The notes under the pieces are model-generated. The model saw nothing but the letters and a program-made list of their open reading frames with translations. It was not told the DNA's origin and ran no database searches. The position numbers were made by a program, and so were the translations under genes. DNA of 64,000 bases from Dehalococcoidia bacterium (GTDB lineage Bacteria; Chloroflexota; Dehalococcoidia; Lucifugimonadales; JAGWBF01). The stretch is taken from the NCBI GenBank assembly GCA_965207935.1, contig CBDBNM010000002.1, positions 397,692-461,691 of the forward strand. The letters are read 5' to 3'. How positions within the stretch are numbered: the stretch's first letter is position 1; each line of letters begins with the position of its first letter. This document shows, piece after piece, positions 1-64,000 of the stretch.

Positions 1-1240
1 CGACCATGTAGCCCCACTCGCCGTCGCCGCAGATGTGCTTGTAGGCCCAGTTCCACGCTTCCGGGTTCAGGGGCTCGCCGGCGCAGGTGAGCAGGCGCAG
101 GCTCCGCAGGTTGCGGTTGCCGATGTAGCTCTCGCCCTCGCGCATCAGCATCCGCACAGCCGTGGGAGCGGTGAAGATGACGCTGACGCCGTACTTCTCG
201 ATGATGCGGTAGGCAACGCTGGGGTCAGGGTAGTCGATGGCCCCTTCCCTGAAGAGGGTCGTTGCGCCGGCGATCAAGGGGGCATAGCAGATGTAGCTGT
301 GGCCCACGACCCAGCCGATGTCGGACATGCACCAGAAGACATCTTCGTCCTTGATGTCCCAGAAGGTCTTCAGGTGGAAGTAGGTGCCCACCATGTAGCC
401 GCCGTGGACATGCTGGACGCCCTTGGGTTTGCCCGTGGTGCCGGAGGTGTAGAGGATGTAGAGGGGGTCCTCCGAGTCCATCACCTCGGCGGGACACTCG
501 GTCTCCGAGAGCTCCATGAGGACATCGTAGTCCACTTCCTTGGCGCCCGTGAGGAGCTCCTTGGATGTACGCTGCCACACAACCACCCGCTCGACAAGGT
601 CCAGGTCGGCTACTGCTTCGTCGGTGATGGCCTTCAGGGGCACGACCCGGCCCCGGCGATAGCCCACATCGGCGGTTATCACCACCTTGGCGCCCGCGTC
701 GGTGATGCGGTCGCGGAGGGAGCCAACGCTGAAGCCGGCATAGACGACGCTGTGAATCGCGCCAATGCGGGCGCAAGCCAGCATAGCGACGCACCCCTCG
801 GGGCTGAGGGGCATGTAGATGACCACCCGGTCGCCCTTCTTCACCCCCAGGGCCTTCAGGCCGTTGGCGAAGCGGTTGACCATCTGGGCCAGGCGAGCGT
901 AGGTGAACACCCGCTCGGTGCCGTCCTCGCCCAGCCAGATGAAGGCAGCCTTGTTGCGCCGGGCAGTGCCGAGGTGCCGATCCAGGCAGTTGACGGTTAT
1001 GTTGCACTGGCCGCCCAGGAACCACTTGAAGCTGGGGTAGTCCCACTGGAACACCTTGTCCCAGGTTCGGTGCCACTCCAGCTCCGATGCGACCTCAGCC
1101 CAGAACCGCTCCGGGTCCTGGATGGACCGCTGGTAAACCCCCTCGTAGTCCTGGAGGTTCGCCTGGTCCCGCAGGGCCTGGGGAGGCTCGTACTGGTCGG
1201 TTACCTTGAGCAGGTTTTCCAGGCTCTCACGTTGCACCAT
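1..1240 (-). CDS. acs: AMP-forming acetyl-CoA synthetase family protein, N-terminal ~413 codons only (gene runs off window start); not present in supplied ORF track
   Basis: Own translation of the minus strand from ATG at 1240..1238 gives MVQRESLENLLKVTDQYEPPQALRDQANLQDYEGVYQRSIQDPERFWAEVASELEWHRTWDKVF... It carries the AMP-binding signature YTSGTTGKPKGV and FWCMSDIGWVVGHSY, both typical of Acs. The frame stays open to position 1. The track ORFs 35..1267(+) and 225..1076(-) are off-frame shadows of this gene. Confidence 0.85.
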   Translation of the reverse strand, partial: MVQRESLENLLKVTDQYEPPQALRDQANLQDYEGVYQRSIQDPERFWAEVASELEWHRTWDKVFQWDYPSFKWFLGGQCNITVNCLDRHLGTARRNKAAFIWLGEDGTERVFTYARLAQMVNRFANGLKALGVKKGDRVVIYMPLSPEGCVAMLACARIGAIHSVVYAGFSVGSLRDRITDAGAKVVITADVGYRRGRVVPLKAITDEAVADLDLVERVVVWQRTSKELLTGAKEVDYDVLMELSETECPAEVMDSEDPLYILYTSGTTGKPKGVQHVHGGYMVGTYFHLKTFWDIKDEDVFWCMSDIGWVVGHSYICYAPLIAGATTLFREGAIDYPDPSVAYRIIEKYGVSVIFTAPTAVRMLMREGESYIGNRNLRSLRLLTCAGEPLNPEAWNWAYKHICGDGEWGYMV

Positions 1241-1246
1241 GGGGCT

Positions 1247-2458
1247 CTATCCCCCGTTTTTCTTTGAGCGCTCTGAGGCCTCGGCTTCCGCCTTGGCGAA
1301 ATCATCTTCGCTGAAGTTATAGAGGGAAGCTCCGCCCTTCAGGATGTCCGCCGCCGTCTCCCGGGAGACGGTGCTGAGCAGGTTGTTGGAAACGTTAGGG
1401 AAGTTGGAGTCGAAGTGGGGGTAGTCGGTAGAGATGCACATCCGGTCCGCACCGATTAGGCCGGCGGTGGGCTCGATCTCCGGTTCGCTGCCTTCGACGG
1501 CCGCCCAGCAGTTGCGCCTGAAGTACTCCTTGGGTGTCATGGACAGGTATGGCGCGTGGGAGTCCCGGTAGTTGGCGTAGTCCCACTCGATGCGGGTCAG
1601 GAGGCCCGGCACCCAGGAGTTCTGGGCTTCCAGGAATCCCACCCTGAGCTTGGGATGGAACTCGTACACGCCGCCGGTGATCTGGGCGATGAGGGCTTGC
1701 TGCATCTCGATCCAGTGGCTGGCGACGTGCCTGGGGAAGCGGTTCTCCCCGTAGATCACGTTCATGTTGGAGTACCACGCCCCCGTGCCCTCGTGGAAGC
1801 ACCAGGACACATCCAGCTCCTCGTGGAGGCTGTAGAGGGGGTCCCAGTAGTTGGAGTGCCAGTAGTGCCCGTTCACGAAGTTGGGCCGCAGGAAAGAGCC
1901 CACAGCGCCCATGTCCCGGACGCACCGCACCAGCTCCCGGCAGGCGAGGTTGACGTCGTGCACGGGAAGCATGGCCACGAACTTCAGGCGGGCGGGGCTG
2001 TAGGAGCAGAAGTCATGGATCCAGTTGTTGTAAGCCTGGCATATGGCCAGGGACATCTCCGGGTCCATGTTGTTCCGGGCCAGCCAAGCCAAGCCGCCCG
2101 TCGGGAAGAGCACGGCGATGTCGATGCCCTCCATCTCCATGCCCATGACCTGGGCTTCCTCGTCGTAGTCCCGCTGGATGGCGAAGTCCAGCCGGCCGCT
2201 TGCCGCGAGCCTGGAGTCCGAGAGCGGCTGGCTGCCGGAGGTGGAGTTGCCCTTGGCACGCTTGCGGTACTGCTGGAGGTCCACATCCATGGACGCCGGG
2301 GTGTTGTCTATCACCACCATGCCCCGCCGGGGCTTCCCGTCGGACCCCACTGGCATCCGTATCCGGTCCTTGAACTCGTCATCCAGGTACCGCTCGAACA
2401 TGTCGGGGGGTTCCATGATGTGCATATCGCAATCGACGAACCGGAGTCCTTCTTTCAT
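1247..2458 (-). CDS. Amidohydrolase-2 family (ACMSD-like metal-dependent TIM-barrel hydrolase)
   Basis: 403-aa ORF with an N-terminal FVDCDMHIMEP metal-ligand context and a C-terminal ISTDYPHFD motif typical of the family. Its stop lies 6 nt upstream of the acs start, so the two look like one operon. Confidence 0.7.
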   Translation of the reverse strand: MKEGLRFVDCDMHIMEPPDMFERYLDDEFKDRIRMPVGSDGKPRRGMVVIDNTPASMDVDLQQYRKRAKGNSTSGSQPLSDSRLAASGRLDFAIQRDYDEEAQVMGMEMEGIDIAVLFPTGGLAWLARNNMDPEMSLAICQAYNNWIHDFCSYSPARLKFVAMLPVHDVNLACRELVRCVRDMGAVGSFLRPNFVNGHYWHSNYWDPLYSLHEELDVSWCFHEGTGAWYSNMNVIYGENRFPRHVASHWIEMQQALIAQITGGVYEFHPKLRVGFLEAQNSWVPGLLTRIEWDYANYRDSHAPYLSMTPKEYFRRNCWAAVEGSEPEIEPTAGLIGADRMCISTDYPHFDSNFPNVSNNLLSTVSRETAADILKGGASLYNFSEDDFAKAEAEASERSKKNGG

Positions 2459-2515
2459 TCTCTTCTCCTTATGGCCTCTCTGCCTAAAGTGACCGGCGGA
2501 TTATCCCAGCCATTA

Positions 2516-2545
2516 TATCGTTGCCATCCCTTTGGGACAACGATA
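2516..2545. promoter_or_regulatory. Inverted repeat TATCGTTG-N14-CAACGATA in divergent promoter region (candidate operator)
   Basis: 8-bp perfect arms at 2516..2523 and 2538..2545. An inner TCCC-TTT-GGGA mini-palindrome sits in the spacer. The repeat lies between the divergently transcribed amidohydrolase and SulP genes. Confidence 0.3.
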
Positions 2546-2657
2546 GGCCGACCCCCGAGGGGCACATGAGTTTTGCCGGATAGCATAGGCCATCAAGAAT
2601 GTGGTGTAAGGTCATCGCTACGGGCACCTGGGAAGCTCTCCTCAGAATCGTGCGCTA

Positions 2658-2667
2658 TGGTATAAAT
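2658..2667 (+). promoter_or_regulatory. Possible extended -10 promoter (TGgTATAAAT) for SulP gene
   Basis: TGGTATAAAT lies about 40 nt upstream of the TTG start at 2705. No convincing -35 was found. Confidence 0.3.
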
Positions 2668-2704
2668 AGCTGAGCCAGCTTGGAGGGTTGATATTGGGGT
2701 AGGC

Positions 2705-4351
2705 TTGAGGCAACGAGTCGACCTGCAAACCATCCGCGGCGATGTCTTTGGAGGCATAGTTGCGGCCGTGGTGAGCCTGCCGCTTGCGCTGGCCTTTGGT
2801 GTGGCCTCGGGCCTTGGTGCTGCTTCAGGTCTGTATGGAGCGGTCGCCGTGGGCTTTTTTGCGGCGATATCCGGTGGGACCCGAACCCAGATATCAGGTC
2901 CCACCGGCCCTATGGCTGTGGCGATGGCGGTGGTGATCACCAGCCATGCGACGAGTCTCGCAGGTGCGTTTACGATTGTCATCCTGGCGGGGCTGATACA
3001 GATCATGCTGGGCGTACTGCGCATCGGCCGGTTCGTCGCCTACACGCCCTACTCTGTGATATCCGGGTTCATGTCCGGAATCGGCCTGATTATCATACTG
3101 GTACAGACGCTGCCCTTTTTGGGGTCAGACATCGCCAGTGGAGGGCCGATGGGAGCGGTCCGCGCCTGGCCGGCCGCCATAAGCGACGTGAATTTCAGTG
3201 CGCTGGCCATCGCGGTCTCCACTCTCGTGGTGGTCGTGGCCTGGCCATCCCAGCTCAGGAAGCTTATGCCCCCAGCGCTTGTGGCGCTCATATTCGGCAC
3301 GCTGCTGGGCGTATTTTGGTTGAGCGAAGCCCCGGTAATCGGAAAAGTTCCGACCGGCCTGCCAGAATTGCAACTGCCCGACCTTTCGACAGGCAACCTT
3401 TTTCACATCATCTATCCTGCCGTGACGCTCGCACTGCTCGGCTCTATCGACACCCTGCTGACCTCTTTGGTAGCTGATTCGATGACGCGCACTCGTCACA
3501 TGCCCAATCGCACGCTGGTGGGCCAGGGCGTTGGCAACATGGCCGCCGGCTTCATAGGTGGATTGCCAGGTGCTGGAGCCACAATGGGTACTGTGGTGAA
3601 CATACGGGCAGGCGGCAAGACGCCTCTTTCGGGAGTGGTTTCGGCGCTGATTCTGCTCGCGATTGTGCTTGGGCTGGGGAGATATGTTGAGGATGTCCCG
3701 CACGCGGTCCTCGCTGGCATCCTGATGAAGGTCGGTTGGGACATAATCGACTGGCGATTCATGACCAGGATATTCCGTGTTCAGCACGAACATCTCATTG
3801 TGATGGCTGTGACTCTCGGGCTGACGGTGTTCGTGGACCTGGTCACAGCGGTGACCATAGGTCTCATCATTGCCGGAATGGCCAGCGCACGCCAGTTCGA
3901 GCGGTTCGAACTCGACAGCGTGGTCTCGGTACCGCTGCTGGATCGGAATTTCCTGTTTACCGGGGGGAATAGAGGCGATGAGGGTGAGTGCCGGGAAGAC
4001 GAGGAGTGGGACGAATTCTCCGCGCACGTAGGGCTTGTAGCGCTGAAGGGGACCTTCTCGGTCGCGTCCGCGCACAAGCTCATGAACACGATCAGCTCCG
4101 ACATCCAGGAACATCAGGTCGTCATCTTCAATTTTACGGATACCATCTACATGGACGACAGCGCCGCTCTTGTTGTTGAGCAGTTGATCGATACGGCCAT
4201 AAAGCAGGATACCGGCTGCATAATCCTGGGGCTGGCCGGCCAGCCCGCTGTCACTCTCAAGGCGCTCGACGTACTGCGGCAGGTTCCGGGAAAGAACGTG
4301 GTAACGACCCTGGACGAGGCGAGAGACGCTGCGGCAGCGATGCTCAAGTAG
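2705..4351 (+). CDS. SulP family inorganic anion (sulfate/bicarbonate) permease with C-terminal STAS domain
   Basis: 548 aa with N-terminal GGIVAAVVSLPLALAFGVASG and TQISGPTGPMAV motifs and many TM segments. The soluble C-terminal ~120 aa look STAS-like (VVIFNFTDTIYMDDSAALVVEQL). Confidence 0.85.
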   Translation: MRQRVDLQTIRGDVFGGIVAAVVSLPLALAFGVASGLGAASGLYGAVAVGFFAAISGGTRTQISGPTGPMAVAMAVVITSHATSLAGAFTIVILAGLIQIMLGVLRIGRFVAYTPYSVISGFMSGIGLIIILVQTLPFLGSDIASGGPMGAVRAWPAAISDVNFSALAIAVSTLVVVVAWPSQLRKLMPPALVALIFGTLLGVFWLSEAPVIGKVPTGLPELQLPDLSTGNLFHIIYPAVTLALLGSIDTLLTSLVADSMTRTRHMPNRTLVGQGVGNMAAGFIGGLPGAGATMGTVVNIRAGGKTPLSGVVSALILLAIVLGLGRYVEDVPHAVLAGILMKVGWDIIDWRFMTRIFRVQHEHLIVMAVTLGLTVFVDLVTAVTIGLIIAGMASARQFERFELDSVVSVPLLDRNFLFTGGNRGDEGECREDEEWDEFSAHVGLVALKGTFSVASAHKLMNTISSDIQEHQVVIFNFTDTIYMDDSAALVVEQLIDTAIKQDTGCIILGLAGQPAVTLKALDVLRQVPGKNVVTTLDEARDAAAAMLK

Positions 4352-4461
4352 ACAATCCAACCCCTGGGACTTTGGTCTAGGGTGCTAGCCCATGTTTGTG
4401 GCGCATAAGGGTGCGGGCCAATAGAGGCGCGGTCCTTGAACTCGGCAATGCTCCGTCCTGG

Positions 4462-4481
4462 ATTGCGGCCTTCGCCGCAAT
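4462..4481. terminator. Hairpin ATTGCGGC-CTTC-GCCGCAAT between convergent SulP and rhodanese genes
   Basis: Perfect 8-bp GC-rich stem with a 4-nt loop in the 150-nt convergent intergenic gap. There is no clear U-tract. Confidence 0.4.
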
Positions 4482-4502
4482 GACGAGCGGGACTACGATG
4501 CG

Positions 4503-5339
4503 TCACCCTCCCGCCTCGATAGGGGTGTCGTCCCGGTTGCCCCACTCCTTCCACGAGGCGTCGTAGTTGCATGCCCGCTCATAACCCAGGAGCTTCAACA
4601 CCAGCGTGCTGTGACCAGCACGAATGCCGGCCTGTCAGTGGGCCAGCACCTCTTTTTCGGGGGTTATCCCCTTAGCCTCCAGGAGCTCCCGCATTTCATG
4701 GGCGGGCTTGAAGGTGTGGGTCCCGTCATCCATCAGGTCCGACCACTCCAGGTGATGGGCGCCAGGGATGTGCCCGGCCCGTTGGTTGCCCCGGGTGTTC
4801 TCCCCCGTGTACTCGGCCCGGCTCCGCACATCCCAGACCACCACGTCCGGGTCCTGGTACGCCTCCTTCAGACGCTCTGCGGTGACCAACAATGAGGGAT
4901 TCGGCTTGGGAGTGAACGAAGCCCCTTCCTTCCCCCTGCTTGGGGACATGCTCAATGGCCGGCCTTCCTCCAGCCACTTCTTCCAACCGCCGTTGAGCAC
5001 CTTGACCTTGTCGTGGCCGTAGTAGTTCAACACCCACCAGAACCTTCCGGCATACAGGGACCGGGTGTGGTCGTAGGCCACCACCAGGGTATCGTCCCCG
5101 ATGCCCAGCCCTTCCATCATGTGGGCGCACTGCTCGGGCGTAACAACGTGCACCTGGCCCGTGTCCTGGTTCTTCTCGTAGTTGTCGGGCACCACGACAG
5201 CGCCGGGAATGTGGGCGCGATAGTAGGAGGCCACGGGGTCCGTATCCACGATGCAGATGCCAGGGTCTTCCAGGTGCTCGGCCAGCCACTCGGTCTCAGC
5301 CAGGTATTCAGGGTGGGCATATCCTTCTGCTGTCGCCAT
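4503..5339 (-). CDS. Two-domain rhodanese / thiosulfate-3-mercaptopyruvate sulfurtransferase with in-frame TGA at the catalytic Cys position (candidate selenocysteine); track ORF 4635..5339 is the truncated version
   Basis: The track ORF ends ...EKEVLAH at TGA (4637..4635). The same frame continues [43 protein letters not shown] to TGA at 4505..4503. H-[TGA]-QAGIRAG matches the rhodanese active-site loop C-x-x-G-x-R. The total of 278 codons matches SseA-type enzymes. Confidence 0.75.
4605..4622 (-). promoter_or_regulatory. Putative bacterial SECIS-like hairpin downstream of rhodanese TGA
   Basis: The minus-strand RNA reads UGA-N12-CGUGCUG-GUCA-CAGCACG. This is a perfect 7-bp stem whose apical loop begins with G, 19 nt from the UGA. 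The GCUGGUCACAGC apex resembles the GGUC-type apex of the E. coli fdhF SECIS (from memory). Confidence 0.5.
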
Positions 5340-5536
5340 CCCGCTCCTCCTAATGCCAGCTATCGGACTCGTCCCAGCCTATAGCCGTCCCCCAGCCCAG
5401 TCAACATCAGGCCCCGTACACCAGTCACCCTTGACCGGGAAACGGGCGCACCCTACGATGGTGTTCCGTTCCAGGCCCGGATGGGGCCGAAAAGGCGCAT
5501 GGGGGAGTCCACTGCTGCAAGAAAAAGGAGGTTGTC

Positions 5537-6454
5537 ATGGAGTGGGAGTACGAACTGGTTGCCGAATGCGGTCGGCTTACCGAAGGCCCCGTCTGGGACG
5601 GAGAAACCCTCCTGTTCAGCCACATCCCGGGCAGCAGGATCATGCGGTACGACCCCGATTCGGGGGCCTGCACCGAGTTCCGGACCGACACCAACCACAT
5701 CAACGGGCTGAACTTCGACACTCAGGGTAGGCTGTACGGGTGCTGTTCGGGGGGACGCTCCATCGTGCGCCTGGAGCCCGACGGCTCAACCACCACCGTC
5801 GTTGACCGCTGGGAAGGACTGCGCTTCAACACCCCCAACGACCTGGCCCTGGACAGCAAGGGTCGCATCTGGTTCACCAATCCCTGGAACGAAGGCAATA
5901 TCGACCCCAGCGAAAGCATGGAGATGGACCACGAAGAGGCCTTCCGGGCAGACCCCCAGCCCGACGGCAGCTTCAGCATCTCCAGGGTCACCTTCGACAC
6001 CACCAAGACCAACGGCATCCTGGTGTCTCCCGATGAGACCATCCTGTACGTGGCCCAGAGCGACGGCGTGTCAGGACGCACCCGTGAGCTCAGAGCCTAC
6101 CCCATCCAGGCCGACGGCTCTCTTGGGCCGTACACCCTGCTCCACCAGTTCGGGGAGGACCACAGGGGTCCCCAGCGGGGCATCGACGGCATGTGCCTCG
6201 ACAGCGAGGGGAACATCATCGCCACGGCGGGTATCAACACCAGCGGCCCCGGCCCCATGATCTACGTCTTCGAAGCGCCCAGCGGTCGGGTGCTGGAGAC
6301 CCACCGGGTGCCCGACGGCGTGAATACCCCGACGAACTGCGCTTTCGGCGGGCCGGACCTGTCCACCTTGTACATCACCTCGGGCCAGGGGCACCTTCTG
6401 AAGGTCGGCAACACGGGCCGCCGTGGGTGGATCCTCTGGCCCCCGGCGAAGTAG
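5537..6454 (+). CDS. SMP-30/gluconolactonase/LRE family beta-propeller hydrolase
   Basis: 305 aa with EGPVWD, NGLNFD, FNTPNDLALDSKGRIWFTN and PTNCAFGGPDLSTLYITS, all characteristic of SMP-30 lactonases. AAGGAGG RBS upstream. Confidence 0.8.
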   Translation: MEWEYELVAECGRLTEGPVWDGETLLFSHIPGSRIMRYDPDSGACTEFRTDTNHINGLNFDTQGRLYGCCSGGRSIVRLEPDGSTTTVVDRWEGLRFNTPNDLALDSKGRIWFTNPWNEGNIDPSESMEMDHEEAFRADPQPDGSFSISRVTFDTTKTNGILVSPDETILYVAQSDGVSGRTRELRAYPIQADGSLGPYTLLHQFGEDHRGPQRGIDGMCLDSEGNIIATAGINTSGPGPMIYVFEAPSGRVLETHRVPDGVNTPTNCAFGGPDLSTLYITSGQGHLLKVGNTGRRGWILWPPAK

Positions 6455-6517
6455 CGGCGGAGGGGCCTAAAGCCAGGAGAGGCTCAGGCATCACGTAAGC
6501 CGGAGCGGCGGGGTCCG

Positions 6518-6709
6518 CTATACCTGGTAGCGCTGGAGGAGCTGGCGGGCGATGACCAGGCGCTGGATCTCGTTGGTGCCCTCGCCGATGATCATCAGGG
6601 GCGCATCCCTGTAGTAGCGCTCAATGGGGTTCTCCTTGATGTACCCGTAGCCCCCGAATATGCGCATCGCCTCCAGAGTTACCTCGGCGCATATCTCGCC
6701 GGCGAACAG
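6518..6709 (-). repeat. Direct repeat copy A (192 bp) of acyl-CoA dehydrogenase 3' end
   Basis: Hand alignment with 10466..10657 has no gaps and 14 mismatches in 192 nt (about 93% identity). 13 mismatches are synonymous and 1 is Gly/Ser. Homology ends abruptly after GGCGAACAG (6701..6709). Confidence 0.9.
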
Positions 6710-6730
6710 TAGCAGGAATGCGCCTCTCAT
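6518..6730 (-). pseudogene. Displaced 3' fragment of acyl-CoA dehydrogenase (last 63 codons) with an 8-codon novel N-terminus
   Basis: The translation ...[62 protein letters not shown] is identical over 59 aa to the C-terminus of the intact gene at 10466..11626. Its ATG (6730..6728) overlaps the TAA of the 969-aa gene as TAATG. Confidence 0.85.
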
Positions 6731-9639
6731 TAGTTGTCAAGGGTCAGCAAGTCGAAGCGTCCCCTTTTTAGCAGGTTCTCGCGAGCGCGCTCCGCATTTG
6801 CTCGAACGGTGGAATCTGCGCTATCTAGACCTGCCTTCAGGATTCTCGTGGCAGGCTCCGTCATAATGTAAAAGGAATCGCCTCCCAATTTGTCAGTTAA
6901 CTTAGCGAAGCACTCAACCACGATTTCAGCGTTACGAGGCAGAAGCTCGGTTAACGTTTCGACCTGCCCGTATATCTCCCTGGTATCAGAAAGCCCAGTA
7001 TCGAGGATTCTCGAAAAGGCATCCAACCGCCATTCTTCATCCAGGCATGGCGCTTCCAGCCAGCGTGAAAACCTCGCGAGCTCCTTCGCGTCGCCTGCCT
7101 CAAGACGCCATTCGAAGAAAGACATCAACCTGTCATTGAGGTCCTTATCCAAATGCTTGCCGGTGTTCCTCAGAATGAACCCTATATGGTTAAACAGATT
7201 TCCCCAATACTCGGTTTCAGGGCCAGTCTGTTGATAGAATCGTTCTATAAGGCTCTCAGGTCCTTTGAGGGGGTAATGGCCCCACAAGAAGTAAGCAAAT
7301 AGGTGCTGACCAAGAGTGTCAACGAAGGTGTCCAGAGGATGATCCCGTAACTCAAGGTTAGCAAGGTGTATCAGTGCAAACGCGAAGTCGTCTCTCAGGA
7401 CATTGAACATTGGGCCGTTGGGATGCGTGTAGCGGAGCAGTGTGCCAAACCCCGTCCGCCATCCAGGCAGGGAGCCCTGTGGGAACACGTCCTGCCTGTG
7501 TTCTACAGCCCACGCCTCATTCAACCCAAGCAAACGTCCATAGTTAAACCCCAAGATCGCGTATTCCGGTAACGTTAAGGGGATCGTGGCTTCTGGCGTA
7601 AATCTCCCTTCCAAAGTGTCCATGACGAAGTGAATGTCGTCTTCTCTACCCTGCCTTCTCAACCACAATCCGAATCGGATCAAGCTTTCCAAGCCACGGC
7701 TTCGGGTGTTGTTGATCGCCTCGGCGAATTGATCGTTCCGGTCTGGGAATACCGGGTTATCCCCATCTAATCGCGCGTCGAACTGGGTACAAAGCGCATC
7801 CAAAAGCTTGGCCAATCGCACATGTGCAGAAACCGGCACGTCAACATCTTCTTCAACGCAGCTTCCCACCAAGTCCCCGACGGCGCGGCGTGCTGTCTGC
7901 CAGTGAGGCTTCTCTTTAGGTCGATCGTCGTATCCGTAACCTTCCTCTGGTTCCTGGTCAGGGTGAGACATTACCCATTGGCAAAACTCTAGACAATGTT
8001 CCAGTTCGTCGAAGTTACCCTCACTCATGTGTTCCTGCATTCCCGCAACCATTGCTCGCACGTAAATTGGTCGTTCAATCTTATCCCGGTGGTCAAGCCA
8101 GTAGCGTAGCCTTGCCTTATGCGGGAGCACCAGGTCCTTGAAGAAGGTTTGAAAAGTTTCAGCCAAGGCCTCGACGTTAACCTCCGTTAGCCAACTTTCC
8201 TCGTCATCTGCACTCTCGTACCTGTGCTCCGAGTCCCAATCGTTAATGAAGACGAGCAACTCTTCATCGGGTAGGGCAGCGAGGTCTTCTAGCGACCTTG
8301 GGCTTCGACGTGCGACCACTCCACCTCTTGCGTATCCAATTTGCAAGTAGTCGTCGTCAGCTATCTGCCTGTCATGTCCATCTTCCAATTGACGATAATA
8401 GTCTAGATATTCGTCAAATAGCACGCACTCAAAGGGTTTAAACTGCATCCTGTGGAAGTTGCGCCGAAGATGCTCAAGCTGCTCTGGGGTCAATGCTTCA
8501 CTGTCATACTGTCTCTTCGGACCGCTCAGGAAGAGGTCGAATATCCCACTTAGCTCCTCCCTGCTAAGCAACTCTGTACCGAAGCGTTCACATCCGCTAC
8601 GCACCATTTGTTGAAACTCGAAATGATGTGGCCACACGTCGTAGTGTTCTTGCATTAGTATGAAGTCGCGAATCAGAGGCTTCGTCTGCTCGCTTGGATA
8701 TAGGGCGGCAAGGTGTTGTTGCAAACGATTAAAGAGCCTCCATCGGTGAACACGTAATCGCTCGAGCAACTCAGGTATTAGGTCAGGAGCTTGTTTAAAC
8801 ACTCTCTCGCAAGCAACGGTTAGCATGTGAACCAGTAACTCTGCAGGCTCCTCGTCTTCTACCCCACTACCCGAACCACTAAGGCGCGGGCACCAAATCT
8901 CCGAATAGTCTTGATCCGTACCTTGTTCTAGGTGGTCTTGATGTGTGCTTAACCGTATCATCTCAACGGTGGCATCTACTAAGGCCAGCGCAACTTTGAG
9001 TGGTTCCCTTTCTGATAGTGGGATTACTCCTTTCTCTAGCACCTCACGATAGTTCCACGTGTCGACCGAGGGGGTAGGTCGAAGTAGGGTCGTCCAATCT
9101 TCTGGGTTCTGCCTGCGGCGCAGTTGTTTGTCCTCAGCGGCAGGATCCGGAACAAATTTAACCAGGGCTTGCACAAGCTCCAAAGCAACCGAGTTTTCGT
9201 TTTCGGTCACCCAGTGAAATAGTAACTCGGAAAACTTACGGGTAAGGAACCAGGGATTAGCTCCACCTGATTTGAGCAGTATAGGCTTGAGTCTTGCAGA
9301 GTGGACGCCGGGAAGTTGCAACGCGATCTCGATAATTCCCAACCGGACCATCGGATTCTCGACCTCGGGGAGCTGTAGAACGACTTCCACAACTTCATCG
9401 GGAACTTCCCGAACAATGTTCTTCAGATACTCAAGCTCAGGCCAAAGAGGGAATTGGTTCGAACCATCGGGGAGATCGATCGGGCCCGGAGGGGATTCAA
9501 AATATCCGCGCTCCACTAAAGGCTGCAGCCACAAAGGATTCCTTAGCTGTGAGAAGAAATACCGACGGTCGTTCTCCTTCTTGGCTGACGAAAGAGCCCT
9601 TTCTACAAGTTCATCCGTTGGCTTCTTCCAAGATGTCAT
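6730..9639 (-). CDS. Hypothetical 969-aa protein, apparently all-alpha/repeat-like, acidic and Trp-rich; no catalytic or NTP-binding motif recognised
   Basis: A long uninterrupted ORF in low-GC DNA has a strong coding likelihood. The start ATG at 9639 is preceded by TAAGGGG and overlaps the upstream gene by 29 nt. I found no Walker A, DEAD/H, HNH, PD-(D/E)xK or recombinase motif by eye. The N-terminus reads [26 protein letters not shown]...[13 protein letters not shown]. Confidence 0.8.
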
Positions 9640-10273
9640 GGAGACCCCTTAGTCGTTCAAATTCGCTACTGGCCGCAACGTACAGCAGCCCGTCGAGGGT
9701 TTGAAAATGCTCTTCAACGTCGAATGCTGCTATTTGACCATAGCCCGATTCGCGGATGTGGGCAAATTCAAAGAACCCTTTCTTGGTGCGCCTCCATTCC
9801 TGTACGAAATTGGAGGGGACTCGGTCTATAGACTCGTAATCTAGGAGTTCGTTGAAGAAGATTGTTTCCGATTCGTTTGCTCTCGCTCGCCCCTTCTTGT
9901 GGTCATCGATCAGATCCTTAACCGTCTGGCAAATATCATACGGAATTGTATGCCCTCCATCAGGATCGTCAGGCGTCATGAAACCTCTACCTGTCCATTC
10001 GTCCTTCCATTCGCTTTGTAGTTTGTCGACGCGCTGGGCATATTGGACTTGACTTCTTTGATTGCCCGAGATGGTCGGTCCCAGTCCGTTCATGATTTCC
10101 CTGCCAGCATGAGCAACAAATGTAATGAAACCAGGTGGTTTCCACTTCAAAAGGAACAAGGCACCTTCGTACACATCGGCGTATACTGGCAACACCAGCG
10201 TCTCCCTAAGCCAGTCTAGGACGCGTTGTTGCTCGGGCGTTAGGGCCATTTCAGAGTGAAGCAATGCTGGCAT
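9611..10273 (-). CDS. Hypothetical 220-aa protein, first gene of the islet operon
   Basis: The ORF has the same low-GC codon usage as the 969-aa gene and overlaps it by 29 nt. No recognised domain. The C-terminal RLRGLH fits only the minimal Rx4H pattern, which is weak. No obvious SD upstream; the alternative start is at 10249. Confidence 0.7.
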   Translation of the reverse strand: MPALLHSEMALTPEQQRVLDWLRETLVLPVYADVYEGALFLLKWKPPGFITFVAHAGREIMNGLGPTISGNQRSQVQYAQRVDKLQSEWKDEWTGRGFMTPDDPDGGHTIPYDICQTVKDLIDDHKKGRARANESETIFFNELLDYESIDRVPSNFVQEWRRTKKGFFEFAHIRESGYGQIAAFDVEEHFQTLDGLLYVAASSEFERLRGLHDILEEANG

Positions 10274-10465
10274 GTAAGTTCAATGTAATCAACAGTATGT
10301 TACCGCAGATTCTGGACTCCTATTCGACAATCTGCTCAAGAAACTGTAAGCCATAGGGTGGAGGACGTGGGGGAGCTCGTCGTGATCTTCGGTGTCTTTG
10401 CCTGCTTCACATATTTGCTAGGCAACAGGCAGAGCCTGCGCGCGGGCTTAGTCACCCAGGGACCT

Positions 10466-10657
10466 CTACACCTGGTAGCGCTGGAGGAGCTGGCGGGCGA
10501 TGACGAGGCGCTGGATCTCGTTGGTGCCCTCGCCGATTATCATCAGAGGCGCATCTCGGTAGTAGCGCTCGATGGGATTCTCCTTGATATATCCGTAGCC
10601 CCCGAAGATGCGCATCGCCTCCAGGGTCACCTCGGCGCATATCTCGCTGGCGAACAG
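10466..10657 (-). repeat. Direct repeat copy B (192 bp), the functional 3' end of the intact acyl-CoA dehydrogenase
   Basis: See copy A at 6518..6709. Confidence 0.9.
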
Positions 10658-11626
10658 CTTGGCCATTCCCGCTTCCAGGTCAACCCTCAGGCCCTGGTCC
10701 TTCTTCTCGGCGGCCTTGTAGGTCAGCAGGCGGGCCGCCTCTATCTTCGTCCCCATGTCCGCCAGCTTGAGCTGGATGGCTTGGTGGCGGGAGATGGGCG
10801 ACCCGAAGGTGCGCCGGCCCTGGGCGTACTTGATGGCCGCTTCGAAGGCGGCCGTGGCCACGCCGACAGCGCGGGCTGCCACGTTGATGCGACCAGTCTC
10901 CAGACCGGCCATCACCTGCTGGAAGCCCTGGCCCTCCACCCCTCCCACCAGGTTGTCGGACCCGACCCGGAAGTTGTCGAAGATCAGCTCACAGGTGTCC
11001 AAGCCCCGGTATCCCAGCTTGTCCAGGTGCCTGCCCACCTCGAAGCCTTTCCCGCCCTTCTCTACGATGAAGCAGCTTATCCCTTCGTGGGGAGGAGTGG
11101 CGTCCTTGTTGGTCTTGGTTATCAGGGCGAAGGTGTCCCCGTGCTGCCCATTGGTGATGAACATCTTGGTGCCGTTGATCAGGTACTCTTCGCCGTCGCG
11201 GGTTGCGGTCAGCTCTATGGCCTGCACATCGCTTCCGGCGTTGGGTTCGGTCAGGGCGAGCCCGCCCCGCTTTTCGCCGCGGGCCATGGCGGGCAGGAAC
11301 CGGGCCTTCTGCTCTTCGGTCCCGTAGTGGGTAACCACGTAGGTCATGATGTGATGGGTGCCGATAATGCCGCTAATGCTCATCCAGCCCTTGCACAGCT
11401 CTTCGAAGATCATGGCGAAAGTGGTGTAGTCCAGCCCCATGCCGCCGTACTCTTCGGGGATGGTTATGCCAAAGAGGCCCATCTCCTTCATCTTTTCGAC
11501 CAGCTCCAGGGGGACGATGTCGTTGCGCTCGTACTCCTGGACGATGGGCTCCACATCCCGCCGGACAAACTCTCGCACCATGTTGATGATCTGGGTGCGA
11601 GCTTCCTCAGGTGTTCTGGTTGTCAC
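10466..11626 (-). CDS. Acyl-CoA dehydrogenase (short/medium-chain type)
   Basis: ACAD hallmarks are present: GLALTEPNAGSD, the FITNG region and the C-terminal [23 protein letters not shown]. The track ORF extends to 11689. I prefer the GTG at 11626 because GAGGAGGAAGC lies 9 nt upstream and the resulting ~386 aa length is typical. Confidence 0.9.
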   Translation of the reverse strand: MTTRTPEEARTQIINMVREFVRRDVEPIVQEYERNDIVPLELVEKMKEMGLFGITIPEEYGGMGLDYTTFAMIFEELCKGWMSISGIIGTHHIMTYVVTHYGTEEQKARFLPAMARGEKRGGLALTEPNAGSDVQAIELTATRDGEEYLINGTKMFITNGQHGDTFALITKTNKDATPPHEGISCFIVEKGGKGFEVGRHLDKLGYRGLDTCELIFDNFRVGSDNLVGGVEGQGFQQVMAGLETGRINVAARAVGVATAAFEAAIKYAQGRRTFGSPISRHQAIQLKLADMGTKIEAARLLTYKAAEKKDQGLRVDLEAGMAKLFASEICAEVTLEAMRIFGGYGYIKENPIERYYRDAPLMIIGEGTNEIQRLVIARQLLQRYQV

Positions 11627-11793
11627 CAAGAGCTTCCTCCTCGATAACGGTGACCGTGATGCAGCTATTCTAGCGAGGGAGGCTGGCAAAGGTCTAGGTT
11701 CCGGGCCTCTACTTCAATTGCTCTCCAGCAAGCAGTCCGAATATAATTGGCCTAAGTTAGACCCTAGAGTTTACTGGCCCGGCCTTCTACGCT

Positions 11794-12582
11794 GTGCTTC
11801 TAGCCATTGACATCGGCAACACCAACATCACCCTGGGGGCCTTCGAAGAGGGCCACCTGAAGTCAACCTGGCGGGTAGCCACGGACCTCAGGAGGCTGGG
11901 GGACGAGTACGGCCCCCTGGTCTCCAACATGCTCCCTTACAAGGGCATCGACCCCGGGGACATCACCGACGCATGCATCTGCAGCGTGGTGCCTCCCCTG
12001 TCCCCCATCTTCGAACAGGTGTGCCGCACCTACTTCGACGTGGAGCCTCTCACCGTATCGGCCGGGGTGAAGACGGGCATTCACATCATCTACGACAGCC
12101 CCAGGGATGTGGGGACCGACCGCATCGCCGACGCCGTGGCGGCCCTGCGACTCTACGGCGGCCCGGTCATCGTGGTGGACTTCGGCACCGGCACGGTCTT
12201 CGATGCCATCAGCAAGAACGGCGAGTACATCGGCGGGGCGATAGCCCCCGGCCTGGCCGTTGCCGCCGAGGCCCTGTACCGGAACACCTCCCAGCTTCGG
12301 CGGGTGGAGCTTGTCCCTCCCAAGTCGGCCATCGGGCGAAACTCCATCGCAGCCCTGCAGTCCGGCTTGGTGCTGGGCTACGTGGGCTTGGTCGAAGGTA
12401 TGATCGCCAGGTTCAAAGCCGAGCTGGGAGAGGAAGCCACCGTGGTGGCAACGGGAGGGCTGGCGGAGGTCATGGCGGAGCAGACCTCGGTCTTCGACAA
12501 CATCAACCCCGACCTGACCCTGATCGGCCTCCAAGCCATCTACGAGCTGAACAAGCGGGCCCCTGCGGGGAGCGGAGACTGA
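11794..12582 (+). CDS. coaX: Type III pantothenate kinase
   Basis: LLAIDIGNTNITLG at the N-terminus, VVDFGTGTVFD and the ~260 aa length are typical of CoaX. Confidence 0.9.
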   Translation: MLLAIDIGNTNITLGAFEEGHLKSTWRVATDLRRLGDEYGPLVSNMLPYKGIDPGDITDACICSVVPPLSPIFEQVCRTYFDVEPLTVSAGVKTGIHIIYDSPRDVGTDRIADAVAALRLYGGPVIVVDFGTGTVFDAISKNGEYIGGAIAPGLAVAAEALYRNTSQLRRVELVPPKSAIGRNSIAALQSGLVLGYVGLVEGMIARFKAELGEEATVVATGGLAEVMAEQTSVFDNINPDLTLIGLQAIYELNKRAPAGSGD

Positions 12583-12583
12583 C

Positions 12584-13777
12584 ATGGCGGGAGTCCTGCA
12601 GGACAAGAACATCGTCCTGGGTGTTACGGGGAGCATCGCCTGCTACAAGGCCCTGGACCTGGCCAGCAAACTCACCCAGGCAGGGGCCGGCGTGGACACC
12701 ATCATGAGCTACGGGGCAACCCAGTTCATCGCCCCCCTCGCCTTCCGCAGCCTCACCCACCGGCCCGTGACAGTCGATATCTTCGACCCGGACTCGGAGC
12801 TGAGCATCGAGCACGTTCAGCTAGCCGGGAGGGCGGACATTGTCGTCGTGGCCCCGGCCACCGCCCACTTCATTGCCAAGGTGGCTTACGGATTTGCCGA
12901 CGACCCCCTGACCACCACCATCCTGGCCACCCAGGCGCCCGTGCTTATCGCCCCTGCCATGGACGGGCACATGTACGAAAACCAGGCCACCCAGGACAAC
13001 ATCGAGAAGCTGAAGGCCAGGGGGATCACTTTCGTAGGTCCGGCCAGCGGGCACCTGGCCTCGGGACTTGTGGGCATGGGTCGGTTGGTGGAAGTCCCCC
13101 AGCTTATGGGGCACATTAGCGCCCTGCTGGGGAAAGACGGGGACCTGGCCGGACGCACCATAGTCGTCAGCGCAGGGGGCACCCAGGAGGCCATCGACCC
13201 CGTCCGGGTGATCACCAACCACTCGTCGGGAAAGATGGGCTACGCCCTGGCTGAGGCAGCCCGGGACCGGGGCGCCAGGGTGGTGCTCGTTTCGGCCCCA
13301 ACCGGCTTGGACGACCCGGCGGCGCTGGAGGTGGTGAAGGTACGCTCAGCCGTCGAGATGCGGGATGCTGTGCTGGCGGCGGTCAAAGGCGCCGACGCGC
13401 TGATAATGGCGGCGGCGGTGGCCGACTACCAGCCCGCCGACGTTGCAGGTCAGAAGATCAAGAAGGACAGCTCGGCATTGACCATCGACCTTGAAAGGAC
13501 GCCGGACATCCTCCAGGAGGCCCAGGGCAGCTTCCTCAGGATCGGCTTCGCTGCCGAGACCGAGGATCTGCTGGCGAACGCCAGGGACAAGCTGGAGCAC
13601 AAGGCCCTGGACCTGATCGTAGCCAACGATGTGTCCGCAGAGGGGTCGGGGTTCGGCGCCGATACCAATAAGGTCACCCTTGTCGGCAAGTCCGGGGAGG
13701 CGGAAGACCTGCCCCTGATGTCCAAGCAGGATGTGGCCCACCGCGTCCTGGACCGCGTAAAGGCGCTCCTGGGCTAG
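12584..13777 (+). CDS. coaBC: Bifunctional phosphopantothenoylcysteine decarboxylase / phosphopantothenate-cysteine ligase
   Basis: 397 aa with GVTGSIACYKALDL flavoprotein N-domain and ITNHSSGKMG and AAVADY ligase motifs. The start is 1 nt after the coaX stop. Confidence 0.9.
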   Translation: MAGVLQDKNIVLGVTGSIACYKALDLASKLTQAGAGVDTIMSYGATQFIAPLAFRSLTHRPVTVDIFDPDSELSIEHVQLAGRADIVVVAPATAHFIAKVAYGFADDPLTTTILATQAPVLIAPAMDGHMYENQATQDNIEKLKARGITFVGPASGHLASGLVGMGRLVEVPQLMGHISALLGKDGDLAGRTIVVSAGGTQEAIDPVRVITNHSSGKMGYALAEAARDRGARVVLVSAPTGLDDPAALEVVKVRSAVEMRDAVLAAVKGADALIMAAAVADYQPADVAGQKIKKDSSALTIDLERTPDILQEAQGSFLRIGFAAETEDLLANARDKLEHKALDLIVANDVSAEGSGFGADTNKVTLVGKSGEAEDLPLMSKQDVAHRVLDRVKALLG

Positions 13778-13939
13778 CTTAGCCCCGTGGGTTGGGGGAT
13801 GGACAAAGGGCGATTGTGCGTTGGGTGGTCAGGAAGGTAGCATGGTCCACGGGAGTGCACTAGCAGCGAAACAAACTTTCCCCCAGATTCGCCTGACTGG
13901 CAAATGCCCGATGGGTTGATCTGAGGAAGGTGATCCTTT

Positions 13940-15433
13940 ATGGCGGATCCCAACTTTGCCGACAAGACTATCTGGACCGGGGACAACCTGGACATCCTGC
14001 GGGGGATGAACTCGGAGTGCGTTGACCTAATCTACCTTGACCCTCCCTTCAACTCCAACCAGGACTACGCTGCGCCGGTAGGCAGCAAGGCAGCTGGCGC
14101 CGCTTTCAAGGACACCTGGACACTCTCAGATCTAGATGTCGCCTGGATGGGCCTGATCGCCGACGAGCAGCCCGCCTTAGCCCATGTGGTCAAGACAGCA
14201 GGCCTGACCCATGGCAAGGGAATGCAGAGCTACTTGACCATGATGGCTATCCGGCTGATGGAGATGCACAGGGCCTTGAAGCCAACCGGCAGCATTTATC
14301 TCCACTGCGATCCGACAGCCAGCCACTACCTTAAGATGCTGATGGATGCGGTGTTCGGTGTCGAGAACTTTAGAAATGAGATAATCTGGCGAAATACCGG
14401 GGCACACAATTTCGCTGACCGCTTCGGCCCAATCCATCAAGATATTCTGTTCTACGCGAAATCGAACCAATACAAACATAGAGCCATATATGGACCATAT
14501 TTGAAAGGCCATGTCGAAACTTACTTCAAGAAACAGGACGAACATGGCCGGTACTGGACTAACTCAATCCACGGTTCGGGAACTCGAAACGGCATGAGCG
14601 GTGAACCATGGCGAGGGTATGACCCTACCCCGTTTGGTCGCCATTGGGCCGTTCCGAGCGCATTAGTTTTGGCTTTTGGGATTGATCCTGACCTATCACA
14701 ACATGAAAAATTGGACGCTCTCTATGATTTGGGTCTAATCGACCTACCGGAGACGACAGGGCAAAGTTTGCCGACATACCGACAATATCTAGACAGGAGT
14801 TCGGGCCAGCTTTTGCAAGACATTTGGGCATTTCAGCCGCATACTAGGGACTGTCTGTATGGGACGGAGGCGAGTATTGATGAGGATGTATGCTGGATCT
14901 CCCCTAGAGATAAGAAGGAACGCACTGGCTACCCAACACAGAAACCATTGGGCTTGCTGGAACGTATCATCCTAGCCTCCTCCGACGAGGGAGACCTGGT
15001 GCTCGACCCGTTTTGTGGCTGCGCCACAGCCTGCGTAGCTGCCGATAAGTTGGGGCGCAAGTGGGTTGGAATTGATATTTCCCCCAAGGCTGCAGAGCTG
15101 GTTAACCTACGGCTTCGGCAGGAGATGGGTAGCCTATTTCATCACGGATATGTGACTGCGCGTTCAGACATTCCCCAGCGCACGGATATTGAGAAGCCCA
15201 AGCCTTACAGGGAAAATAAGCATGTCCTCTTCGGCGAGCAAGAGGGTTTCTGTGCCGGTTGCAAGGGGGATTTTCCATTCCGCAATTTCACCGTCGACCA
15301 CATCGTCCCCAAGTCAAGAGGCGGGACGGATCACGTCGAGAACCTTCAGCTCCTTTGCATGGCATGCAATTCTCTGAAGGGGGACCGGCCCATGGAGTAT
15401 CTGATGGCGCAGTTGGCTGAGGCGAAACCCTAA
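13940..15433 (+). CDS. DNA methyltransferase (N6-adenine/N4-cytosine, beta-class order) fused to a C-terminal HNH endonuclease domain
   Basis: Motif IV IYLDPPFNS is near the N-terminus, and motif I LVLDPFCGCATACVAADKLGRKWVGIDIS lies at about residue 360. The HNH module is FCAGCKGDF...FTVDHIVPKSRGGTDHVENLQLLCMACNSLKGD. GGAAGGTGA RBS upstream. Confidence 0.85.
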   Translation: MADPNFADKTIWTGDNLDILRGMNSECVDLIYLDPPFNSNQDYAAPVGSKAAGAAFKDTWTLSDLDVAWMGLIADEQPALAHVVKTAGLTHGKGMQSYLTMMAIRLMEMHRALKPTGSIYLHCDPTASHYLKMLMDAVFGVENFRNEIIWRNTGAHNFADRFGPIHQDILFYAKSNQYKHRAIYGPYLKGHVETYFKKQDEHGRYWTNSIHGSGTRNGMSGEPWRGYDPTPFGRHWAVPSALVLAFGIDPDLSQHEKLDALYDLGLIDLPETTGQSLPTYRQYLDRSSGQLLQDIWAFQPHTRDCLYGTEASIDEDVCWISPRDKKERTGYPTQKPLGLLERIILASSDEGDLVLDPFCGCATACVAADKLGRKWVGIDISPKAAELVNLRLRQEMGSLFHHGYVTARSDIPQRTDIEKPKPYRENKHVLFGEQEGFCAGCKGDFPFRNFTVDHIVPKSRGGTDHVENLQLLCMACNSLKGDRPMEYLMAQLAEAKP

Positions 15434-15459
15434 ATGTTGCGGCGGATAAGACGAGCTAT

Positions 15460-15479
15460 GCGTGCCAGAAGAGGCACGC
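15460..15479 (+). terminator. Hairpin GCGTGCC-AGAAGA-GGCACGC downstream of the methyltransferase gene
   Basis: 7-bp GC-rich stem 27 nt after the stop codon. No U-tract. Confidence 0.3.
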
Positions 15480-15585
15480 GAAATCTGGGGCATGGCCATG
15501 TTTCGCAAGCAAAGGCCGCGGTCCGAGCATTTTCACAGGGTAAGTCAAAACCGAAAAGTGGCCAGGGCAAGAGGAAACGTCGCCA

Positions 15586-16044
15586 ATGAACTTCCGATCG
15601 AACCCTGACGGCAGCAGAACCATGACCGTAAGCGAAAGTGAGAGTCAAGCATACCTTCTCTTGGGACTATTGGCATCGCTAGCCGGCCGCAGAGAATTGA
15701 TGGACGAACTAAAGAACGGGAATAAGTCCCTCGACGATCGCATAGCTGGCGGGATGACGGGATGGAACGCAGGTGAAATTCCCTCAGATGAGATGTCAAG
15801 AATGGAGGCTTTCAGACACGCCCTTGTCCACGGGCTCTGCATAGTAGCCGAAGACGGGGGCATCTTCATTTCCGATGAGAAGTATGGCGAGGACGACTCA
15901 CGAAGTCACTTATCATTGTCCCTTGTCGAGCTCCAAGAAATGGCGGGCGCGTGGGTAGAATGGTTGGCACCGCCGATCGTTATTGATCGTTATATGGCCG
16001 CAGGACACCCGCACCCCATCCAGGTGTCCATAACCCCGAAGTAA
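15586..16044 (+). CDS. Hypothetical 152-aa protein (orphan)
   Basis: ORF with AGAGGAAAC upstream and no recognised motif. Its codon usage resembles the neighbouring methyltransferase gene. Confidence 0.45.
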   Translation: MNFRSNPDGSRTMTVSESESQAYLLLGLLASLAGRRELMDELKNGNKSLDDRIAGGMTGWNAGEIPSDEMSRMEAFRHALVHGLCIVAEDGGIFISDEKYGEDDSRSHLSLSLVELQEMAGAWVEWLAPPIVIDRYMAAGHPHPIQVSITPK

Positions 16045-16089
16045 GCCGATTTCAAGGGCGAGCCCAACACATAGGGGCTACATCGGCAA

Positions 16090-16326
16090 GTGAGGATCGA
16101 ACCTGTGTCAGCAGTGGATGGACACCTCGGCGAGTTTGAACCTGTCGTCGACGGAATGGAGGAGCCAATGACCGAGGAATATCGAAAATTTGACCCAGCG
16201 GACTACATCAAGACCACGAAAGATGTCCAGGGGCTCCTCGATGCCTCTGCGGATGAGGACCCTGGGGACGGGGTCGTGATTCGAGCTGTGTTGAAGTACA
16301 TCGCCCAAAGACACCGTTCGTCTTGA
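16090..16326 (+). pseudogene. Truncated HigA-like addiction-module antidote protein (N-terminal half only, HTH missing)
   Basis: KFDPADYIKTTKDVQGLLDASADEDPGDGVVIRAVLKYIAQRHR matches the pattern wD-a-eyL...i..YL.aaled.Dp..i..AL.diArArG of COG3636/TIGR02684-type antitoxins (from memory). It stops where the helix-turn-helix should begin. There is no RelE/HigB-like partner upstream. Confidence 0.5.
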
Positions 16327-16383
16327 GTAATACCTGGGAACTTATCATCCATTAGATGCGTCTAAGAACTTAGGGAGGGCGCA

Positions 16384-17334
16384 ATGAAACGACTCACGAT
16401 TATCTTCGCAGTTCTGCTGGCCATCATCCTGGCAGCCTGCCAAAACCCGACGCCAACCCCGACGCTGGCGCCGACATCCACACCGACACCCACCCCCACG
16501 GCGGTACCACCGACGCCGACCGCCACCCCTGCACCTACGGCGACGCCCACCATCAGCCCAGGAACCGCTGCCTACAATGCCTTCTTGGAGATGCTTGAGG
16601 AGGCCCCTGCTGACTTGCGCGCTGAGACCAAAGCCTGCTTGATGGACCTCTTCGAGGAGGACCCATCTGTGGCTGAGTCGTTCACCACGGGGGAGGACCT
16701 GAGCGGGCCGGCGATGCTCAGCTTTCTGGCCTGCCTGACGCCCGAGGAGGCCGCAGCGCTGACGCCTCCCGGTGAAGGCCCTCCGCCGGATGTTGCCGGC
16801 TTGGCCTGTCTGGCCGAGAAGCTTGAGGGCGCCCCCGAGAAAGACCGTATCCTCGCCGTCCTCTCAGGCGCCGACCCATCGGGGGAAGGGCTGACGCTGG
16901 AGGAAAGCGCGGTGCTTGGTGGGGCTGTGGAAGCCTGTGACCTCGATACCGGTTTCACCTTCCCTGGAGGAGAGGGCGCCGAAGAGAATCCGTTGGCCGG
17001 TACAGAGTGGAGGCTGGTCCTCGTGCTGGGCAGCGCCCTCCCTCCCACCGGGGTGGTGGGGGGCGACCCAACCGCCGAGTTTACAGCCATGGATATGATG
17101 GGATGGACAGGCTGCAACTCCTACGGCGCCAGATACAGCATACAAGGAGAGGAACTGCTCCTTGACAACCTGGCGTGGACGGATGCGGGCTGCCCGTCTC
17201 AGGAGCTAACCCAGCAGGAACAGCGGATGCAGGACTCGCTGGCGACGGTGGAGGAGTTCGAGATTTCAGGGGACCAACTTACGCTTCACAGCGAAGGCGG
17301 CGAGGCGCTGGTCTTCGAGCGAATCAGGCAGTAG
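16384..17334 (+). CDS. Lipoprotein with Pro/Thr-rich linker and C-terminal META (HslJ-like) domain
   Basis: Signal peptide with lipobox LAAC (MKRLTIIFAVLLAIILAAC), then a PTPTPT low-complexity linker. The C-terminus reads LAGTEWRLV...GCNSYGARYSIQGEELLLDNLAWTDAGCP, which is typical of META domains. Confidence 0.75.
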   Translation: MKRLTIIFAVLLAIILAACQNPTPTPTLAPTSTPTPTPTAVPPTPTATPAPTATPTISPGTAAYNAFLEMLEEAPADLRAETKACLMDLFEEDPSVAESFTTGEDLSGPAMLSFLACLTPEEAAALTPPGEGPPPDVAGLACLAEKLEGAPEKDRILAVLSGADPSGEGLTLEESAVLGGAVEACDLDTGFTFPGGEGAEENPLAGTEWRLVLVLGSALPPTGVVGGDPTAEFTAMDMMGWTGCNSYGARYSIQGEELLLDNLAWTDAGCPSQELTQQEQRMQDSLATVEEFEISGDQLTLHSEGGEALVFERIRQ

Positions 17335-17420
17335 TCGCAAGAGTCTCTGGGGTAGAGGGCCAGAGGCAAAGGCCCGTCGCGCGGACCGGGATCTGAGATG
17401 GAAGGCGCTGCTGGGCTAGC

Positions 17421-18878
17421 TCAGCCTCGCAGGTTGGGGTGGCGGGCAGCCTTGGCTTCGTCCAGGCGGGTGACCGGGGTGGTGTGGGGAGCGCCGGTCA
17501 CCATCTCCGGGTCCTCTGCAACTTCCCTGTCGATGGCCTTCATCACATCGATGAAAGCATCCAGGGTCTCCTTGCTCTCGGCCTCGGTGGGCTCGATCAT
17601 CAGGGCTTCTTCGACGATGAGGGGGAAGTACATGGTGGGGGAGTGGAACCCGTAGTCCAGCAGCCTCTTGGCGATGTCCAGGCCCTTGACGCCCTTGGCC
17701 CGCTGGTCCTTGGACGAAAGTATGACCTCATGCATGCACCGGCGGTCGTAGGGTAGGTGATAGGTGTCCTTCAGAGCTTCCAGCAGGTAGTTGGCGTTGA
17801 TCACCGCATCGCCGCTGATCTGCTCCAGCCCCGATGCCCCCAAGCTCCTTATGTAGGTGTAGGCCCGCACCAGCACGCCGAAGTTGCCGTGGAACCCACC
17901 TACACGTCCGATGCTATCGGGGGGAGACTCCAGGGAGTACGCATCTGAGCCGTTCTCTCCGTTCTTGACCACGATGGGCGACGGCAGATAGGGCAGCAGG
18001 GTGTCCGAGACGCATACCGGCCCTGCGCCCGGCCCGCCTCCACCGTGGGGGGTGGAGAAGGTCTTGTGAAGGTTGAGGTGGACAACGTCGAACCCCATGT
18101 GCCCCAGCTTGGCGCGACCAAGGAGGGCGTTCATGTTTGCGCCGTCGCCGTACACCAGCCCACCGGCCCGGTGCACCATGTCGCAGAGATCGACGATGTT
18201 GCTGTTGAACAACCCCAGGGTGTTGGGCTGGGTTATCATCACCCCGGCCAGCCTGTCCGATGCCAGCTCGGCCATCCGGTCCAGGTCTATGTTGCCCCTG
18301 TCGTTGGACGGCACGCTGACGACCTCGAAACCGGACATCGCGGCGGAAGCCGGGTTAGTGCCGTGGGCGCTGTCGGGTATGGCCACCACGGTGCGCCCAT
18401 CGTCGCCCCGCTGCTTATGGTATGCCCGGATCATCAGCATGCCGCACAGCTCACCCTGGGCGCCCGCCAGGGGAGCGAGGCTGGTTCCCTTCATGCCGGT
18501 GATCTCCGCCAGGTAACCCTGAAGCATGTACATCAGCTGCAGGCTACCCTGGGCCTGAGCGTCGGTCTGGCGGGGATGGGAAGCTGCGAAGCCGGGCATG
18601 AATGCCATCTCTTCGTTCAGCTTGGGGTTGTACTTCATGGTGCAACTGCCCAAGGGGTAGAAGTTGGTGTCTATGGAGTAGTTCAGGCGGCTCAGGTTGG
18701 TGAAGTAGCGCACCAGCTCCGGTTCGCTGAGCTCAGGAAGGGGCAGGTCGTCCCTGAGCATCTGCTCTGAAAGGAGGGGCTGCTCAGGAACATCCAGGTC
18801 GGGAAGGTTGGCGCCTACCCTGCCCGGAGTGCTCCTTTGCATCAAAGTGCGCCTGTCGAAGGAGGGCAGCGCGCTCAT
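17421..18878 (-). CDS. gcvPB: Glycine dehydrogenase (decarboxylating) subunit 2
   Basis: 485 aa with FYPLGSCTMKYNP and the PLP-Lys context HLNLHKTFSTPHGGGGPG. Confidence 0.92.
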   Translation of the reverse strand: MSALPSFDRRTLMQRSTPGRVGANLPDLDVPEQPLLSEQMLRDDLPLPELSEPELVRYFTNLSRLNYSIDTNFYPLGSCTMKYNPKLNEEMAFMPGFAASHPRQTDAQAQGSLQLMYMLQGYLAEITGMKGTSLAPLAGAQGELCGMLMIRAYHKQRGDDGRTVVAIPDSAHGTNPASAAMSGFEVVSVPSNDRGNIDLDRMAELASDRLAGVMITQPNTLGLFNSNIVDLCDMVHRAGGLVYGDGANMNALLGRAKLGHMGFDVVHLNLHKTFSTPHGGGGPGAGPVCVSDTLLPYLPSPIVVKNGENGSDAYSLESPPDSIGRVGGFHGNFGVLVRAYTYIRSLGASGLEQISGDAVINANYLLEALKDTYHLPYDRRCMHEVILSSKDQRAKGVKGLDIAKRLLDYGFHSPTMYFPLIVEEALMIEPTEAESKETLDAFIDVMKAIDREVAEDPEMVTGAPHTTPVTRLDEAKAARHPNLRG

Positions 18879-18934
18879 CTCGGCTCTTTCCCTGTCAGCG
18901 CAAACGTGCGAATAGTCATCACAGGTACCTCATC

Positions 18935-20248
18935 CTATGCCAGACCTGCCAGGGCTTCTACCAGGCGGTCGATGTCCCCGCGGGTGTTTACTTCGGTTAC
19001 GCAGAGCAACATTCCGTTTTCGACGATGTCCCCGACATCCAGACCGCCTACGATGCCGGCTTCCAACAGCCCGGTGTTTATCTCCGAGGCCGGGCGCGGG
19101 CACCTGACAGTGAACTCCTGGAAGAACTCCCCGCCGTCATGCAAGGAGTAGCCAGGGAGTTGGCCTAGGGCCGAGGCGGCGTAGTGGGCTTTGTGGTAGC
19201 AGAGCTCGGCCATGTGGCGCAGGCCCTGTCTGCCCATGGCCGCCATGTATATGGTTGCTGCCAGGGACATCAGGGCTTGGTTGGTGCATATGTTGCTGGT
19301 GGCCCTCTCCCGCCGGATGTGCTGCTCCCGGGTGCTCAGGGTCAGCACGTAACCGGTGCGTCCCTGGGAGTCGGTGGTCTCCCCGGCGATCCTGCCGGGC
19401 ATCTGTCTCAGGTAGTCCATCTTGCTGGCGAAGAGACCGACGTAGGGCCCGCCGAAGCTGACGGGCAAACCCAGGGCTTGGCCTTCTCCCGTGACGATAT
19501 CGGCGCCATGCTCACCGGGAGGCTTGAGCATTCCCATGGCAAATGGGTCGGCCGACACCACAAACAGCGCCCCCTTGGAGTGGGCTTCCCTCTCCAAGGC
19601 TGCCATATCTTCGATATAGCCCAGGAAGTTGGGGTACTGGACGATGAGGCAGGCCGTATCTTCTGAGCAGGCGCCTTGCCCGGAGTCCAGCACATCTATC
19701 TGAATGCCCTGGGCGCTGACGTAGGTGCTTATCACTTCACGGTAGGTGGGTGAAGTGGAGCCCAGCACCGCCGCCCGACCCCGTCCGGTGATGCGGCAGG
19801 ACATCAGGGCCGCTTCCGCCAGCGCCGAGGCGCCATCGTACATCCCTGCGTCGGAGACCTCCATACCCAGCAGATTGCACACCATGGTCTGGAAGTCGTA
19901 GGTGGCTTGGAGGGTGCCCTGGCTGGCCTCGGGCTGGTAAGGGGTGTAGGCAGTGAGGAACTCTCCCCGGCTGAATAGGGCCCTTACTACGCTGGGGCTG
20001 AAGTGGTTGTAGGCCCCGGCGCCCAGGAAGGAGATGTGCCTGCCGAGATGGTGGTTCTGGGCAGCCATCTCCCCCATCTCCCGGCGAAGATCCAGCTCCG
20101 AAAGGGGAGGGGGGATATCCAGCTTCGGATTGCGATACTCGTCGGGGATGTCGGCAAACAGGTCATCCAGGTCGGAGACCCCGATGGCCTTCAGCATCGC
20201 TGCCCGGTCATCCTCGGTATTGGGTATGTAGTGGCTCCGACCCTTCAA
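18935..20248 (-). CDS. gcvPA: Glycine dehydrogenase (decarboxylating) subunit 1
   Basis: 437 aa with HYIPNTEDDRAAML, FLGAGAY and TAYTPYQPEASQGTLQ. Confidence 0.92.
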   Translation of the reverse strand: MKGRSHYIPNTEDDRAAMLKAIGVSDLDDLFADIPDEYRNPKLDIPPPLSELDLRREMGEMAAQNHHLGRHISFLGAGAYNHFSPSVVRALFSRGEFLTAYTPYQPEASQGTLQATYDFQTMVCNLLGMEVSDAGMYDGASALAEAALMSCRITGRGRAAVLGSTSPTYREVISTYVSAQGIQIDVLDSGQGACSEDTACLIVQYPNFLGYIEDMAALEREAHSKGALFVVSADPFAMGMLKPPGEHGADIVTGEGQALGLPVSFGGPYVGLFASKMDYLRQMPGRIAGETTDSQGRTGYVLTLSTREQHIRRERATSNICTNQALMSLAATIYMAAMGRQGLRHMAELCYHKAHYAASALGQLPGYSLHDGGEFFQEFTVRCPRPASEINTGLLEAGIVGGLDVGDIVENGMLLCVTEVNTRGDIDRLVEALAGLA

Positions 20249-20312
20249 TGGGGTTCCTCCGGCGTGCTTCCTACGATGTGCTCTGGGCGGTCAGGGCTAG
20301 GCTGGGCGGTGA

Positions 20313-20344
20313 GGTTCGCCCTTCGATTTCCCTCAGGACGAACC
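20313..20344. repeat. Short palindromic interspersed repeat (copy 1), related to 31183..31219
   Basis: GGTTCGCCCTTCGATTTCCCTCAGGACGAACC. The core CCTTCGATTTCCCTCAGG(A/G)CGAAC recurs in inverted orientation at 31183..31219, and the outer arms GGTTCG.CC/GG.CGAACC can pair. Confidence 0.7.
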
Positions 20345-20418
20345 GACTATTCCCGAACCCTCTGATGAGCGGAAACGTTTGCTCCCAACATATGTCGCGT
20401 ATGAAGGTGGACAGGCAG

Positions 20419-20808
20419 CTAGCTGGGCAGTTCGCTGAGAAACGCTTCGTACTGCTCTGCCGTCAGCAGTCCGTCCAGCTCCGATGGATCGGATGTTGCA
20501 ACGTGGACAAGCCAGCCCTGACCATAGGGGTCTTCATTGACCAACTCGGGATTGCCCGACAGCTTTTCGTTTACTTCGACGATTTCGCCCGATACCGGTG
20601 AGAAGATATCCGAAACCGCCTTGACCGACTCCACCTCTCCAAGCTTGTCAAACTGGGCCAGCTTGGCGCCGACCTTGGGCAGGTCGAGGTACACCACATC
20701 GCCTAGGTGGTCCTGGGCGAACTCGGTTATGCCCACAACCCCTTTGGAGCTGCCATCCATGAGCACCCACTCATGGTCCTTGGAGTATTTGCGGTCGGTC
20801 GGATTCAT
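20419..20808 (-). CDS. gcvH: Glycine cleavage system H protein (lipoyl carrier)
   Basis: 129 aa with the lipoyl-Lys motif GEVESVKAVSDIFSPVSGEIVEVN. Confidence 0.92.
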   Translation of the reverse strand: MNPTDRKYSKDHEWVLMDGSSKGVVGITEFAQDHLGDVVYLDLPKVGAKLAQFDKLGEVESVKAVSDIFSPVSGEIVEVNEKLSGNPELVNEDPYGQGWLVHVATSDPSELDGLLTAEQYEAFLSELPS

Positions 20809-20828
20809 CCGCCACTCCTTTGTCAGGC

Positions 20829-21929
20829 TCAGGACGATGCTTTCCTAGAGTAGAAGGGCAACGGCGTAACCACGCCATCAGCCATCTGCCCCCGGATATC
20901 TACCTGTATTTGCTGGCCGGGGGTGGAAAAACCTTCCAAAACATAGGCCAAAGCTATATTCCTGTCAAGGGACGGAGATATGCTCCCGCTGGTTATCCTG
21001 CCCACTTCTTCGCCATCGCCGTGGACCCCGTACTCTTCCCTTGGAATCCGCTTGCCTTCGACCACCAAGCCCACCAAACGCCTTTCCGTACCCTCGCCGT
21101 TCTGGCGTCGCAGCACCTCGGCGCCGACGAACTCCTTGTCCAGCTGCACGTAGCGTCCCAAGCCCGCTTCTACGGGGGTCGTGTCGGGAGTGATGTCGTG
21201 CCCGTGCAGGGCCAGCCCCGCCTCCAGCCGGAGAACATCCCTGGAGCCAAGGCCGCAGGGCGAGCCACCCGCTTCCATAAGCGCATCCCAAATGCCGGGA
21301 GCATCTGCCGCATCTACTATGAGTTCGAAGCCGTCTTCGCCGGTGTAGCCGGTCCTCCCTATAAGGGCCGACCTGGATGCGACCTGGCTTTCCGTGCTCC
21401 CGAAGGGCCTGAGATCCGATGGCGTTCCATCGCACAGAGCATCAAGGCTGGAGGCCGCCGCCGGTCCTTGGAAGGCGATCATGGCGGTGGAGAGGGTACG
21501 GTCATCCACTGTGGCATTCGTAAACCGCTCCTGCACCCACCGGTCCAGCCACGCCACCACCTCGTCCCGGTTTCCGGCGTTGCACACAAGCAGGTAGCTT
21601 TCGTCGCCCAGGCGGTAGAAGACGGTGTCGTCGATGATCCCGCCAGCCTCGTTGCAGATCATGGCGTACCGGGCCCGGCCCAGCCTCAGGCTGGCTGCGG
21701 AGGCGGTCACGACCCAGTCCAGCAGGGATGCGGCGTCGCTGCCGGATATGTAGAGCCTGCCCATGTGGGAAACATCGAAGATGCCGGCTCGGGTGCGCAC
21801 CGCCTTCGTCTCATCCAGGATGCCCGAATACTCAAGGGGCATCTCCCAACCGGCGAAGGGCACAATGCGGGCGCCAATCCGAACATGGGTCTGGTAGAGG
21901 GCTGTGCGCTTAAGGTTCTCGGAGCTCAA
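20829..21929 (-). CDS. gcvT: Glycine cleavage system aminomethyltransferase T
   Basis: 366 aa with [25 protein letters not shown] and [11 protein letters not shown]. Confidence 0.92.
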
Positions 21930-21984
21930 AGCCGGTACCTCCCGAATCGACCGTCGCCGCTTAGCTTAAACTACCTCAGGGCAA

Positions 21985-23847
21985 CTAACAACCGGCGGCT
22001 TGTGCAGGGCTGTCCTGCTGGTCGGACCCGGCGCCGTTGAGGCCGTAGTTCACCGCGTAAAGGTGGGCGTAGGCCCCATCCCTGGCGAGAAGCTCATCGT
22101 GCTTGCCAACCTCGACGATGCGTCCGTGGTCCATCACCACTATCTTGTCGGCGTTTCGTATAGTCGAAAGGCGGTGGGCGATGATGATCGACGTACGGCC
22201 CACCAGGATGTCCTTTAGGGCATTCTGGATGAGCATCTCGGTGTGGGAGTCGATGTTGGCAGTCGCTTCGTCCAGGATCAGGATGCGGGGGTTGGCCACG
22301 ATGGCCCTGGCGAAGCTGATGAGCTGCCTCTGGCCCACGCTCAGGTTGGAACCCCGTTCGGCCAGTTCGGTATCGTACCCCTGCTCCAGCGCAGATATGA
22401 AGTCATGGGCGCCCACCGCCCGAGCGGCAGCTTCCACCTGCTCGTCGGTGACATCTGCGTGGTTGTACCGGATGTTCTCCTTGACGGTTCCCGACAGCAG
22501 GTAGGGCTCCTGGAGCACCATGCCCATCTTGCCGACGATGGACCGGCGGGTGTAGTCCCTCAGGTCGTGCCCGTCGACCTTTATACTTCCCCCCGTAACG
22601 TCGGCGAACCGGGTCAGCAGAGTGACGAAGGTGCTCTTGCCTGCCCCCGTCGCCCCGACCAGAGCTACGGTCTCGCCAGGGAGGATATGCAGGTCCACAT
22701 CCTTCAGAACATCAATCCCCGGCACGTACTGGAAGCTGACCTTGTCGTAGTTGACCTCGCCCCGGATGTCTTCTGCATCGATGGCACCCTTGGCGTCCAC
22801 CACATCGGGCTTCAGGTCCAGCACTTCAAATATCCTGGCCCCAGCGGCCATCGCCCGCTGAAGGTGGCTGTACTGCATGGTTAGCTGGCGTATAGGTTCG
22901 AAGAAGCGCTGAATGTACATGGTGAAAGCTAGGAGCACACCCCACTCTATGCTTCCCCCCAGCACCAAATATCCGCCCATGACGATGACCGAGCTGATGG
23001 CAAAGCCTGTGAGGGCTTCGACCATGGGACTGAGGCCCCCGGAAAAACGGCTTGCCTGCAGGTTAGCATCCAGGTGCTCCCGGTTCAGCTTCTCGAAATT
23101 GGCCAGGTTCTGCTCCTGCCGGTTCATGCTCTCGACGACGCGTATGCCGGTGATGTTCTGGTTGTATTCTCCGTTCACAATGGCGATGGCCTGCCGGATG
23201 CGGACAAAGGAACGCTTGGCGTACCGCTGCCAGAAGGCCAGGAGGAGGAACAGGACCGGGACCACGCTCAGGCATAGGAGGCCCAGGCGCACGTCGGTGA
23301 CACCCAGCAGCGGGAGAACGACCAGCATGAGGAGGATGACGCCGCCCAAGGTGAGTATTTCCGAAAGGCTTTGGATAATGACGTCCAGGGTTTCCTGGAT
23401 CTGCATGACGTCGCTGGTGCTGCGGGAGATAAGTCTCCCTACTGGAGTCTGGTGGTGGAAGGCGGGAGACAGGGCTTGGATGTGGTCGAACATCTGCGTC
23501 CGCAGGTCGTACAGCACCTTCTGGCTCACCCTGGGTATGAAGATAAAGTGGATGTGGTTGGCGGCGAAGTGGACCAATGCGACAGCAAAGAATGCCCCTG
23601 CCATGATATCCAGGCCGCTCCTGTCCCCTTCAATGATGAACTCGTTGATGGTGAACATGAGCAGCAGGGGGATGGACACGTTGGCTGCCGTGTAGGTCAG
23701 GACGGAAGCAACGGAGATGAACGCCTCAGGTTTGTAGGGCTTGAGGTAGCGCAGCATGCGGACAACGACCTTGTGGTCGTAGGGCGAGCCGAATTCACCT
23801 TCATCGTCGAGGGTGTCCAACGTAGGGGAGCCCGTGTTCCGCATCAT
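21985..23847 (-). CDS. ABC exporter, fused permease/ATPase half-transporter
   Basis: 620 aa with a six-TM N-domain, Walker A GATGAGKST, signature LSVGQRQ and Walker B ILILDEAT. Confidence 0.88.
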   Translation of the reverse strand: MMRNTGSPTLDTLDDEGEFGSPYDHKVVVRMLRYLKPYKPEAFISVASVLTYTAANVSIPLLLMFTINEFIIEGDRSGLDIMAGAFFAVALVHFAANHIHFIFIPRVSQKVLYDLRTQMFDHIQALSPAFHHQTPVGRLISRSTSDVMQIQETLDVIIQSLSEILTLGGVILLMLVVLPLLGVTDVRLGLLCLSVVPVLFLLLAFWQRYAKRSFVRIRQAIAIVNGEYNQNITGIRVVESMNRQEQNLANFEKLNREHLDANLQASRFSGGLSPMVEALTGFAISSVIVMGGYLVLGGSIEWGVLLAFTMYIQRFFEPIRQLTMQYSHLQRAMAAGARIFEVLDLKPDVVDAKGAIDAEDIRGEVNYDKVSFQYVPGIDVLKDVDLHILPGETVALVGATGAGKSTFVTLLTRFADVTGGSIKVDGHDLRDYTRRSIVGKMGMVLQEPYLLSGTVKENIRYNHADVTDEQVEAAARAVGAHDFISALEQGYDTELAERGSNLSVGQRQLISFARAIVANPRILILDEATANIDSHTEMLIQNALKDILVGRTSIIIAHRLSTIRNADKIVVMDHGRIVEVGKHDELLARDGAYAHLYAVNYGLNGAGSDQQDSPAQAAGC

Positions 23848-23866
23848 ATGGACAGACCTGCCTCAC

Positions 23867-25690
23867 TCATCCGGTCACCGCTCCCAAGTCGGCCCGCCGG
23901 GGAGCATCCAGGAGCATCTCTTCCTGGGGGCGGAGCTGAAGCTCGTAAATCTCCCTGTACATGCCGTCGCGGCCCACTAGCTCATCATGGCTGCCCATTT
24001 CGGCGACCTTCCCGTCCTTCAGAACAAGAATCAGGTCCGCCCTGCGAACGGTGCTCAGCCGGTGGGCTATGACGAAGGTGGTCCGGCCGGCCATCACCTC
24101 CTCCATAGCCTTGTGAATCTTCATCTCGGTTTCCACATCCACGCTGGATGTGGAATCGTCCAGGATCAGGATGGGCGGGTCCGTGAGGATGGTGCGGGCA
24201 ATGGAGAGTCTCTGTCTCTGACCGCCGGACAGGGTGACGCCCCTTTCTCCCACCCAGGTATCGTAGCCATCCGGCAGCTCCATTATGTGGTCGTGGAGCT
24301 GGGCGACCTTAGCCGCCTCCACAACCTCCTCGAAGGAGGCCTCGGTGTTCCCGTAGGCGATGTTGTCCCGGATGGTGGCGGTGAACAAGTGAACGTCCTG
24401 CTGGACGATACCCACGTTGCGACGAAGGGACGCAAGGGTGAAGTCCCGTACGTCCACCCCACCCACCGTGATGTTGCCGGAAGTCGCATCGTAGAAGCGC
24501 GGTATGAGGCTGACGATGGTGCTCTTTCCGCTGCCGGGGGACCCCAGCAGGGCAACTACGGAGTTGGCGGAGACCTTCAGGTCCACGTGACTCAGGGCGG
24601 GAGCGCCATGGTCGTAGGCGAAGGACACATCGTCGAAGACCACCTCGCCGGAAACCAGGTCCACTTCCAAAGCATCGGGCTTTTCGGAAACCGGCGATTC
24701 CGCATCCAGCACATCGAAGAGCCTTCGCCCCGAGGCAGATGCCCTGGAATAGACGTTGATGATGAATGGCGTCATCCTTATGGGAAAAGTCAGGAGGTTA
24801 AGGTACAGGACGAACTGGGTGAACTCGGCCGCATCCATATTCCCGCCGATGACCTGCCGACCGCCGAACCACAGCAGCAGCCCCAGGGCGATGGTGAAGC
24901 CGACGGACATCTTGGCGCTCTCGGTGCCTTGAAGCTGCTCCGACTGCAAGAACTCGTGCTGCACTTCCCTGGCCTTCGCCGCATACTTCTTCTTTTCATG
25001 TTCTTCGGCGGCAAAGGCCTTCACTACGTGGATGCCTGTCAGGTTCTCCTGCAGAAGGGTAACCATCTGCCCGGTGACTTCCTGCACCCGCGCCCACATC
25101 CGGCGCATCCGGCCCATCACAACCGACGATCTGATCACCAGAAGGGGAGTCAAGGAGAGGCTGATCAGGGCGAGCCTCCAGTCCATAATCAAGAGAACGC
25201 ACACGATGGCGAAGAGGCGGACCGCAACCTCCGGGGCCCTGATCAGCCCCATCGAGACAAAGCGCCGCACCGTTTCGATGTCGGAAGTCGCCTTGGACAA
25301 TAGGTTGCCGGTGTGCTCCTTGTCGTGAAAGGCAAAGCTCACATTCTGGAGCTTGTCGTAGAAGCGATTGCGCAGATCATAGGCGACCATTTGGGAAAGG
25401 GAGTCCGCGGTGTAGGTGCGAAAAAAATCGAAGAGACCCCGGGAGATGCTGACGAGGCACAACAGCACGGCCATCCAGAAGAGGCCTTCGGGGAAGGCGA
25501 ACAGGATTTCATTGCGGTCAACCGATGTGATGGCGCCGGCGCCGTGCTCATCCACGATCCCTACCCCAACGCCGACGAGACGGACGATGAGCATGGCGAG
25601 GGCAGTTGCGCCAACCAAGCTCACATAGGCAAGGACCAGGCGCACCTTGTGGCGCCACACCATGCCCATGATTCTAAGAGGGACAACCAT
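23867..25690 (-). CDS. ABC exporter, fused permease/ATPase half-transporter (probable heterodimer partner)
   Basis: 607 aa with Walker A GSPGSGKST, signature LSGGQRQ and Walker B ILILDDSTS. It lies immediately upstream of the paralogous gene. Confidence 0.88.
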   Translation of the reverse strand: MVVPLRIMGMVWRHKVRLVLAYVSLVGATALAMLIVRLVGVGVGIVDEHGAGAITSVDRNEILFAFPEGLFWMAVLLCLVSISRGLFDFFRTYTADSLSQMVAYDLRNRFYDKLQNVSFAFHDKEHTGNLLSKATSDIETVRRFVSMGLIRAPEVAVRLFAIVCVLLIMDWRLALISLSLTPLLVIRSSVVMGRMRRMWARVQEVTGQMVTLLQENLTGIHVVKAFAAEEHEKKKYAAKAREVQHEFLQSEQLQGTESAKMSVGFTIALGLLLWFGGRQVIGGNMDAAEFTQFVLYLNLLTFPIRMTPFIINVYSRASASGRRLFDVLDAESPVSEKPDALEVDLVSGEVVFDDVSFAYDHGAPALSHVDLKVSANSVVALLGSPGSGKSTIVSLIPRFYDATSGNITVGGVDVRDFTLASLRRNVGIVQQDVHLFTATIRDNIAYGNTEASFEEVVEAAKVAQLHDHIMELPDGYDTWVGERGVTLSGGQRQRLSIARTILTDPPILILDDSTSSVDVETEMKIHKAMEEVMAGRTTFVIAHRLSTVRRADLILVLKDGKVAEMGSHDELVGRDGMYREIYELQLRPQEEMLLDAPRRADLGAVTG

Positions 25691-25870
25691 CTATACGAGC
25701 ACACACATCCTTGGGGAAAGGCTACAAGGGTTTCGGCCCTAATCCGGAGGACCCGCACCAGCCCCTCATCATCGAGTATCACCCCAGTATCAGTATCATC
25801 ATATTACATCACTTGGGCTAGTACGCCAACCGCGACACCCAAGTTGGAACGATGTACGCGTTGCCTTCAA

Positions 25871-25899
25871 TTGACCCTGCCGCAGTTGTGGCTTAGTAT
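25871..25899 (+). promoter_or_regulatory. Sigma-70-type promoter TTGACC-N17-TAGTAT for the aldehyde dehydrogenase gene
   Basis: -35 TTGACC at 25871..25876, a 17-nt spacer and -10 TAGTAT at 25894..25899. AAGGGAGG RBS sits before the ATG at 25934. Confidence 0.55.
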
Positions 25900-25933
25900 G
25901 AATTCCCAACCATAAAGGGAGGTCCTTAGCCAC

Positions 25934-27343
25934 ATGAAGATGCACATAGCCGGACAATGGGTGGATAAGGCTGCCAAAATGCCCGTCCTCAACCCCTACG
26001 ACGCCGTCGAGATAGACACGGTGCCCAGGGGAGACGCGGGCGATGTGGATTCGGCCATCTCCAGCGCCGTAATAGGGGCCGACATCATGGCTAAGATGCC
26101 CGCCTATGACCGCTACATGATCATCAAAAAGACCGCCGACCTGATCGCCGAGCGGGCCGAAGACCACGCCCGCATACTGAGCATGGAAGAGGGGAAGACC
26201 CTCACCGAAGCCAGGGGCGAGATCGGCAGGGCTGTGCAGACCCTCACCATGTCAGCCGAGGAAGGCAAGCGCATTCATGGCGAGACCATTCCGCTGGATG
26301 CGGCGCCGGGCACGGGCCGGGCCTTCGGTTTCACCATACGAGTGCCCTGTGGGGTGGTGGCGGCCATATGCCCCTTCAACTTCCCCCTGAACCTGGTGTG
26401 CCACAAGGTCGGACCCGCCCTGGCTGCGGGAAACGCTGTGATCATCAAGCCCGCCTCAGACACCCCCCTGTCGGCGCTGAAGCTGACCGAGGTGCTGCTG
26501 GAGGCGGGCCTGCCGCCCGAAGCGGTCCAGTGCGTCACCGGGCCGGGCGGCGAGATAGGCGATGCCCTGAGCACCGACCGGCGGGTGAGGAAGATCTCCT
26601 TCACAGGCAGCAGAGACGTCGGCGAGCGCATCTGCCAGAAGGCCGGTATCAAGAAGGTGACCATGGAACTCGGCTCCAACAGCCCCATGGTCATCATGCC
26701 CGACGCCGACCTGGACAAGGTCGCCCAAGCCACCATCGCCAGCGGCTACTCAAACGCGGGGCAGGTGTGCATCTCCACCCAGCGGGTGCTGGTGGATGCC
26801 AGGGTGTACGGAGAGTACCTGGATGTCCTCAAGCCTCAGGTGGAGCGGATGAACGTGGGGAACCCCCAGGCCCAGGGGACGCAGATGGGGCCAATGATTC
26901 GCGAGTCCGACGCCATACGAGTGGGCGACTGGATTCAGGAGGCGGTGGACTCGGGCGCCAGGGTTGTGGCCGGCGGCGACAGGGAAGGCACCCTGCACGC
27001 TCCTACGGTGGTGGCCGACGTAACTCCCGGTATGCGCATATCCCACGATGAGCTGTTCGGGCCGGCGGTGGCTGTCAGCCACTTCAAGGACATCGACGAA
27101 GCCATCACCATGGCCAACGACACCATATACGGTCTGTCAGCCGGGCTGTTCACCCAGAACCTTGAGTGGGCAATGCGATTTGCCCGGGAGGTGCATTCGG
27201 GCAACCTGATGATCAACTCCAGCCCCCAGTTCAGGGCGGACCTGATGCCCTATGGCGGGTTGAAGGACAGCGGCATGGGAAAGGAAGGCCCCTACTACGC
27301 CGTACAGGAGATGACGGAGCTCAAGATGGTCGCCTTCCACTGA
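25934..27343 (+). CDS. NAD(P)+-dependent aldehyde dehydrogenase family protein
   Basis: 469 aa with FTGS, the catalytic Glu context ELGSNSP and the catalytic Cys context AGQVCISTQRV. Confidence 0.88.
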   Translation: MKMHIAGQWVDKAAKMPVLNPYDAVEIDTVPRGDAGDVDSAISSAVIGADIMAKMPAYDRYMIIKKTADLIAERAEDHARILSMEEGKTLTEARGEIGRAVQTLTMSAEEGKRIHGETIPLDAAPGTGRAFGFTIRVPCGVVAAICPFNFPLNLVCHKVGPALAAGNAVIIKPASDTPLSALKLTEVLLEAGLPPEAVQCVTGPGGEIGDALSTDRRVRKISFTGSRDVGERICQKAGIKKVTMELGSNSPMVIMPDADLDKVAQATIASGYSNAGQVCISTQRVLVDARVYGEYLDVLKPQVERMNVGNPQAQGTQMGPMIRESDAIRVGDWIQEAVDSGARVVAGGDREGTLHAPTVVADVTPGMRISHDELFGPAVAVSHFKDIDEAITMANDTIYGLSAGLFTQNLEWAMRFAREVHSGNLMINSSPQFRADLMPYGGLKDSGMGKEGPYYAVQEMTELKMVAFH

Positions 27344-27375
27344 TCCGGGGGCCGAAAGGTCCCCACAGGGTCAGG

Positions 27376-28140
27376 CTATAGAGGGGCGTATTTGCCCCTC
27401 CTCAGGCGGAAGGGGGCCATGTTCGAAAGTAGGAAGGCCCCCCACTTCAGGACCTGGGACAGGCCCAGCTTGCTTTCTCCCTCGGTGCGTCCGATAAAGG
27501 TGATGGGCACCTCCACCACCTTCAGGCGCTGGCTGAGAGCCAGGAGCATGGACTCTACCTGGAACTCGTAGTGATTGGCCTTGGACCGCTCCACTACCAG
27601 CCGGGCAGCCGTTGAGCTATAGACCCGGTAGTTGGTGGTGGACTCGCGGGGTGTGCCGAGAAGGTAGCGCGTCATCAGGTTCGCCAACCTGCTCTGCACC
27701 CTCCGGCGCCACTCCCAGTCCTTCACCCCGCCTCCTGAGATGTACCTGCTCCCCGTCACAAGATCGGCCTCCTGAGACGTGGCAGTGTCAAGCAGTTCGG
27801 GGAGATCGGCAGGATCATGGGACCCATCCACATCCATGGTGACGATGTAACGGCAGCCCTCTTCCAAGCAAGCCTGCAGGCCGTCGCGGATTGCCGATCC
27901 TAGCCCCCGGACTCCATGGCGGGACAGCAGTGATATTCCGGGATATCTCGCGGCCAGCTCCCGAGCTACGTCGCCTGTGCCGTCAGGGCTGTCATCGTCC
28001 ACAACAAGAGTCCAGACCTCGCCGGGCAGCTCCAGAGCTTGGAGCTTGTCCACCAGGCCCGGCAGGTTCTCGGCCTCGCTATAGGTCGGCAGCACCAGCC
28101 CGATCTCATCCAATGGAACCTCCGCTGATAGCATATTCAC
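27376..28140 (-). CDS. GT2 family polyprenyl-phosphate (dolichol-P-mannose synthase-like) glycosyltransferase
   Basis: LVLPTYSEAENL, VVDDDSPDGTGDVA and DVDGSHDP (DxD region). Confidence 0.8.
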   Translation of the reverse strand: MNMLSAEVPLDEIGLVLPTYSEAENLPGLVDKLQALELPGEVWTLVVDDDSPDGTGDVARELAARYPGISLLSRHGVRGLGSAIRDGLQACLEEGCRYIVTMDVDGSHDPADLPELLDTATSQEADLVTGSRYISGGGVKDWEWRRRVQSRLANLMTRYLLGTPRESTTNYRVYSSTAARLVVERSKANHYEFQVESMLLALSQRLKVVEVPITFIGRTEGESKLGLSQVLKWGAFLLSNMAPFRLRRGKYAPL

Positions 28141-28158
28141 CGGACGATAGGGAAGTCA

Positions 28159-29166
28159 TTAGGGACTCCCCTCGGTGCGGGCCCAAACGAGGGCCGCTGC
28201 GCCCAGGAGCCCGATGTCATCGCCCAGGGATGTCACGACGATCCTGTACCCCAGCTTGCGGATATGCTCCATAGCGTTCTCGTCGACGTACTTCTCCACC
28301 ATGGGGCGCAGATAGTCCCAGTTCTGGGACACGCCGCCACCCATGACTATCGTGTCCGGGTTGACAAGGTGAAGAACGTTCACCAACCCTACACCCATGG
28401 CATGGCTAACCCTCTCCAGAAGCTCCTTGGAAGGCTCGTGTCCACTCCTGGCAGCCTGGAAGACATGTTCCGAAGTCAACTTCTCAAGGTCGCCGCCAGC
28501 TATATCGGCTAGGACCGAATCGCTCCCCGTCCAGGCCAGACTTCGTGCAGCTTCAGCGATGGCTGTGCCGGAGGCGTAGCTCTCCAGGCACCCCCGATGG
28601 CCGCACTTGCACAGGGGCCCGGAGGCATCGATGCACATGTGGCCGATCTCCCCCGCCATCCCGAAGGCGCCCTCCACGAGCCTTCCATCAGCAACGATGC
28701 CTCCCCCTATGCCCGTGCTCTGGGTTATGTAAATCAAAGTCTTAGACCCTTTGCCCGCGCCGTAGGTGTATTCTCCCAGGGCGGCCAGGGTTGCATCGTT
28801 GCCCGTAAGGACCGGCCAGGGCCCCTTGTCCAGCCAAATCTTCTTGAATGACACTCCATCCAGATGCATGAGATTGGGCGGGGCGTACATTATGCCGGTG
28901 TCGGGATCGACGGGGCTTGCCACAGCTAGGGCGATGCCCGCAACCTTGTCACCGTCATCATAGGACAGTGCTTCGGAGACCAGGTCGTTGACCCGGCTGA
29001 CGATCTCATCCCTGGGGTCTTGGGAGCCTGTGGGGGTACGTCCTCTCCAGGCAATGCGCCCGTCGCGGGTGATCAAGGCCGCCCGCACCCAGGTGCCGCC
29101 AAGGTCGATGGCAAGGGCGTAGGGCCCCCCATCGGTACCCTGCTCGCGGTCCAACTCTTCTACCAT
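28159..29166 (-). CDS. ROK family sugar kinase (glucokinase-like)
   Basis: The N-terminal ATP motif AIDLGGTWVRAA and the ROK zinc motif CKCGHRGCLESYASG. Confidence 0.85.
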   Translation of the reverse strand: MVEELDREQGTDGGPYALAIDLGGTWVRAALITRDGRIAWRGRTPTGSQDPRDEIVSRVNDLVSEALSYDDGDKVAGIALAVASPVDPDTGIMYAPPNLMHLDGVSFKKIWLDKGPWPVLTGNDATLAALGEYTYGAGKGSKTLIYITQSTGIGGGIVADGRLVEGAFGMAGEIGHMCIDASGPLCKCGHRGCLESYASGTAIAEAARSLAWTGSDSVLADIAGGDLEKLTSEHVFQAARSGHEPSKELLERVSHAMGVGLVNVLHLVNPDTIVMGGGVSQNWDYLRPMVEKYVDENAMEHIRKLGYRIVVTSLGDDIGLLGAAALVWARTEGSP

Positions 29167-29188
29167 GTCGCCGGTGCCCAGGAGGCCA

Positions 29189-29791
29189 TCAACCCTCCAG
29201 GATGCTGTCTAGGGCCTTCCGCAAATCATCGGGATCGGTGGGCCCCGAAAAGACCCGCACCAGTTTGCCTTCCCTATCGATGAAGAACTTCTCGGGGATC
29301 TTCACCACACCGTAGTCTATAGCAATGCTCCCCCTATCATCCAGAAGGTTGGGATACGGGACATTCAGCTCCGCCACGAAATCCCTCACGTTCTCCTCCG
29401 TGTCCCAAAGGGCCAACCCCAGGAACTCGACTCCTTGGTCCCGGTACTCGGCGTACACTTCTGCAAGACCCGGGGCTTCGTTTCGGCAGGGAGGGCACCA
29501 AGATGACCAGAAGTCCAGGACCACCACCTTGCCCTTCAGGGAAGCCAGGCTGAGGGTCCCTCCATCCAGGGACACAGCTTCGAACGGCGGGGCCGGCTCG
29601 GGGTCCAGCCAGGCATCTCCAAAGGCCGTGTTGATGCCGGGTTGTCCTATCCTGTTTTCAGACCAACCCACACCCCAAGCCAGCATGCCGAAGAAGACAG
29701 CGAGGGGGACCAGGGCGACGACTATGATCAGGGTGCGCTTGCGGTTCCCCCGCCTGCCGCCTTCAGGCACTATGGGGCCGGCGTCGCTCAA
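29189..29791 (-). CDS. TlpA/ResA/CcmG-like membrane-anchored thiol:disulfide oxidoreductase
   Basis: One N-terminal TM and a thioredoxin fold with WSSWCPPCRNEAP. It sits in the cytochrome c maturation neighbourhood. Confidence 0.8.
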   Translation of the reverse strand: MSDAGPIVPEGGRRGNRKRTLIIVVALVPLAVFFGMLAWGVGWSENRIGQPGINTAFGDAWLDPEPAPPFEAVSLDGGTLSLASLKGKVVVLDFWSSWCPPCRNEAPGLAEVYAEYRDQGVEFLGLALWDTEENVRDFVAELNVPYPNLLDDRGSIAIDYGVVKIPEKFFIDREGKLVRVFSGPTDPDDLRKALDSILEG

Positions 29792-31080
29792 GCCTCTTCC
29801 CCCCGCAATCTGGATGTACCCTCCTCGTCCAGGGCCAGCCGAAGCAGGCGTTCCTTGGCCGCCTGCCTGGTCTCCCTGTATTCATTCTCGCCCAAGTTGC
29901 CCTGGGCGTACAGGTCGTCCAGGTCGGCGATCCTCTGGACAAGCCGGTCTTCGTCCAAGGCTTCGACCTCTACCATGTATCCCTGGACTGTACCGTGCCC
30001 TATTTCACCGGATGCCGGCATCCCGGCTCGTTTGTAGGATGCTATCAATCCGATGGACAGCAGCGATAGCAGCACCACGACCAGGGTGATGGGTATCCAT
30101 ATCTTCAGCAGCCCTCCCTCGGTCAGGGTCTCACCGGCTCTCGACCACCAGGATATGGCGGGCAGGCCCGACACCCTCAGGGACACCCTCCCTCCGGGAA
30201 CGACGTCATTCAGTTCCCAGGAAGTGTAGGTGATCCCTCCGATATCCACCGTCTCGACCATCGTCCCATCATCCAGGGAAGCGTAGGCGAAGAACCCCAA
30301 ACCTTCGGGCAGGAGCACGGAGAACCTGTCGGCCCCCATGTGGAAGGTCTTCTCGATGGTCGCCGAGCCGTCGGCATAGGGCATCTCGTAGGTATAGGTA
30401 ACCTGGTGTATGCCCGGCGTAACAGGGGCTGTCAGAGCAAAGCCGGTGCCTATGTTTATGATCTCACCGCCAGGTAGGTCGGACCCCACGTCAAGCTCCG
30501 TTGCTCCCTCGGGCAGGGAAAAGCGCATGAAGTTAAAGTTGACGGGCTGCTCCAGGTCGGGCACAAAGGTGCGATCGCCATCATTGATAACGCCGACAGC
30601 CTCCAGGGCGAAAACGCTCTCCTCGTCGGGCCCTTCGTTGATAAGCACCGCGTGGGCATCGACGGTTAGAACATCGATGTCCTGAATCACCTCGTACACC
30701 TTCAGTTCGACGGGCTGGGAGCCGATGGGCGACGGCACGGATGCGCTGTACAGGACATCCTGGTAGCTGACGGCCACAGCGTAGGTGCTGTCCTCCACGA
30801 CCTCCACATCGGTGAAGGTGAAGGCGCCCCCTTCCCGGGTGGTAGTCGAAAGCACCTGTATCTGGCCCTCATCGCCGAAGCGGTGGAGCAGCACCTCGAG
30901 CCCCATAGGTGCCTGGCTTCCCTCCGTCCCATTTATCACTTCGCCCCGCACATCTACCATCTCCTGAGCCGATGCTTGCTGATAAGAAATAGCAGATGGA
31001 ACCACGACGAAGATGCAAATGACTATCAGGAGGAAGAATGGGAGGATTCTGGGACGGCTCTCAGCGTGAGTCCGCATCAT
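29788..31080 (-). CDS. Hypothetical membrane-anchored protein (signal/TM, large extracytoplasmic beta-rich domain, C-terminal TM plus CcmI-N-like cytoplasmic tail)
   Basis: 430 aa with N-terminal ILPFFLLIVICIFVVVPSA and a TM LLKIWIPITLVVVLLSLLSIGLIASY. The tail QRIADLDDLYAQGNLGENEYRETRQ shares the pattern Q.I..L...[YF]..G.L.E.EYR with the 132-aa ORF upstream. Confidence 0.55.
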   Translation of the reverse strand: MMRTHAESRPRILPFFLLIVICIFVVVPSAISYQQASAQEMVDVRGEVINGTEGSQAPMGLEVLLHRFGDEGQIQVLSTTTREGGAFTFTDVEVVEDSTYAVAVSYQDVLYSASVPSPIGSQPVELKVYEVIQDIDVLTVDAHAVLINEGPDEESVFALEAVGVINDGDRTFVPDLEQPVNFNFMRFSLPEGATELDVGSDLPGGEIINIGTGFALTAPVTPGIHQVTYTYEMPYADGSATIEKTFHMGADRFSVLLPEGLGFFAYASLDDGTMVETVDIGGITYTSWELNDVVPGGRVSLRVSGLPAISWWSRAGETLTEGGLLKIWIPITLVVVLLSLLSIGLIASYKRAGMPASGEIGHGTVQGYMVEVEALDEDRLVQRIADLDDLYAQGNLGENEYRETRQAAKERLLRLALDEEGTSRLRGEEA

Positions 31081-31136
31081 GTTCGTCTGCTTTTCCGGGC
31101 GGGAAGTCTTGCATGAGCCCGACCCTCACTCCCGTC

Positions 31137-31259
31137 ACTCCCGCCTTCGCGGGAGTCTACGCCCCCTGCCCACGGCCGGTCTGTCCGTTCGCCCTGAGGG
31201 AAATCGAAGGAGAACGGACAGCGGTGTTGCAGACCACGGTAGATCCCCGCTTTCGCGGG
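31137..31259. repeat. Cluster of three REP-like palindromic units in a 193-nt spacer inside the ccm gene string
   Basis: The three units are ACTCCCGC-CTTC-GCGGGAGT (31137..31156), GTCCGTTC-N21-GAACGGAC (31183..31219, related to 20313..20344) and CCCGC-TTTC-GCGGG (31246..31259). Their spurious translations contain the PAKAGI / FRGND strings commonly produced by such repeats. Confidence 0.7.
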
Positions 31260-31273
31260 AACGACGAAATAGT

Positions 31274-31672
31274 TCAAAGGCCTCCGGACAGGGTCTCAGT
31301 GGATTCTTCGCGGTCTTCTGACCCTTGATTAGTCGGCGAACCTTCGCTATTGGCCGAAGCCCTGCTGGAGAAGATGCGCTGCTCCAGCTCCTTGTCCAGC
31401 AGGGAGAGCTCCTCATCTCTTATGGAGCGGGCGGCCTCCATTCGGATGAGCTGCAACTGGCGGCGGTACTCGGGCTCTTCGAGGGTCCCCAACTGGAACT
31501 CCATCTGCAATGCCCGTATCTCCTGGTACATCTCCTCCCGACGTCTCCGCTGCTCCACCTCGGTGGACCGGGGAATATCCGGGCCACCTCCCGGGTTACC
31601 CCGGCGAAAGAAAGGGTAAGCCACCATCGCCACGGCGAAGATGGCCAGGAGGCTGACTATCAGAAAAGCCAC
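31274..31672 (-). CDS. Small single-TM protein, CcmI N-terminal-like (putative cytochrome c maturation accessory)
   Basis: 132 aa with the N-terminal TM MAFLIVSLLAIFAVAMVAYPFF. This is followed by YQEIRALQMEFQLGTLEEPEYRRQL, reminiscent of the CcmI/CycH N-terminal module. It lies directly downstream of ccmF. Confidence 0.5.
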   Translation of the reverse strand: MAFLIVSLLAIFAVAMVAYPFFRRGNPGGGPDIPRSTEVEQRRRREEMYQEIRALQMEFQLGTLEEPEYRRQLQLIRMEAARSIRDEELSLLDKELEQRIFSSRASANSEGSPTNQGSEDREESTETLSGGL

Positions 31673-31777
31673 TGTCGGTTCTCAGTCCTTTAGGCCCTAC
31701 AGCCCTTTTTCGCTAGGGGAGGAGCTGCCGGATTCTCCAGCCTACAGCAAGAACGTCGCGGCGATGGTCCTCCCTGC

Positions 31778-33796
31778 CTAGTCACTGCCTGCCTGTCCCA
31801 CAGCTCCCGGGATGCTTTCCACACCCCTGCGCCTTGACGCCAATTCGAAGGTGGGAGCGGACTCCGGGGCCCTTCGAGGCCACAGGGAGACAACAGTCCC
31901 CAACATGAACATAGGCCCAGCAATCCACATCCACCACACCAGGGGGTTCACAAACACCCGGAAGCCCGCGCTGTTATCCTCGGAGAGCTCGCTGGGCACC
32001 ACGTAGAAGTCCTCCACCGGCGTGGAGCGAATTGACGCCCGGGTGCTGGACATCTGGAAATCGGGATAGAAGGCCCTCTGGGGGTGCATCTCGCCGATGA
32101 ATTCATCCTCCTTGTAGGCCCGCAGGGTTGACACAAATTCGGTGCGGTCGCCCCTGAAACTCGACTCGGTGCCCACATACTCTATGCGGTATTCGCCTAT
32201 GACCGCGCTTTCTCCCGGCTGCAGCACCACATCCCTCTGTATCTCGTAGAACGACGAACCCACGATACCCAGCACCAGGAGGAGGACCGACAGGTGGACT
32301 ATGTAGCCGCCATACCGAGGACGATTGCCTGCGATCAATCTCAGGAAGGCAAGCGGATAGCTGTTCCCCTGCTGGCGCAACGTCCTGGTGCCCCTATACC
32401 ACTCGGCGAGTATCCCCGTTGTCACCATGGCGCATATCCCGAAGGCCAGCAGCGGATACACCTCTCCTATCCCGATGAGGCGCAAGATCACAATGACACC
32501 GACCCCCACCGCAGCGGGAATAGCCAGCGCCCTTAACAGGGTGCGGGGCGAGGCTCGACGCCACGGCATCAACGGCCCAACTCCCATCAGAAAGACCAGG
32601 GCCAGCATCAGCGGCCCGTTGACCTGGTTGTAGAAGGGCGCCGCAACGGTCACCACACTTCCCCGGAACGCCTCTGAAATCAGCGGATAGACAACTCCCC
32701 ACAGGGTGACAAAGGCGATGGCTAGGAGCAGCAGGTTGTTGACCAGGAAGGATGCCTCCCGCGAGAGCGTCGATTCCAGGGTGGACCTGCTCTTCAGGGC
32801 GTTGTATCGCAGGAAGAATATGGCAAAGGGCACGATCACCCCGATCGCCGTAAACATCAGGAAGATCCAGCCCAGGGACGATGCTCCGAAGGAGTGCACC
32901 GACGGCACCGGCCCCCCGCGGTTCATGAACATCCCGTAGAGGGCGAGGCCGAAGGCGATGTTGATGAGCACGATGTTCCACATCCGGAACATGCCCCGGC
33001 GCTTCTGCACCATGATGGAATGGATGAAGGCCGTCAGTGCCACGAAGGGCATGAAACCGGCGTTCTCCACCGGGTCCCAAGCCCAGTATCCTCCCCATCC
33101 CAGGATGGTGTAGGCCCACCAACCCCCCAAGAGCAGGCCCGATCCCAGCAGCGCCCAGCTCACTATTCCCCACGTCCGGCCCGAATCCACCCACTCGTCC
33201 CCGGACTTCCCTTCGATGAGTGCGCCAAGGGCAAAGGCAAGGGGTATGGCCACAGCTACCAACCCCGCCATCATCACGGGCGGATGGATAAACATGCCGG
33301 GGTGGGTCAGGAGCGGGTTGATACCCTGGCCATCGGAGGGGGTGAAGGACAGCTCGGAGAAGGGGTTGGCCATGAAGTAGGTCACCGCAAGGAAGAAGGT
33401 GAGCACCAGCATCAGCACCATGCTGGTATAGGGAAGGAAGTCCTGCATCCTGGCAGGCGCCAGCTTCAAGGCGAGGGCCGACATGGCCGCCAGCACAAAT
33501 CCTATGTAGAGTAGGGAGCCCTCGTTGCCGGCGTAGAAGGCCACCCAGGTGTAAATCCGCTCCATCGACAGGTTGCTGTTCTCAGCCACGTAGGCGATGC
33601 GGAACTCGTTGGTGAGAAAGGCTCCAACGAGGCTGATGACCGAGACGGCTAACGCCAGAACAACCACGTACACGGCAAGGCGGGAGCTCTCCAGGAGCTC
33701 GGGTATGCGCCTCAGTCGTCCCAGCCCGGAACCAATGGCAGAATAGGCCGCCAGGGCGACGGCCAAGGCCAAGCTTATGCTGCCGAGGTCTGCCAA
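31778..33796 (-). CDS. ccmF: Cytochrome c-type biogenesis heme lyase CcmF
   Basis: 672 aa polytopic protein with the WWD motif WGGYWAWDPVEN and conserved His-containing loops. Confidence 0.9.
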   Translation of the reverse strand: MADLGSISLALAVALAAYSAIGSGLGRLRRIPELLESSRLAVYVVVLALAVSVISLVGAFLTNEFRIAYVAENSNLSMERIYTWVAFYAGNEGSLLYIGFVLAAMSALALKLAPARMQDFLPYTSMVLMLVLTFFLAVTYFMANPFSELSFTPSDGQGINPLLTHPGMFIHPPVMMAGLVAVAIPLAFALGALIEGKSGDEWVDSGRTWGIVSWALLGSGLLLGGWWAYTILGWGGYWAWDPVENAGFMPFVALTAFIHSIMVQKRRGMFRMWNIVLINIAFGLALYGMFMNRGGPVPSVHSFGASSLGWIFLMFTAIGVIVPFAIFFLRYNALKSRSTLESTLSREASFLVNNLLLLAIAFVTLWGVVYPLISEAFRGSVVTVAAPFYNQVNGPLMLALVFLMGVGPLMPWRRASPRTLLRALAIPAAVGVGVIVILRLIGIGEVYPLLAFGICAMVTTGILAEWYRGTRTLRQQGNSYPLAFLRLIAGNRPRYGGYIVHLSVLLLVLGIVGSSFYEIQRDVVLQPGESAVIGEYRIEYVGTESSFRGDRTEFVSTLRAYKEDEFIGEMHPQRAFYPDFQMSSTRASIRSTPVEDFYVVPSELSEDNSAGFRVFVNPLVWWMWIAGPMFMLGTVVSLWPRRAPESAPTFELASRRRGVESIPGAVGQAGSD

Positions 33797-33799
33797 CGC

Positions 33800-34324
33800 C
33801 TAGCTCCCTTCTCTCCCATCGGCGATGCCTTCCATCTCAGCATCAGCCATCGCCAGGTATTCACCCATCTGCCCCGATTGCGAATCTGCCGGCTCGCCCC
33901 TTACCCTCATACTCCGCACAACCAGCAGCAGCAATACCAGCGCCCCCGCCAGCCCAACCGGCGGGACAACCCAGGCCAGTAGGCCGAAGCCTTCCTTGGG
34001 AGGCGCCGCGAGGACAGCTTCATCGTAGCTCTCCACAAAGTATTCGAGAATCTCATCGCGGGACCATCCATCCTCCAGCTTCTCCCGGACCACCGCCCTC
34101 ATTTGGGCCGCCAGCTCCACCTGGGACTGGTCGATGGTCTCCCCAGGACACTGCAGGCAGATGAGCTGCTTGTCGATGGACTGGGCGCGTTCCTCCAGGG
34201 AGGGCGGGGTTTCGCTGGCGCACGCATAGAAAGTCAGCACTAACCCCAGCAAGAGGACGGGGAGGATGCCATTTCGCAGAGTTAGGTTCACAACTCTGAC
34301 ATTACCCTGGCCGGAATGGGCCAT
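33800..34324 (-). CDS. ccmH: Cytochrome c-type biogenesis protein CcmH/NrfF
   Basis: LICLQCPGETIDQS (CxxC) followed by a TM segment. The gene starts just upstream of ccmF: its stop at 33800 lies 4 nt before the ccmF start. Confidence 0.85.
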   Translation of the reverse strand: MAHSGQGNVRVVNLTLRNGILPVLLLGLVLTFYACASETPPSLEERAQSIDKQLICLQCPGETIDQSQVELAAQMRAVVREKLEDGWSRDEILEYFVESYDEAVLAAPPKEGFGLLAWVVPPVGLAGALVLLLLVVRSMRVRGEPADSQSGQMGEYLAMADAEMEGIADGREGS

Positions 34325-34346
34325 GCAGCTTCACCGGCCTTAAAGA

Positions 34347-34976
34347 TCAGGGGCAGCTATCATGGTCGTCTATGAGGCAAGCCCGAATGTAGGTGACCGC
34401 CCGCCACCTATCATCCACGGAAAGAAGCTTTGCAAAGGAGGGCATGACGGTTACACCATTGGTTATCCAGCCGTAAATGCCGGCATCCGTCTGGTCCACC
34501 ACGTAGGAATCCTGCAGGTTCGGGGTGATAGTGTACGGTTGGGAATCGGTGCCGTAGCCGAAGTCCTCTTTCATGGTCTTGAGCACAGGTCCGTCACCCA
34601 GCCCCTGGGCGCCGTGGCAGAACACGCAGTTGGTGGAGTAGATGTACTCCCCCGCCGCCAGGACCGACCCTCCGGGAGTGAACGGATTTTCGCCCGTGCT
34701 TAGCTGCACCCCAGTGATGGGTACGGAACCCGCCGGAGCCGACAATACCGGGGGCTCGTGGGGTCCGTAGGACTGCTGGTAGTGCATCTCGTAGAAGATG
34801 TCCACGGGATATGTCCCGCTGGCGCAGCCAGCGGCTGCCAGGGCAACCACTACGAGAATGAGGGATGACAGGACAAGGGTCCGCCCCTTCGATAGTCTCG
34901 AAAAGACAGATGCCCCACGGCGTTTGCGTGCCACGGGATTCCCCTTCCCGGCGTTCAATACCAGATGGTCCTTCAT
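34347..34976 (-). CDS. Membrane-anchored monoheme cytochrome c (ActE-like)
   Basis: Single CVFCHG heme motif, an N-terminal TM/lipobox-like LAAAGC, and a distal Met region TVMPSF. Confidence 0.7.
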   Translation of the reverse strand: MKDHLVLNAGKGNPVARKRRGASVFSRLSKGRTLVLSSLILVVVALAAAGCASGTYPVDIFYEMHYQQSYGPHEPPVLSAPAGSVPITGVQLSTGENPFTPGGSVLAAGEYIYSTNCVFCHGAQGLGDGPVLKTMKEDFGYGTDSQPYTITPNLQDSYVVDQTDAGIYGWITNGVTVMPSFAKLLSVDDRWRAVTYIRACLIDDHDSCP

Positions 34977-34981
34977 GGGAG

Positions 34982-35494
34982 CTACACTTTACCCCGCTTG
35001 ACATCTTCTGCCCCCGCCTGGGTCAGTGCCTGCTCCACGCGGTCGACCTCCTCGGGCTCGCACTCCACCAGGACGCCGACATACCCTTCGGTGATGCGGT
35101 CGTCGTAGAGCCCCAGGGACGGCCTAGGCAGCCGAGACTCGAATATGATGCCCAGGACGGTGAACAGGATGGCCCCCAGCATCGTTCCTTCATAGGTCAC
35201 GATGGCCATGGGGGGCAGGGACAGGATGGGTTTCCCTCCCGTTACCAGGGGGTATGCCATCTGGGTCATCGAGGTCAGCAGGATGCCTGCGGTTAGCCCG
35301 CAGAGGGCTCCGACGAAGGGAAAGACGTAGAGGCGGTGGCTGCTTTCCTTCTCACCGAAAGCCCCCTCAGGGTACGGCGCTCCCGTAAGGAAATCGTAAT
35401 CGTTGTCGCTTATGCCCATTCGCTGGAGGCTGTCTCCCGCCTCTGCAGCATAGTTGGCATCGGAATATAGGCCCAGTACACCTGTTTTAGCCAT
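34982..35494 (-). CDS. ActD-like (DUF3341-type) membrane subunit of quinol:cytochrome c oxidoreductase
   Basis: 170 aa with N-terminal VLGLYSDANYAAEAGDSLQRMGIS and two TM segments. The position within the ACIII-like cluster supports the call; the family assignment is from memory. Confidence 0.5.
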   Translation of the reverse strand: MAKTGVLGLYSDANYAAEAGDSLQRMGISDNDYDFLTGAPYPEGAFGEKESSHRLYVFPFVGALCGLTAGILLTSMTQMAYPLVTGGKPILSLPPMAIVTYEGTMLGAILFTVLGIIFESRLPRPSLGLYDDRITEGYVGVLVECEPEEVDRVEQALTQAGAEDVKRGKV

Positions 35495-35552
35495 CTACCG
35501 CCTCCTTCCTCTATCCTCGCCCTTGGGCGGGCATGGAGGAGTTTGCCCGCAA

Positions 35553-36929
35553 CTACTCCTCCCGGAGTACCGCGGGTACCTTTCTTCTACCGATTTGTAT
35601 CTCATCCCGGGCAATCTCTCCCTCCTTGATGTCGTAGAGGGGGATGAGGGGGAACACCTTGGCAAACAGCAGCATAAGCATGCAGACCAGCGCAAAGGTG
35701 CCCATAACTATGACCACCTCGACCACGCTGGGGGCATAGGTGAAGTAGGTGAAGTTCATGACCTGCTTCTGGGCAAGGCCGGGCACGATGATCAGGAAGC
35801 GCTCCAGCCACATGCCGATGTTCACCGATATGCAGGCGATGATCATCAACCCCGGGTTCCTGCGCACGCCCTTGAACAGCCACATGCCGACAGGAATGAA
35901 GTAGGTGGTACCCACAAAGGTGATGAACCACCAGCTCCACGGTGCTTGGGCCGATAAGAAATCCTTAACGGATATCTCATCCGCTTCCAGGCTGTAGAGG
36001 CCGAAGAAGAACTCCAGGACGAAGAAGAAGAACCAGCCGGTGGCAACCACCATCAGCAGCCTGCCGAGGGCATCGAAATGCTCGGGGCGTATGTACTCAT
36101 GCCATCCGTACAGCCAGCGCATGACGGCCATGACTATCACCACGGCTGCAACGCCCGAGTGGACGGCGCCGATGACGAAGTAAGGCGGGAAGATGGTGGA
36201 ATGCCAGCTCTTCACCGAGATGGCCATGCTGAAGTCGAATGACACTATGCTGTGGACCGACACGAAGACGGGAAGAATCAGCGCCGAGAGCAGGATGCCT
36301 GCGATTATCTGCAGCTTCCACTGCCTCGGATTTCCCCGCCAGCCCAATGCGAGCACGGAGTACATCTGGCGTCGTATGCCCGTCGAGCGGTCCCTTACGA
36401 CAGCCAGATCGGGGAGAAGGGCGATGTAAACGAACAGGATGCTGGATGTCAGGTAGGTGAACACCGCTGACGGGTCCCAAATGAGGGCCGACCGCACGTT
36501 GGGATATACGCCCCTGGCCCAGTCGAAGGGGAAGACCCAGTAGAAGACCCGCCAGGGACGCCCTGCATGAATCAGGGGCATCAGCATGGCTGTCATCAGG
36601 GAGAAGACCGTCAGGACCTCGGCGGCCCTGGTGGCAGGGCGCCTCCACTCCGCCTTGGACAGCCGAAGGATGGCTGAGAGCATAACGCCGGCGTGGGATA
36701 TGCCGATCCAGAAGACGAAGTTGGTGATGAAGAAGCCCCACATGACGGGGCGGTTCAGGCCGCTGACGCCCAGTCCTTTGTTGAACATGTAGCCGGCGGC
36801 GCACATTGCGCCCACGACGATGATGCCAAAGAAGGCGATCAGCCCCCATTGCCATTTGGGGTGCAAGAAGATGGTGTGAAGCAGGTCCCGGTTTATCTGC
36901 CGGTCTGCCAGCGCCCTACCTTCCTGCAT
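35553..36929 (-). CDS. NrfD/PsrC-family polytopic quinol-interacting membrane subunit (ActC/ActF-type)
   Basis: 458 aa with about 10 TM and VMWGFFITNFVFWIGISHAGVMLSAILR, which is typical of NrfD-like proteins. Confidence 0.75.
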   Translation of the reverse strand: MQEGRALADRQINRDLLHTIFLHPKWQWGLIAFFGIIVVGAMCAAGYMFNKGLGVSGLNRPVMWGFFITNFVFWIGISHAGVMLSAILRLSKAEWRRPATRAAEVLTVFSLMTAMLMPLIHAGRPWRVFYWVFPFDWARGVYPNVRSALIWDPSAVFTYLTSSILFVYIALLPDLAVVRDRSTGIRRQMYSVLALGWRGNPRQWKLQIIAGILLSALILPVFVSVHSIVSFDFSMAISVKSWHSTIFPPYFVIGAVHSGVAAVVIVMAVMRWLYGWHEYIRPEHFDALGRLLMVVATGWFFFFVLEFFFGLYSLEADEISVKDFLSAQAPWSWWFITFVGTTYFIPVGMWLFKGVRRNPGLMIIACISVNIGMWLERFLIIVPGLAQKQVMNFTYFTYAPSVVEVVIVMGTFALVCMLMLLFAKVFPLIPLYDIKEGEIARDEIQIGRRKVPAVLREE

Positions 36930-36957
36930 GGAATTCCTTCATCTTGTTACACATCCT

Positions 36958-38433
36958 CTATTCCGGCTTCCCAAGCACCAGGTACTTACCCTTCATGAAG
37001 GGGCGGTACAGGATGTACATCAGCCCTTCCTTCATCTCCCAGACCGACATGAGCGGGATCAAGCGGGTGCCCAGCAGGAAGATAAATGCGGCGCCGCTCA
37101 TCATCCCAAGGACCATCAGGATATCCAGCAGATCGGGAAGCACGGGCAGGAGCTGGGTTGCGATGCCTCCGTGGGCAGCGTCGAAATGGGCTATGGACTC
37201 CGCGCCTACATCCTTGATGTTGAAGGCGGGAACATAGGTGCGCACCATCATGAAGAAGGCGCCGATGAGCACCGACGCTCCGGCGATGGTAGGCCCGATG
37301 ATGCTCTTGCGCACCCCGTTCCACAGCAGCAGGGCAAAGGGGATGATGAAGCCGAAGAAGAAGTTCAGCAAGAACGGAGTCCGGTAAGACTCGACCATCA
37401 GGAGCTTGATGACGCTCTGCTCGGTCTCGTCTCTGCCGTACCAGAAGGTCATGAACTCGGAGAACCAGAAGTAGCCCCAGAGCAGGGTCAAGCCCAGGAG
37501 CACCTTGGCGAAGGACCAGAAGGGGTCGAGGCCGATGTACCGGTCGTAACCCCCCACCTTCTTCATCAGGAACAGGACCACCAGCAGCAGCCCCGCCGAG
37601 GCCTGGATGCCTGTAAGCACATGGTGGGCCGCAAATATGGAGTCCCGCCAGCCGGGTATCAGGCTAAGGGCGAAGTCTAAGCTGATCAGGGTGTGCACCC
37701 AGACCAGCAGCATGAAGTAGAAAGCGCCGAGGATAGCCAGCTGCCCCTTCTGGACGTTCCAGTCGCGAACAGTCCCTTGCCAGCCCCAGGCGAGGCGTCC
37801 CATGAGCCGGGCGCGCAGCCCATTGGAGACCTGGGCTATCTGGGCCATGTCGGGCCGTGCAGACACCCAAAGTATTGCCAGCCCGCACACCGCTACTCCA
37901 ATGAGCCCGGCCATATCCCACCAGAGGGGCGCCCCGATTGGTGCGCTGAACCAGATGGTGCGCCGGTCCTTGCCCAACTCCAGATAGCCATCGCCATTCA
38001 GATCGATGCCCGGAAGGACGAGCATCATTGGTATGAAGGCCACGACTGCGAGGATTCCGACCAGGGAGAACATCTCCGAAGCCCGGGAGAAGGGCCTGCG
38101 CCAGTGGTTCTTTGTCCATCGGAAAGCGATGGCAGCCAGGGGCGCGGTGGTAGCTGTCACTATGATGAATGCGAAAGCGGCGGCGTAGTAGCCGTACTCA
38201 TTCCTGGCCGAATCGGAGAGGCCCACATCCAAGGCCCTGATCAGGAAGGCCAGGATGCCCAGGGCGAACAGCCCGCCCGCCACAGCCACAGCCAGCCAGA
38301 ACTTGGGGCATGCGGCATCGTACTTCTCAGCGAGGTCCTGCATAACAGACCTGTCGGTGAGATGTATCTCGGGAGGGCCGGTTTCCACGGCATGTCTAGC
38401 CATGTCCACCATCTCCTGTACGACGTGGGTCAA
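36958..38433 (-). CDS. Second NrfD-like polytopic membrane subunit (ActC/ActF-type)
   Basis: 491 aa polytopic protein, paralogous in architecture to 35553..36929. The likely start is ATG 38403, which overlaps the ActB2 stop. Confidence 0.7.
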   Translation of the reverse strand: MTHVVQEMVDMARHAVETGPPEIHLTDRSVMQDLAEKYDAACPKFWLAVAVAGGLFALGILAFLIRALDVGLSDSARNEYGYYAAAFAFIIVTATTAPLAAIAFRWTKNHWRRPFSRASEMFSLVGILAVVAFIPMMLVLPGIDLNGDGYLELGKDRRTIWFSAPIGAPLWWDMAGLIGVAVCGLAILWVSARPDMAQIAQVSNGLRARLMGRLAWGWQGTVRDWNVQKGQLAILGAFYFMLLVWVHTLISLDFALSLIPGWRDSIFAAHHVLTGIQASAGLLLVVLFLMKKVGGYDRYIGLDPFWSFAKVLLGLTLLWGYFWFSEFMTFWYGRDETEQSVIKLLMVESYRTPFLLNFFFGFIIPFALLLWNGVRKSIIGPTIAGASVLIGAFFMMVRTYVPAFNIKDVGAESIAHFDAAHGGIATQLLPVLPDLLDILMVLGMMSGAAFIFLLGTRLIPLMSVWEMKEGLMYILYRPFMKGKYLVLGKPE

Positions 38434-39211
38434 TCTTCTTTAGATAGATCACGTTGGGCTCGGTGCCGATGTTCTTGAGAAGCTGGTATGCCCGGTCGTC
38501 TTTGAGGACCTTCTCGTTTGTCTCTTCATCGACCTCGACGTACTGGCTCAGCTGGCTGTCGGGGTCGTTGTAGTCTCCGAATATCAGCGTACCTGTCGGG
38601 CAAGCCTGGACGCACGCGGGGGCGAAGTTCCCTTCGGCCAACGCGCGGTCGTTCAGCTCCCCGCCCTCGGCAGCTTCCACCTTGCGCTCGCCCCGCCGGA
38701 GCCTCTGGATGCAGAAGGAGCACTTCTCCATGATTCCGCGGCTTCTGACGGTCACGTCCGGGTTAAGCTGGTTGCGCATCCGCTCCGGCCACACGGGTTC
38801 CCAGTAGTTGAAGAAGCGCACCTGGTAGGGGCAGTTGTTGGCGCAGTAGCGGGTGCCCACGCAGCGGTTGTACACCTGGACGTTCAGGCCCTGGTCGTTG
38901 TGGTAGGTGGCATACACCGGGCATACCGGTTCGCAAGGCGCGTTCTCGCAGTGCTGGCACAGCACGGGCAGGAACCGCGCCTTGATGTCCTGGAAGGGCG
39001 CATCCTCGGGATGGCTGCGGTACTCTTCAGGAACTTCCCAGTAGCGCTGTATGTGTATCCACTCTATGGGCCTTCGCTCGTGGAAGCGCTCCTCGGTGTT
39101 GAGCTGCACGTTGTTTTCGACCTGGCAGGCAACCACGCAGGCTTGGCATCCCGTGCACTTATCTATATCTACGATCATTCCCCACTTGTGGGGCTTCCTC
39201 TGGGCCATCAC
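38396..39211 (-). CDS. 4Fe-4S ferredoxin-type iron-sulfur subunit (ActB2 / PsrB-like)
   Basis: The Cys clusters are CTGCQACVVAC, CQHCENAPCEPVCP, CVGTRYCANNCPY and CSFC. Confidence 0.85.
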   Translation of the reverse strand: MMAQRKPHKWGMIVDIDKCTGCQACVVACQVENNVQLNTEERFHERRPIEWIHIQRYWEVPEEYRSHPEDAPFQDIKARFLPVLCQHCENAPCEPVCPVYATYHNDQGLNVQVYNRCVGTRYCANNCPYQVRFFNYWEPVWPERMRNQLNPDVTVRSRGIMEKCSFCIQRLRRGERKVEAAEGGELNDRALAEGNFAPACVQACPTGTLIFGDYNDPDSQLSQYVEVDEETNEKVLKDDRAYQLLKNIGTEPNVIYLKKIDPRRTGDGGHG

Positions 39212-39263
39212 CTAGCCTGCCTTTCCTTAGGTCGGGCTACTTTCAGCATCGCTTCCACTCCCC

Positions 39264-41627
39264 CTAGCTCCCCGTCACCTGCACAGGGTCCTCGTGCTCT
39301 GTGCCTATTGGGAAGGCGGTAACGATTCCTTCGAACTTAGAGACTCTGATGTTGCGTCCCGTGGGGGTTACGCGCACCTGGGTGGATGCCCACGCCGAAG
39401 ACCCGGTGTCGGGGTCGGTCTGCTGGGGGCTGAGCAGGGACAGGATGTTTCCTCCCCGGACCTCACCATCCCTTGTGGCATACTCGATGCCGGGCAGATG
39501 GCCCTGCCCCACAGGTATCCCAACAACATCGGGTGGAATGGCCGGATGAGGGTATACCACAGCCTCGATATCGCCCTCGGTGGAGACTATGCTTACCACA
39601 TCCCCTTCCTGTAGGCCCATCTGCCTGGCACGGTGGGCATTGATCTCGACCCACGTCTGCCAGGTCACGGTCGTCAGGGGATCGGGCGCTGCTTGGAGCC
39701 AGGGAATGTGCGCTCCCCTGCCGTCCAGGATCGAGTTGTGCAGGAAGGGCACCAGGTGGAATATGTTTCCACCCGCAGGGCCATGGTAACGTGGCCGAGA
39801 GTGCTGCTCGGCGATCCGCCTCAGGTCCGGCGGTGCAGGAGCGTCGGCCCCCGCCGTGGCTTCCCTGTCTTCCCAGCCGCCCCGCTCCAAGAGCATATTC
39901 CAGAAGGCAGGGAATGTGAGGGCGCCGGGTTGGTCTTCTCCATCCTTCAGCAAGGGCGAGCCTCTGCCCGTATCGTACAGCCTCTGGGCAGCATCCCGGA
40001 GCACGCCGTAGAAAGTGTCGGGCAGGCCATCATCCAGGCCCAGGTCCCCCGATAGCGCCAGGAGCAGGTCCGGGAAGCTGCGAGGGTCGAGGTCGGGCAG
40101 GGGGTTCACTACCGGCTGCTGGAATCCGACCGTCTGGAAACCCGGGCCGGGCTCGGGAACATCATCCCCCCAGTCTTCCAAGGCTGACCGCACCGGGAGG
40201 ACCAGGTCCGCCCGCTGAGCTGTATCGTCCATAAAGCTGGAGAAGCTCACTACCAAGGTGTTGTCCGGCGCGCTGTCCAGCGCGTTGGCAAAACCGGTGC
40301 TGCTGGGCAGGTTGTACGCCGGGTTGGCCCCGCAGACCATCAGCGCCTGAAGCTGGCCTCCACGCAGGTTAGAGGCAACTTCGCCCCAATCATCCATGCT
40401 GCCTATCGGGTATGCCAACTCCAGCTCTTCCAGCGGAGGGGCCGGATTGAACACGACCCCGCCGTCTCCAATGCCTCCTCCTACGCTGCCGGCCAAGTAG
40501 TTGAGGAGGTACACGGCTGCCATGCTGGAGGGGCCGTTGGTGTGGGCAGACGCTTCACCACCGCCGATGGCCAGCGGCGCGCTGGAGTGGGCAAACTCCG
40601 CTGCGATTCTCTCGATCATGTGGGCCGCCGTTTCGCCTCGTATGGACTCGGGTACACCCACATACCAGGGGTTGGACGGATCGACGATATGCTCAGCGCT
40701 GAAGGGGTCAAGGGCTGCCAACAGGTCGTCCCGGGTGGCGCCTCCCGCCATGCCGGCGGCTGTATCGCCGTCAGGTCCGGCGATGATTGCGTGGGCCATG
40801 CCCAGGGCTACGACTCCCTCCATGCCGGTCCTGACAGGTATCCACTCGTCGGCGCTGGCGGCCGTAGCGGAGTAGCGAGCTCCTATGTGCACGAAGAAAC
40901 CTCGAACGCCCCCGTGTTCATGGGACCGAAAATTCCCGAATCCCCGGGAGAGCTGAACTGGCGAGAGCCAGGTGGAGAGGAAATCGGCGCCAAAGGAGAG
41001 CAGGTAGGTGGAGTTCTCCAGGTCGAAGCTGGGAAGGTCCTTCTGGCCGAACAGGTTGGCGGAGGTGGACCTCAGGACTGAATCGCCCATAATGTCCAGC
41101 CCCAGGTAGCGCCCGCCGTAGGCGGATGCGAACCGGTCCACCACCACTGCCTGGTGGCCTCGCATGGGGGCTGTGATCATCATCGTAGCGGAGCTGTTGC
41201 CGGAAGTCCTAATGCCTCCAAGCCTGCCGGCTATAGTGTTCATCGCCTCATCCCAGGAGATGGGGGCGTAGGCGCCCTCCCTCCTGTTGCCGCTCCTTCT
41301 CATTGGCCCGGAGAGGCGGTCAGGATGGTACAGGGACTGGAGGGCCCCATCGCAGCGCACGCTCTGCTTGCCTGCGTTTGTGCGGTACAGGGGATTCCCC
41401 CTGACCTTCTTGGCTCGGCCCTCCATCACACGGACGAGGATTCCCTCCCTCTCGGGGCACCCGCCGCACAGGGTGGCATACCAGGTGTCCCGTCCCCTGA
41501 CCAAGTCCTCGGGGATATCGACGGGGCTCTGTATCTGCATCTCGCTGTCGGGGAACACGTTGCACGCAACGGCGCCCAGCGCCGAGATGCCCGCCCATTT
41601 CAGGAAGTTTCTGCGTGTTACCTTCAT
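39264..41627 (-). CDS. Molybdopterin-oxidoreductase-like large subunit with Tat signal (ActB1-like)
   Basis: The Tat motif MKVTRRNFLKWAGISALGAVA starts at ATG 41627, 7 nt after the ActA stop. The body has DMSO-reductase-superfamily architecture. The track start at 41678 is probably too far upstream. Confidence 0.75.
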   Translation of the reverse strand: MKVTRRNFLKWAGISALGAVACNVFPDSEMQIQSPVDIPEDLVRGRDTWYATLCGGCPEREGILVRVMEGRAKKVRGNPLYRTNAGKQSVRCDGALQSLYHPDRLSGPMRRSGNRREGAYAPISWDEAMNTIAGRLGGIRTSGNSSATMMITAPMRGHQAVVVDRFASAYGGRYLGLDIMGDSVLRSTSANLFGQKDLPSFDLENSTYLLSFGADFLSTWLSPVQLSRGFGNFRSHEHGGVRGFFVHIGARYSATAASADEWIPVRTGMEGVVALGMAHAIIAGPDGDTAAGMAGGATRDDLLAALDPFSAEHIVDPSNPWYVGVPESIRGETAAHMIERIAAEFAHSSAPLAIGGGEASAHTNGPSSMAAVYLLNYLAGSVGGGIGDGGVVFNPAPPLEELELAYPIGSMDDWGEVASNLRGGQLQALMVCGANPAYNLPSSTGFANALDSAPDNTLVVSFSSFMDDTAQRADLVLPVRSALEDWGDDVPEPGPGFQTVGFQQPVVNPLPDLDPRSFPDLLLALSGDLGLDDGLPDTFYGVLRDAAQRLYDTGRGSPLLKDGEDQPGALTFPAFWNMLLERGGWEDREATAGADAPAPPDLRRIAEQHSRPRYHGPAGGNIFHLVPFLHNSILDGRGAHIPWLQAAPDPLTTVTWQTWVEINAHRARQMGLQEGDVVSIVSTEGDIEAVVYPHPAIPPDVVGIPVGQGHLPGIEYATRDGEVRGGNILSLLSPQQTDPDTGSSAWASTQVRVTPTGRNIRVSKFEGIVTAFPIGTEHEDPVQVTGS

Positions 41628-41634
41628 TGGTCCT

Positions 41635-42276
41635 CTAGTAGTGACAGGTGGTGCAATCGGTGGGGGCATCGTAATCACGATGGCAGTCCACGCAATCGCC
41701 CATCTTCAAGCTCCGTTCCTGTTTGATCTTGGTCATCTCCCGCACATCGCCGTGACACATGGTGCACACCTGTTCCACTGGCGATATCCCGTTCGCCTCA
41801 GCAGCGTCGATCACACTCTGCTTCTGACTGAAGAATCTTACGTGGGGTTCGTGGGCGAACTGCACATGGTCGGGGATGCGGTGCACCTTCTCCCAATCGA
41901 TAGGCTGGGGTGTGGCCCCAGGCACGATCACCCCCGAACTATCCCTCCCCGCGTACTCCAGCAGTTTAGCGATCTCAACGTTGGACTCGCCGGTGACGGT
42001 GGTATGGCAGATGAGGCACTGCTCCACCGCAGGAACGGTGGCTGATTCGCCGGTTACGACGTTCCGGTGGCAGAACTCGCAGGCGATGCCTTCGTCATCG
42101 ACGTGGATGTCGTGGGGAAAGGCGATGGGCTGGTCGGGGCCGCCTGCACCGAATCCGAATAGTGGTGTGGACCACCACGCCGTCAGAACGTAAATGAGCA
42201 CGAACAGCATGATGCCGGCTGACGCCAGTCCTCCCAGGGCCAGGGGCACTATTCCTATTCGAGGCAGCCTTGGCAT
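41635..42276 (-). CDS. Membrane-anchored pentaheme cytochrome c (ActA-like)
   Basis: Five CxxCH motifs (CEFCH, CLICH, CTMCH, CVDCH, CTTCH) and an N-terminal TM. Confidence 0.85.
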   Translation of the reverse strand: MPRLPRIGIVPLALGGLASAGIMLFVLIYVLTAWWSTPLFGFGAGGPDQPIAFPHDIHVDDEGIACEFCHRNVVTGESATVPAVEQCLICHTTVTGESNVEIAKLLEYAGRDSSGVIVPGATPQPIDWEKVHRIPDHVQFAHEPHVRFFSQKQSVIDAAEANGISPVEQVCTMCHGDVREMTKIKQERSLKMGDCVDCHRDYDAPTDCTTCHY

Positions 42277-42391
42277 CAGGAGATGTCCATCACCCTTCGA
42301 ACAACGATATTTTCTCTGCGGATCGGTTTCAAACTAGTCCGCCTTAGGAACGCAGAGCAGGCCGGCGCCCGGTGGAGCGCGCAAGGCCTGC

Positions 42392-42691
42392 TCATATCCA
42401 GAACCTGTTGTACACAGCCTCCAGCAGCTGGGTGTTTCGCACCGTCAGCACCATGAAAAACACCGCCAAGCCTATAAGCCCGATGACTCCCAGGTACATG
42501 GGGCGGCGCAGCATAAGGAACTTTGACGGCAGGTGTCCCGAGGCGACCAGGGATGGGATGACAGCGTGGGCGGTGACGAAGGTGAAAGCTATAAGTACGA
42601 TGCAGAAAAAATAGGCCCACAACCAGTGGAGCCAATTTCCGATATCCGACCAGTGGCCCGCATCGACTATGGCCGGGTCTACTTCGGGCAT
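42392..42691 (-). CDS. Small hydrophobic protein (2-3 TM) upstream of ActA
   Basis: 99 aa with clear TM segments (WLWAYFFCIVLIAFTFVTAHAVIPSL, LGVIGLIGLAVFFMVL). The overlapping 164-aa ORF 42276..42770 is Arg/Pro-rich and looks non-coding. Confidence 0.5.
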   Translation of the reverse strand: MPEVDPAIVDAGHWSDIGNWLHWLWAYFFCIVLIAFTFVTAHAVIPSLVASGHLPSKFLMLRRPMYLGVIGLIGLAVFFMVLTVRNTQLLEAVYNRFWI

Positions 42692-42805
42692 GGGTGCCTT
42701 CCACCTCCCTCACACCAGCTACAGGCAAGGTTCGACCCTGCCGGGGGCTGAAGCAAGTGAAAATTATCACACTGCCAAAGGGGTGTCAAGGGAAGTTGAA
42801 CGTCG

Positions 42806-42834
42806 TTGACCTGCATGTTCATGCCCATTAGAAT
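42806..42834 (+). promoter_or_regulatory. Near-consensus promoter TTGACC-N17-TAGAAT
   Basis: -35 at 42806..42811, a 17-nt spacer and -10 at 42829..42834, upstream of the small Tat-signal ORF. Confidence 0.55.
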
Positions 42835-42893
42835 AGCCAGGATTCAGGGTGGAGGCTAACTCCTACCCCAAGCTGGCAGCAAAGGGAGAACCA

Positions 42894-43112
42894 ATGGCCG
42901 ACGAACAAAAGGCAACCGGGGGCTATTCCAGGAGAAGTGTGCTGGGGACGATGCTGCTCGGCGGGTTGGCTGTCTTGAGCGCGGTGCCTCTGCTAAAGGG
43001 CTTCCTTCAGCAGGAAGAGTCCCCCGAGGAAAACGGCGGAGAGTTCCCGCCCGAGGGCTCCATCTTCCACCCCAGCCAGGACCCCACGACAGACCCTCGC
43101 AGAAGCGCCTAA
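42894..43112 (+). CDS. Small (72-aa) protein with twin-arginine-like signal and no mature domain
   Basis: ATG 42894 is preceded by AAGGGAGA. The sequence is MADEQKATGGYSRRSVLGTMLLGGLAVLSAVPLL followed by an acidic Pro-rich tail. The track start at 42849 (GTG) lies too close to the predicted promoter. Confidence 0.5.
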   Translation: MADEQKATGGYSRRSVLGTMLLGGLAVLSAVPLLKGFLQQEESPEENGGEFPPEGSIFHPSQDPTTDPRRSA

Positions 43113-43143
43113 AGGTCCCGACCTCTCCCCCCGTCTGCCCACC

Positions 43144-43273
43144 CTACTTCCTGCGCCCGAACTCCCGTTCCAGGTGGTAGGAGCTAAGGTGGATCATGGT
43201 GGGCCTGCCGTGGGGGCAGGTGTGGGGGCTGCCGCACTCCCTTAGCTGCCTTACCTGACCCTCCATTTGCTCC
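43144..43273 (-). pseudogene. Displaced 3' fragment of mutL (last 42 codons plus stop); direct repeat copy A
   Basis: It translates to EQMEGQVRQLRECGSPHTCPHGRPTMIHLSSYHLEREFGRRK*, against EQMEGLVRQLRECDSPHTCPHGRPTMIHLSSYHLEREFGRRK* in the intact mutL. There are 9 mismatches in 130 nt (7 synonymous) and no gaps. Confidence 0.85.
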
Positions 43274-43282
43274 ACGCAATTC

Positions 43283-43501
43283 TTACAAGACCCGTTGTAT
43301 TAGAATCAATGCCCGCGCTGCGTTCGGACCTGGCTTCCATATCCTTTCCGTGGGCCAGAGATTCTCTATTGTCTCGGCGACGTTGCCTCCTAGCGTGAAG
43401 TCGCCCTCTGAGAGGGAATCCTCGTTATCGAGCACGTCGTTGGCAAGGGCCTTCGCCTCGACCATGTAGTGCTGACCTAACAGGGCCGGCAGGACTGCCA
43501 T
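43283..43501 (-). CDS. Hypothetical small protein (72 aa from ATG 43501)
   Basis: MAVLPALLGQHYMVEAKALANDVLDNEDSLSEGDFTLGGNVAETIENLWPTERIWKPGPNAARALILIQRVL. The longer track ORF (to 43732) would run through the divergent promoter region. There is no recognised domain, and coding status is uncertain. Confidence 0.35.
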   Translation of the reverse strand: MAVLPALLGQHYMVEAKALANDVLDNEDSLSEGDFTLGGNVAETIENLWPTERIWKPGPNAARALILIQRVL

Positions 43502-43551
43502 CACCAGGACGCCGGCGAACTTGCCGGACCGTAGGGGGCCTGCACATTCCC

Positions 43552-43586
43552 TGTCAAAGGGTGTTCGGCGGCCGAACAAGTTGACA
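43552..43586. promoter_or_regulatory. Divergent promoter/operator: TGTCAA-N4-[TGTTCGGC-G-GCCGAACA]-N2-TTGACA
   Basis: Two inverted -35-like hexamers (43552..43557 and 43581..43586) flank a 17-bp perfect palindrome (43562..43578). An extended -10 TGATAGAAT (43607..43615) ends 7 nt before ATG 43623, which suggests a leaderless or very short-leader transcript. Confidence 0.45.
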
Positions 43587-43622
43587 GAAGATGCCTTGGC
43601 CGAAATTGATAGAATCGGGAAC

Positions 43623-44723
43623 ATGAGCGTATTGAAGTTCTTTGCCAGATACCGCTGGGAACTGCTGCTGTTCCTCGGGATTCCGGCCGCCTCCTGGTTT
43701 GCAGGGCTCTTGGTGCTGGCGCTTAGCGACATTTACGATCTCTATTGGTTCAGCAACGCCGATGCTGAGTTCGTACAGTGGTGCGTCAGAATTGCTGTTT
43801 CAACGGCGCTGCTGGGCGCTTCGTATCTCTATGTGCGTCGTCAGGAGCGCTGGTTTCTGCCACTCATATGGCGCTACCTACTGGCATTTAAGGTCTTCAC
43901 AGTGCCTCTCATAGTCATCTGGGCAGTGTGGCTCTCAGATTTCGCGGTTTCAGGGATATCGGGATTGGTCTGGGCAATCGGCATATGGCTGGTCGGGGTT
44001 GCCCTGCTCTTGCCCGTCGAGCTGTGGTTTGCGCGGCAGGCATCGCGATCCAGCATTGCGCACGCGTTCTTCCTGGTGCTGGTTAGCGGGCTGGTCGCTG
44101 GAGGAGGAAACCCAGCGGAAAGCTTCTTTAGAATATGGGTAGAGGAGCTAGGCAGTAGTAGGGCTGCTGGGGGAATGGTGTTGGCTTTGGCATCATTTAC
44201 CCTCTCCATTGCCGCAGGTTTGCTTGGCGTGTGGTTGCTTGGCAACTTCGAACGTCGCGGGCCGGTGTTCCGCAGACGCACCATCTACGGGATGCTGGCC
44301 TTCGAAGGCTACCAATGGTTGCATCCTGGGTTGGTAGTGATGGCCGTTTTCGGATGGTCTGCCCTCACTCACCTTGACGAGTGGGGTCTCTGGTTGTTCT
44401 CTTTCCTCGTTCCCTTTTGGGGCATCCGTGGCGGGAATCGCCCTTACACTGGCGTTGGTGTACCTTGTGCGGGTGCGGCACCCGTTGCCGCACGGCGAGA
44501 AGGTGTAACGCGTTACGTCTCTTCCCCTAGGGAAAAGCACACAGACCGTCGGCGTTGGCCACTGAGCTGCACCTGTAGCTTCGATGGCGAGGAAGTCTTT
44601 CCGAATGCCCGCACTCCCAGCCTACTTCCTGCGGCCGAACTCCCGTTCCAGGTGGTAAGAGCTGAGGTGGATCATCGTCGGCCTGCCATGGGGGCAGGTG
44701 TGGGGGCTGTCACACTCCCTTAG
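43623..44723 (+). CDS. Hypothetical multipass membrane protein, probably frameshifted near 44413..44422 (true end likely TAA 44506..44508)
   Basis: From ATG 43623 the product is strongly hydrophobic (about 8 TM) up to ...WGLWLFSFLVPFWG. After the CCCTTTTGGGG run the listed frame turns Arg/Pro-rich and reads antisense into mutL. The +1 frame instead gives a clean TM helix, ASVAGIALTLALVYLVRVRHPLPHGEKV*. Confidence 0.55.
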   Translation: MSVLKFFARYRWELLLFLGIPAASWFAGLLVLALSDIYDLYWFSNADAEFVQWCVRIAVSTALLGASYLYVRRQERWFLPLIWRYLLAFKVFTVPLIVIWAVWLSDFAVSGISGLVWAIGIWLVGVALLLPVELWFARQASRSSIAHAFFLVLVSGLVAGGGNPAESFFRIWVEELGSSRAAGGMVLALASFTLSIAAGLLGVWLLGNFERRGPVFRRRTIYGMLAFEGYQWLHPGLVVMAVFGWSALTHLDEWGLWLFSFLVPFWGIRGGNRPYTGVGVPCAGAAPVAARREGVTRYVSSPREKHTDRRRWPLSCTCSFDGEEVFPNARTPSLLPAAELPFQVVRAEVDHRRPAMGAGVGAVTLP

Positions 44724-44751
44724 CTGCCTTACCAGACCCTCCATTTGCTCC
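44622..44751 (-). repeat. Direct repeat copy B (130 bp), the functional 3' end of mutL
   Basis: See 43144..43273. Homology ends after the shared GACCCTCCATTTGCTCC. Confidence 0.9.
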
Positions 44752-46361
44752 TCGTTCATAGCCATCCCCGCCCTTATTGCGCTGTGGCAGGCTATGGATG
44801 CTGCCATAGCATCGTTTCGCTCCCGGAGCACACCTTCGTAAGACATCATGTCCAGGACTTCTAGGAGGGCCTTGGCAGGGTCCGTAGTAGCGGCGATTCC
44901 CGGTATCCCCCGCACCAAGTAGGTGCGTTCTCCGAAAGGCTCAAGCAGGTAGCCGTAGCTCTCCAGCAGGTCCAAGTTTGCTTGAAGCAGCTCCTCCTGC
45001 TCGGGGGCCAGCTCCACGGACACCGGCTGGAGCAGGGCCTGCACCTGGGTGTCTCGCTCCGCCACTTCCCGGGATACCCGCTCATAGAGCACCCTCTCAT
45101 GGGCGGCGTGCTGATCGATGAGAAGCATGCCCTCAGGGCCCTCGGCAACCAGGTAGGTGTACTTCACCTGGCCGATGATGCGGAGGGACGACATCCCCTC
45201 CAGGGGAGTCGGATTGACGCCGACACTGGGGGCCGCCGGTTCCGTCTCGGTGTAGGGGTTCCCTCCGCCCGACCTGGGGGAAGGCCAGGACAGAATAGGG
45301 CCCGCTTGCGGGGCCGGAGGGGCCGCCGAGGGGATATTCAGCTCCGGCACGGGGGCTACCGCTACCAGGGTGCCTCGGACAGCCCTCTGGACGCAGCCAA
45401 ACACCCGGTCGTCCTGCCGGAAGCGCACCTCCCGCTTGGCCGGATGGACGTTCACATCCACCTCTCCCGGAGGGACCGAGATGTTCAGGACAGCGACGGG
45501 GTGCCGGCGCTCCGGGAGGAATCCGTGGTAGGTCTCCGACAGGGCAGCGGAGAGCAGGGGACTCTGTATCCACCGGCGGTTCAGCAGGAAGGTGATGTAG
45601 GTGCGGTTCGACTTGTGAAGGGACGGCGCGTTCACGTAGCCGGACACCTTGTACCCATCGCCCGCCCCTTCCCACACTACCTCCAACATGGAGGCGGTGG
45701 CCTCAGCCCCGTACACCGAGACCAGGGCGTCGTTCAGGGCGCCGCTGCCTCCGGTGGTAAGGACGTTGCGACCGTCCACCTGCAGGCGAAAGGCCACCTC
45801 GGGGAAAGCCAGGGCGAACCGGGATAAAAGGTCGCTGATCCTCCCGGCCTCCGCAGATGGGGACCGGAGGAACTTTCGCCTGGCGGGCAGGTTCTCGAAC
45901 AGCCTCTCCACAGTCACGGAGGTGCCGGCGGGACAACCGACGGAGCGGAGGGTCTTCTCCTCTCCCCAGTCCACCTGCACCTCCCGGCCCACATCGATGT
46001 CCTTCTCGCGGCTGACCAGCTTGACCATGGCGACCGATGCGATGCTGGGCAGTGCCTCGCCCCGGAAGCCCATCGTCATTATCCGGTCGAGGTCGTCTGA
46101 GGAGCTGATCTTGCTGGTGGCGTGGCGCTGGAAGGCCAGCGTGACCTCCTCGGCTGGAATCCCTGAACCGTTGTCCACCACCCGGAGGAGGTCTATTCCT
46201 CCGCCCTTCACCTCGATGGTTACCTGGGAAGCGCCGGCATCCAGGGAGTTTTCGACAAGCTCCTTGACCACCGACGAGGGTCGTTCTATCACCTCACCAG
46301 CGGCGATCTTGGAAGCTAGGTCCGGTTCCAGCAGATGGATCATCGCCCCATCCCCACCCAT
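44622..46361 (-). CDS. mutL: DNA mismatch repair protein MutL
   Basis: 579 aa with the GHKL ATPase N-terminus IAAGEVIERPSSVVKELVENSLDAG and RGEALPSI. The C-terminal endonuclease-type domain carries the CPHGRP motif. Confidence 0.92.
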   Translation of the reverse strand: MGGDGAMIHLLEPDLASKIAAGEVIERPSSVVKELVENSLDAGASQVTIEVKGGGIDLLRVVDNGSGIPAEEVTLAFQRHATSKISSSDDLDRIMTMGFRGEALPSIASVAMVKLVSREKDIDVGREVQVDWGEEKTLRSVGCPAGTSVTVERLFENLPARRKFLRSPSAEAGRISDLLSRFALAFPEVAFRLQVDGRNVLTTGGSGALNDALVSVYGAEATASMLEVVWEGAGDGYKVSGYVNAPSLHKSNRTYITFLLNRRWIQSPLLSAALSETYHGFLPERRHPVAVLNISVPPGEVDVNVHPAKREVRFRQDDRVFGCVQRAVRGTLVAVAPVPELNIPSAAPPAPQAGPILSWPSPRSGGGNPYTETEPAAPSVGVNPTPLEGMSSLRIIGQVKYTYLVAEGPEGMLLIDQHAAHERVLYERVSREVAERDTQVQALLQPVSVELAPEQEELLQANLDLLESYGYLLEPFGERTYLVRGIPGIAATTDPAKALLEVLDMMSYEGVLRERNDAMAASIACHSAIRAGMAMNEEQMEGLVRQLRECDSPHTCPHGRPTMIHLSSYHLEREFGRRK

Positions 46362-46397
46362 GGTTTTGGCCCGGGGATACTCTCTCCAGGCAGCCTA

Positions 46398-46841
46398 TCA
46401 GAACAGCGGGAGAGTAGTGCCTCTAGCCTTGTATTGGCGGTCTTCGGAATGGCCGTCCCTTACGTAGTCGTTGATGATGTTGTAGATGCGCTCCATCTGC
46501 CCATCATCTGGCTTCTTAAAGAAATAGGGGGGCACCCACACCCCTCCAAAGGCCGCCACTATCTCCGGGTAGTCGTCAATCACAAAGTCCGGCACGAGGG
46601 GCACTCCGAGCCCTTCCAAGCGCTCGTGGAAGCGGTCCGTCGGCTTCTCATAAACCCCGCTAACCATCGGCTCCAAGTTGTGCTCCCGCACCATCTCCCA
46701 TCGGAGACCTACCCCTGACCAGATGTAGATGCTGTGGCCATCGGCGAGCAGCTTATGAAAGGTATCCATGGTGCCGGGCCTGAGAGTGTTGTCCAAGCCC
46801 AGGAGCGTGTAGTCCACATCGAAGAATATGTTCAAAAGCAC
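46398..46841 (-). CDS. HAD-superfamily hydrolase-like small protein
   Basis: 147 aa with the N-terminal FFDVDYTL (DxD-type motif I). The size and pattern are consistent with HAD phosphatases. Confidence 0.55.
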   Translation of the reverse strand: MLLNIFFDVDYTLLGLDNTLRPGTMDTFHKLLADGHSIYIWSGVGLRWEMVREHNLEPMVSGVYEKPTDRFHERLEGLGVPLVPDFVIDDYPEIVAAFGGVWVPPYFFKKPDDGQMERIYNIINDYVRDGHSEDRQYKARGTTLPLF

Positions 46842-46934
46842 GTTCCAATCGGGAGAAAGGATTGTGCAGCTCGCCCTTCCGGCCTAGCTGACGGGGGATT
46901 GTACCAACGCGCCATAGGCTACTGCAACAGGCCT

Positions 46935-47309
46935 TTAGCCTTCATGGTCGAGCTGGAGCTCCCGGACGGCGCGCTCCAGCTCCTTCAGGTTGCTTCCAAC
47001 CAGGATGTGGCTCCCGATCCTGACCAGGGGGCGCCGAAGCAGTCTTGGCTCCTTCAACACCAGCTCCACCATCCGGTCCTCGTCCAGGTCATCGGGGTTG
47101 AGCCCCAAGGCCTTGAAGCTGGGGCTCTTCCAGGAGAAGATGTCGGACATCTTTCCGCCCTCAGCCAAGCCCCTCAGCTCGGCCTCGGACAAGGGGTCCT
47201 TGAAGAAGTCCCGCTCCACCAGCTCAGCCCCTTCCTGCGAAAGAAACTCTTTCGCTTTGCGGCAGGCCGATCAACGAGGCCACCAATAAAACTCCACTCT
47301 ACCAAGCAT
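46935..47309 (-). CDS. ArsC/Spx-family thioredoxin-fold protein with in-frame TGA at first Cys of the CxxC motif (candidate UxxC selenoprotein); track ORF 46935..47219 is the truncated version
   Basis: Own translation from ATG 47309 (GGAGGTGAAC upstream) gives MLGRVEFYWWPR-[TGA 47273..47271]-SACRKAKEFLSQEGAELVERDFFKDPLSEAELRGL...RRPLVRIG. This aligns with the Spx/ArsC N-terminal Y..P.C..CRKA..WL motif. Total length is 124 codons, typical for the family. Confidence 0.75.
47237..47255 (-). promoter_or_regulatory. Putative SECIS-like hairpin downstream of the ArsC/Spx-family TGA
   Basis: The minus-strand RNA reads UGA-N15-GCGAAAGA-GUU-UCUUUCGC. This is a perfect 8-bp stem with an apical loop starting with G, 23 nt from the UGA. 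Flanking CCU...AGG could extend the helix. Confidence 0.5.
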
Positions 47310-47337
47310 GTTCACCTCCGCTCATGGTCTGGGCTGG

Positions 47338-49989
47338 CTATTCGGATAACCGGCCCGGTCCGTTCTGATTTTCCCTGGCCTTGCTTTGCAGGTCGTAAAG
47401 CAGGTTTATGGCCTCCAGGGGGGTCATGTTCGCCACATCCAGGGCCAGGATCTGCTCGGCAACCTGGTCCTGTGCTCCAAACAGGGGTATCTGGGCTCCG
47501 CTTCCCCCATCGGCGCTCTTCTTCGCTCGACGCCTGCCATGGGAGACCTCTAAGGGACCGCCCGGCGTCTTCGAATCCGAAGCTTGGCTCTCCAGCTCCT
47601 CCAGGACCTCCCGCGCCCGGTTCACAACGGACCTGGGCAGGCCGGCCAGCTGGGCAACGTGAATACCGTAGCTCCTGTCTGCGCCCCCAGGCACAATCCG
47701 GTGCAGGAACACAACCCGCCCTTCCTCCTCAGCGACCGCCACGTTGTAGTTCCTGATGCGCGGAAGGACCCCCGCCAGCCGGGTCATCTCATGGTAGTGG
47801 GTGGCGAAGAGGGTCTTGCAGCCCAGCCTGGGGCTGTTGTGGATGTATTCCGCAGCCGCCCTGGCAATGGACAGGCCATCATAGGTGCTTGTGCCTCTTC
47901 CCACCTCGTCCAGCACAACCAGGGACCGGGGGGTAGCTTGGTTCAGGATAGCCGCAGTTTCCACCATCTCGACCATGAAGGTCGATTGCCCTGTGGCAAG
48001 ATCATCCTGCTGGCCAACCCGCGTGAATATGCGGTCCACCAAGCCGATTGAGGCTGAGTCGGCGGGCACATAGCTGCCCACCTGAGCAAGGAGAACGATC
48101 AGGGCGACCTGGCGAATGTATGTGCTCTTGCCGGCCATGTTGGGCCCTGTCAGCAGGATCATCTGAGCGTCGCTCGAAGACAGGGAACACTCGTTGGGCA
48201 CGTAGGTGCCCACCGGGACCATGTTCTCCACTACGGGATGCCGACCTCCCTTGATTTCGATGCCCTCACCTTCGTCCAGATCGGGTCTGACGTACCGCTG
48301 GCGATGAGCGACTTCGGCCAGGGAAGACAAGGCGTCGATATGGGCCAGGAAGTCGGCCAGGGAAGCTATCGCCTTGCTTTCCTGGGCTATCTGCCCGCAG
48401 ACCCTCCGGTAAAGGTCACCCTCCAGCCTTTCGATGTTTTCCCTGGCGTTCAGGATCAGGGACTCGTACTCCTTAAGCTCCGGGGTGATGTACCGCTCGC
48501 CCCCCACCAGGGTCTGGCGTCGCACATAGCTCTCGGGCACCTGGTCCAGGTTCGACTTGCTCACCTCGATGTAGTAACCGAACACCTTGTTGTAGCCAAC
48601 CTTCAGGCCCCGGATTCCCGATCGGTCCCGCTCCCGTTGCTCCAGCCCGGCGATGTACTCGTGGGCGTTCCGGGAACCGGAGCGCAGGTCGTCCAGCTCC
48701 TGGGAGAACCCGCTTGCTATCACCCTGCCCTCGCCCACCTGGCCGGAGGGCTCCGGGTCGATGGCCTGGCTGATGAGGTCGACGACCTCTTCGGGGCTGC
48801 GCACTCCCGTGAGCAGCATGCCCAGAGCGGATTCGGAGTCGTCGGAGCCTATCAGGCCGATGATAGCGGCGCCCGCTTCCAGGCTGGTCTTGAGCCCCAG
48901 GAGCTCCCGGGGGACAGCCGCGCCTGATCGTATGCGGTGCAGGACCCGCTCTATGTCGCTGACGTGGGCCAGCTGGGACATGACCCGCTCCCTGAGGTTC
49001 AGGTTGGCGTGCAGCTGGGATACGCCGTCCTGACGCTTCCGGATCTCCCCCAGGTCCAGGAGGGGCTGGCCCACCCACCGGCGCAGGAGACGCCCTCCCA
49101 TGGAGGTGCGGGTCAAATCGAGGATGGACAACAAAGAGGTCCCTGTCGCACCGCGTCCAACCTGGAACAGCTCCAGGTTGCGTCGTGTCTGCTGGTCCAG
49201 GACCATGTAGCTGTCCGTCGAGTAGGTCGCCAGGTGTGAAAGCTCGGACAGGGCGGTCTTCTGGGTGTCCTCCAGGTAGTCCAGGACCATTCCAGAAGCG
49301 ACCACTGCCGTGGGAAGTTTGTCGCAGCCGAAGGCCTCCAGGGTTGCCACCTCGTAATGCTCCATCAAACGGCGCCTGGCATCATCCAGCCGTAGCATAG
49401 AGGACGGCATCTCGGTAACTGAGCATCCATCCAGGTCAGGAGTGGGGCCAGCTCCCTCAATGGTCAGCAACTCGGCAGGGGAGAGCCGGCCCAGCTCGGA
49501 ACCAAGACCTTCGACAGGCATCTGGGTAGTGCGAAACTCGCCGGTGGATATATCCACATAGGCCAAGCCCGCCACATCATCCTGCACACACACTGCGGCC
49601 AGGTAGTTGTTGGCCTTCTGCTCCAGCAGGGAAGGTTCCACCACGGTGCCGGGGGTTACCACCCTAACCACATCCCGCTCCACCAGCCCCCTGGAGGCGG
49701 CAGGGTCGCTGAGCTGTTCGCAGATGGCGACCTTGTGGCCCTTCTTGATGAGTCGGGTCAGGTACGACTCCAGGGAATGGGCAGGTATGCCAGCCAGCGG
49801 GACCTTCATGTTCTTGCCCATGGCCTTGGAGGTCAGGACAAGGTCGAGCTCCTTCGATGCCATGCGGGCATCATCATCGAAGGTCTCGTAAAAGTCCCCC
49901 AAGCGAAAGAGGAGGAGGGAATCTGGATATCGCTGCTTGATCCGGAGGTATTGCCTACGGATCGGTGTTAACGTCTCTCCCGGAGGCAT
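47338..49989 (-). CDS. mutS: DNA mismatch repair protein MutS
   Basis: 883 aa with N-terminal TPIRRQYLRIKQRYPDSLLLFRLGDFYETFDDDA, Walker A GPNMAGKST and DEVGRGTSTYDG. Confidence 0.93.
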   Translation of the reverse strand: MPPGETLTPIRRQYLRIKQRYPDSLLLFRLGDFYETFDDDARMASKELDLVLTSKAMGKNMKVPLAGIPAHSLESYLTRLIKKGHKVAICEQLSDPAASRGLVERDVVRVVTPGTVVEPSLLEQKANNYLAAVCVQDDVAGLAYVDISTGEFRTTQMPVEGLGSELGRLSPAELLTIEGAGPTPDLDGCSVTEMPSSMLRLDDARRRLMEHYEVATLEAFGCDKLPTAVVASGMVLDYLEDTQKTALSELSHLATYSTDSYMVLDQQTRRNLELFQVGRGATGTSLLSILDLTRTSMGGRLLRRWVGQPLLDLGEIRKRQDGVSQLHANLNLRERVMSQLAHVSDIERVLHRIRSGAAVPRELLGLKTSLEAGAAIIGLIGSDDSESALGMLLTGVRSPEEVVDLISQAIDPEPSGQVGEGRVIASGFSQELDDLRSGSRNAHEYIAGLEQRERDRSGIRGLKVGYNKVFGYYIEVSKSNLDQVPESYVRRQTLVGGERYITPELKEYESLILNARENIERLEGDLYRRVCGQIAQESKAIASLADFLAHIDALSSLAEVAHRQRYVRPDLDEGEGIEIKGGRHPVVENMVPVGTYVPNECSLSSSDAQMILLTGPNMAGKSTYIRQVALIVLLAQVGSYVPADSASIGLVDRIFTRVGQQDDLATGQSTFMVEMVETAAILNQATPRSLVVLDEVGRGTSTYDGLSIARAAAEYIHNSPRLGCKTLFATHYHEMTRLAGVLPRIRNYNVAVAEEEGRVVFLHRIVPGGADRSYGIHVAQLAGLPRSVVNRAREVLEELESQASDSKTPGGPLEVSHGRRRAKKSADGGSGAQIPLFGAQDQVAEQILALDVANMTPLEAINLLYDLQSKARENQNGPGRLSE

Positions 49990-50075
49990 GCGCTCACCAG
50001 CTATGCGGGATAGTAGGACCGGGTCCAGGCCCGGTCGGAATGGCTACTTCTCGAGGGCTATATGGGCGGGAGAAC

Positions 50076-50888
50076 CTACTGCTTCCAGTAACGCTCTTCC
50101 TTGATGGTAAAACCTTTGGGAGAGAGCCTTTCCTTCACATCTTCGATCATACCAGGATGCCCGCAAGCATACACCATGGTGTGGTCGGGAGACAGCCCGA
50201 ACTTGTCAATATGCTGCTCGACGATGTTGTTGACCCGACCCTTCTCCCCTTCCCACCCACGATTCATGTCGTCGGATGGACGGCTGATCGTTGGCACATA
50301 GAAGATGCTATCGGGGTGCTGGCTGGTCAATCTCTCCATCTCATCTTCGTAGGTAAACTCGTTGTAGTAGCTGGCGCCCTGCAAAACGTAGAACCTGTGG
50401 CCTTCGCCGCCATTGTGCAGGTAGCTGCGAATGGTGCTGATGAAAGGAGCGATACCTGTCACCGTCGCCACCATCAGATGGTCCCGGTACTTCTGGTCCA
50501 TGGTGAATACGCCCTTGGCCCTTGGCCTGATGCTCATGCAGTCCCCCACCTTGAGGTCCCACATGAGAGGGGTGAGGGCGCCGTCGGGAGGGGGCACCAG
50601 CTCTACGAAGATCTCCAGGTCCGGCTCGTGGGGGGCCGACGCAATGGAGTAGGCCCGTTCTATGGAGTCGAGGCCCAAGGTGCAATACTGGCCCGGCTTG
50701 AATGAAAACTCCACTTCCGGTTGCAGATGGATAACCATCAGGTCGTCGGTGACGTCCCTTCGGGACACCAGCTTGGTCTTGGGTAGGTTGGCTATGGTCT
50801 TACGTAGCTGCTGCTCCCTGTCTATGGTTGCCTGCTCCGCCCGATTCATACACATCCCTCTATCGTCTATTGGGTATCTATTGGGCAT
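50076..50888 (-). CDS. Ferredoxin-NADP+ reductase-like FAD/NAD(P)-binding oxidoreductase
   Basis: The FAD-binding RAYSIAS motif and the NAD-binding TVTGIAPFIS and VYACGHPGM motifs are present. The probable start is an internal Met (MNRAEQ...). Confidence 0.7.
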   Translation of the reverse strand: MPNRYPIDDRGMCMNRAEQATIDREQQLRKTIANLPKTKLVSRRDVTDDLMVIHLQPEVEFSFKPGQYCTLGLDSIERAYSIASAPHEPDLEIFVELVPPPDGALTPLMWDLKVGDCMSIRPRAKGVFTMDQKYRDHLMVATVTGIAPFISTIRSYLHNGGEGHRFYVLQGASYYNEFTYEDEMERLTSQHPDSIFYVPTISRPSDDMNRGWEGEKGRVNNIVEQHIDKFGLSPDHTMVYACGHPGMIEDVKERLSPKGFTIKEERYWKQ

Positions 50889-50916
50889 CTATTGGGTACC
50901 GGCGGTACCCTTAACG

Positions 50917-53769
50917 TTAAGCCGTCACGGCTGCTTCAGCTATGTCCAGTCCTGGTACCTTGGACATCGGGTCCAGGTCCCTGCTCGCCTGTATCTCCGT
51001 CGCAAGCTGACCAAAAAGATATGTGCAGCTTACGCACCCCTTTGGCACACCGGCTTCAATGGAGATTATCGCCTGGAAAGTCCTGTCCGATGTTCTCACC
51101 TCTACATGATCGCCCTCCTTAAGCCCCCTCGCCCCGGCATCGACCGGGTTCAGCTCGGCGACCTCTTCGCGGACAAGCTGGTTCCGCCTCCCCGGCTGAA
51201 TGGTGATTTCTCGCTGGGTCTGAAGGAGCACTCTTCCGGGCAGGTAAGTCAGCGATGAGTCTTCTTGCAGGGATGGGAGGATGGCCCTGTACTTGATGTC
51301 GGCCAGATCGGGTTTCCCCTCGGTGAATCCCATCGCGTACAGCTCCGCAGTGCCCTCATGGTCGGTGGATGGACACGGCCATTGCAGGCCCCGGTACTCT
51401 TTGCTGGAGTAGAGCACCTGGGTTGGGAGCGGATTCGAAGGGTCGGGCCGGAACACGGGCCGGGCTTCATCCTCCAGGCGCCGGTGGGAGATCCCAGCGT
51501 ACTCGGTGACCAGGGAGGCGATCTCATCCAGAACGTCGGCCGACGAATCGAAGTCGAACCCGGACGCCCCCATGCGCTTGCCTATCTCGCCAACCACCCA
51601 AAGCTCGGTCCTGGAATCGCCCGGGGGCTGCATCGCCGGGTGGAGCAGCTGGACCCTTCTCTCAATGTTGGTGAAAGTTCCCGCCTTTTCGGCAAAGCCG
51701 CTCCGGGGCAGCACTACATCAGCCAGCCCGCCCAGCTCGGTCAGGTAGTGATCATGCACAACCAACAGTTCCAGCTTTGCCAGTCCGGACTTGATCTCTT
51801 CCAGGGTCCACGTTGGCTCGTCGTAGGACGAAAGTCCACCCGCAAGCTTGGATATATCGCCGACCACGTACATGGCCTTCAGGGTGCCGTCAATTGCCGC
51901 CTCGATCATTCCCGCCAGGTCCAATCCGGTCTCGATCGGCACCAAGGCGCCCCAGGCATCTTCCATGACGTGCCGGTCAGCGGCGTTGTAGACGGAGCGA
52001 TGCCCCGGGAGCATCCGGGGAGAACATCCTGCGTCCCATGCCCCCTGGCTGTTGGCGCCGGGCCTGAGAGGGTATATACCGGTGGAAGGCTTCCCAATGT
52101 TGCCGGTTACGAGAGCCAGCTCAGCGATAGCCACGCCGCAGTCATGGTGCAGCTCCTGGGATATGTTATCCAACGCATAGAATATCGCCGAGCTTCCCGA
52201 GCCGGCGTAGGTGCGGGCGGCTGTTGCTATATTTTCGGAGGGCACTCCCGTCTGGCCTGATAACTCAAGCAAATCTAAGGCGTCCAGAGACGCTCGGAGC
52301 CCACCGACATCAATGCCGTGCTCCTCCAGCCATTCCCCGGATTCCAGGCCCTCGTCAAAGATGACCTTCAGCATTGCTCCCAGGACCAATTGTTCGGTGC
52401 CGGGGCGTGGCCTGAGCCATTGGTCGGCGTAGCGAGTCAACTCCACTTCCCGTGGATCGATGATGATCAGCTTGGCGCCCTTCTTGACCGCCTTCTTGAT
52501 GGGAAGGGCGGCCACGTTATGCTCTTCGGTGATGTTGGCATTGATGCCCAGGATGCAGGCTGCACCTTCAAGCTGCCAGATGGGATTGGTGGACGAGTCG
52601 TACCCCAGTACATCCATCAGCCCCGTGGTCATGTAGGGCCGCAGGTCCGAGGAGTGATCGACGTTGTTGCTCACCATCACCGACCTGGCGAACTTCTGGG
52701 CCAGGTAGTGCTCCTCGGTGGTGCTGTCGTGGGTAGTGAGGATTGCGAACTGGTCTCCCTTGTAGCGAGGCAGCTTGGAGGCGATGTGGTCCAGCACCTC
52801 ATCCCATGTAGCTTCTTCCAGCTCACCTGAAGCCTCCCGGCGCATGAGGGGTGTAGTCAGCCTGGTCTTCTTGGTGAGAAAGTCCATTCCGAACTTCCCT
52901 TTGAAGCAGGCTTGGCCATGGTTGGTGGGGGAGCTTAGCTCCGGGATTGCCCGGATGACCTGCCCCTTGCGGTTAATCTCCAGGTTTACCTGGCAGCCGA
53001 CGGGACAGAAGGGACAGATTGTCGGCATGACCTCGGCCGCTTTCTCCCACTTGTGGTCCCGTTCAACCAGTGCCCCTACGGGACACACATCCAGGCAGGC
53101 GCCGCAGAACTCGCAGCCCGACTCGAGCAGGGAGGTGCCGTGGGATGTGCCCACCAGGGCGCGCCCAGCCCGCTCGGTGAAGGTGATGGCATTGTCTCCC
53201 CGTACCTCTTCGCAGACCCGGACGCAGCGTCCGCATACGATGCACAGGTTGTAGTCCCGGTCATAGAAGGGGTCGCCCGTGTCCACGGGCAGGTCACGGT
53301 ACTTGTAGCCCAAGGGTGACTCCAGCACCATCTCCAGGTGCCGGGTGGTGTCTTTGAGCTCGCAGCGTTCGTTCTTGGGGCAGGTGACGCACCGGTCGTT
53401 GACCGAAACATGGCGAAGGCAGACATCCTGGGGGCCGCAGAGGTCTATGCGATGGCAGGTGAGGCATCCGTTGGGATGCTCGGAAATGAGCATCTCCATG
53501 ACCGACTTCCGGAGCTTCTCCACCCCTTCGGACTTGCTGTTCACCACCATGCCATCGGCAACGGGCAGGGTGCAGGATGCAGGAAAGCCGCGGCCCCCTT
53601 CCACCTCGACCAGGCAAAGGCGGCAGGCCGCATAGGGCTTCATCCCCGGGTGATAGCACAGGTAGGGAACGTACAGGCCAGCCTCGATGGCTGCTTCCAG
53701 CAGCATCTTTCCCGGCTGGGCCTTGAACTCCACCCCATCCATCGTGATGGTGAATTCTTCAGCCATCAT
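50917..53769 (-). CDS. FdsA/NuoG-like Fe-S plus molybdopterin-family subunit; canonical Sec/Cys-His active-site pair not present
   Basis: 950 aa with an N-terminal 2Fe-2S (CYHPGMKPYAACRLC), a His/Cys 4Fe-4S and two ferredoxin-type clusters, then an FdhF-like domain (CPFCPVGCQV, NHGQACFKGKFG). Where FDHs have NNVD.CAR(L/V)[U/C]HSPT, this protein reads NNVDHSSDLRPYMT. Confidence 0.7.
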   Translation of the reverse strand: MMAEEFTITMDGVEFKAQPGKMLLEAAIEAGLYVPYLCYHPGMKPYAACRLCLVEVEGGRGFPASCTLPVADGMVVNSKSEGVEKLRKSVMEMLISEHPNGCLTCHRIDLCGPQDVCLRHVSVNDRCVTCPKNERCELKDTTRHLEMVLESPLGYKYRDLPVDTGDPFYDRDYNLCIVCGRCVRVCEEVRGDNAITFTERAGRALVGTSHGTSLLESGCEFCGACLDVCPVGALVERDHKWEKAAEVMPTICPFCPVGCQVNLEINRKGQVIRAIPELSSPTNHGQACFKGKFGMDFLTKKTRLTTPLMRREASGELEEATWDEVLDHIASKLPRYKGDQFAILTTHDSTTEEHYLAQKFARSVMVSNNVDHSSDLRPYMTTGLMDVLGYDSSTNPIWQLEGAACILGINANITEEHNVAALPIKKAVKKGAKLIIIDPREVELTRYADQWLRPRPGTEQLVLGAMLKVIFDEGLESGEWLEEHGIDVGGLRASLDALDLLELSGQTGVPSENIATAARTYAGSGSSAIFYALDNISQELHHDCGVAIAELALVTGNIGKPSTGIYPLRPGANSQGAWDAGCSPRMLPGHRSVYNAADRHVMEDAWGALVPIETGLDLAGMIEAAIDGTLKAMYVVGDISKLAGGLSSYDEPTWTLEEIKSGLAKLELLVVHDHYLTELGGLADVVLPRSGFAEKAGTFTNIERRVQLLHPAMQPPGDSRTELWVVGEIGKRMGASGFDFDSSADVLDEIASLVTEYAGISHRRLEDEARPVFRPDPSNPLPTQVLYSSKEYRGLQWPCPSTDHEGTAELYAMGFTEGKPDLADIKYRAILPSLQEDSSLTYLPGRVLLQTQREITIQPGRRNQLVREEVAELNPVDAGARGLKEGDHVEVRTSDRTFQAIISIEAGVPKGCVSCTYLFGQLATEIQASRDLDPMSKVPGLDIAEAAVTA

Positions 53770-55482
53770 CTACCTCCTCACCACAACGGGAGAGTACCGT
53801 TCGGAAGAGCAGACTCCCGTTGGGCAGCGCCTGTTGACCATGTGCTCTTCGAACTCATCGCCGAAATACCGCAGGGCGGAGGCGACGGGATTGAATCCCA
53901 GCTGCCCATGGCCGCAGAGGGAGCCGGCCTGCATATCCTGCCCGACCTTGCGCATCAGGTCCAGATCTCCCGGAAGGCTTCGAAGCTCGCAGATGCGCTC
54001 CAACACCTCCAGCAAGTGGGTCATCCCCAGGCGGCATGGGAAGCACTTGCCGCAGGACTCGTACTGGCAGAAGGCGATGAGGGAGCGGGTGAGGTCCACG
54101 GCGCAGGAGTCGTCGGCCGCCGCAATAATTCCCCCGGAACCCAGGATAGCCCCGACCCCAGCCATAGCTTCGAAGTCCAGGGGGATGTCCATTTGGCCCG
54201 CACCGAGTACGCCTCCCAGAGGCCCGCCCGTCTGCAGGAGCTTCAGCTTTCTGTCTCCTGACACACCCCCAGCTACCTTGTACACCACGTCCCCAAGGGT
54301 CAGCCCGAAGGGAAGCTCCACCATACCCGGGTGCACCAGGTCTCCGGACAGGCAGAGGATAGCAGTGCCCTTGCTCCGGTCCTGGCCGATGCCGGCAAAC
54401 CAGTCGCCTCCCTGGCGGATGATCTCCGGCACATAGGAGAGGGTCTTGACGTTGTTGATGTTGCTGGGCTTGCCGAACAGGCCGACCTGGGCCGGGAAAG
54501 GAGGCCGGTACCGGGGCATAGCCCGTCCGCCCTCAATGGCTTCCATCAGGGCAGTCTCCTCGCCGGAGACGTAGGAGTCCCCGGTCAGGGCAACCTCCAG
54601 GTGGAAGCCGAAGTCGGAACCGAAGATGTTGTCTCCCAGGAAGCCCATCTCCCGGGCCTGCTCGACGGCGGTCTGGGTGCGCTCGATAGGACCTTCGTGG
54701 CCGTGTCGAATAAAGATGTATCCGAACCGGGCGCCGGTGGCGTACCCGGCCAGGATCATCCCTTCCACCAGGGTGTGGGGATCGCTGTCCAGGATGCCCT
54801 TGTCGTTGAAGGCTCCAGGGTCGCCTTCCTCGCAGTTGCACAAGATGTACTTGACTGGTTCGTTGGAGCGGGCCAGGAAGCTCCACTTGGTCGCCGTTGG
54901 GAATGCAGCCCCTCCCCTGCCCCTCAGGCCCGACTTATTGACCTCCTCCAGCACCTCTTCGGGTGTCATGCCGGTCACAGCCTTGTACAGGGCCGAGTAG
55001 CCCCCGTTGGCTATGTACTGGCGGATGTCGTAAGGGTCGATGTTGCCGGCGTTGCGCAGGGCGATGCGGACCTGGTCCTTCATCATGGGGTGCCGGCCCA
55101 GGTCCTGGTAATCGCCGGCGCCGTTTTCTCCCAGAAAGCCAAGAGCAAGGTCGGGGTCCGGCTTTTGTTCAACCAGGTGGGACGATATGATCTCCGGTAC
55201 AGCATCGGAGGTCACGCCCGCATAGAACATGCGGGCGCCCCCGGGCATGGTGATATCCACCAGGGGCTCAGCGAAGCAGAGCCCCATGCACCCCACCTCG
55301 TTAAGCGTCGCATCGATATTCCGGGACTTCAGTTCCCGCTCGATGCTCTCCTTAACCTCCAGAGCGCCGGCGGCCTTGCCGCACAGGGCTGTGCCCACCC
55401 GGACATGGGCGGCATCGCCGGAGGTCAGGGAAGCCCATTTTTCTTCTGCCTGGGCTTTGATCTGCTGAAAATTGTCTGGCAT
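53770..55482 (-). CDS. NuoF/FdsB-like NAD(H)-binding FMN and 4Fe-4S subunit with N-terminal thioredoxin-like extension
   Basis: GLRGRGGAAFPTATKW (FMN/NADH site) and ESCGKCFPCRLG (N3 cluster). I prefer the ATG at 55482 (MPDNFQQIK...) over the track start at 55560. Confidence 0.85.
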   Translation of the reverse strand: MPDNFQQIKAQAEEKWASLTSGDAAHVRVGTALCGKAAGALEVKESIERELKSRNIDATLNEVGCMGLCFAEPLVDITMPGGARMFYAGVTSDAVPEIISSHLVEQKPDPDLALGFLGENGAGDYQDLGRHPMMKDQVRIALRNAGNIDPYDIRQYIANGGYSALYKAVTGMTPEEVLEEVNKSGLRGRGGAAFPTATKWSFLARSNEPVKYILCNCEEGDPGAFNDKGILDSDPHTLVEGMILAGYATGARFGYIFIRHGHEGPIERTQTAVEQAREMGFLGDNIFGSDFGFHLEVALTGDSYVSGEETALMEAIEGGRAMPRYRPPFPAQVGLFGKPSNINNVKTLSYVPEIIRQGGDWFAGIGQDRSKGTAILCLSGDLVHPGMVELPFGLTLGDVVYKVAGGVSGDRKLKLLQTGGPLGGVLGAGQMDIPLDFEAMAGVGAILGSGGIIAAADDSCAVDLTRSLIAFCQYESCGKCFPCRLGMTHLLEVLERICELRSLPGDLDLMRKVGQDMQAGSLCGHGQLGFNPVASALRYFGDEFEEHMVNRRCPTGVCSSERYSPVVVRR

Positions 55483-55501
55483 AGGTACGCGCGGTCTTCT
55501 C

Positions 55502-55999
55502 TTATGTGTCGAGAATCTCGGAGACCATCTTCCCGGCTTCCCCGGGGCTGACTCTCCCATGGAGGTGATGGTCGATGCTGATGACCGGACCCTGCGAGCA
55601 GGCGCCCAGGCAGGTGTTCAGGCGTACGCTGGCGCTCCCGCCGGGAACATCTCCCTCCGCCTCCAGCCCCGCAGCCTCCAACACCGCCCTGACCACCTTC
55701 ATGGCGCCCAGGACATGGCAGGTAGCGCCCCAGCACACTTCGACACTGTGGGAACAGGGGGGCTCCACTCGAAAGTTGGTGTAGAAGGAGGCCACACCCC
55801 ACACATCGTTCACCGTGGTCTGGGTGTAGCTGGCTACTTCTTCTATGGCCTCGCCTGGAAGGTAGCCTACGGCATCCTGCACGGCCAGGAGAGACGACAG
55901 CACAGTGACGGTCCCCTGGGGTTGGGCGGCGATGGCTGCCTTGAGCTCCTCCCTTGTTCCCTGGAACCCTTCCTTCATCCTGTGAGCGCTCTTCCCCAC
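55502..55999 (-). CDS. NuoE/FdsG-like 2Fe-2S subunit
   Basis: 165 aa with the Cys pattern VCWGATCHVLG...CLGACSQGPV typical of the 24-kDa subunit family. Confidence 0.85.
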   Translation of the reverse strand: MGKSAHRMKEGFQGTREELKAAIAAQPQGTVTVLSSLLAVQDAVGYLPGEAIEEVASYTQTTVNDVWGVASFYTNFRVEPPCSHSVEVCWGATCHVLGAMKVVRAVLEAAGLEAEGDVPGGSASVRLNTCLGACSQGPVISIDHHLHGRVSPGEAGKMVSEILDT

Positions 56000-56130
56000 G
56001 ACCGGATTCGCTCGTGAAACTTGTAACTATCGAGCAAGCTCATGGTAGCATACCCACCAGTTCCCCACAACGCAGGGGCGCATCGCCAAAGCACCATGAA
56101 TCCGCCCCCTCTTCTTTGCCGGAAGGCCGG

Positions 56131-57459
56131 TCATCCGCTAAGACCGGCATCCTCCAGGACAGCGGCGGCTACCTCCTGCCCCAGCCTGACGCTGTAGTTG
56201 GTGCCCCTGTCCTCGGGATATATCTGGGTGGTGTTGGCGAGATACAGCCCGGGGACAGGTGTCCGCAGATCGGGGATGCGGCTGGAGTAGTTCACTCCGA
56301 TGATGGGCTGGGCGGCGTCAACCTTGTGGTGGTGGTAAGCCTGTATCCATGACGAATCGAACTGGGGGTTTATCTTGCCCAGATGGCCCACGTACTCCTT
56401 GGCCAGCTCTTCAGGCCCCATCTGGTAGATGGGATTCTCCCGGCTGGGGTAGTTGGTGAGATAGACCACGTGCTTCCCACCGTAGAGGGACGGGTCCACC
56501 AGGTTGGTCTGCTCGATCACCCCTACGAAGGGCAGCTCCCTGTCAGCTATGTTCATCCAGTACATGGGAGACAGGGGACGGTCCAGTTCCAGGATCAGCA
56601 GCACGGCGGACAGGTAGGTTACGTCGGTCAATTTTCTGGAGTAGGACTCGGGCATGGGGGGCGCGATACGGGTGAACACGTAGGAGGGTGTGGTGGCTAT
56701 TACAGCATCGTAGCTGCGCACCTCTCCCTTTGACCCTTGGGTATCGACCACCAAGCCCTTTGCCCTACCATCTTCCACCACCACCGAGCTCACCATAGCT
56801 GAGGTGGTCACTGTGCTTCCGAGCTCCTGGACACGCTCCCCGAGGCGGTCGAACACCTCTCCAAAGCTGCCCATGGGATACCCCAGCTTCTCCCGCTCCC
56901 ACACCTTGCCCCGGGAGGCCACCCGTAGGTATATCTTGCCCCAGAGCCAGGTCATGCTTATCTCTTCGTAGTGCTCGCCGAACTTGCCCCTCAGGAGGGG
57001 CTGCCACACCACTTCGTAGGCCTTTTGGCCCACCCGCTTTCGTAGCCACTCGGCCGCCGTTTCGCCCTCGAACTTAAGGCCCCTGCGGGTTTTCTGGAGG
57101 TACAAGGTAACCATGCCCAGCCGGATCCGGTCCTGGATGCTCAACGGCGAGAAGGTCAGCAAATCCTTGGGTGTGCTGAACCTCCAGATCCGGCCCCCGT
57201 GAAACAACCCGACCTTGGACTCGATCCATGCCAGCTTGTGTCCCAATCCAAGCTCGTGGATAAGATCGACCATGTGAGTGTCGCTCATAAACAGGTGGTG
57301 GTAACCCCGCTCCAAGCGGCCTCCGCCCACATCGAAGGTGGAAGCCTGGCCCCCCAGGAAGGGCGCCGCCTCAAGGACGTCAGCTGTGTGGCCCAGCTTA
57401 GCAAGGGAATGGGCAGCGGCCAGCCCCGCGGCCCCGGCGCCGATGATTCCGACCTTCAC
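56131..57459 (-). CDS. FAD-dependent oxidoreductase (amine oxidase / phytoene desaturase-like fold)
   Basis: GTG start at 57459 with GGAGAAGGAGAGG upstream. The N-terminus VKVGIIGAGAAGLAAAHSLAKLGHTADVLEAAPFLGGQ is a dinucleotide-binding motif. The track's 779-aa ORF (to 58470) adds an implausible Arg/Pro-rich N-terminus that overlaps the upstream gene out of frame. Confidence 0.75.
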   Translation of the reverse strand: MKVGIIGAGAAGLAAAHSLAKLGHTADVLEAAPFLGGQASTFDVGGGRLERGYHHLFMSDTHMVDLIHELGLGHKLAWIESKVGLFHGGRIWRFSTPKDLLTFSPLSIQDRIRLGMVTLYLQKTRRGLKFEGETAAEWLRKRVGQKAYEVVWQPLLRGKFGEHYEEISMTWLWGKIYLRVASRGKVWEREKLGYPMGSFGEVFDRLGERVQELGSTVTTSAMVSSVVVEDGRAKGLVVDTQGSKGEVRSYDAVIATTPSYVFTRIAPPMPESYSRKLTDVTYLSAVLLILELDRPLSPMYWMNIADRELPFVGVIEQTNLVDPSLYGGKHVVYLTNYPSRENPIYQMGPEELAKEYVGHLGKINPQFDSSWIQAYHHHKVDAAQPIIGVNYSSRIPDLRTPVPGLYLANTTQIYPEDRGTNYSVRLGQEVAAAVLEDAGLSG

Positions 57460-58535
57460 CTGGCCTCTCCTTCTCCGGTTATGGCATCCGTCCCCAACCC
57501 TCCAGGCGCGGATACGGACAGGTTTTTGCTGCTGGCCAACCGGGTGAGGGAAAGGTTTTCTCGCCAGAGGAATAGGAGTCCCAGCAGGCTTACTGGCAGC
57601 CACAAGGTGATGATGTGCACAAAGAAAACGTACGCTGTGGCGGCGTCCCCTCCCACCCCGAAGGCCAGCAGGGTGCTCTTGGCGACGACCTCGAAGGGAC
57701 CTATACCTCCGATGCTGGAAGGCACTGCGGTAGCCAGATTTGAGGTGGCGGTGACCAGCAGGATCACCTGGAAAGGCTGGCCCAAGTCGAAGGCAAGGGC
57801 CATCACGTAGTAGACCAGCACCTCGACCAGCCAGACGGGTGCGGACAAGGCGCACATTATCAGCAGCTTCCTGGGACTTCTGAGAGCAACGAGACCTTCC
57901 ATAAGCTGGAGCCCAACCCTGGCTGCGGTCTCTTGAAAAGCTGATGGAAGAAGAGAGGCGAGGCTGCGGACAAGGGCGTTGCCCAACTGGGGACGGAGGG
58001 CAAGGAGGACAAGGGAGGCGAATCCGCCCACAAAGGCGACGATGACGATGATGCTGAGCACCAGCCACCATGTCTTCACGTTTCCGGCATCGTCCCTGAG
58101 GACATCTGTCCAGGGCAAGAAAGGCCATACTACGGCGACAAGGAGCAGGAGGGTCAGGCCATCCATCAGCCTTTCGACGCCGATGGTAGCCAAGCCCGAA
58201 GCTTTGCTGATGCCCTCCTTCTCTCCCAGGAAGTGGGCGCGCACAAGCTCCCCCAGGCGGATGGGCAGAAGGTTGTTTGCCATGTAACCGATGGCCACTA
58301 TCGGGTAAAGGCCCAAGGGAGAAACGGGCTTCAGGTGGAGCAGAAGGTACCGCCAGCGCAAGCAGCGAATACCCAAGGCGAAGAAGTACAGGAGGACTGC
58401 GGGGATGAGATAGAGGTACTTGCCCGCATCGCCAAGTTCTCCCCGCACCTCCTGGAAATCTACCCTCCAAAGGAAGAGGGAGAGAAAGGCGGCGGAAACA
58501 ACAATCCCCAGCCAGAAACGGCGGGCGGTCAGCAA
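57456..58535 (-). CDS. Flippase-like / lysylphosphatidylglycerol-synthase-TM-domain family membrane protein
   Basis: 359 aa with about 8 TM and LRWRYLL, YMANNLLPIRLGELVRA motifs typical of the UPF0104/LPG_synthase_TM family (from memory). Its stop overlaps the downstream GTG as GTGA. Confidence 0.6.
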   Translation of the reverse strand: MLTARRFWLGIVVSAAFLSLFLWRVDFQEVRGELGDAGKYLYLIPAVLLYFFALGIRCLRWRYLLLHLKPVSPLGLYPIVAIGYMANNLLPIRLGELVRAHFLGEKEGISKASGLATIGVERLMDGLTLLLLVAVVWPFLPWTDVLRDDAGNVKTWWLVLSIIVIVAFVGGFASLVLLALRPQLGNALVRSLASLLPSAFQETAARVGLQLMEGLVALRSPRKLLIMCALSAPVWLVEVLVYYVMALAFDLGQPFQVILLVTATSNLATAVPSSIGGIGPFEVVAKSTLLAFGVGGDAATAYVFFVHIITLWLPVSLLGLLFLWRENLSLTRLASSKNLSVSAPGGLGTDAITGEGEAR

Positions 58536-58695
58536 TTACCTATAGCTCCGGGGCGAGCGCCATGAATGGACTGGAAATCGAATAAGACCATAGCCTTGCA
58601 GCAGCACCCAGTATATGCAGGGCTGGTCAGAGAAACAAGGAGGGATATGGCGGGTTCCGTTTACCTTGAGGTAACTATCGGGGTTTGCTAGACTC

Positions 58696-59019
58696 TTGCG
58701 AAAGCAGGCCGAAGGGGCAAGCCACAGGGTGCCAATCAGTCGCGAAGAAGTCCTCCACATAGCTGCGTTGTGTCGCATCGGCGTCACCGATGATGAGCTG
58801 GAACCGCTCCAGGAAAAGCTCTCCCAGGTGCTCGATCTTTTCCTGACGCTGGACCAGGTGGACACCGCCAACACGCTTGCTACCGACCATTCGGGGTCCC
58901 TGGAGAGCGTAATGCGCTCTGACGAAGCCGCCGGCTCGGCGCCCAGGGAGTCGGTACTGGCCAACGCCCCGGCTACCGAGAACGATCTGATACGTGTCAA
59001 GGCTGTCCTGGAAGGGTAG
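58696..59019 (+). CDS. gatC: Glu/Asp-tRNA amidotransferase subunit C
   Basis: ISREEVLHIAALCRIGVTDDELEPLQEKLSQVLD...RSDE is the typical GatC pattern. A more likely start is GTG 58729. Confidence 0.85.
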   Translation: MRKQAEGASHRVPISREEVLHIAALCRIGVTDDELEPLQEKLSQVLDLFLTLDQVDTANTLATDHSGSLESVMRSDEAAGSAPRESVLANAPATENDLIRVKAVLEG

Positions 59020-59030
59020 GCGGCAGCAAG

Positions 59031-60485
59031 ATGGCAGCTCTGCATGACCTCACTCTGATGGAAGTCCGCCGCATGCTGGAACGGCGGGATGTGAGCCCGG
59101 TTGAAGTGACCGAGTCCTCCCTGCGAAGGATCGATGATGTGGAAGGTCGGGTAGGGGCCTTCATCTCTGTGGATGGCGACTTGGCCCTACAGGCCGCCGG
59201 CAGCCTGCAGGAGGACGAAACCGGAGGAGCATCCCCCCTGGCCGGCATACCTATGCAGATCAAGGACTCCATCTGCACGAGGGATTTGCCGACAACCTGC
59301 GCCTCCCGGATGCTGGAGCAGTTCCGGCCAGGCTATGATGCGACGGCTGTGGAGAAGCTCTTCTCCCAGAGTGCCATCCTTCTGGGCAAGGGAAACATGG
59401 ATGAGTTCGCCATGGGTTCTTCCACTGAGACCTCGGCGTTCCACCCTACCCGCAACCCCTGGGACACGGAAAGAGTCCCCGGGGGCAGCAGCGGCGGCGG
59501 CGCGGCGGCGGTGGCTGCGGGGGAAGCTCACTACGCCTTGGGTTCCGACACCGGAGGCAGTGTACGCCAGCCGGCATCCCTGTGTGGCGTCGTGGGCCTC
59601 AGGCCGACCTATGGCTTGGTCAGCCGCTACGGCCTCATCGCCTTTGCCTCCTCCCTAGACCAGATAGGCCCCATAACCAGGGATGTATCGGACTGCGCCC
59701 TGGTGCTGTCGGCCATAGCCGGGCATGACAGCCGGGACTCCACCTCCGTTTTCGCGCCCGAACAGGACTATCTTTCTGGGCTTTCCCAGGATGTACGTGG
59801 GCTCCGGCTGGGAGTGCCTAAGGAGTATTTCGCTGATGGGCTGGACGCCGAAGTGGAGGGGGCCGTCAGGGGTGCCATCGGTGTGCTGGAAGGGCTGGGG
59901 GCCGGCGTGGAGGAGGTCTCGCTGCCGACAACTCCCTATGCCCTGGCCTGCTACTACATCCTCGCCCTTTCCGAGTGCTCCGCCAACCTTGCCCGGTACG
60001 ATGGGGCCAAGTTCGGCTACTCATACCAGGATGCGTCCACTATGTGGGAGGGCGTGGAAAAGACCCGTCAGCACGGCTTCGGCGAGGAAGTGAAACGGCG
60101 CATCATGCTGGGCACCTATGCTCTGTCTGCGGGATACTACGATGCATATTACCTGAAAGCCCAAAGGGTGCGTACCCTGATAAGGGAAGAATTCGAACGG
60201 GTCTTCGAAGCGTGCGATGCGCTCGTAACGCCCACCGCGCCAACCACAGCGTTTCGCTTGGGGGAGCGCACCGATGATCCCGTGCAGATGTATCTCGCAG
60301 ATACCTATACTGTGCCAGCCAGCGTGGCGGGGATTCCCGCCATCTCCATCCCCTGTGGGTTCTCCCGAGGGCTGCCCGTCGGCATGCAGATAATCGGCCC
60401 CGGGCTGTCGGAAAAAACCCTGCTGAACATCGCCTACGCCTACGAGCAGGCGACGGAGTGGCACACCCAAAGGCCACCCCTGTGA
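59031..60485 (+). CDS. gatA: Glu/Asp-tRNA amidotransferase subunit A
   Basis: 484 aa with the amidase signature GGSSGGGAAAVAAG and the downstream GSDTGGSVRQPA. Confidence 0.92.
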   Translation: MAALHDLTLMEVRRMLERRDVSPVEVTESSLRRIDDVEGRVGAFISVDGDLALQAAGSLQEDETGGASPLAGIPMQIKDSICTRDLPTTCASRMLEQFRPGYDATAVEKLFSQSAILLGKGNMDEFAMGSSTETSAFHPTRNPWDTERVPGGSSGGGAAAVAAGEAHYALGSDTGGSVRQPASLCGVVGLRPTYGLVSRYGLIAFASSLDQIGPITRDVSDCALVLSAIAGHDSRDSTSVFAPEQDYLSGLSQDVRGLRLGVPKEYFADGLDAEVEGAVRGAIGVLEGLGAGVEEVSLPTTPYALACYYILALSECSANLARYDGAKFGYSYQDASTMWEGVEKTRQHGFGEEVKRRIMLGTYALSAGYYDAYYLKAQRVRTLIREEFERVFEACDALVTPTAPTTAFRLGERTDDPVQMYLADTYTVPASVAGIPAISIPCGFSRGLPVGMQIIGPGLSEKTLLNIAYAYEQATEWHTQRPPL

Positions 60486-60546
60486 ACTACCAGACCATCG
60501 GCAGCTTCTGCGCTGCTGGTCCAAGTAACTCCTGGAGAAGGACAAG

Positions 60547-61932
<1,386 letters not shown>

Positions 61933-61975
61933 AAGGGGGCCCCAAGGCTTTGCAGGAAGCAGGAAAGAGGTGAGC

Positions 61976-63181
61976 ATGACCCAGGGAACGTCCCTGCCCC
62001 TGGAGGGTGTCAGGGTGCTTGACTGCACCCAGGTGCTGGCGGGCCCCTTCTGCTCCCAGCTCCTGGCCGACATGGGAGCCGATGTGATCAAGGTGGAGCG
62101 CCCCGACGGAGGCGATGAGACCCGCAAGGGGCCTCCCTACATCAACGGCTGGTCGGCATCTTTCCTGGCCGTCAACCGGAACAAGCGGGGGCTGGCCCTG
62201 GACCTGCGCAGATCCGAGGGTCAAGAGGTGCTGAAGGCCCTGTGCACCAAGGCCGACGTACTGGTGGAGAACTTCCGTCCTGGCACCATGCAAAGGTTGG
62301 GGTTGGGCTACGACGACCTGAAGAAAGTTCGACCGGAGCTAGTTTACTGCTCCATATCGGGTTTCGGGCAGACCGGCCCTTACAGCAGCCGTGGAGGCTT
62401 CGACCTGATCGCCCAGGGTATGAGCGGGCTGATGAGCGTAACGGGGACGCCCGGAGGACCTCCGGCCAAGGTGGGTGTGCCCATCACGGACCTGACGGCG
62501 GGCATGTACGGCGCCCATGGAATCCTTAGCGCCTACATCCACCGCCTGAAGACGGGACAGGGCCAGCAGGTGGATATCTCCCTGATGGAAGCCGGCATCG
62601 CATACACGGTCTGGGAGTCCACCGTTTACTTTGCCACCGGCGAGATACCGGGACCCCTGGGTTCCGCCCACCGTCTGTCTGCCCCCTATCGCGCGCTGAA
62701 GACCAGCGACGGCTACATCACCATTGGTGGTGCCGCCCAAGCCCTTTGGGAAAAGCTGTGCCATTCCATTGGCCGTCCCGAGCTGTTGGAGGACCCCAGG
62801 TTTGCCAACCGTGGCGACCGGAAGGCCAACGACGATGAGCTGGCCGCGCTTCTGGAGGAGACCTTCGCCACGAAGAGCACCGAGCATTGGATGGGGGTGC
62901 TGGAGGAGGTGGGAGTCCCGGCAGGGCCGATAAACGACCTGGACCAGGTGTATCACGACCCCCATGTGCAGGCACGGCACATGGAGGTGGACCTGGAAGA
63001 CCCGGAGATCGGACTGCTAAGGAACATAGGGATTCCGGTGAAGTTGTCCGGCACACCTGGAAGCATCCGGCGCCGGGGCCCCGCCCTGGGAGAGCACACC
63101 AGGGAGGTGCTGGAGGACGGCGGGTTCACCGCCGGCGAGATCGACAGCCTCCTGGAAGCCGGGGTCGTTAAGGCAAGCTAG
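61976..63181 (+). CDS. Family III CoA-transferase (CaiB/BaiF type)
   Basis: ATG 61976 has AGGAAAGAGGTGAGC upstream. LEGVRVLDCTQVLAGPFCSQLLADMGADVIKVERP and the GFDLIAQGMSG region are present. The track start at 61892 overlaps the asnS end. Confidence 0.85.
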   Translation: MTQGTSLPLEGVRVLDCTQVLAGPFCSQLLADMGADVIKVERPDGGDETRKGPPYINGWSASFLAVNRNKRGLALDLRRSEGQEVLKALCTKADVLVENFRPGTMQRLGLGYDDLKKVRPELVYCSISGFGQTGPYSSRGGFDLIAQGMSGLMSVTGTPGGPPAKVGVPITDLTAGMYGAHGILSAYIHRLKTGQGQQVDISLMEAGIAYTVWESTVYFATGEIPGPLGSAHRLSAPYRALKTSDGYITIGGAAQALWEKLCHSIGRPELLEDPRFANRGDRKANDDELAALLEETFATKSTEHWMGVLEEVGVPAGPINDLDQVYHDPHVQARHMEVDLEDPEIGLLRNIGIPVKLSGTPGSIRRRGPALGEHTREVLEDGGFTAGEIDSLLEAGVVKAS

Positions 63182-63678
63182 CCGGCGCCGTGGTGGTGCA
63201 CCATCTTCCACCGCCCGTCCACCTTGGTGAAGATGTTGGTGGCCCGGACGGTGAAGTTGCCCGCCCGGCCATCGAGCACCGTGGAGATGTTCTCATGGCA
63301 GGACACCCACGCGCAGTCACCCCTGATCTGCACCTGGGCATCTGTGATGTTGAAGTGCATCAGGGTGGTGTTGTAGAAGATATCGACCCAGCTCTTGCGC
63401 ACATCCGTCCAGCCCACGATTATGTCGGAGCTGGGATGGATGCAGAGGACATCATCCGAGTTTTCCCAGACCTTCTCCATCTCGTCGATATCCAGGCTGC
63501 CGAAGGCTTCATAGAAGCTTCGATTGGCCGCAAGAACCTGTTCTACTTCGCCATCTGACAAAGCCCCTCGCCGCCCCGCTTTCGTGAAGATGCCCGTGTA
63601 GGCGGATTCTACCAGAAAGGCCATCCCGGGACGACGATGGCCCACGATAGCAGGGCTGACGACAAGCCAACTTCCCAT
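63178..63678 (-). CDS. SnoaL-like / NTF2-fold (DUF4440-type) small protein
   Basis: VLAANRSFYEAFGSLDIDEMEKVWENSDDVLCIHP...RATNIFTKVDGRWKMVHHH is typical of NTF2-like folds. The true start is probably an internal Met (63627 region). Confidence 0.55.
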   Translation of the reverse strand: MGSWLVVSPAIVGHRRPGMAFLVESAYTGIFTKAGRRGALSDGEVEQVLAANRSFYEAFGSLDIDEMEKVWENSDDVLCIHPSSDIIVGWTDVRKSWVDIFYNTTLMHFNITDAQVQIRGDCAWVSCHENISTVLDGRAGNFTVRATNIFTKVDGRWKMVHHHGAG

Positions 63679-63721
63679 ATATTGAAAGGACGCTTGGCAA
63701 AGGATAGAATACGGCGGTGTT

Positions 63722-63979
63722 GTGCCTAACCTGGCTAGCTACCGGTTAGCTGGCCAAGAGGAGAGTAGGGGCCCGACATTGGCAAGCAAAGAAGAACCAC
63801 AGGCGCCGGCGCAGGCCTCAGAAAAGCCTCCCACTAAGGAGCTGTATCCTGCAGTTTGCGCCTTCTGCTGCATCGAAGGGATGGTAACGACCAAGCCGGA
63901 CGGCCCCCTGCCGGGCTGCAGAGGATGGTGCGCCCACAGGTCCAGGGTAATCATGGATGACAGGTCGGTTTTCCGCTAG
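63722..63979 (+). CDS. Hypothetical small Cys-containing ORF (uncertain)
   Basis: 85-aa ORF near the window end. It has a low-complexity N-half and a CAFCC...C..WC pattern, with no recognised family. Confidence 0.2.
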   Translation: MPNLASYRLAGQEESRGPTLASKEEPQAPAQASEKPPTKELYPAVCAFCCIEGMVTTKPDGPLPGCRGWCAHRSRVIMDDRSVFR

Positions 63980-64000
63980 CCGACCCCGGGAGAGGCCGGC

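Follow-up and report, generated by a model that had tools for sequence, protein, structure and literature searches.

The earliest predictions of selenoproteins in the rhodanese-related sulfurtransferase family (COG2897/cd01449) came from metagenomic data of the Sargasso Sea (Zhang, Fomenko & Gladyshev 2005, PMC1088965), and the family was found again in GOS (PMC2398784). The published descriptor for these COG2897 proteins is form 4, UxxG (PMC13188914). The selenocysteine (Sec)-containing sequences reported number three from the Sargasso Sea (PMC1088965) and 8 + 1 from GOS (PMC2398784), as against thousands of Cys homologues. Sec-containing COG2897 rhodaneses, predicted since 2005, are therefore not new biology, and an initial sequence-only reading of the DNA studied here was correct in stating that such proteins had already been predicted from marine metagenomes (PMC1088965, PMC2398784). 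The gene described below shares with this family two PF00581 domains of the SseA type, the predicted location of Sec at the catalytic Cys, the UxxG motif and a putative bSECIS directly downstream, and Cys homologues are widespread in both cases. By contrast with the few-sequence sets published for COG2897, the Sec form is the rule in the mostly Dehalococcoidia clade considered here, where it accounts for 78 of 80 species representatives and 103 of the 120 best protein clusters. Rhodanese orthologues are also carried by JAGWBF01 and OZ253489.1.

Full-length homology was also observed to Cys-type rhodaneses of solved structure, namely 1uar (Thermus thermophilus), 1e0c (Azotobacter vinelandii RhdA), 1urh (Escherichia coli SseA) and 1rhd (bovine), with E values from 4.7e-53 to 1.5e-33. 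These enzymes and the protein studied here have in common an inactive N-terminal domain, a catalytic C-terminal domain and a six-residue active-site loop. The latter protein is distinguished by a catalytic residue that is encoded by UGA and by the loop QAGIRA, in place of RIAERS or QTHHRS. The loops GSGVTA and RKGVTA, which also belong to Cys-type rhodaneses, both differ from QAGIRA.

The features identified in the window, i.e. the whole 64-kb stretch of DNA that was analysed, are collected in Table 1. On the minus strand, ORF 5339..4635 encodes 234 amino acids and ends ...EKEVLAH-TGA, with the TGA at 4637..4635. The same frame is open for 43 more codons beyond this TGA, such that the read-through product has a length of 234 + 1 + 43 = 278 codons. 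The read-through protein matched PF00581 in two stretches, with a Pfam score of 121.5 bits compared with a cutoff of 22.2, and could be aligned end to end with 1uar (residues 6-277, E 4.7e-53) and with 1e0c (residues 15-275), while tblastn matches in relatives spanned residues 1-278. Pfam and the PDB alignments are thus consistent in assigning a two-domain rhodanese/sulfurtransferase architecture (PF00581 twice, COG2897 SseA-type). The protein is not an equivalog of the 3-MST SseA, since it scored 141.6 bits against NCBIfam NF008557, for which the curated cutoff is 250.

Table 1. Features of the rhodanese-type and ArsC-like genes in the 64-kb window
Feature	Coordinates	Strand	Evidence
Full-length candidate selenoprotein gene, two-domain rhodanese-type sulfurtransferase, 278 codons including predicted Sec235	4503..5339	minus	Translation, Pfam, PDB alignments, tblastn
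Shine-Dalgarno-like GGAGGA, 5 nt upstream of ATG 5339..5337	5345..5350	minus	Read from sequence
C-terminal catalytic rhodanese domain, residues 153-267, interrupted by UGA	4539..4883	minus	Best Pfam stretch
In-frame UGA, residue 235, first of active-site loop U-Q-A-G-I-R-A	4635..4637	minus	Alignments, conservation
43 post-UGA sense codons and terminal stop: loop remainder and conserved C-terminus	4503..4634	minus	dN/dS, open frame
SECIS-like hairpin CGUGCUG-GUCA-CAGCACG, 7-bp perfect stem, 4-nt loop starting GU	4605..4622	minus	Fold, relatives
Possible extended SECIS: lower stem GCCGGC/GCUGGU and AUUC internal bulge	4600..4631	minus	Prediction only
Terminal TGA stop of rhodanese gene	4505..4503	minus	Translation
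Second candidate selenoprotein gene, ArsC/Spx-family thioredoxin-fold protein, 124 codons, UxxC	46935..47309	minus	Pfam, Cys homologues
In-frame UGA, codon 13, first position of U-S-A-C	47271..47273	minus	Sequence, homologues, relatives
SECIS-like hairpin GCGAAAGA-GUU-UCUUUCGC, 8-bp stem, 3-nt loop starting GU	47237..47255	minus	Fold

The rhodanese TGA aligns with the active-site loop Cys of 1uar, 1e0c and 8k55 (YCRIAERS, HCQTHHRS and YCRIGERS, respectively), and in full-length homologues this column is occupied by the C of CQ[AG]GIRAAH. The UGA is therefore found at the first residue of the six-residue active-site loop of the C-terminal domain, and the locus displays the pairing of an in-frame UGA with a homologous Cys that marks a bacterial selenoprotein gene. 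Given that U-Q-A-G at the catalytic position fits UxxG, the protein can be placed by its descriptors in the published COG2897 selenoprotein family. The sequence-only reading had described an ORF that ends at a TGA, a frame that runs on for 43 codons to give a 278-codon two-domain sulfurtransferase, and a TGA located exactly at the catalytic Cys. Translation and Pfam confirm the former points, and the structure alignments and Cys-containing homologues bear out the latter.

Across 80 species-representative genomes, the codon is TGA in 78 and TGY in 2. A total of 86 TGA-bearing relatives, mostly Dehalococcoidia MAGs, was collected; all 86 of these Sec-form genes carry TGA at the catalytic codon, TAA and TAG being found in none, and their terminal stops are mixed (TAG 50, TGA 21 and TAA 15). 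The codon was also inspected in the Logan contigs (assembled sequences, as opposed to raw reads) of four independent runs. No variant was observed at 4635-4637, and flanking third positions vary. Thus, TGY, the alternative that the sequence-only reading had singled out for this codon, did not occur in the contigs of any of the four runs.

The frame downstream of the UGA is open for 40-55 codons in 86/86 relatives. For codons +11 to +38, a dN/dS of ~0.19 was determined across relatives, compared with 0.28 in the 40 upstream codons. In pairwise comparisons of the post-UGA segment, 39/40 amino acids are identical to those of the relative L007 at a dS of 0.26, and 37/40 to those of L001 at a dS of 1.05. 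The post-UGA codons are under purifying selection, and the decay against which the sequence-only reading had set its proposal is not seen: the downstream 43 codons are intact in all relatives, with zero frameshifts. In the ten codons that follow the UGA, dS falls to 0.30, about four-fold lower than the flanking values of 1.25-1.33. Codon usage after the UGA is also skewed, with Arg encoded by CGT in 94% of cases (11% background), Ala by GCG in 94-100% (31% background) and His by CAC in 100% (76% background). The constraint at the RNA level after the UGA is greater than the protein sequence requires.

The SECIS-like hairpin of the rhodanese gene (4622..4605) starts 12 nt after the UGA, with a UGA-to-loop distance of 19 nt, and has a folding energy of -11.2 kcal/mol (z -4.7) that was equalled by 0/200 shuffles. 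The published constraints for bSECIS elements comprise an apical loop of 3-9 nt with G in the first two loop positions, an upper stem of 4-16 bp, a UGA-to-loop distance of 16-37 nt and an MFE of no more than -7.5 kcal/mol (PMC13188914). With its 4-nt loop, 7-bp stem, spacing and energy, the hairpin lies within all of these limits, which confirms the 7-bp stem, G-first loop and SECIS spacing noted at the outset. The E. coli fdhF-type SECIS and the bSECISearch model are similar to the hairpin in that it is located in the coding region right after the UGA and has a small loop in which G is followed by U; sequence similarity to fdhF is lacking, as is an Rfam model. Accordingly, no SECIS or other relevant family was found by Rfam in the whole window at the gathering threshold or in 4540-4680 at E <= 10.

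A hairpin with 6 or more base pairs and an apical loop that opens with G, situated at the spacing of a SECIS (loop start 19-33 nt from the U of the UGA), is present in 86/86 Sec forms, compared with 6.3% of synonymous resamples. Such a hairpin is present in one of the five close Cys forms usable as a control, the metagenome scan having given mostly sequences of the distant CRIGERS clade. The relative L081, in which TGC is combined with an intact hairpin, is a candidate for a recent change from Sec to Cys. This specific-hairpin test took the place of whole-segment MFE, which does not discriminate in this GC-rich gene: the value of -18.4 kcal/mol is indistinguishable from that of synonymous resamples (-17.6 kcal/mol). 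For the window itself, the MFE fold of 4598-4637, which includes the possible extended SECIS, has an energy of -18.4 kcal/mol (z -2.2). The relatives differ in the register in which the hairpin has been rebuilt, and at least three can be distinguished, namely that of the window clade, the majority register CCGUGC-GGC-GCACGG and a marine register GCGAAC..GUUCGU. The majority of relatives have the 3-nt GGC loop, and the GUCA loop of the window clade is shifted in register by about 2 nt. On the majority register the covariation count is thin, with one pair changed on both sides in 4 sequences; a G-C to U-A compensatory change at one stem pair alters two amino acids. Given that classical covariation is limited to one pair, support for the hairpin comes mostly from synonymous-site conservation. 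In related populations, zero polymorphism was observed at 4603-4628 in the Logan contigs of the four runs.

The UGA lies on the catalytic column, and the UGA, the downstream frame and the SECIS-like hairpin are conserved together. On these grounds, gene 5339..4503 (minus strand) is interpreted, with a probability of roughly 0.9, as encoding a full-length two-domain rhodanese-type sulfurtransferase with Sec as its predicted catalytic residue. The UGA at the catalytic codon very probably encodes Sec. For selenium incorporation, substrates and chemistry, we infer the following course. The hairpin most likely works as a bacterial SECIS during translation; SelB-GTP-Sec-tRNA(Sec) would thereby be brought to the ribosome, and UGA235 would be decoded as Sec and not as a stop. 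The ribosome would then go on through 43 codons, which complete the U-Q-A-G-I-R-A loop and the catalytic domain at its C-terminal end. The Sec enzyme presumably acts like a Cys rhodanese, in which case its selenolate would attack thiosulfate, persulfide or 3-mercaptopyruvate, and a thiophilic acceptor would take over the sulfur from the Se-S intermediate so formed. Since Sec is more nucleophilic than Cys and has a lower pKa, both the attack and the transfer steps would be aided.

Other explanations for the TGA can be envisaged. A nonsense mutation, or an error of sequencing or assembly, in a Cys-type rhodanese would leave the 234-residue ORF as a dead remnant. Gene callers do take the TGA as a stop, and 0/103 truncated clusters are annotated through the codon. 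However, TGA is present at the same codon in 78/80 species-level genomes and in 86/86 Sec-form genes, no other stop codon occurs there, the reading frame beyond it is preserved (dN/dS 0.19), the Logan contigs of four independent runs agree, and the relatives come from many studies. The comparative data effectively refute this explanation, for which the likelihood is negligible. An alternative in which the UGA is mainly a true terminator is improbable; here, the 234-residue protein would be an inactive rhodanese-like product, the hairpin a pause or attenuator, and read-through minor or selenium-dependent. Bacteria generally insert Sec with low efficiency and in competition with RF2, and a truncated product is expected under selenium limitation. 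Yet such a product would be devoid of the catalytic residue, the remainder of the loop and a conserved segment of the domain, the 40 post-UGA codons are under stronger constraint than the upstream codons, and termination does not explain an exclusive TGA combined with a G-first loop at SECIS spacing.

The UGA might also be recoded to a residue other than Sec, either to Cys, through a Cys-charged tRNA that is SelB-dependent or Sec-like, or to Trp or Gly under a reassigned code. Sequence alone cannot tell Sec from Cys at a SECIS-dependent UGA, such Cys-carrying tRNAs are reported to exist in some bacteria (Mukai et al. 2016), and W is read by some gene callers at the corresponding codon of ArsC-like genes where contigs are short. 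Against this, TGA terminates about 19/52 long ORFs of the window and is therefore an ordinary stop there, and a rhodanese would lose its activity with Trp or Gly as the catalytic residue. In addition, a genuine tRNA-Sec (Rfam 73.8 bits) precedes an orthologous Sec-rhodanese by 1.2 kb on another contig (L064), and Dehalococcoidia are documented as selenoprotein-rich, with two of their MAGs included among the ten bacterial genomes richest in selenoprotein genes (PMC13326102). Decoding as a residue other than Sec is thus considered very unlikely.

Regarding the Sec machinery itself, the part searched was the 64-kb window, in which selA, selB, selD and tRNA-Sec were not found by ARAGORN, Pfam (about 60 ORFs) or tblastn with E. 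coli SelA/B/D; SelB/tRNA(Sec) decoding is therefore presumed for the bacterium that carries the gene. The same tblastn queries, applied to all loci, did not reveal the machinery in Sec-form loci either, and SelD was found only beside Cys-type rhodaneses, in L098 and L135. L001 and L007, the closest relatives, lack the SulP/STAS neighbor of the rhodanese gene and have the amidohydrolase gene following directly, and thus no operon partner was assigned.

The preferred interpretation, a Sec-containing rhodanese, could be extended beyond that of a faster sulfurtransferase: in selenoprotein-rich Dehalococcoidia the protein might be dedicated to selenium/sulfur trafficking, for instance as a carrier of perselenide or selenosulfide that supplies SelD or cofactor biosynthesis. 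In that case, the Sec form would be ancestral and near-obligatory, with an embedded SECIS that constrains and co-evolves with the active-site loop residues (paired A-to-S/H-to-N change; hairpin rebuilt in three registers). Taken as a whole, this extension is speculative and unlikely. In the rhodanese clade considered here, Sec forms are the norm, as opposed to a rare variant, and the overlap of the putative SECIS with active-site loop codons illustrates cleanly, in a natural setting, how the codons of a catalytic loop can be constrained by an RNA element.

A practical upshot is that gene callers shorten the rhodanese gene at its UGA. Among the 120 best protein clusters, 17 have Cys and 103 are UGA-truncated, the latter stopping exactly one residue short of the catalytic column. 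The gene studied here and more than 100 clusters of its relatives are stored in public protein collections as proteins of 231-245 residues. Such truncated records are without the catalytic residue and part of the rhodanese domain, and functional or metabolic inference drawn from them is consequently wrong.

A second redox gene with the same combination of UGA and hairpin had been pointed out in the sequence-only reading, and this observation is upheld by Cys homologues and by conservation of the TGA in relatives. The encoded ArsC-like protein scored 59.5 bits against PF03960 (Pfam cutoff 24), and its UGA is located in the context WWPR-U-SAC-RKA. In Cys homologues, C is found at the TGA column (FYCWVR-C-TTC-RKAKEFL). 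The gene thus encodes an ArsC/Spx fold with a predicted Sec at the first Cys of CxxC. The PF03960 fold, UxxC, the predicted location of Sec at the first Cys and a SECIS-spaced hairpin are common to this candidate and the described ArsC-family selenoproteins (GOS 'Arsenate reductase 2, UxxC'; NF041106). Given that its scores of 33 bits against NCBIfam NF041106 (ArsC_rel_Se_1) and 64 bits against TIGR01617 are below the curated cutoffs of 85 and 75, respectively, the gene falls outside both subfamilies. When the window was screened for further TGA-containing genes on the basis of GC3, motif and hairpin, only the two genes already named were recovered; a third TGA candidate, at 16110..16108, looks non-coding and was dropped. 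The presence of two candidate selenoprotein genes in 64 kb suggests that this sponge-associated member of the Dehalococcoidia is likely a Sec user with a selenium requirement, which bears on cultivation attempts and on symbiont physiology.

The ArsC-like hairpin starts 15 nt after the UGA, with a distance of 23 nt from UGA to loop and a folding energy of -8.6 kcal/mol. The TGA is kept in the relatives L163 and L164. In L164, the hairpin differs in sequence but has the same geometry, consisting of a 15-nt spacer, an 8-bp stem that includes one G-U pair, and a GGC loop.

Single-frame translation of the rhodanese gene bears out the statements that the sequence-only reading made about it, all of which proved correct when translation, alignments and a reading and folding of the hairpin were carried out: the same frame continues past an in-frame TGA for 43 sense codons before it stops. 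With Cys placed at the TGA, the read-through protein contains two rhodanese stretches (Pfam PF00581, 121.5 bits) and can be aligned over its whole length with two-domain rhodaneses of known structure, among them 1uar (E 4.7e-53) and RhdA from A. vinelandii (1e0c, E 3.3e-43). The TGA column coincides in these alignments with the Cys of YCRIAERS, HCQTHHRS and YCRIGERS, which confirms the catalytic position; this Cys is the persulfide-forming catalytic residue, Cys230 in RhdA and Cys237 in E. coli SseA. An active-site loop of six residues is typical of sulfurtransferases in the rhodanese/Cdc25 superfamily. The loop U-Q-[AG]-G-I-R-A has this length and is unlike the loop sequences of TST, MST, RhdA and CysA/SseA, and the window protein did not reach the 3-MST equivalog cutoff.

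Positions of the features discussed (window coordinates unless a relative's locus, L, is named)
Feature	Position	Strand	Detail
Rhodanese ORF up to in-frame TGA	5339..4635	-	234 residues, ends ...EKEVLAH-TGA
Start codon ATG	5339..5337	-	GGAGGA upstream
In-frame TGA, rhodanese	4637..4635	-	codon 235; single-frame translation of 5339..4503
Hairpin, rhodanese	4622..4605	-
Terminal TGA, rhodanese	4505..4503	-	reached after the 43 codons
Short element	4437..4510
SulP/STAS permease	2705..4351		convergent neighbour of rhodanese gene
SMP-30/gluconolactonase-like gene	5537..6454		divergent neighbour
Amidohydrolase	2458..1247	-	neighbour
ArsC-like gene	47309..46935	-
In-frame TGA, ArsC-like	47273..47271	-	within WWPR-U-SAC-RKAKEFL
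199-nt direct repeat	6511..6709 and 10459..10657
Acyl-CoA dehydrogenase, intact	11689..10466	-
Acyl-CoA dehydrogenase, C-terminal fragment	6730..6518	-	70 aa
139-nt direct repeat	43138..43276 and 44616..44754
mutL	46361..44622	-
Two small ORFs	43283-43732 and 43874-44284
Alternative complex III-like cluster	34347..42276	-
Formate-dehydrogenase-like pair	50917..55560	-
Tandem paralogues, L008-L011, L023	about 2150-2800 and about 3700
Tandem paralogues, L070, L079	about 3681 and about 4530-4645
SECIS-like hairpin, L081	2188..2232
tRNA-Sec, L064	1740..1835
SelD homologue, L135	2711..3625
SelD homologue, L098	2406..3374

Searching 5.8 billion proteins turned up 3109 homologues, of which the best 120 clusters (50-87% identity) were inspected. 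In 103 of these the protein breaks off immediately before the catalytic column, with ...AH or ...AY as its end and a length mostly of 231-237, and no entry among the 103 extends its annotation past the TGA codon; 17 are full length with CQ[AG]GIRAA[HQ]. A DNA scan of one genome per species in GTDB r232 yielded 80 loci, labelled Dehalococcoidia (62), Binatia (five), Methylomirabilota (one), other Chloroflexota including SAR202, and a few other or dubious lineages. Matches by tblastn span residues 1-278 in many of them, and the catalytic codon is TGA in 78 and TGT or TGC in two (L061, L067). In several genomes the rhodanese gene occurs as a tandem pair of paralogues, both of which have TGA as the catalytic codon and a hairpin downstream of it. 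Together with the window gene, the species loci, the paralogues and a small number of metagenome loci brought the Sec forms (genes whose catalytic codon is TGA) to 86. The in-frame stop is TGA in 86/86, and the true terminal stops are TAG (50), TGA (21) and TAA (15). Beyond the in-frame TGA, 40-55 codons are open, with the consensus QgGIRAAHG.FvL.LlGy..a.NYDaSmgEWaNrdDtP.

Decay of the gene into a pseudogene is excluded by selection and residue identity after the TGA. Median pairwise dN/dS is 0.19 (dS 1.25) over codons +11 to +38 after the UGA and 0.28 (dS 1.33) over the 40 codons upstream, so that the downstream part is the tighter. Past the UGA, the window protein shares 39/40 residues with L007 at a dS of 0.26 and 37/40 with L001 at a dS of 1.05. 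Given this low dN/dS and residue identity, the region past the TGA is translated and functional. Contigs, rather than raw reads, were aligned on 4540-4760 from four runs: one of the source sample, two of sponge metagenomes and one of a marine metagenome. These contigs contain no alternative letter at 4635-4637, no sign of TGY and no variant anywhere in 4603-4628; third-codon positions vary repeatedly on both sides (4578, 4581, 4584, 4587, 4590, 4599, 4602, 4629, 4659-4674 and others).

All sampled words of the window stretch (100%) were present in three runs from one sample, with partial presence in many sponge-metagenome runs, which makes a Dehalococcoidia living in association with sponges the probable source. 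A short element containing the hairpin ATTGCGGC-gaa-GCCGCAAT lies immediately 3' of the rhodanese stop. Logan contigs from the source runs and from a sponge metagenome give it a k-mer depth of about 950-14,600 versus about 10-100 in the flanks, so that in those samples it must be present in very many copies. It occurs once in the window and in none of the fetched loci, and is missing at the equivalent site of the closest relatives.

The hairpin CGUGCUG-GUCA-CAGCACG, which had been noted twelve nt past the UGA, was confirmed there. It folds at -11.2 kcal/mol, and 0/200 shuffles fold as well. Among relatives, dS falls to 0.30 in the ten codons immediately after the UGA, where codon choice is skewed relative to background in the same genes: CGT for Arg (94% versus 11%), GCG for Ala (94-100% versus 31%) and CAC for His (100% versus 76%). 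The majority hairpin, CCGUGC-GGC-GCACGG, is built from these skewed nucleotides. A hairpin with a stem of at least 6 bp, a G-first loop of 3-6 nt and a distance of 19-33 nt between the U of UGA and the loop start is present in 86/86 Sec forms; when the same proteins are resampled with synonymous codons, the share is 6.3%. Whole-segment MFE does not separate the two. The hairpin sequence is not a single frozen form: the window, L001 and L007 share CGUGCUG-GUCA-CAGCACG, offset by ~2 nt, C[GA]GCGCA-GUC-UGCGCUG is found in L070 and L079, and GGCGAAC..GUUCGUC lies further downstream in L038, L041, L052 and L057. Because synonymous sites are conserved and the hairpin is repeatedly re-invented at the same distance, a constraint at the RNA level is argued for. 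Formal covariation gives thin support, with 87.6% of cells paired and a single covarying pair in 4 sequences: the G19-C25 pair becomes U-A in L017, L020, L021, L022 and L026 (five relatives, four distinct alignment rows), a joint replacement of two amino acids (Ala by Ser, His by Asn). Only one of five close Cys forms (TGT or TGC at the catalytic codon) has the hairpin; this gene, L081 (TGC), carries the complete SECIS-like structure uccgugcGGCgcacgga at the usual distance and is probably a recent Sec-to-Cys conversion.

The consensus bacterial SECIS model quoted in PMC13188914 requires an apical loop of 3-9 nt (rhodanese GUCA, 4 nt; ArsC-like GUU, 3 nt), an upper stem of 4-16 bp (7 and 8 bp, respectively), G in the first two loop positions, as a rule with G or U next (GU in both hairpins), a UGA-to-loop spacing of 16-37 nt (19 and 23 nt) and an MFE of at most -7.5 kcal/mol (-11.2 and -8.6). 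No Rfam model matches the window hairpins. The catalytic column, the 86/86 conservation of both TGA and hairpin, and the dN/dS of 0.19 support the interpretation originally offered, and we put the probability that the rhodanese gene genuinely encodes Sec at about 0.9. The most likely mechanism would be SelB-dependent Sec insertion at UGA235, followed by rhodanese-type double-displacement catalysis through an Se-S intermediate.

The ArsC-like gene, said to show the same combination of TGA and hairpin, does so. It belongs to the ArsC/Spx family (PF03960, 59.5 bits), under the cutoffs of the curated subfamilies NF041106 and TIGR01617. Full-length homologues read FYCWVR-C-TTC-RKAKEFL, and thus the TGA corresponds to the first Cys of CxxC. 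Both L163, a close relative that shares the MutS-ArsC-x-MutL synteny, and the distant relative L164 keep the TGA; in L164 a different sequence past the TGA has the same geometry (15-nt spacer, 8-bp stem with one G-U pair, 3-nt G-first loop). Gene calls are N-terminally truncated, starting downstream of the TGA, in 91 of the best 120 clusters. Many calls from short contigs (under 1.3 kb; database proteins P0128, P0132-P0134 and others) have W at the Sec column (..VKWNTCRKA..), probably because the gene caller translated TGA under genetic code 4, a second kind of selenoprotein mis-annotation.

The window contains no tRNA genes, its approximately 60 scanned ORFs no SelA, SelB or SelD domains, and tblastn with the E. 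coli proteins found no match in the window or the Sec-form loci. ARAGORN, applied to all loci, identified a tRNA-SeC (anticodon UCA) on a Candidatus Binatia contig (L064); the Sec-form rhodanese of this contig lies 1.2 kb downstream of the tRNA, which Rfam RF01852 confirms at 73.8 bits (gathering score 47). BSepDB (PMC13326102) places two Dehalococcoidia MAGs, in which it lists 49 and 46 selenoprotein genes, among the ten richest bacteria. Sec decoding in the lineage is well supported, and the window organism is a probable Sec user. On two metagenome contigs, SelD homologues (L135 and L098, 40% and 38% identical to E. coli SelD) adjoin Cys-type two-domain rhodaneses with a CRIGERS loop, which hints at a functional link between rhodanese and selenophosphate synthetase. 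The window also encodes an NAD-linked formate-dehydrogenase-like pair, a 950-aa subunit with 2Fe-2S, 4Fe-4S and molybdopterin domains and a Nuo51-like FMN subunit. Given that the large subunit is an uninterrupted ORF with no in-frame TGA, it is presumably not a Sec form, though the organism appears to use Sec elsewhere.

Rhodanese-type selenoproteins had, as stated in the sequence-only reading, already been predicted from marine metagenomes. COG2897 ('Rhodanese-related sulfurtransferase') was one of 15 new selenoprotein families predicted in Sargasso Sea data, with three sequences and a drawn bSECIS (PMC1088965), and the GOS data added 8 (cd01449) and 1 (COG2897) Sec sequences versus thousands of Cys homologues (PMC2398784); a 2026 review distinguishes rhodanese forms 1-5, some of them UxxG, and also names UxxC forms of ArsC (PMC13188914). 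Compared by description, the window rhodanese fits the COG2897 Sec family; family and mechanism are already established, and the gene adds a member. Three points go somewhat beyond the earlier family reports: the Sec form is the rule in the clade sampled, mostly Dehalococcoidia; Sec rhodaneses are stored as truncated entries in the public protein collections searched; and the SECIS overlaps and co-varies with the active-site-loop codons. In practical terms, the result corrects how both genes are annotated and marks the organism as one that probably uses Sec.

L007 and L001, the closest relatives, lack SulP and have the amidohydrolase immediately after the rhodanese; comparison of the window with these two revealed no conserved operon partner pointing to a substrate. 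Elsewhere in the window, the 3' end of the acyl-CoA dehydrogenase gene occurs twice, as a direct repeat of 199 nt with 92% identity. Between the copies lie two ORFs (969 and 220 aa) with no Pfam match, and GC falls to about 0.55; the arrangement suggests that ~3.9 kb was inserted into the 3' end of that gene with target duplication. An insertion of the same style is seen at mutL, whose 3' end is duplicated as a 139-nt direct repeat (92% identity) flanking two small ORFs with no Pfam match. The alternative complex III-like cluster comprises a cytochrome c7-like protein, a molybdopterin-family subunit, a 4Fe-4S subunit, NrfD-like and ActD proteins and a cytochrome c, followed by CcmF and CcmH (cytochrome c maturation) and an AhpC/TSA-thioredoxin-like protein; judged by gene content, it indicates a putative aerobic or microaerobic respiratory lifestyle.

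Follow-up and report, generated by a model that had tools for sequence, protein, structure and literature searches.

How does a two-gene cassette with no recombinase of its own come to lie between two diverged copies of the same gene end? The question is raised by the acyl-CoA dehydrogenase (ACAD) locus in a 64,000-nt stretch of DNA from an uncultured Dehalococcoidia bacterium (assembly GCA_965207935.1, contig CBDBNM010000002.1, positions 397,692-461,691), the whole of which was analysed and is called the window here. A sequence-only reading had taken the insert for a circular element that integrated by site-specific crossover at a short core. Its derived insertion, foreign 3' end, missing recombinase and twin insertion at mutL all stand; the site-specific core crossover is the part that is not supported. 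The features of the ACAD locus are:

5537..6454, plus strand: native convergent neighbour, an SMP-30/gluconolactonase-like gene (Pfam SGL; synteny)
6511..6709, minus strand: repeat copy A, an orphan ACAD 3' fragment continuous with the native downstream flank
6710..6729, minus strand: 20-nt junction between the cassette stop and the orphan
6730..9639, minus strand: cargo gene 2 (969 aa), overlapping gene 1 by 29 nt
9611..10273, minus strand: cargo gene 1 (220 aa), predicted all-alpha from its AF2 model
10340..10458, minus strand: spacer from the ACAD stop to the cassette, showing no homology on alignment to the native sequence that follows ACAD
10459..10657, minus strand: repeat copy B, the functional ACAD 3' end (last 189 coding nt, stop and 7 nt)
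10466..11629, minus strand: intact ACAD (start TTG at 11629 or GTG at 11626; Pfam Acyl-CoA_dh_N/M/1)

The ACAD gene has a GAGGAGG Shine-Dalgarno sequence upstream of its TTG and GTG starts, and its product is 99% identical in amino acid sequence to ACAD in the Dehalococcoidia MAGs OZ220675.1 and OY760073.1. Positions 6511-6709 and 10459-10657 form direct repeats that align without gaps at 92% identity (self-BLAST E = 8e-78). Copy B completes the gene and copy A is orphaned, as had been proposed; the orphan is the ORF 6518..6730, whose start ATG shares bases with the TAA that ends the 969-aa gene (TAATG). Ungapped alignment of the 192-nt repeat proper (6518-6709 and 10466-10657) reproduces the 14 mismatches previously counted, 12 at codon position 3 and two at position 1, of which 13 are synonymous and one is a Gly/Ser change. 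In simulations the probability of one or fewer non-synonymous changes was below 5e-5 when all 14 changes were random, and 0.0008 when only half of them were neutral in the orphan. Since the differences are almost all synonymous, the copies are alleles and not a decayed duplication; that is, they are the donor and recipient forms of the gene end and did not arise by duplication after the insertion. Purifying selection has acted on both copies, which makes one 3' end a foreign one that preserves an intact gene, as the sequence-only reading had held. They are equally near to related alleles (93-94%; copy B is 94.3% identical to the L001 allele and 93.8% to that of L002), which indicates that the donor was a related lineage, and sliding-window identity between the copies does not reveal which is native. 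Homology stops about 7 nt beyond the stop codon at the outer edge; at the inner edge nine identical bases are followed by its end at 6709/6710 and 10657/10658. Mismatches spread along the whole repeat, formerly read as the sign of a core at its edge, are the pattern expected of any donor-allele insertion.

In four related Dehalococcoidia genomes, an outgroup among them (L001, L003, L004 and L054), ACAD runs directly into the homologue of 6517..5523, and the SMP-30/gluconolactonase-like gene lies directly after ACAD in such genomes; the sequence downstream of copy A can be aligned with what follows ACAD in L001, L003 and L004. These are the empty-site alleles that had been predicted, and the window's arrangement is therefore a derived insertion. 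Four other genomes (L002, L005, L006 and L007) carry islands directly after ACAD without any repeat. The spacer beside copy B holds a 52-nt remnant of the L002 island (10358-10409, 88% identical to L002 12318-12369), so the copy-B side resembles a donor chromosome and not a dedicated attP.

The low GC of the insert is confirmed (0.51 against 0.63 in the flanks), and GC3 is 0.53-0.56 in the cargo against 0.75-0.89 in host genes. The cassette measures 3.7 kb, and neither of its two ORFs (220 and 969 aa) matches a Pfam family. Of the 969-aa protein's homologues, which number more than 187, none is named beyond "hypothetical"; the protein also has a partial PADLOC match to Dsr1, defence-associated sirtuin 1 (E = 2.2e-12; aa 443-751 against profile positions 731-1012 of 1227). 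The likeness to Dsr1, which concerns the cargo only, is thus to part of its C-terminal region. Dsr1 has an N-terminal SIR2 effector domain that neither cargo protein shares, and unlike Dsr1 the cargo has as partner a separate 220-aa protein, which is N-terminally fused in relatives. This smaller protein has no PADLOC match and 66 homologues, all unnamed; its AF2 model (pLDDT 80.7, eight helices) finds no fold match in the PDB. Its N-terminal motif is also present in the N-terminal domain of the fused homologues, which resembles pP_pnuc_1 weakly and mostly below threshold. The two-gene module is conserved: six further contexts hold it at 75-86% DNA identity, and the homology is confined to window positions 10339..6731. 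Elsewhere the module is found in defence islands, and the cassette family rides on elements with large serine recombinases (L083, L167), where some relatives adjoin tRNA-Met and have a repeated flanking motif; that motif is absent from the window. The cassette is foreign and horizontally mobile, and its function is probably phage defence.

The insert encodes no recombinase, as had been observed, and neither does the rest of the window. Pfam finds none among the cargo and low-GC3 window ORFs, PHROGs finds no integrase or transposase family among the other 40 window ORFs, and phmmer with tyrosine and serine recombinase seeds finds none in these 64 kb, the genome being at least 1.66 Mb long. The same seeds detect no recombinase within 10 kb of ACAD at 80 ACAD loci from genomes, the sole matches being the seed genes themselves in two cassette-context loci. 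ACAD 3' fragments are absent from viral contigs, and no cognate integrase-bearing element sharing the att site was found at the 80 ACAD loci or on viral contigs.

The second insertion noted by the sequence-only reading, at mutL, does have the same architecture:

43138..43276, minus strand: orphan mutL 3' fragment, continuous with the native downstream flank
43277..44615, no strand assigned: cargo of 1,339 nt, with a plus-strand polytopic-membrane-like ORF within 43521..44723
44616..44754, minus strand: functional mutL 3' end (gene 44622..46361)

The two mutL repeats are 92% identical, and the cargo ORF has no Pfam match. The cargo is absent from three related genomes that are empty at this site (L168, L169 and L170), and window positions 43276..40000 align with L168 and L169 from their position 7590 on, which is 133 nt before their mutL end. 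The window also has a third variable segment:

13760..17439, no strand assigned: variable segment with 38-nt direct repeats at 13760-13797 and 17402-17439
13940..15433: N6_N4 methylase-HNH fusion within the segment
16384..17334: META-domain gene within the segment

In its 38-nt repeats lie the 3' ends of the two convergent genes that flank it, and most of the segment is missing from L001 and L004. For the META gene the window has the donor-like arrangement, L001 the empty one and L002 the product, in which there are three nested copies of the 3' end of a 485-aa gene and an added GmrSD gene.

This architecture of an insert plus a duplicated gene end recurs across related genomes, with repeats of 38-313 nt at gene 3' or 5' ends and inserts as small as 292-642 nt; it is present in both short-read and long-read MAGs (L003, L012, L074/L068). 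The synonymous and non-synonymous differences between repeat copies number 13 and 1 at ACAD, 7 and 3 at mutL, 4 and 0 in L008, 9 and 0 in L011, and 4 and 2 in L012. Identical runs as long as 35 nt occur within the repeats of 120-313 nt. No boundary or terminal motif common to the recurring insertions was found, and at ACAD itself the repeat is 192 nt in the window's clade and 123 nt in another (L008 and L011), with unrelated boundary sequences. A toxin-antitoxin (TA) cassette is seen in three states: empty in L009 (ACAD-ANK), without an orphan in L007 (ACAD-TA), and as ACAD-TA-orphan-ANK in L008 and L011, two independent assemblies with the same insert. The product junction, L011 compared with L007, coincides with a microhomology of 5 nt (CAAGG), past which L007 diverges. 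For the window's own cassette no donor-type genome (ACAD then cassette, with no orphan) was found; at its junction CTGTT matches cassette relatives, weakly, the intervening 20 nt being only about 30% identical. For the window's own insertion, the mechanism favoured below depends chiefly on analogy with these related cases (TA and META).

Three other explanations of the locus were weighed. The idea that the ACAD 3' end was duplicated in tandem, ancestrally or in situ, and diverged later around a vertically inherited cargo has only the existence of a repeat to recommend it and is scarcely credible; the four empty relatives with their outgroup, a synonymous bias incompatible with neutral decay of an orphan, and a cargo GC of 0.515 in every host refute an ancestral tandem arrangement with vertical cargo. 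It is also very improbable that a chimeric join of strains made the diverged duplicate, as might be feared of a metagenome-assembled contig, given the identical architecture and insert in L008 and L011, the occurrence in MAGs of both read types, repeats that stop at stop codons and keep the reading frame, and the coherent composition of the cargo. Site-specific integration, by which a tyrosine integrase would have inserted a circular element at a core near CTGTTCGCC, its attP carrying a surrogate ACAD 3' end, is a more serious candidate that we nevertheless consider unlikely; the integrase would have acted in trans, as for CIMEs or satellites, or have been deleted later from a decayed island. 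The architecture fits integrase insertion into a gene 3' end (as for e14 at icd/icdC), the repeat reaches the stop codon in the manner typical of att identity blocks, relatives of the cassette lie beside tRNA-Met with large serine recombinases and a repeated flanking motif, and the recombinase search covered 64 kb of the genome, so that an integrase encoded elsewhere could act in trans. Yet that motif is missing here, neither the window nor the 10 kb around ACAD at the 80 loci shows a recombinase, and viral contigs have no ACAD 3' fragment. The crossover formerly placed at the core GGCGAACAG finds no support in repeats that vary from 38 to 313 nt, at ACAD itself between clades, and share no boundary motif. 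With many target genes and both gene ends involved, many dedicated integrases would be required; inserts of 292-642 nt cannot be autonomous, and in L007 the TA cargo stands without an orphan and shares microhomology with the product junction.

The empty sites, the missing recombinase, the recurrence and the donor and product cases favour, with a probability of roughly 0.58 and largely by analogy, a recombinase-independent, homology-anchored insertion-duplication resembling homology-facilitated illegitimate recombination (HFIR), with a donor from a related lineage, over site-specific integration at a core. The donor DNA would have been a piece of chromosome from a related Dehalococcoidia lineage with an ACAD allele about 7% different, comprising the 3' part of ACAD, a short remnant of the downstream island and the mobile two-gene cassette, and no site-specific recombinase would have taken part in its insertion. 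Homologous recombination within conserved ACAD would anchor one donor end, and the other, just beyond the cassette stop, would be joined illegitimately 192 nt before the recipient ACAD stop. ACAD would then be intact with the donor 3' end (copy B) and followed by the cargo, and the recipient 3' end (copy A) would be left orphaned on the native flank. The outer repeat edge would fall at the stop codon because homology between donor and recipient ends where the donor island begins, directly after the gene, and the insertions retained would be those that leave both neighbouring genes intact. HFIR of linear DNA, break repair templated by foreign DNA and followed by end joining, or a Campbell-type single crossover of a circularised fragment could each have been the pathway; all three would yield the identical product, and the choice of a recombination pathway is inferred. 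In laboratory experiments the usual outcome of HFIR is an insertion accompanied by a deletion and not by a duplication.

A circular sub-variant of the insertion-duplication just described, a self-propagating cassette in which RecA excises the cargo and one repeat as a circle that enters the same gene elsewhere by single crossover, has a small probability, which is counted within that of the preferred reading. Duplication is the default outcome of Campbell integration, the CAAGG microhomology could be the circle-closing junction of an L007-like donor, and the identical runs of up to 35 nt in the longer repeats also speak for it. On the other hand no circular form was seen, nor a second locus with the same cargo and repeat; natural transformation linearises DNA, 120-190 nt at about 93% identity is a poor RecA substrate, and repeats of 38-40 nt are too short.

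Several known systems share parts of this picture. Minimal mobile elements, or recombinase-free hotspot islets, are swapped by double homologous recombination in flanking core genes; they are small cassettes between conserved genes without machinery of their own, comparable to the post-ACAD islands of L002, L005, L006 and L007. A double crossover leaves no duplicated gene end, so the duplication here marks a one-sided event. The tRNA and tmRNA islands and their integrase-less att-flanked remnants (CIMEs and cargo-only remnants of the tycheposon type) also have direct repeats of a target 3' end, a reconstituted gene and arrays at one site. They rely on a conserved core and the integrase that matches it, whereas no integrase, core or cognate full element was found at the sites studied here. 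An exchange idea similar to that for minimal mobile elements has been put forward for TA islets (PMC13617665). That an element can supply the 3' end of a protein-coding target is already known from the e14 prophage at icd/icdC (PMC13626634). There e14 and phage 21 likewise insert in the 3' part of E. coli icd, bring a diverged substitute 3' end and leave an orphan C-terminal pseudogene, icdC, at the far end (PMC13626634), but e14, a prophage of 15 kb, encodes an integrase, uses a fixed att site and is excised on SOS induction, whereas the present 3.7-kb insert holds two genes, lacks an integrase and shows no fixed position of crossover. HFIR itself is well established, and it has been invoked to explain orphan arrays at T6SS and Rhs loci (PMC5361080; PMC2884548). 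The "sequential displacement" of V. cholerae T6SS effector-immunity genes and of Rhs/CDI orphan C-terminal arrays combines a one-sided homologous anchor with an illegitimate joint and no recombinase, as proposed here; in such arrays the newcomer adjoins the intact gene and older 3' fragments are pushed downstream, as in the nested copies of L002. The displaced fragment in our cases is a housekeeping gene end (ACAD, mutL and others) and not a variable toxin tip, the cargo consists of unrelated defence or TA genes after the stop codon, and the outcome is insertion with duplication in place of the replacement or deletion of HFIR-type arrays.

One may go further and imagine, in these streamlined and uncultured Dehalococcoidia, a recombinase-free mobile class, small defence or TA cassettes whose duplicated housekeeping-gene end serves as a portable homology arm, looped out as a RecA circle and re-inserted into the same gene of other lineages to give nested arrays at core-gene ends, but we think this quite doubtful. 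The cargo itself is a candidate defence system: the uncharacterised module is widespread, as two genes or in fused form, and is related to the C-terminal region of Dsr1. If the preferred insertion-duplication is true, these loci would be natural, replicated evidence from uncultured bacteria, spanning empty, donor-like and product arrangements, that one-sided homologous recombination places defence cassettes and other small cargo at core-gene ends. The process would need no integrase or transposase, and its scar, a diverged and mostly synonymous gene-end duplicate, could be searched for genome-wide as a measure of accessory-gene gain without mobile-element machinery in streamlined genomes.

The 3' end of the acyl-CoA dehydrogenase (ACAD) gene occurs twice in the window, as ungapped direct repeats with 92% identity (6511-6709 vs 10459-10657; self-BLAST E = 8e-78). 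Alignment and a count by codon position confirm the repeat pair that the sequence-only reading described: its 192 nt contain 14 mismatches, 12 at third and two at first codon positions, and only one of them, Gly/Ser, changes an amino acid. The features of the region are as follows.

10466..11626/11629, minus strand: ACAD gene, with Pfam N, M and C domains, a Shine-Dalgarno sequence and a start codon
10459-10657, minus strand: copy B, the functional ACAD 3' end
Between the repeat copies, minus strand: two overlapping cargo ORFs of 220 and 969 aa
6511-6709, minus strand: copy A, an orphan ACAD 3' end inside ORF 6518..6730

The GC content of the insert is 0.51 vs 0.63 in the flanks, and GC3 is 0.53-0.56 in the cargo genes and 0.75-0.89 in host genes. 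The ATG of the orphan ORF overlaps the TAA of the upstream 969-aa gene (TAATG), so translational coupling could yield a 70-aa peptide from the orphan fragment (window 6518-6732), or the overlap may be mere chance.

A scan in which each species was represented by one genome puts the window among the uncultured Dehalococcoidia. The ACAD proteins of loci L001 (OZ220675.1) and L002 (OY760073.1) are 99% identical to that of the window, and those of L003, L004 and L054 are 97%, 96% and 90% identical, respectively. In L001, L003, L004 and L054 the homologue of window 6517..5523 comes immediately after the ACAD stop codon, and this is the empty site that had been predicted; the sequence downstream of copy A aligns with these four loci, but that downstream of copy B does not. 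The window ACAD insertion is thus the derived state. A metagenome scan with ACAD found no conspecific empty allele, because no relative there exceeded 74% amino acid identity, and among those relatives (at most 74%) repeats of this kind are nearly absent from ACAD loci. Another variable patch, window 2543-4502, holds a SulP sulfate permease-STAS gene (2705..4351) and has no counterpart at the matching place in L001, where about 1.25 kb of different sequence is present.

A second insertion with the same architecture had also been proposed, and it too is borne out. Repeats of the mutL 3' end at 43138-43276 and 44616-44754 (92% identity) bracket 1,339 nt, and the site is empty in L168-L170 (the mutL loci of the L001 and L002 genomes and of a third relative), where window 48000..44616 abuts 43276..40000 and the 133-139 nt are present once only. 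The closest mutL relative, L170, has a different insert of about 4 kb (7968-12079; three unnamed ORFs, with internal 84-nt repeats) one gene farther downstream of the empty mutL site.

Neither cargo protein has a Pfam domain. The PADLOC Dsr1 profile matches the 969-aa protein over part of the profile's C-terminal region (E = 2.2e-12); the protein has more than 187 homologues, none informatively named, and no solved relative. Fused single-protein versions of the two-gene module (1140-1233 aa; P0030, P0033, P0043, P0052 and P0111) have an N-terminal domain that weakly resembles Pfam pP_pnuc_1 (predicted pPIWI-associating nuclease), mostly below threshold, and this domain and the 220-aa protein have a conserved N-terminal motif in common. 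The AlphaFold model of the 220-aa protein is an eight-helix bundle (pLDDT 80.7) for which a fold search gave no PDB match. The source-genome record gives only 122 aa (P0134) for this gene (9611-10273), yet the open frame spans 220 aa and its homologues have 211-220 aa; the start codon was probably miscalled. Look-ups by exact protein gave no record for the window ACAD or for the 969-aa protein.

The module is present with the same 29-nt overlap in six other contigs at 75-86% DNA identity, and as a partial copy in a seventh; homology is confined to window 10339..6731, stopping at the stop codon, and the GC content is 0.515 in every host. Its neighbours elsewhere include type I and type II restriction-modification, GmrSD, PLD nuclease, REase-ARP, Mrr and PIN toxin-antitoxin genes and IS elements and, in L083 and L167, a large serine recombinase whose element lies next to tRNA-Met. 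We infer that it is a mobile candidate defence module, with a split effector and a Dsr1-like sensor. In other hosts (L083 8897-8997; L084 120-147 and 4118-4149; L081 8122-8176) the cassette is a neighbour of tRNA-Met, and the motif GACTTGAC(A/G)AAATCAA(G/C)AACC comes after the CCA end of the tRNA; in L084 the motif recurs to either side of the cassette. The pattern resembles an att-type array carried by elements with large serine recombinases (L083, L167), and the motif is absent from the window. In L081, 190-nt direct repeats (3199-3388 and 7933-8121; 95%) adjoin the cassette and bracket 4.5 kb with an IS110-family transposase and ABC-transporter genes. A plasmid scan gave weak partial matches only, including module matches fused to AAA ATPases on haloarchaeal plasmids; a phage collection gave none, nor did viral-contig scans for the ACAD 3' fragment and for the cassette.

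Comparing each of the retrieved loci with itself shows that the architecture recurs.

L008 and L011: ACAD 3' end, 123 nt; cargo a 642-nt DUF4258 and MqsA-like toxin-antitoxin (TA) pair
L012: 3' end of the gene upstream of ACAD, 109 nt; cargo 521 nt
L002 3415-6994: 3' end of a 485-aa gene in three nested copies of 125, 40 and 146 nt; cargo a GmrSD gene (3749-5413) and a META-domain gene
L003 6098-7985: rhodanese upstream region and 5' end, 313 nt, 94%; insert 1,262 nt
L044: gene 5' end, 101 nt; cargo 445 nt
L019: gene 5' end, 155 nt; cargo 292 nt
L074 and L068 (Alphaproteobacteria): gene 3' end, 185 nt; cargo 1,070 nt
Window 13760-17439: 38-nt repeats (13760-13797 and 17402-17439; 87%) that include the 3' ends of both convergent flanking genes; 3.6 kb with an N6_N4 DNA methylase-HNH fusion (13940..15433), a 152-aa ORF and a META-domain gene

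L001 and L004 lack the greater part of window 13760-17439. The nested copies in L002 look like two successive insertion-duplications at one gene end, and L003 is a mirror-image, 5'-end form of the architecture, with L044 and L019 similar to it. In five of the six 3'-end cases no more than a few bases separate the end of the repeat from the stop codon; in L074 the repeat falls 12 nt short of it. No motif is common to the inner boundaries (CTGTTCGCC, GGAGCAAATGG, AAGGAGCTGCC, AGGCCCTGGCTCC and GGCCATCGAC) or to the cargo ends in the compared cases.

Differences between repeat copies are biased towards synonymous changes in the five pairs examined: the synonymous and non-synonymous counts are 13 and 1 for window ACAD, 7 and 3 for window mutL, 4 and 0 for L008 ACAD, 9 and 0 for L011 ACAD, and 4 and 2 for the 420-aa gene of L012. 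By simulation, 13 of 14 synonymous changes in ACAD has P < 5e-5 if all changes are random, and P = 0.0008 if only half of them are neutral in the orphan. The copies are alleles and not a decayed duplication; this bias and the empty sites led us to reject duplication in situ followed by decay, which we regard as extremely improbable, and an assembly artefact seems scarcely less so. A long target-site duplication made by a transposase was likewise rejected, as its two copies would be identical at first, with neutral decay of the orphan. Neither copy A nor copy B is the closer to the L001 and L002 alleles (both 93-94%), so one copy came from a related lineage at about the divergence of a sister species, and the foreign surrogate 3' end proposed earlier stands; sliding identity to L001-L004 shows no step marking a donor tract or the native copy.

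The best-supported reading, to which we give a probability of roughly 0.58, is a recombinase-independent, homology-anchored insertion-duplication. Homologous pairing in a conserved gene would anchor one end of the foreign DNA, and its far end would be joined illegitimately upstream of the recipient's stop codon; the repeat boundary would lie at the stop codon because donor-recipient homology ends there. Homology-facilitated illegitimate recombination (HFIR) of linear DNA, foreign-templated break repair and Campbell integration of a circularised fragment could all give this product. HFIR is experimentally established (references in PMC2884548) and is a proposed origin of the orphan arrays at T6SS, Rhs and CDI loci (PMC5361080). 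An integrase that acts in trans or has since been lost is a distinctly less probable source of the insertions, and a small share of the probability is assigned to no reading. The visible 64 kb of the genome leave room for a recombinase acting in trans. One site-specific system cannot account for the recurrence when the boundaries have no common motif, and many dedicated integrases, none visible, would be needed. Pfam finds no recombinase in the insert or among ten low-GC3 or flanking window ORFs, PHROGs finds no integrase or transposase family in the other 40 window ORFs, and phmmer with tyrosine and serine recombinase seeds finds none in the window or in 80 genome ACAD loci, its only matches being the seed genes themselves in two cassette-context loci. 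Scans of the region for Rfam families, tRNAs, promoters and terminators were uninformative. The sequence-only reading was right about an insertion, a surrogate 3' end, the lack of a recombinase in the insert and a second case, but its site-specific crossover of a circular element at a short core is not supported: mismatches along the whole repeat are expected for any donor-allele insertion and so say nothing about a core.

Donor-like and recipient-like arrangements can be compared with the products of insertion-duplication. For the TA cassette, in a 78% ACAD clade, an ankyrin-repeat (ANK) gene comes after ACAD in L009, the empty arrangement; L007 is ACAD-TA with no orphan; and L008 and L011 are ACAD-TA-orphan-ANK. 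The junction sequences (slash, junction) are

L007, cargo end: ...TTTGACCAAGG / CGCCTTCC
ACAD at -120: ...TATATCAAGG / AGCTGCCC
L011, product: ...TTTGACCAAGG / AGCTGCCC

and the TA join therefore lies within the 5-nt microhomology CAAGG. For the META gene, the window is donor-like (the 485-aa gene, then META, with no orphan), L001 is without META, and L002 has in order the 485-aa gene, GmrSD, a 40-nt gene-end copy, META, a 146-nt orphan and then L001-like downstream sequence. No donor genome was found for the window cassette itself. A spacer of about 120 nt by copy B holds a 52-nt remnant of the L002 island downstream of ACAD, and this match suggests donor chromosome on the copy-B side. The junction in the window and the cassette relatives have CTGTT in common, with weak support; it was downgraded as a microhomology, because the 20 nt that separate CTGTT from the stop codon can barely be aligned.

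A protein-coding target is not new in itself, and e14 at icd/icdC is an integrase-driven analogue (PMC13626634). What goes beyond the known cases is a scar that recurs at the ends of housekeeping genes within a single uncultured class, where the cargo is of defence and toxin-antitoxin type, and for which donor-like, empty and product arrangements are all observable.

Follow-up and report, generated by a model that had tools for sequence, protein, structure and literature searches.

The closest described counterpart of the locus analysed here is Dsr1, the defence-associated sirtuin 1 (Gao et al. 2020; Garb et al. 2022). Its sensor is common to Avs7 and to non-STAND proteins carrying diverse, interchangeable N-terminal effectors, which include NADases, nucleases, kinases, and a HEPN-like RNase in Streptomyces (PMC13581612, PMC12803255). 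SeAvs7 and EcDsr1 turn toxic in response to one trigger only, the major capsid protein of phages, and mutating their effectors abolishes activity (PMC13581612, PMC12803255). Host EF-Tu serves SeAvs7 as a co-factor, and split proteins exist within the sensor family (Nature 2026;657:735; PMC13581612).

The window is a stretch of 64,000 nucleotides from a Dehalococcoidia bacterium, with positions counted from its first letter. A pair of overlapping genes within it had been proposed, in a sequence-only reading, as an undescribed system that nothing known matched. Neither point holds for the larger protein, which is matched by the PADLOC model of Dsr1 and falls in a sensor class (a capsid sensor with swappable effectors) published in 2026 (PMC13581612). 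The pair is very probably an anti-phage system, and we consider it reasonably probable that its two subunits are a sensor of the Dsr1/Avs7 class and, in the small protein, an effector. The probable novelty lies in this split variant and its biochemically uncharacterised effector; the sensor class is already known.

The islet and its integration footprint

The pair is the only cargo of a low-GC islet of ~3.75 kb (6710..10465). GC content is 0.513 across 6710-10458 versus 0.62-0.63 in the flanks, and a scan of the islet for further ORFs found none credible beyond the two genes, in agreement with the compact low-GC insertion first described. The flanking genes are housekeeping genes: SulP, rhodanese, SMP-30, acyl-CoA dehydrogenase, CoaX, and CoaBC. 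A leader and putative promoter region (10250..10465, minus strand) with no notable ORF separates the start of the small gene from the stop codon of acyl-CoA dehydrogenase, whose intact gene occupies 10466..11689 (Pfam Acyl-CoA_dh_N/M/1). Promoter and terminator scans of the islet gave no sites above shuffled sequence and no sigma-70-like excess.

Bracketing the islet is a 192-nt direct repeat of the acyl-CoA dehydrogenase 3′ end, a feature that the sequence-only reading had missed. The right copy (10466..10657, minus strand) is the 3′ end of the intact gene, and the left copy (6518..6709, minus strand) is a displaced 3′ fragment composed of the last 63 codons and the stop. Alignment of the copies reveals 14 nt differences in 13 codons, 12 of them synonymous and one non-synonymous. 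The islet was probably acquired when a circular intermediate, bearing a foreign copy of the acyl-CoA dehydrogenase 3′ end, integrated through Campbell-type recombination. Since tRNA and Rfam scans of the whole window were empty, the islet is not tRNA-targeted. Horizontal acquisition is backed by the low GC content, the divergence of the repeats, and the spread of relatives over ~ten phyla at similar identity. The proposal of a self-contained, horizontally acquired, and tightly coupled unit has held up.

The large subunit and its coupling to the small gene

The candidate sensor subunit is encoded from an ATG at 6730..9639 (minus strand) and comprises 969 aa, as originally drawn and as ORF calls reproduce. 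The protein is acidic and Trp-rich, as had been remarked, with a pI of 4.95 and 2.4% Trp. AlphaFold2 predicts an all-alpha solenoid (pLDDT 85, pTM 0.54), a model consistent with the helical-repeat scaffold suggested earlier. Against the PADLOC Dsr1 profile PDLC04166, residues 443-751 align with positions 731-1012 (E 2.2e-12). Of 50 family members, 44 match Dsr1 (best E 2.9e-27), and across all 50 the only PADLOC models with a match were the two for Dsr1. Relatives extend the alignment: profile positions 302-1026 (of 1227) correspond to residues 5-765 of P0115, positions 308-1042 to residues 235-1012 of the PIN-fused L073, and positions 267-1064 to residues 177-1020 of the A1-fused L044. This co-linear coverage means that the N-terminal modules of the relatives occupy the exact position of SIR2. 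By profile homology, the large protein is a member of the Dsr1/Avs7 sensor family, in its non-STAND branch, and is co-linear with Dsr1 after the SIR2 domain.

Neither Pfam nor NCBIfam yielded a match for the large protein, and PDB searches with single sequences found nothing significant, including no Dsr or Avs structure. Foldseek, run with the predicted model against the PDB, returned generic HEAT/ARM solenoids only, with TM-scores of ~0.2 and no Dsr or Avs structure among the top 50 matches. The architecture that marks the Dsr1/Avs7 sensor is a bilobed, sharply bent TPR/solenoid; the model of the large protein is all helical. SIR2 was sought in both proteins with Pfam, NCBIfam, and PADLOC and was found in neither. 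Judging from the alignments, the SIR2 domain has very probably been lost from the large protein, with a separate small subunit taking its place. By analogy with EcDsr1 and SeAvs7, the 969-aa protein would act as the sensor and bind a structural protein conserved among phages, the likeliest candidate being an HK97-fold major capsid protein. Because the similarity to Dsr1 is remote and visible by profile only, the trigger ligand may differ from the major capsid protein.

The two genes share a dual-coding overlap of 29 nt (9611..9639, minus strand), in which the small-gene frame ends in DILEEANG and its stop and the second frame belongs to the large gene. The overlap had already been noticed in the window; every one of the 46 independent split loci has an overlap of precisely 29 nt that begins with ATG, and its sequence is conserved as ATGAAATCYTGGAAGAARCCAAC...TGA. 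The overlap motif occurs twice, 17 nt apart, in L031 and L044, where the two genes are fused in frame. A Shine-Dalgarno-like AAGGGG, read from the sequence at 9645..9650 (minus strand), lies 5 nt upstream of the large-gene ATG and falls within the small-gene codons for the L-R-G of RLRGLH. The invariant overlap and this internal site, through which we infer translational coupling, would tie the synthesis of one subunit to that of the other. A mirror-tree comparison of the two proteins gives r = 0.846, a value reached by 0 of 2000 permutations. Together with the 46 overlapping pairs, this correlation confirms that the homologs form a conserved unit. A search for a third gene across the loci found none universally conserved.

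A compact, tightly overlapping, and horizontally mobile pair, whose relatives frequently have toxin-antitoxin genes (PIN, PemK, and HicB) as neighbours, could also serve to maintain the mobile islet as a toxin-antitoxin or addiction module. One protein would then neutralise the other, and neither would be dedicated to phage sensing. A toxin or antitoxin of ~970 aa would be atypical, however, and the fusion of the modules in ~30 loci is hard to square with the differential stability that such a module needs. As the large protein is also homologous to a known phage sensor, we regard an addiction module as very improbable.

The small subunit and the effector position

The small gene was first delimited at 9611..10273 (minus strand), which gives 220 aa if the ATG at 10273 is used. 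That ORF exists and has its ATG, but the start is probably 10249, because most homologs are 211-212 aa long and begin at the equivalent of M9. The gene for the subunit in the effector position is then 9611..10249 (minus strand), encoding 212 aa from the family-consensus start. AlphaFold2 models the all-alpha, pP_pnuc_1-like product with 8 helices (pLDDT 81). The small protein has no match in Pfam, NCBIfam, or PADLOC, and nothing significant emerged from PDB sequence searches, whether run with single sequences or with the profiles A1, A3, and A6. Foldseek with the model against the PDB found no structural neighbour (best E 0.59).

The hint of a HEPN-like Rx4H motif in RLRGLH did not survive comparison with the homologs. 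Most of them have D, N, E, or I where the window protein has the His, and the HEPN reading is rejected on account of this lack of conservation. HEPN families were sought in Pfam and PADLOC, and none was matched by the small protein or its relatives.

Evidence on the nature of the small protein comes from the modules found at the same position elsewhere. These are A1, the module of the small protein itself; A2, a related N-terminal module fused to the sensor in other loci; and PIN_12. Among 80 species-level loci, the small gene is split in 42 and fused in frame in 3, A2 is fused in 21, and PIN_12 is fused in 7, the PIN_12 domain being recognised by Pfam over its full length (E 5e-21). Since SIR2 holds this position in Dsr1 and PIN_12 holds it in seven loci, the position is argued to be that of an effector. 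With one sensor and three interchangeable effectors (PIN_12 and the related helical A1 and A2, each fused or split), the family is a natural experiment that lends itself to work on the wiring between capsid sensors and their effectors.

The relation of A1 to A2 is convincing with A6, a profile broader than A1. In hhalign, A6 matches A2 with 96.5% probability (E 8e-10, 201 columns), and the A6 HMM detects three stand-alone A2 proteins in HMMER (E 1e-11 to 5e-17), one of which, L086, is faintly annotated as pP_pnuc_1. The narrow A1 profile reaches 57% probability against A2, which is suggestive only. Many stand-alone A2 proteins carry the pP_pnuc_1 annotation, and fused A2 domains score 21-27 bits against Pfam pP_pnuc_1 (PF18165), the top score of 27.3 compared with a gathering threshold of 26.3 bits. 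Homology to A2, which reaches or approaches the Pfam threshold, links the small protein to pP_pnuc_1, and two motifs are shared: AH-x2-RE-x3-[NE][RK]LP and a further one with AH. Unlike A2, the small protein of the window does not itself match the Pfam model; two of 81 A1 relatives do so, weakly (E 0.0034). The pP_pnuc_1 label also denotes a predicted association with pPIWI, yet pPIWI/Argonaute is absent from the loci examined, and no PIWI domain was found among the genes called in them. These profile relations show that the small protein is a remote homolog of the pP_pnuc_1 family and an uncharacterised predicted nuclease. The earlier statement that the pair has no nuclease motif is superficially correct but overlooks this remote homology to a Pfam predicted-nuclease family. 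The nuclease label is itself a computational prediction, and to our knowledge the activity of pP_pnuc_1 has never been demonstrated.

Conservation among 81 diverse members, which are 22-47% identical to the small protein of the window, points in the same direction. H47 and N211 are invariant, and R50, N54, H164, and E186 are nearly invariant. In sequences this divergent, an invariant His and Asn with near-invariant Arg, His, and Glu look catalytic and not purely structural. The 212-aa protein, in the position held by SIR2 in Dsr1, would then be an effector and probably a nuclease built on His47/Arg50/Asn54, His164, and Asn211. It would be kept inactive on the sensor until binding of the phage ligand releases or activates it; once activated, it would stop phage replication, possibly by abortive infection.

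An all-alpha domain of this kind could instead be an adaptor. In this unlikely alternative, the locus is a Dsr1-class defence system whose small protein does not kill but acts as adaptor, regulator, or a module resembling an effector-associated domain. The sensor might then protect the cell on its own, for instance through capsid sequestration that blocks assembly, or protection might depend on a host factor recruited by the small protein. The absence of structural or sequence matches to solved enzymes and a score below the Pfam pP_pnuc_1 threshold are compatible with such a role, as are the host EF-Tu employed by SeAvs7 and the N-terminal effector-associated domains reported for the sensor family (PMC13581612). 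Nevertheless, PIN_12, a genuine nuclease fold, fills that position in seven loci, as SIR2 does in Dsr1, no consistently linked gene could supply an enzyme, and the most conserved residues have a catalytic appearance.

The effector reading also has a bolder form, which we hold to be rather doubtful. In it, the all-alpha A1/pP_pnuc_1-like domain is a new enzymatic effector fold without a solved relative, such as a metal-independent His/Arg/Asn nuclease, that acts as a detachable in-trans subunit of a capsid-sensing solenoid, and the overlap does more than couple translation. The 29 nt could in that case set the subunit stoichiometry, and occasional +1 frameshifting could yield the fused sensor-effector that is hard-wired in the gene elsewhere. 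The pP_pnuc_1 module has been computationally predicted as a partner of prokaryotic PIWI proteins, so an activity of the small protein would inform two defence contexts.

Genomic contexts and comparison with known systems

The superfamily comprises ~650 representative clusters at 50% identity. Its 46 split loci come from ~ten phyla, mostly from sponge symbionts (Poribacteria, Latescibacterota, Nitrospirales, and Chloroflexota), in which the system is abundant and phage defence has been little explored experimentally. Relatives sit in the variable surroundings that the sequence-only reading had anticipated, amid type I, IIG, and III restriction-modification (R-M) genes; the closest adjoin GmrSD, a KAP NTPase, a PLD protein with a helicase, transposases, and integrases. 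None of the findings that the reading had named as contrary to its proposal was obtained: the proteins fall into no housekeeping family, the homologs occur together, and their contexts vary.

The window itself is different, with the pair isolated beside housekeeping genes and no defence island around it. The pair of L002 likewise sits amid metabolic genes, and Foldseek offers only generic scaffolds of the eukaryotic HEAT/ARM type. A HEAT-repeat scaffold and helical partner with a cellular role, mobile by chance, would account for these observations. We consider this extremely improbable, given a patchy spread over ~ten phyla at ~45-50% identity, differing locations even among relatives 70-80% identical with no conserved core-genome context, a strong tendency to lie near R-M genes and mobile elements, the specific homology to Dsr1, and the fusion to a PIN nuclease.

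Defence genes of the PrrC/EcoprrI type sit embedded in R-M operons, PrrC in a type I locus. The present system could similarly be an accessory or guard module whose solenoid monitors an R-M enzyme, so that a phage anti-restriction factor disabling R-M would unleash the small protein. No other genes adjoin the system nearly as often as R-M genes do (type III Mod 11, ResIII 8, type IIG 6-7, HsdM 4, and HNH 3 as immediate neighbours across 58 loci). Ten loci have it placed between type III mod and res, all on one strand, and in L025 ORF calls put the sensor stop ≤3 nt from the res start; in ~16 further loci its neighbours are type I hsd genes or a type IIG enzyme. At a distance of 3.7 kb from the pair, the window has a methyltransferase-HNH gene related to the one found ahead of the pair in Chloroflexota. 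The ten mod-[system]-res loci are all from Poribacteria, however, and may reflect few independent events. The R-M partner varies in type (I, IIG, or III), and R-M genes are missing beside the pair in many loci, among them those of the window, L002, and L085. Homology to a direct sensor of phage proteins is the simpler explanation, and a guard function appears quite improbable. The likeness to PrrC/EcoprrI is confined to the insertion between mod and res; there is no homology, and the embedding is lineage-restricted and absent from the window.

In its proposed logic, a phage-protein sensor paired with an effector, the system is comparable to DSR2. DSR2 joins SIR2 to a HEAT-like C-terminal domain with which it senses the tail tube protein of phages, an arrangement of effector and alpha-solenoid sensor in which binding of a phage structural protein gives abortive infection. 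The window pair has a different effector. No sequence or Foldseek match to DSR2 was found, though its structures are in the PDB, and the PADLOC matches of the 50 members are confined to the two Dsr1 models.

The nearest likeness is to Dsr1. The proposed logic of the pair is that of Dsr1, a long alpha-solenoid/TPR sensor with an effector at the N-terminal position; both are patchy, horizontally transferred, and found in defence contexts, and the large protein is co-linear with roughly positions 300-1060 of the 1227 in the Dsr1 profile. The pair differs from Dsr1 in the remote, profile-only similarity of its sequence and in the absence of a SIR2/NADase domain from both proteins. In place of that domain is an uncharacterised all-alpha pP_pnuc_1-like domain, which forms a separate polypeptide from an overlapping gene. 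The pair has no STAND NTPase module, unlike Avs7; with Avs7 and its non-STAND kin it has in common one sensor with interchangeable effectors (here PIN_12, A2, and A1, fused or split). The main text of the sensor paper (PMC13581612), to which the comparison was confined, does not mention PIN or pP_pnuc_1-type effectors and does not describe the invariant 29-nt overlap or the enrichment in sponge symbionts. If confirmed, the present reading would give the Dsr1/Avs7 sensor family a two-subunit format and a further effector module.

The islet and its integration footprint

Both minus-strand reading frames proposed from the sequence alone are present, each begins with ATG, and they overlap by 29 nt. 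The large gene (6730..9639, minus strand) encodes 969 aa, and the small gene (9611..10273, minus strand) was read as 220 aa. The small open reading frame exists, but its start is probably at 10249, since most small-protein homologs are 211–212 aa and start at the equivalent of M9. A Shine-Dalgarno-like AAGGGG lies 5 nt 5′ of the large-gene ATG, within the small gene. The small protein of the window (gene 9611–10273, minus strand) is stored in the protein collection as a gene call of only 122 aa (P0134, 55% coverage), and several relatives are also called short, at 121–123 aa; automated annotation seems to truncate the small gene systematically.

The pair is the sole cargo of a compact low-GC insertion, as described, with no other credible coding in the islet. 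GC is 0.49–0.53 across ~6700–10500 and 0.513 for 6710–10458, against 0.62–0.63 on either side. Ordinary metabolic genes flank the islet; genes for amidohydrolase, SulP permease, rhodanese, and SMP-30 lie to one side, and those for acyl-CoA dehydrogenase, CoaX, and CoaBC to the other.

Horizontal acquisition has left a direct repeat bracketing the islet, which the sequence-only reading missed. The right copy (10466–10657) consists of the last 63 codons and stop of the acyl-CoA dehydrogenase gene, and the left copy (6518–6709) is a truncated fragment of the same 3′ end. The copies carry 14 nucleotide differences in 13 codons, with 12 codon changes synonymous and one not. Because nearly all changes are synonymous, the copies diverged under coding selection, hence in different genomes, and the islet therefore came with a foreign copy of the acyl-CoA dehydrogenase 3′ end. 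The simplest reading is that a circular intermediate, carrying the 3′ fragment and both genes, would have entered by a single crossover into the chromosomal acyl-CoA dehydrogenase gene. Neither the window's gene annotation nor tRNA and Rfam scans place an integrase, tRNA, or Rfam element with the islet.

A probable Dsr1-type sensor and its effector position

The large protein is acidic and Trp-rich (pI 4.95, Trp 2.4%), as noted before, and neither protein has a significant match in Pfam or NCBIfam, in line with the earlier failure to recognize a family. Homology to Dsr1 (defence-associated sirtuin 1, a SIR2 domain plus sensor) is found with the PADLOC Dsr1 profile, of which positions 731–1012 of 1227 match residues 443–751 of the large protein (E 2.2e-12). 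The profile is matched by 44 of 50 aligned family members (best E 2.9e-27), and the better-scoring members match it at length and co-linearly: protein P0115 over residues 5–765 (profile 302–1026), the PIN-fused protein of locus L073 over 235–1012 (308–1042), and the A1-fused protein of L044 over 177–1020 (267–1064), A1 being the small-protein domain. Given this long co-linear match from about position 300, the 969-aa protein corresponds to Dsr1 without its ~300-residue N-terminal SIR2 domain. The AlphaFold2 model of the large protein is confident (pLDDT 85) and helical throughout; among its top 50 matches, Foldseek returns generic HEAT/ARM solenoids only (such as importin-beta, CAND1, SF3B1, and PP2A-A), and PDB sequence searches with the large protein gave no match.

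The Dsr1 system consists of one protein, which depletes NAD+ (10.1101/2021.12.14.472415). According to a 2026 Nature article (PMC13581612; preprint PMC12803255), the sensor of Dsr1 and that of Avs7, a STAND protein, are homologous; a PIN effector goes unmentioned in the text of that article (no occurrence of “PIN”).

Effector replacement in this family is modular. Some large-protein relatives are 170–260 aa longer and carry one of three kinds of N-terminal extension: A1 fused in frame (L031, L044, L059, and P0080); A2, a domain related to A1 (Pfam pP_pnuc_1, 27.3 bits vs a cut-off of 26.3); and a full-length PIN_12 nuclease domain (E 5e-21). Pfam describes pP_pnuc_1 as a “predicted pPIWI-associating nuclease”. 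With the broad A1 profile, hhalign aligns A1 and A2 over 201 co-linear columns (96.5% probability, E 8e-10), and A2 proteins that stand alone score E 1e-11 to 5e-17 with the broad A1 HMM. Both domains carry the signature AH-x2-RE-x3-[N/E][R/K]LP plus a second AH motif, and they are homologous. Stand-alone A2 genes are followed by a sensor-family gene, as the small gene is by the large one. Because SIR2, PIN_12, and A2 occupy the N-terminal position of the sensor, in genetic terms the small protein takes their place, the effector position.

Among 1.84 billion representative proteins scanned, 650 small-protein relatives reach E ≤ 1e-3. H47 and N211 never vary among 81 diverse members, and W13, Y27, P39, R50, N54, H164, and E186 are near-invariant. 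The suggested HEPN-like Rx4H motif “RLRGLH” does not hold, as most homologs carry D, N, E, or I in place of its His. The small protein is modeled as all-alpha, with eight helices (pLDDT 81), and Foldseek, sequence, and profile searches found no PDB relative. The most serious rival to a predicted nuclease is that the small protein is an adaptor and not an enzyme: pP_pnuc_1 is a “nuclease” by prediction only, and no relative of the small-protein fold has been solved. Nuclease chemistry is the reading that kinship with A2 would suggest.

The pair as a unit

Arrangements were tallied over 80 species-level loci from GTDB genomes, with L063, which has two copies, entered in two rows. A split A1 gene lies directly upstream of the sensor gene in 42 loci and is disrupted in 2; A1 is fused in frame in 3, A2 in 21, and PIN_12 in 7, and about 6 are truncated or ambiguous. 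The overlap is exactly 29 nt, with an ATG start and strongly conserved dual-coding sequence, in 46/46 intact split loci, the window included. Co-inheritance is evident in the pairwise identities of the small and large proteins (r = 0.846, reached by 0 of 2000 Mantel permutations), and no third gene is universally linked to the pair in the retrieved loci. A two-gene unit of this kind has a rival reading as a toxin–antitoxin module; as sensor and effector, the subunits would have their synthesis coupled by the 29-nt overlap and the internal Shine-Dalgarno-like sequence.

In the in-frame fusions of L031 (9296–12877) and L044 (9374–12934), the overlap motif GAAGAAGCCAAC (~13 nt) occurs twice, 17 nt apart, translated as EEAN in one copy and as KKPK in the other. 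Such spacing suggests that duplicating 17 nt in tandem, or deleting them, would switch between fused and split architectures. L059 is an independent fusion, because its junction differs from those of L031 and L044.

Tandem paralogous sensor genes occur in L010 (6269–9877 and 9998–12883), a fused-A2 gene followed by a sensor without N-module, and in L063 (5487–8489 and 8792–12901), a split-A1 system followed by a fused-A2 system. In L086 (6753–9565; 319 + 618 aa) and L087 (6666–9558; 471 + 495 aa), a stand-alone A2 gene precedes a sensor that is encoded in two consecutive ORFs. Both halves are co-linear with the sensor HMM in each, and these could be three-gene systems, pseudogenes, or assembly frameshifts.

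Hosts, surroundings, and relation to known systems

The hosts are mostly sponge-symbiont MAGs, with Poribacteria the majority. Others are Latescibacterota, Nitrospirales, Chloroflexota/Dehalococcoidia, Gammaproteobacteria, Binatia, Gemmatimonadota, Acidobacteria, Verrucomicrobia, Desulfarculia, Fidelibacterota, Desulfosporosinus lacus DSM 15449 (NZ_FQXJ01000024.1), and Nitrosomonas sp. ANs5 (NZ_JBEUDO010000058.1). Across phyla, all are about equally similar to the window protein (41–51% identity), a flat pattern typical of horizontal transfer.

Relatives sit in defence-island surroundings, and restriction-modification (R-M) genes dominate the immediate neighbors in 58 loci, with counts of 11 for type III Mod, 8 for ResIII, 6–7 for type IIG Eco57I/MmeI, 4 for HsdM, and 3 for HNH. 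In 10 loci, all from Poribacteria (L008, L014, L016, L025, L029, L039, L048, L052, L054, and L080), the system has type III mod upstream of it and res downstream, all on one strand; by ORF calls, ≤3 nt separate the sensor stop from the res start in L025. Split-A1 and fused-A2 versions (the latter in L048 and L080) both fill this slot, which suggests that cassettes are exchanged there or that the system is functionally linked to R-M. A rival explanation is that the pair is an R-M guard. Relatives 70–80% identical to the window protein sit in entirely different places, beside PLD and helicase, GmrSD, KAP NTPase, a toxin–antitoxin pair, transposases, integrases, and type I R-M. From these contexts, the pair stays together in variable defence or mobile surroundings, as the proposal of a conflict system had anticipated. 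None of the outcomes named beforehand as refuting that proposal occurred: searches assigned the proteins to no housekeeping family, and homologs are found together and outside core contexts. A further rival is a cellular scaffold.

The window also encodes a 497-aa N6_N4 DNA methyltransferase–HNH nuclease fusion (13940–15433, plus strand), within a second low-GC patch (~14000–16500). It shares 57% identity with the gene that directly precedes the pair in three Chloroflexota loci (L004, L011, and L012). In the window, the two islets are in opposite orientation, with three housekeeping genes between them. Upstream of a 230 + 962-aa A2/sensor pair in both L088 and L089 is an unannotated protein of 1281 aa (1501–5346 and 831–4676, respectively). 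Transposase fragments flank the pair in both, and a Rep_trans gene is present in L088 only. The small protein of this pair (P0450) is on 60 contigs, 24 of which were read, and a mobile element may be spreading this version. In L087, a 1723-aa protein with a faint nSTAND3 match (250–5421) lies upstream of the split A2/sensor system, which is followed downstream by an Nmad3 protein and an integrase; the locus looks like a defence islet joining STAND and non-STAND sensors.

Defence activity would proceed as follows. The sensor would bind a conserved phage protein, by homology most likely the major capsid protein as trigger; binding would activate the bound small subunit, a predicted nuclease; and phage replication would be blocked.

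The pair had been taken as undescribed and matching nothing known. It is not a categorically new system and falls within a class described only recently, the Dsr1/Avs7-sensor proteins, whose effectors are swappable. What is new is that the effector forms a subunit of its own, translationally coupled; that it is an uncharacterized all-alpha domain; that the overlap is invariant across phyla; and that the family, concentrated in sponge symbionts, has repeatedly settled inside R-M operons. For specialists, this is a useful extension rather than a surprise. Compared with Dsr1, the large protein has no SIR2 domain, and the small protein takes the SIR2 position as a separate gene.
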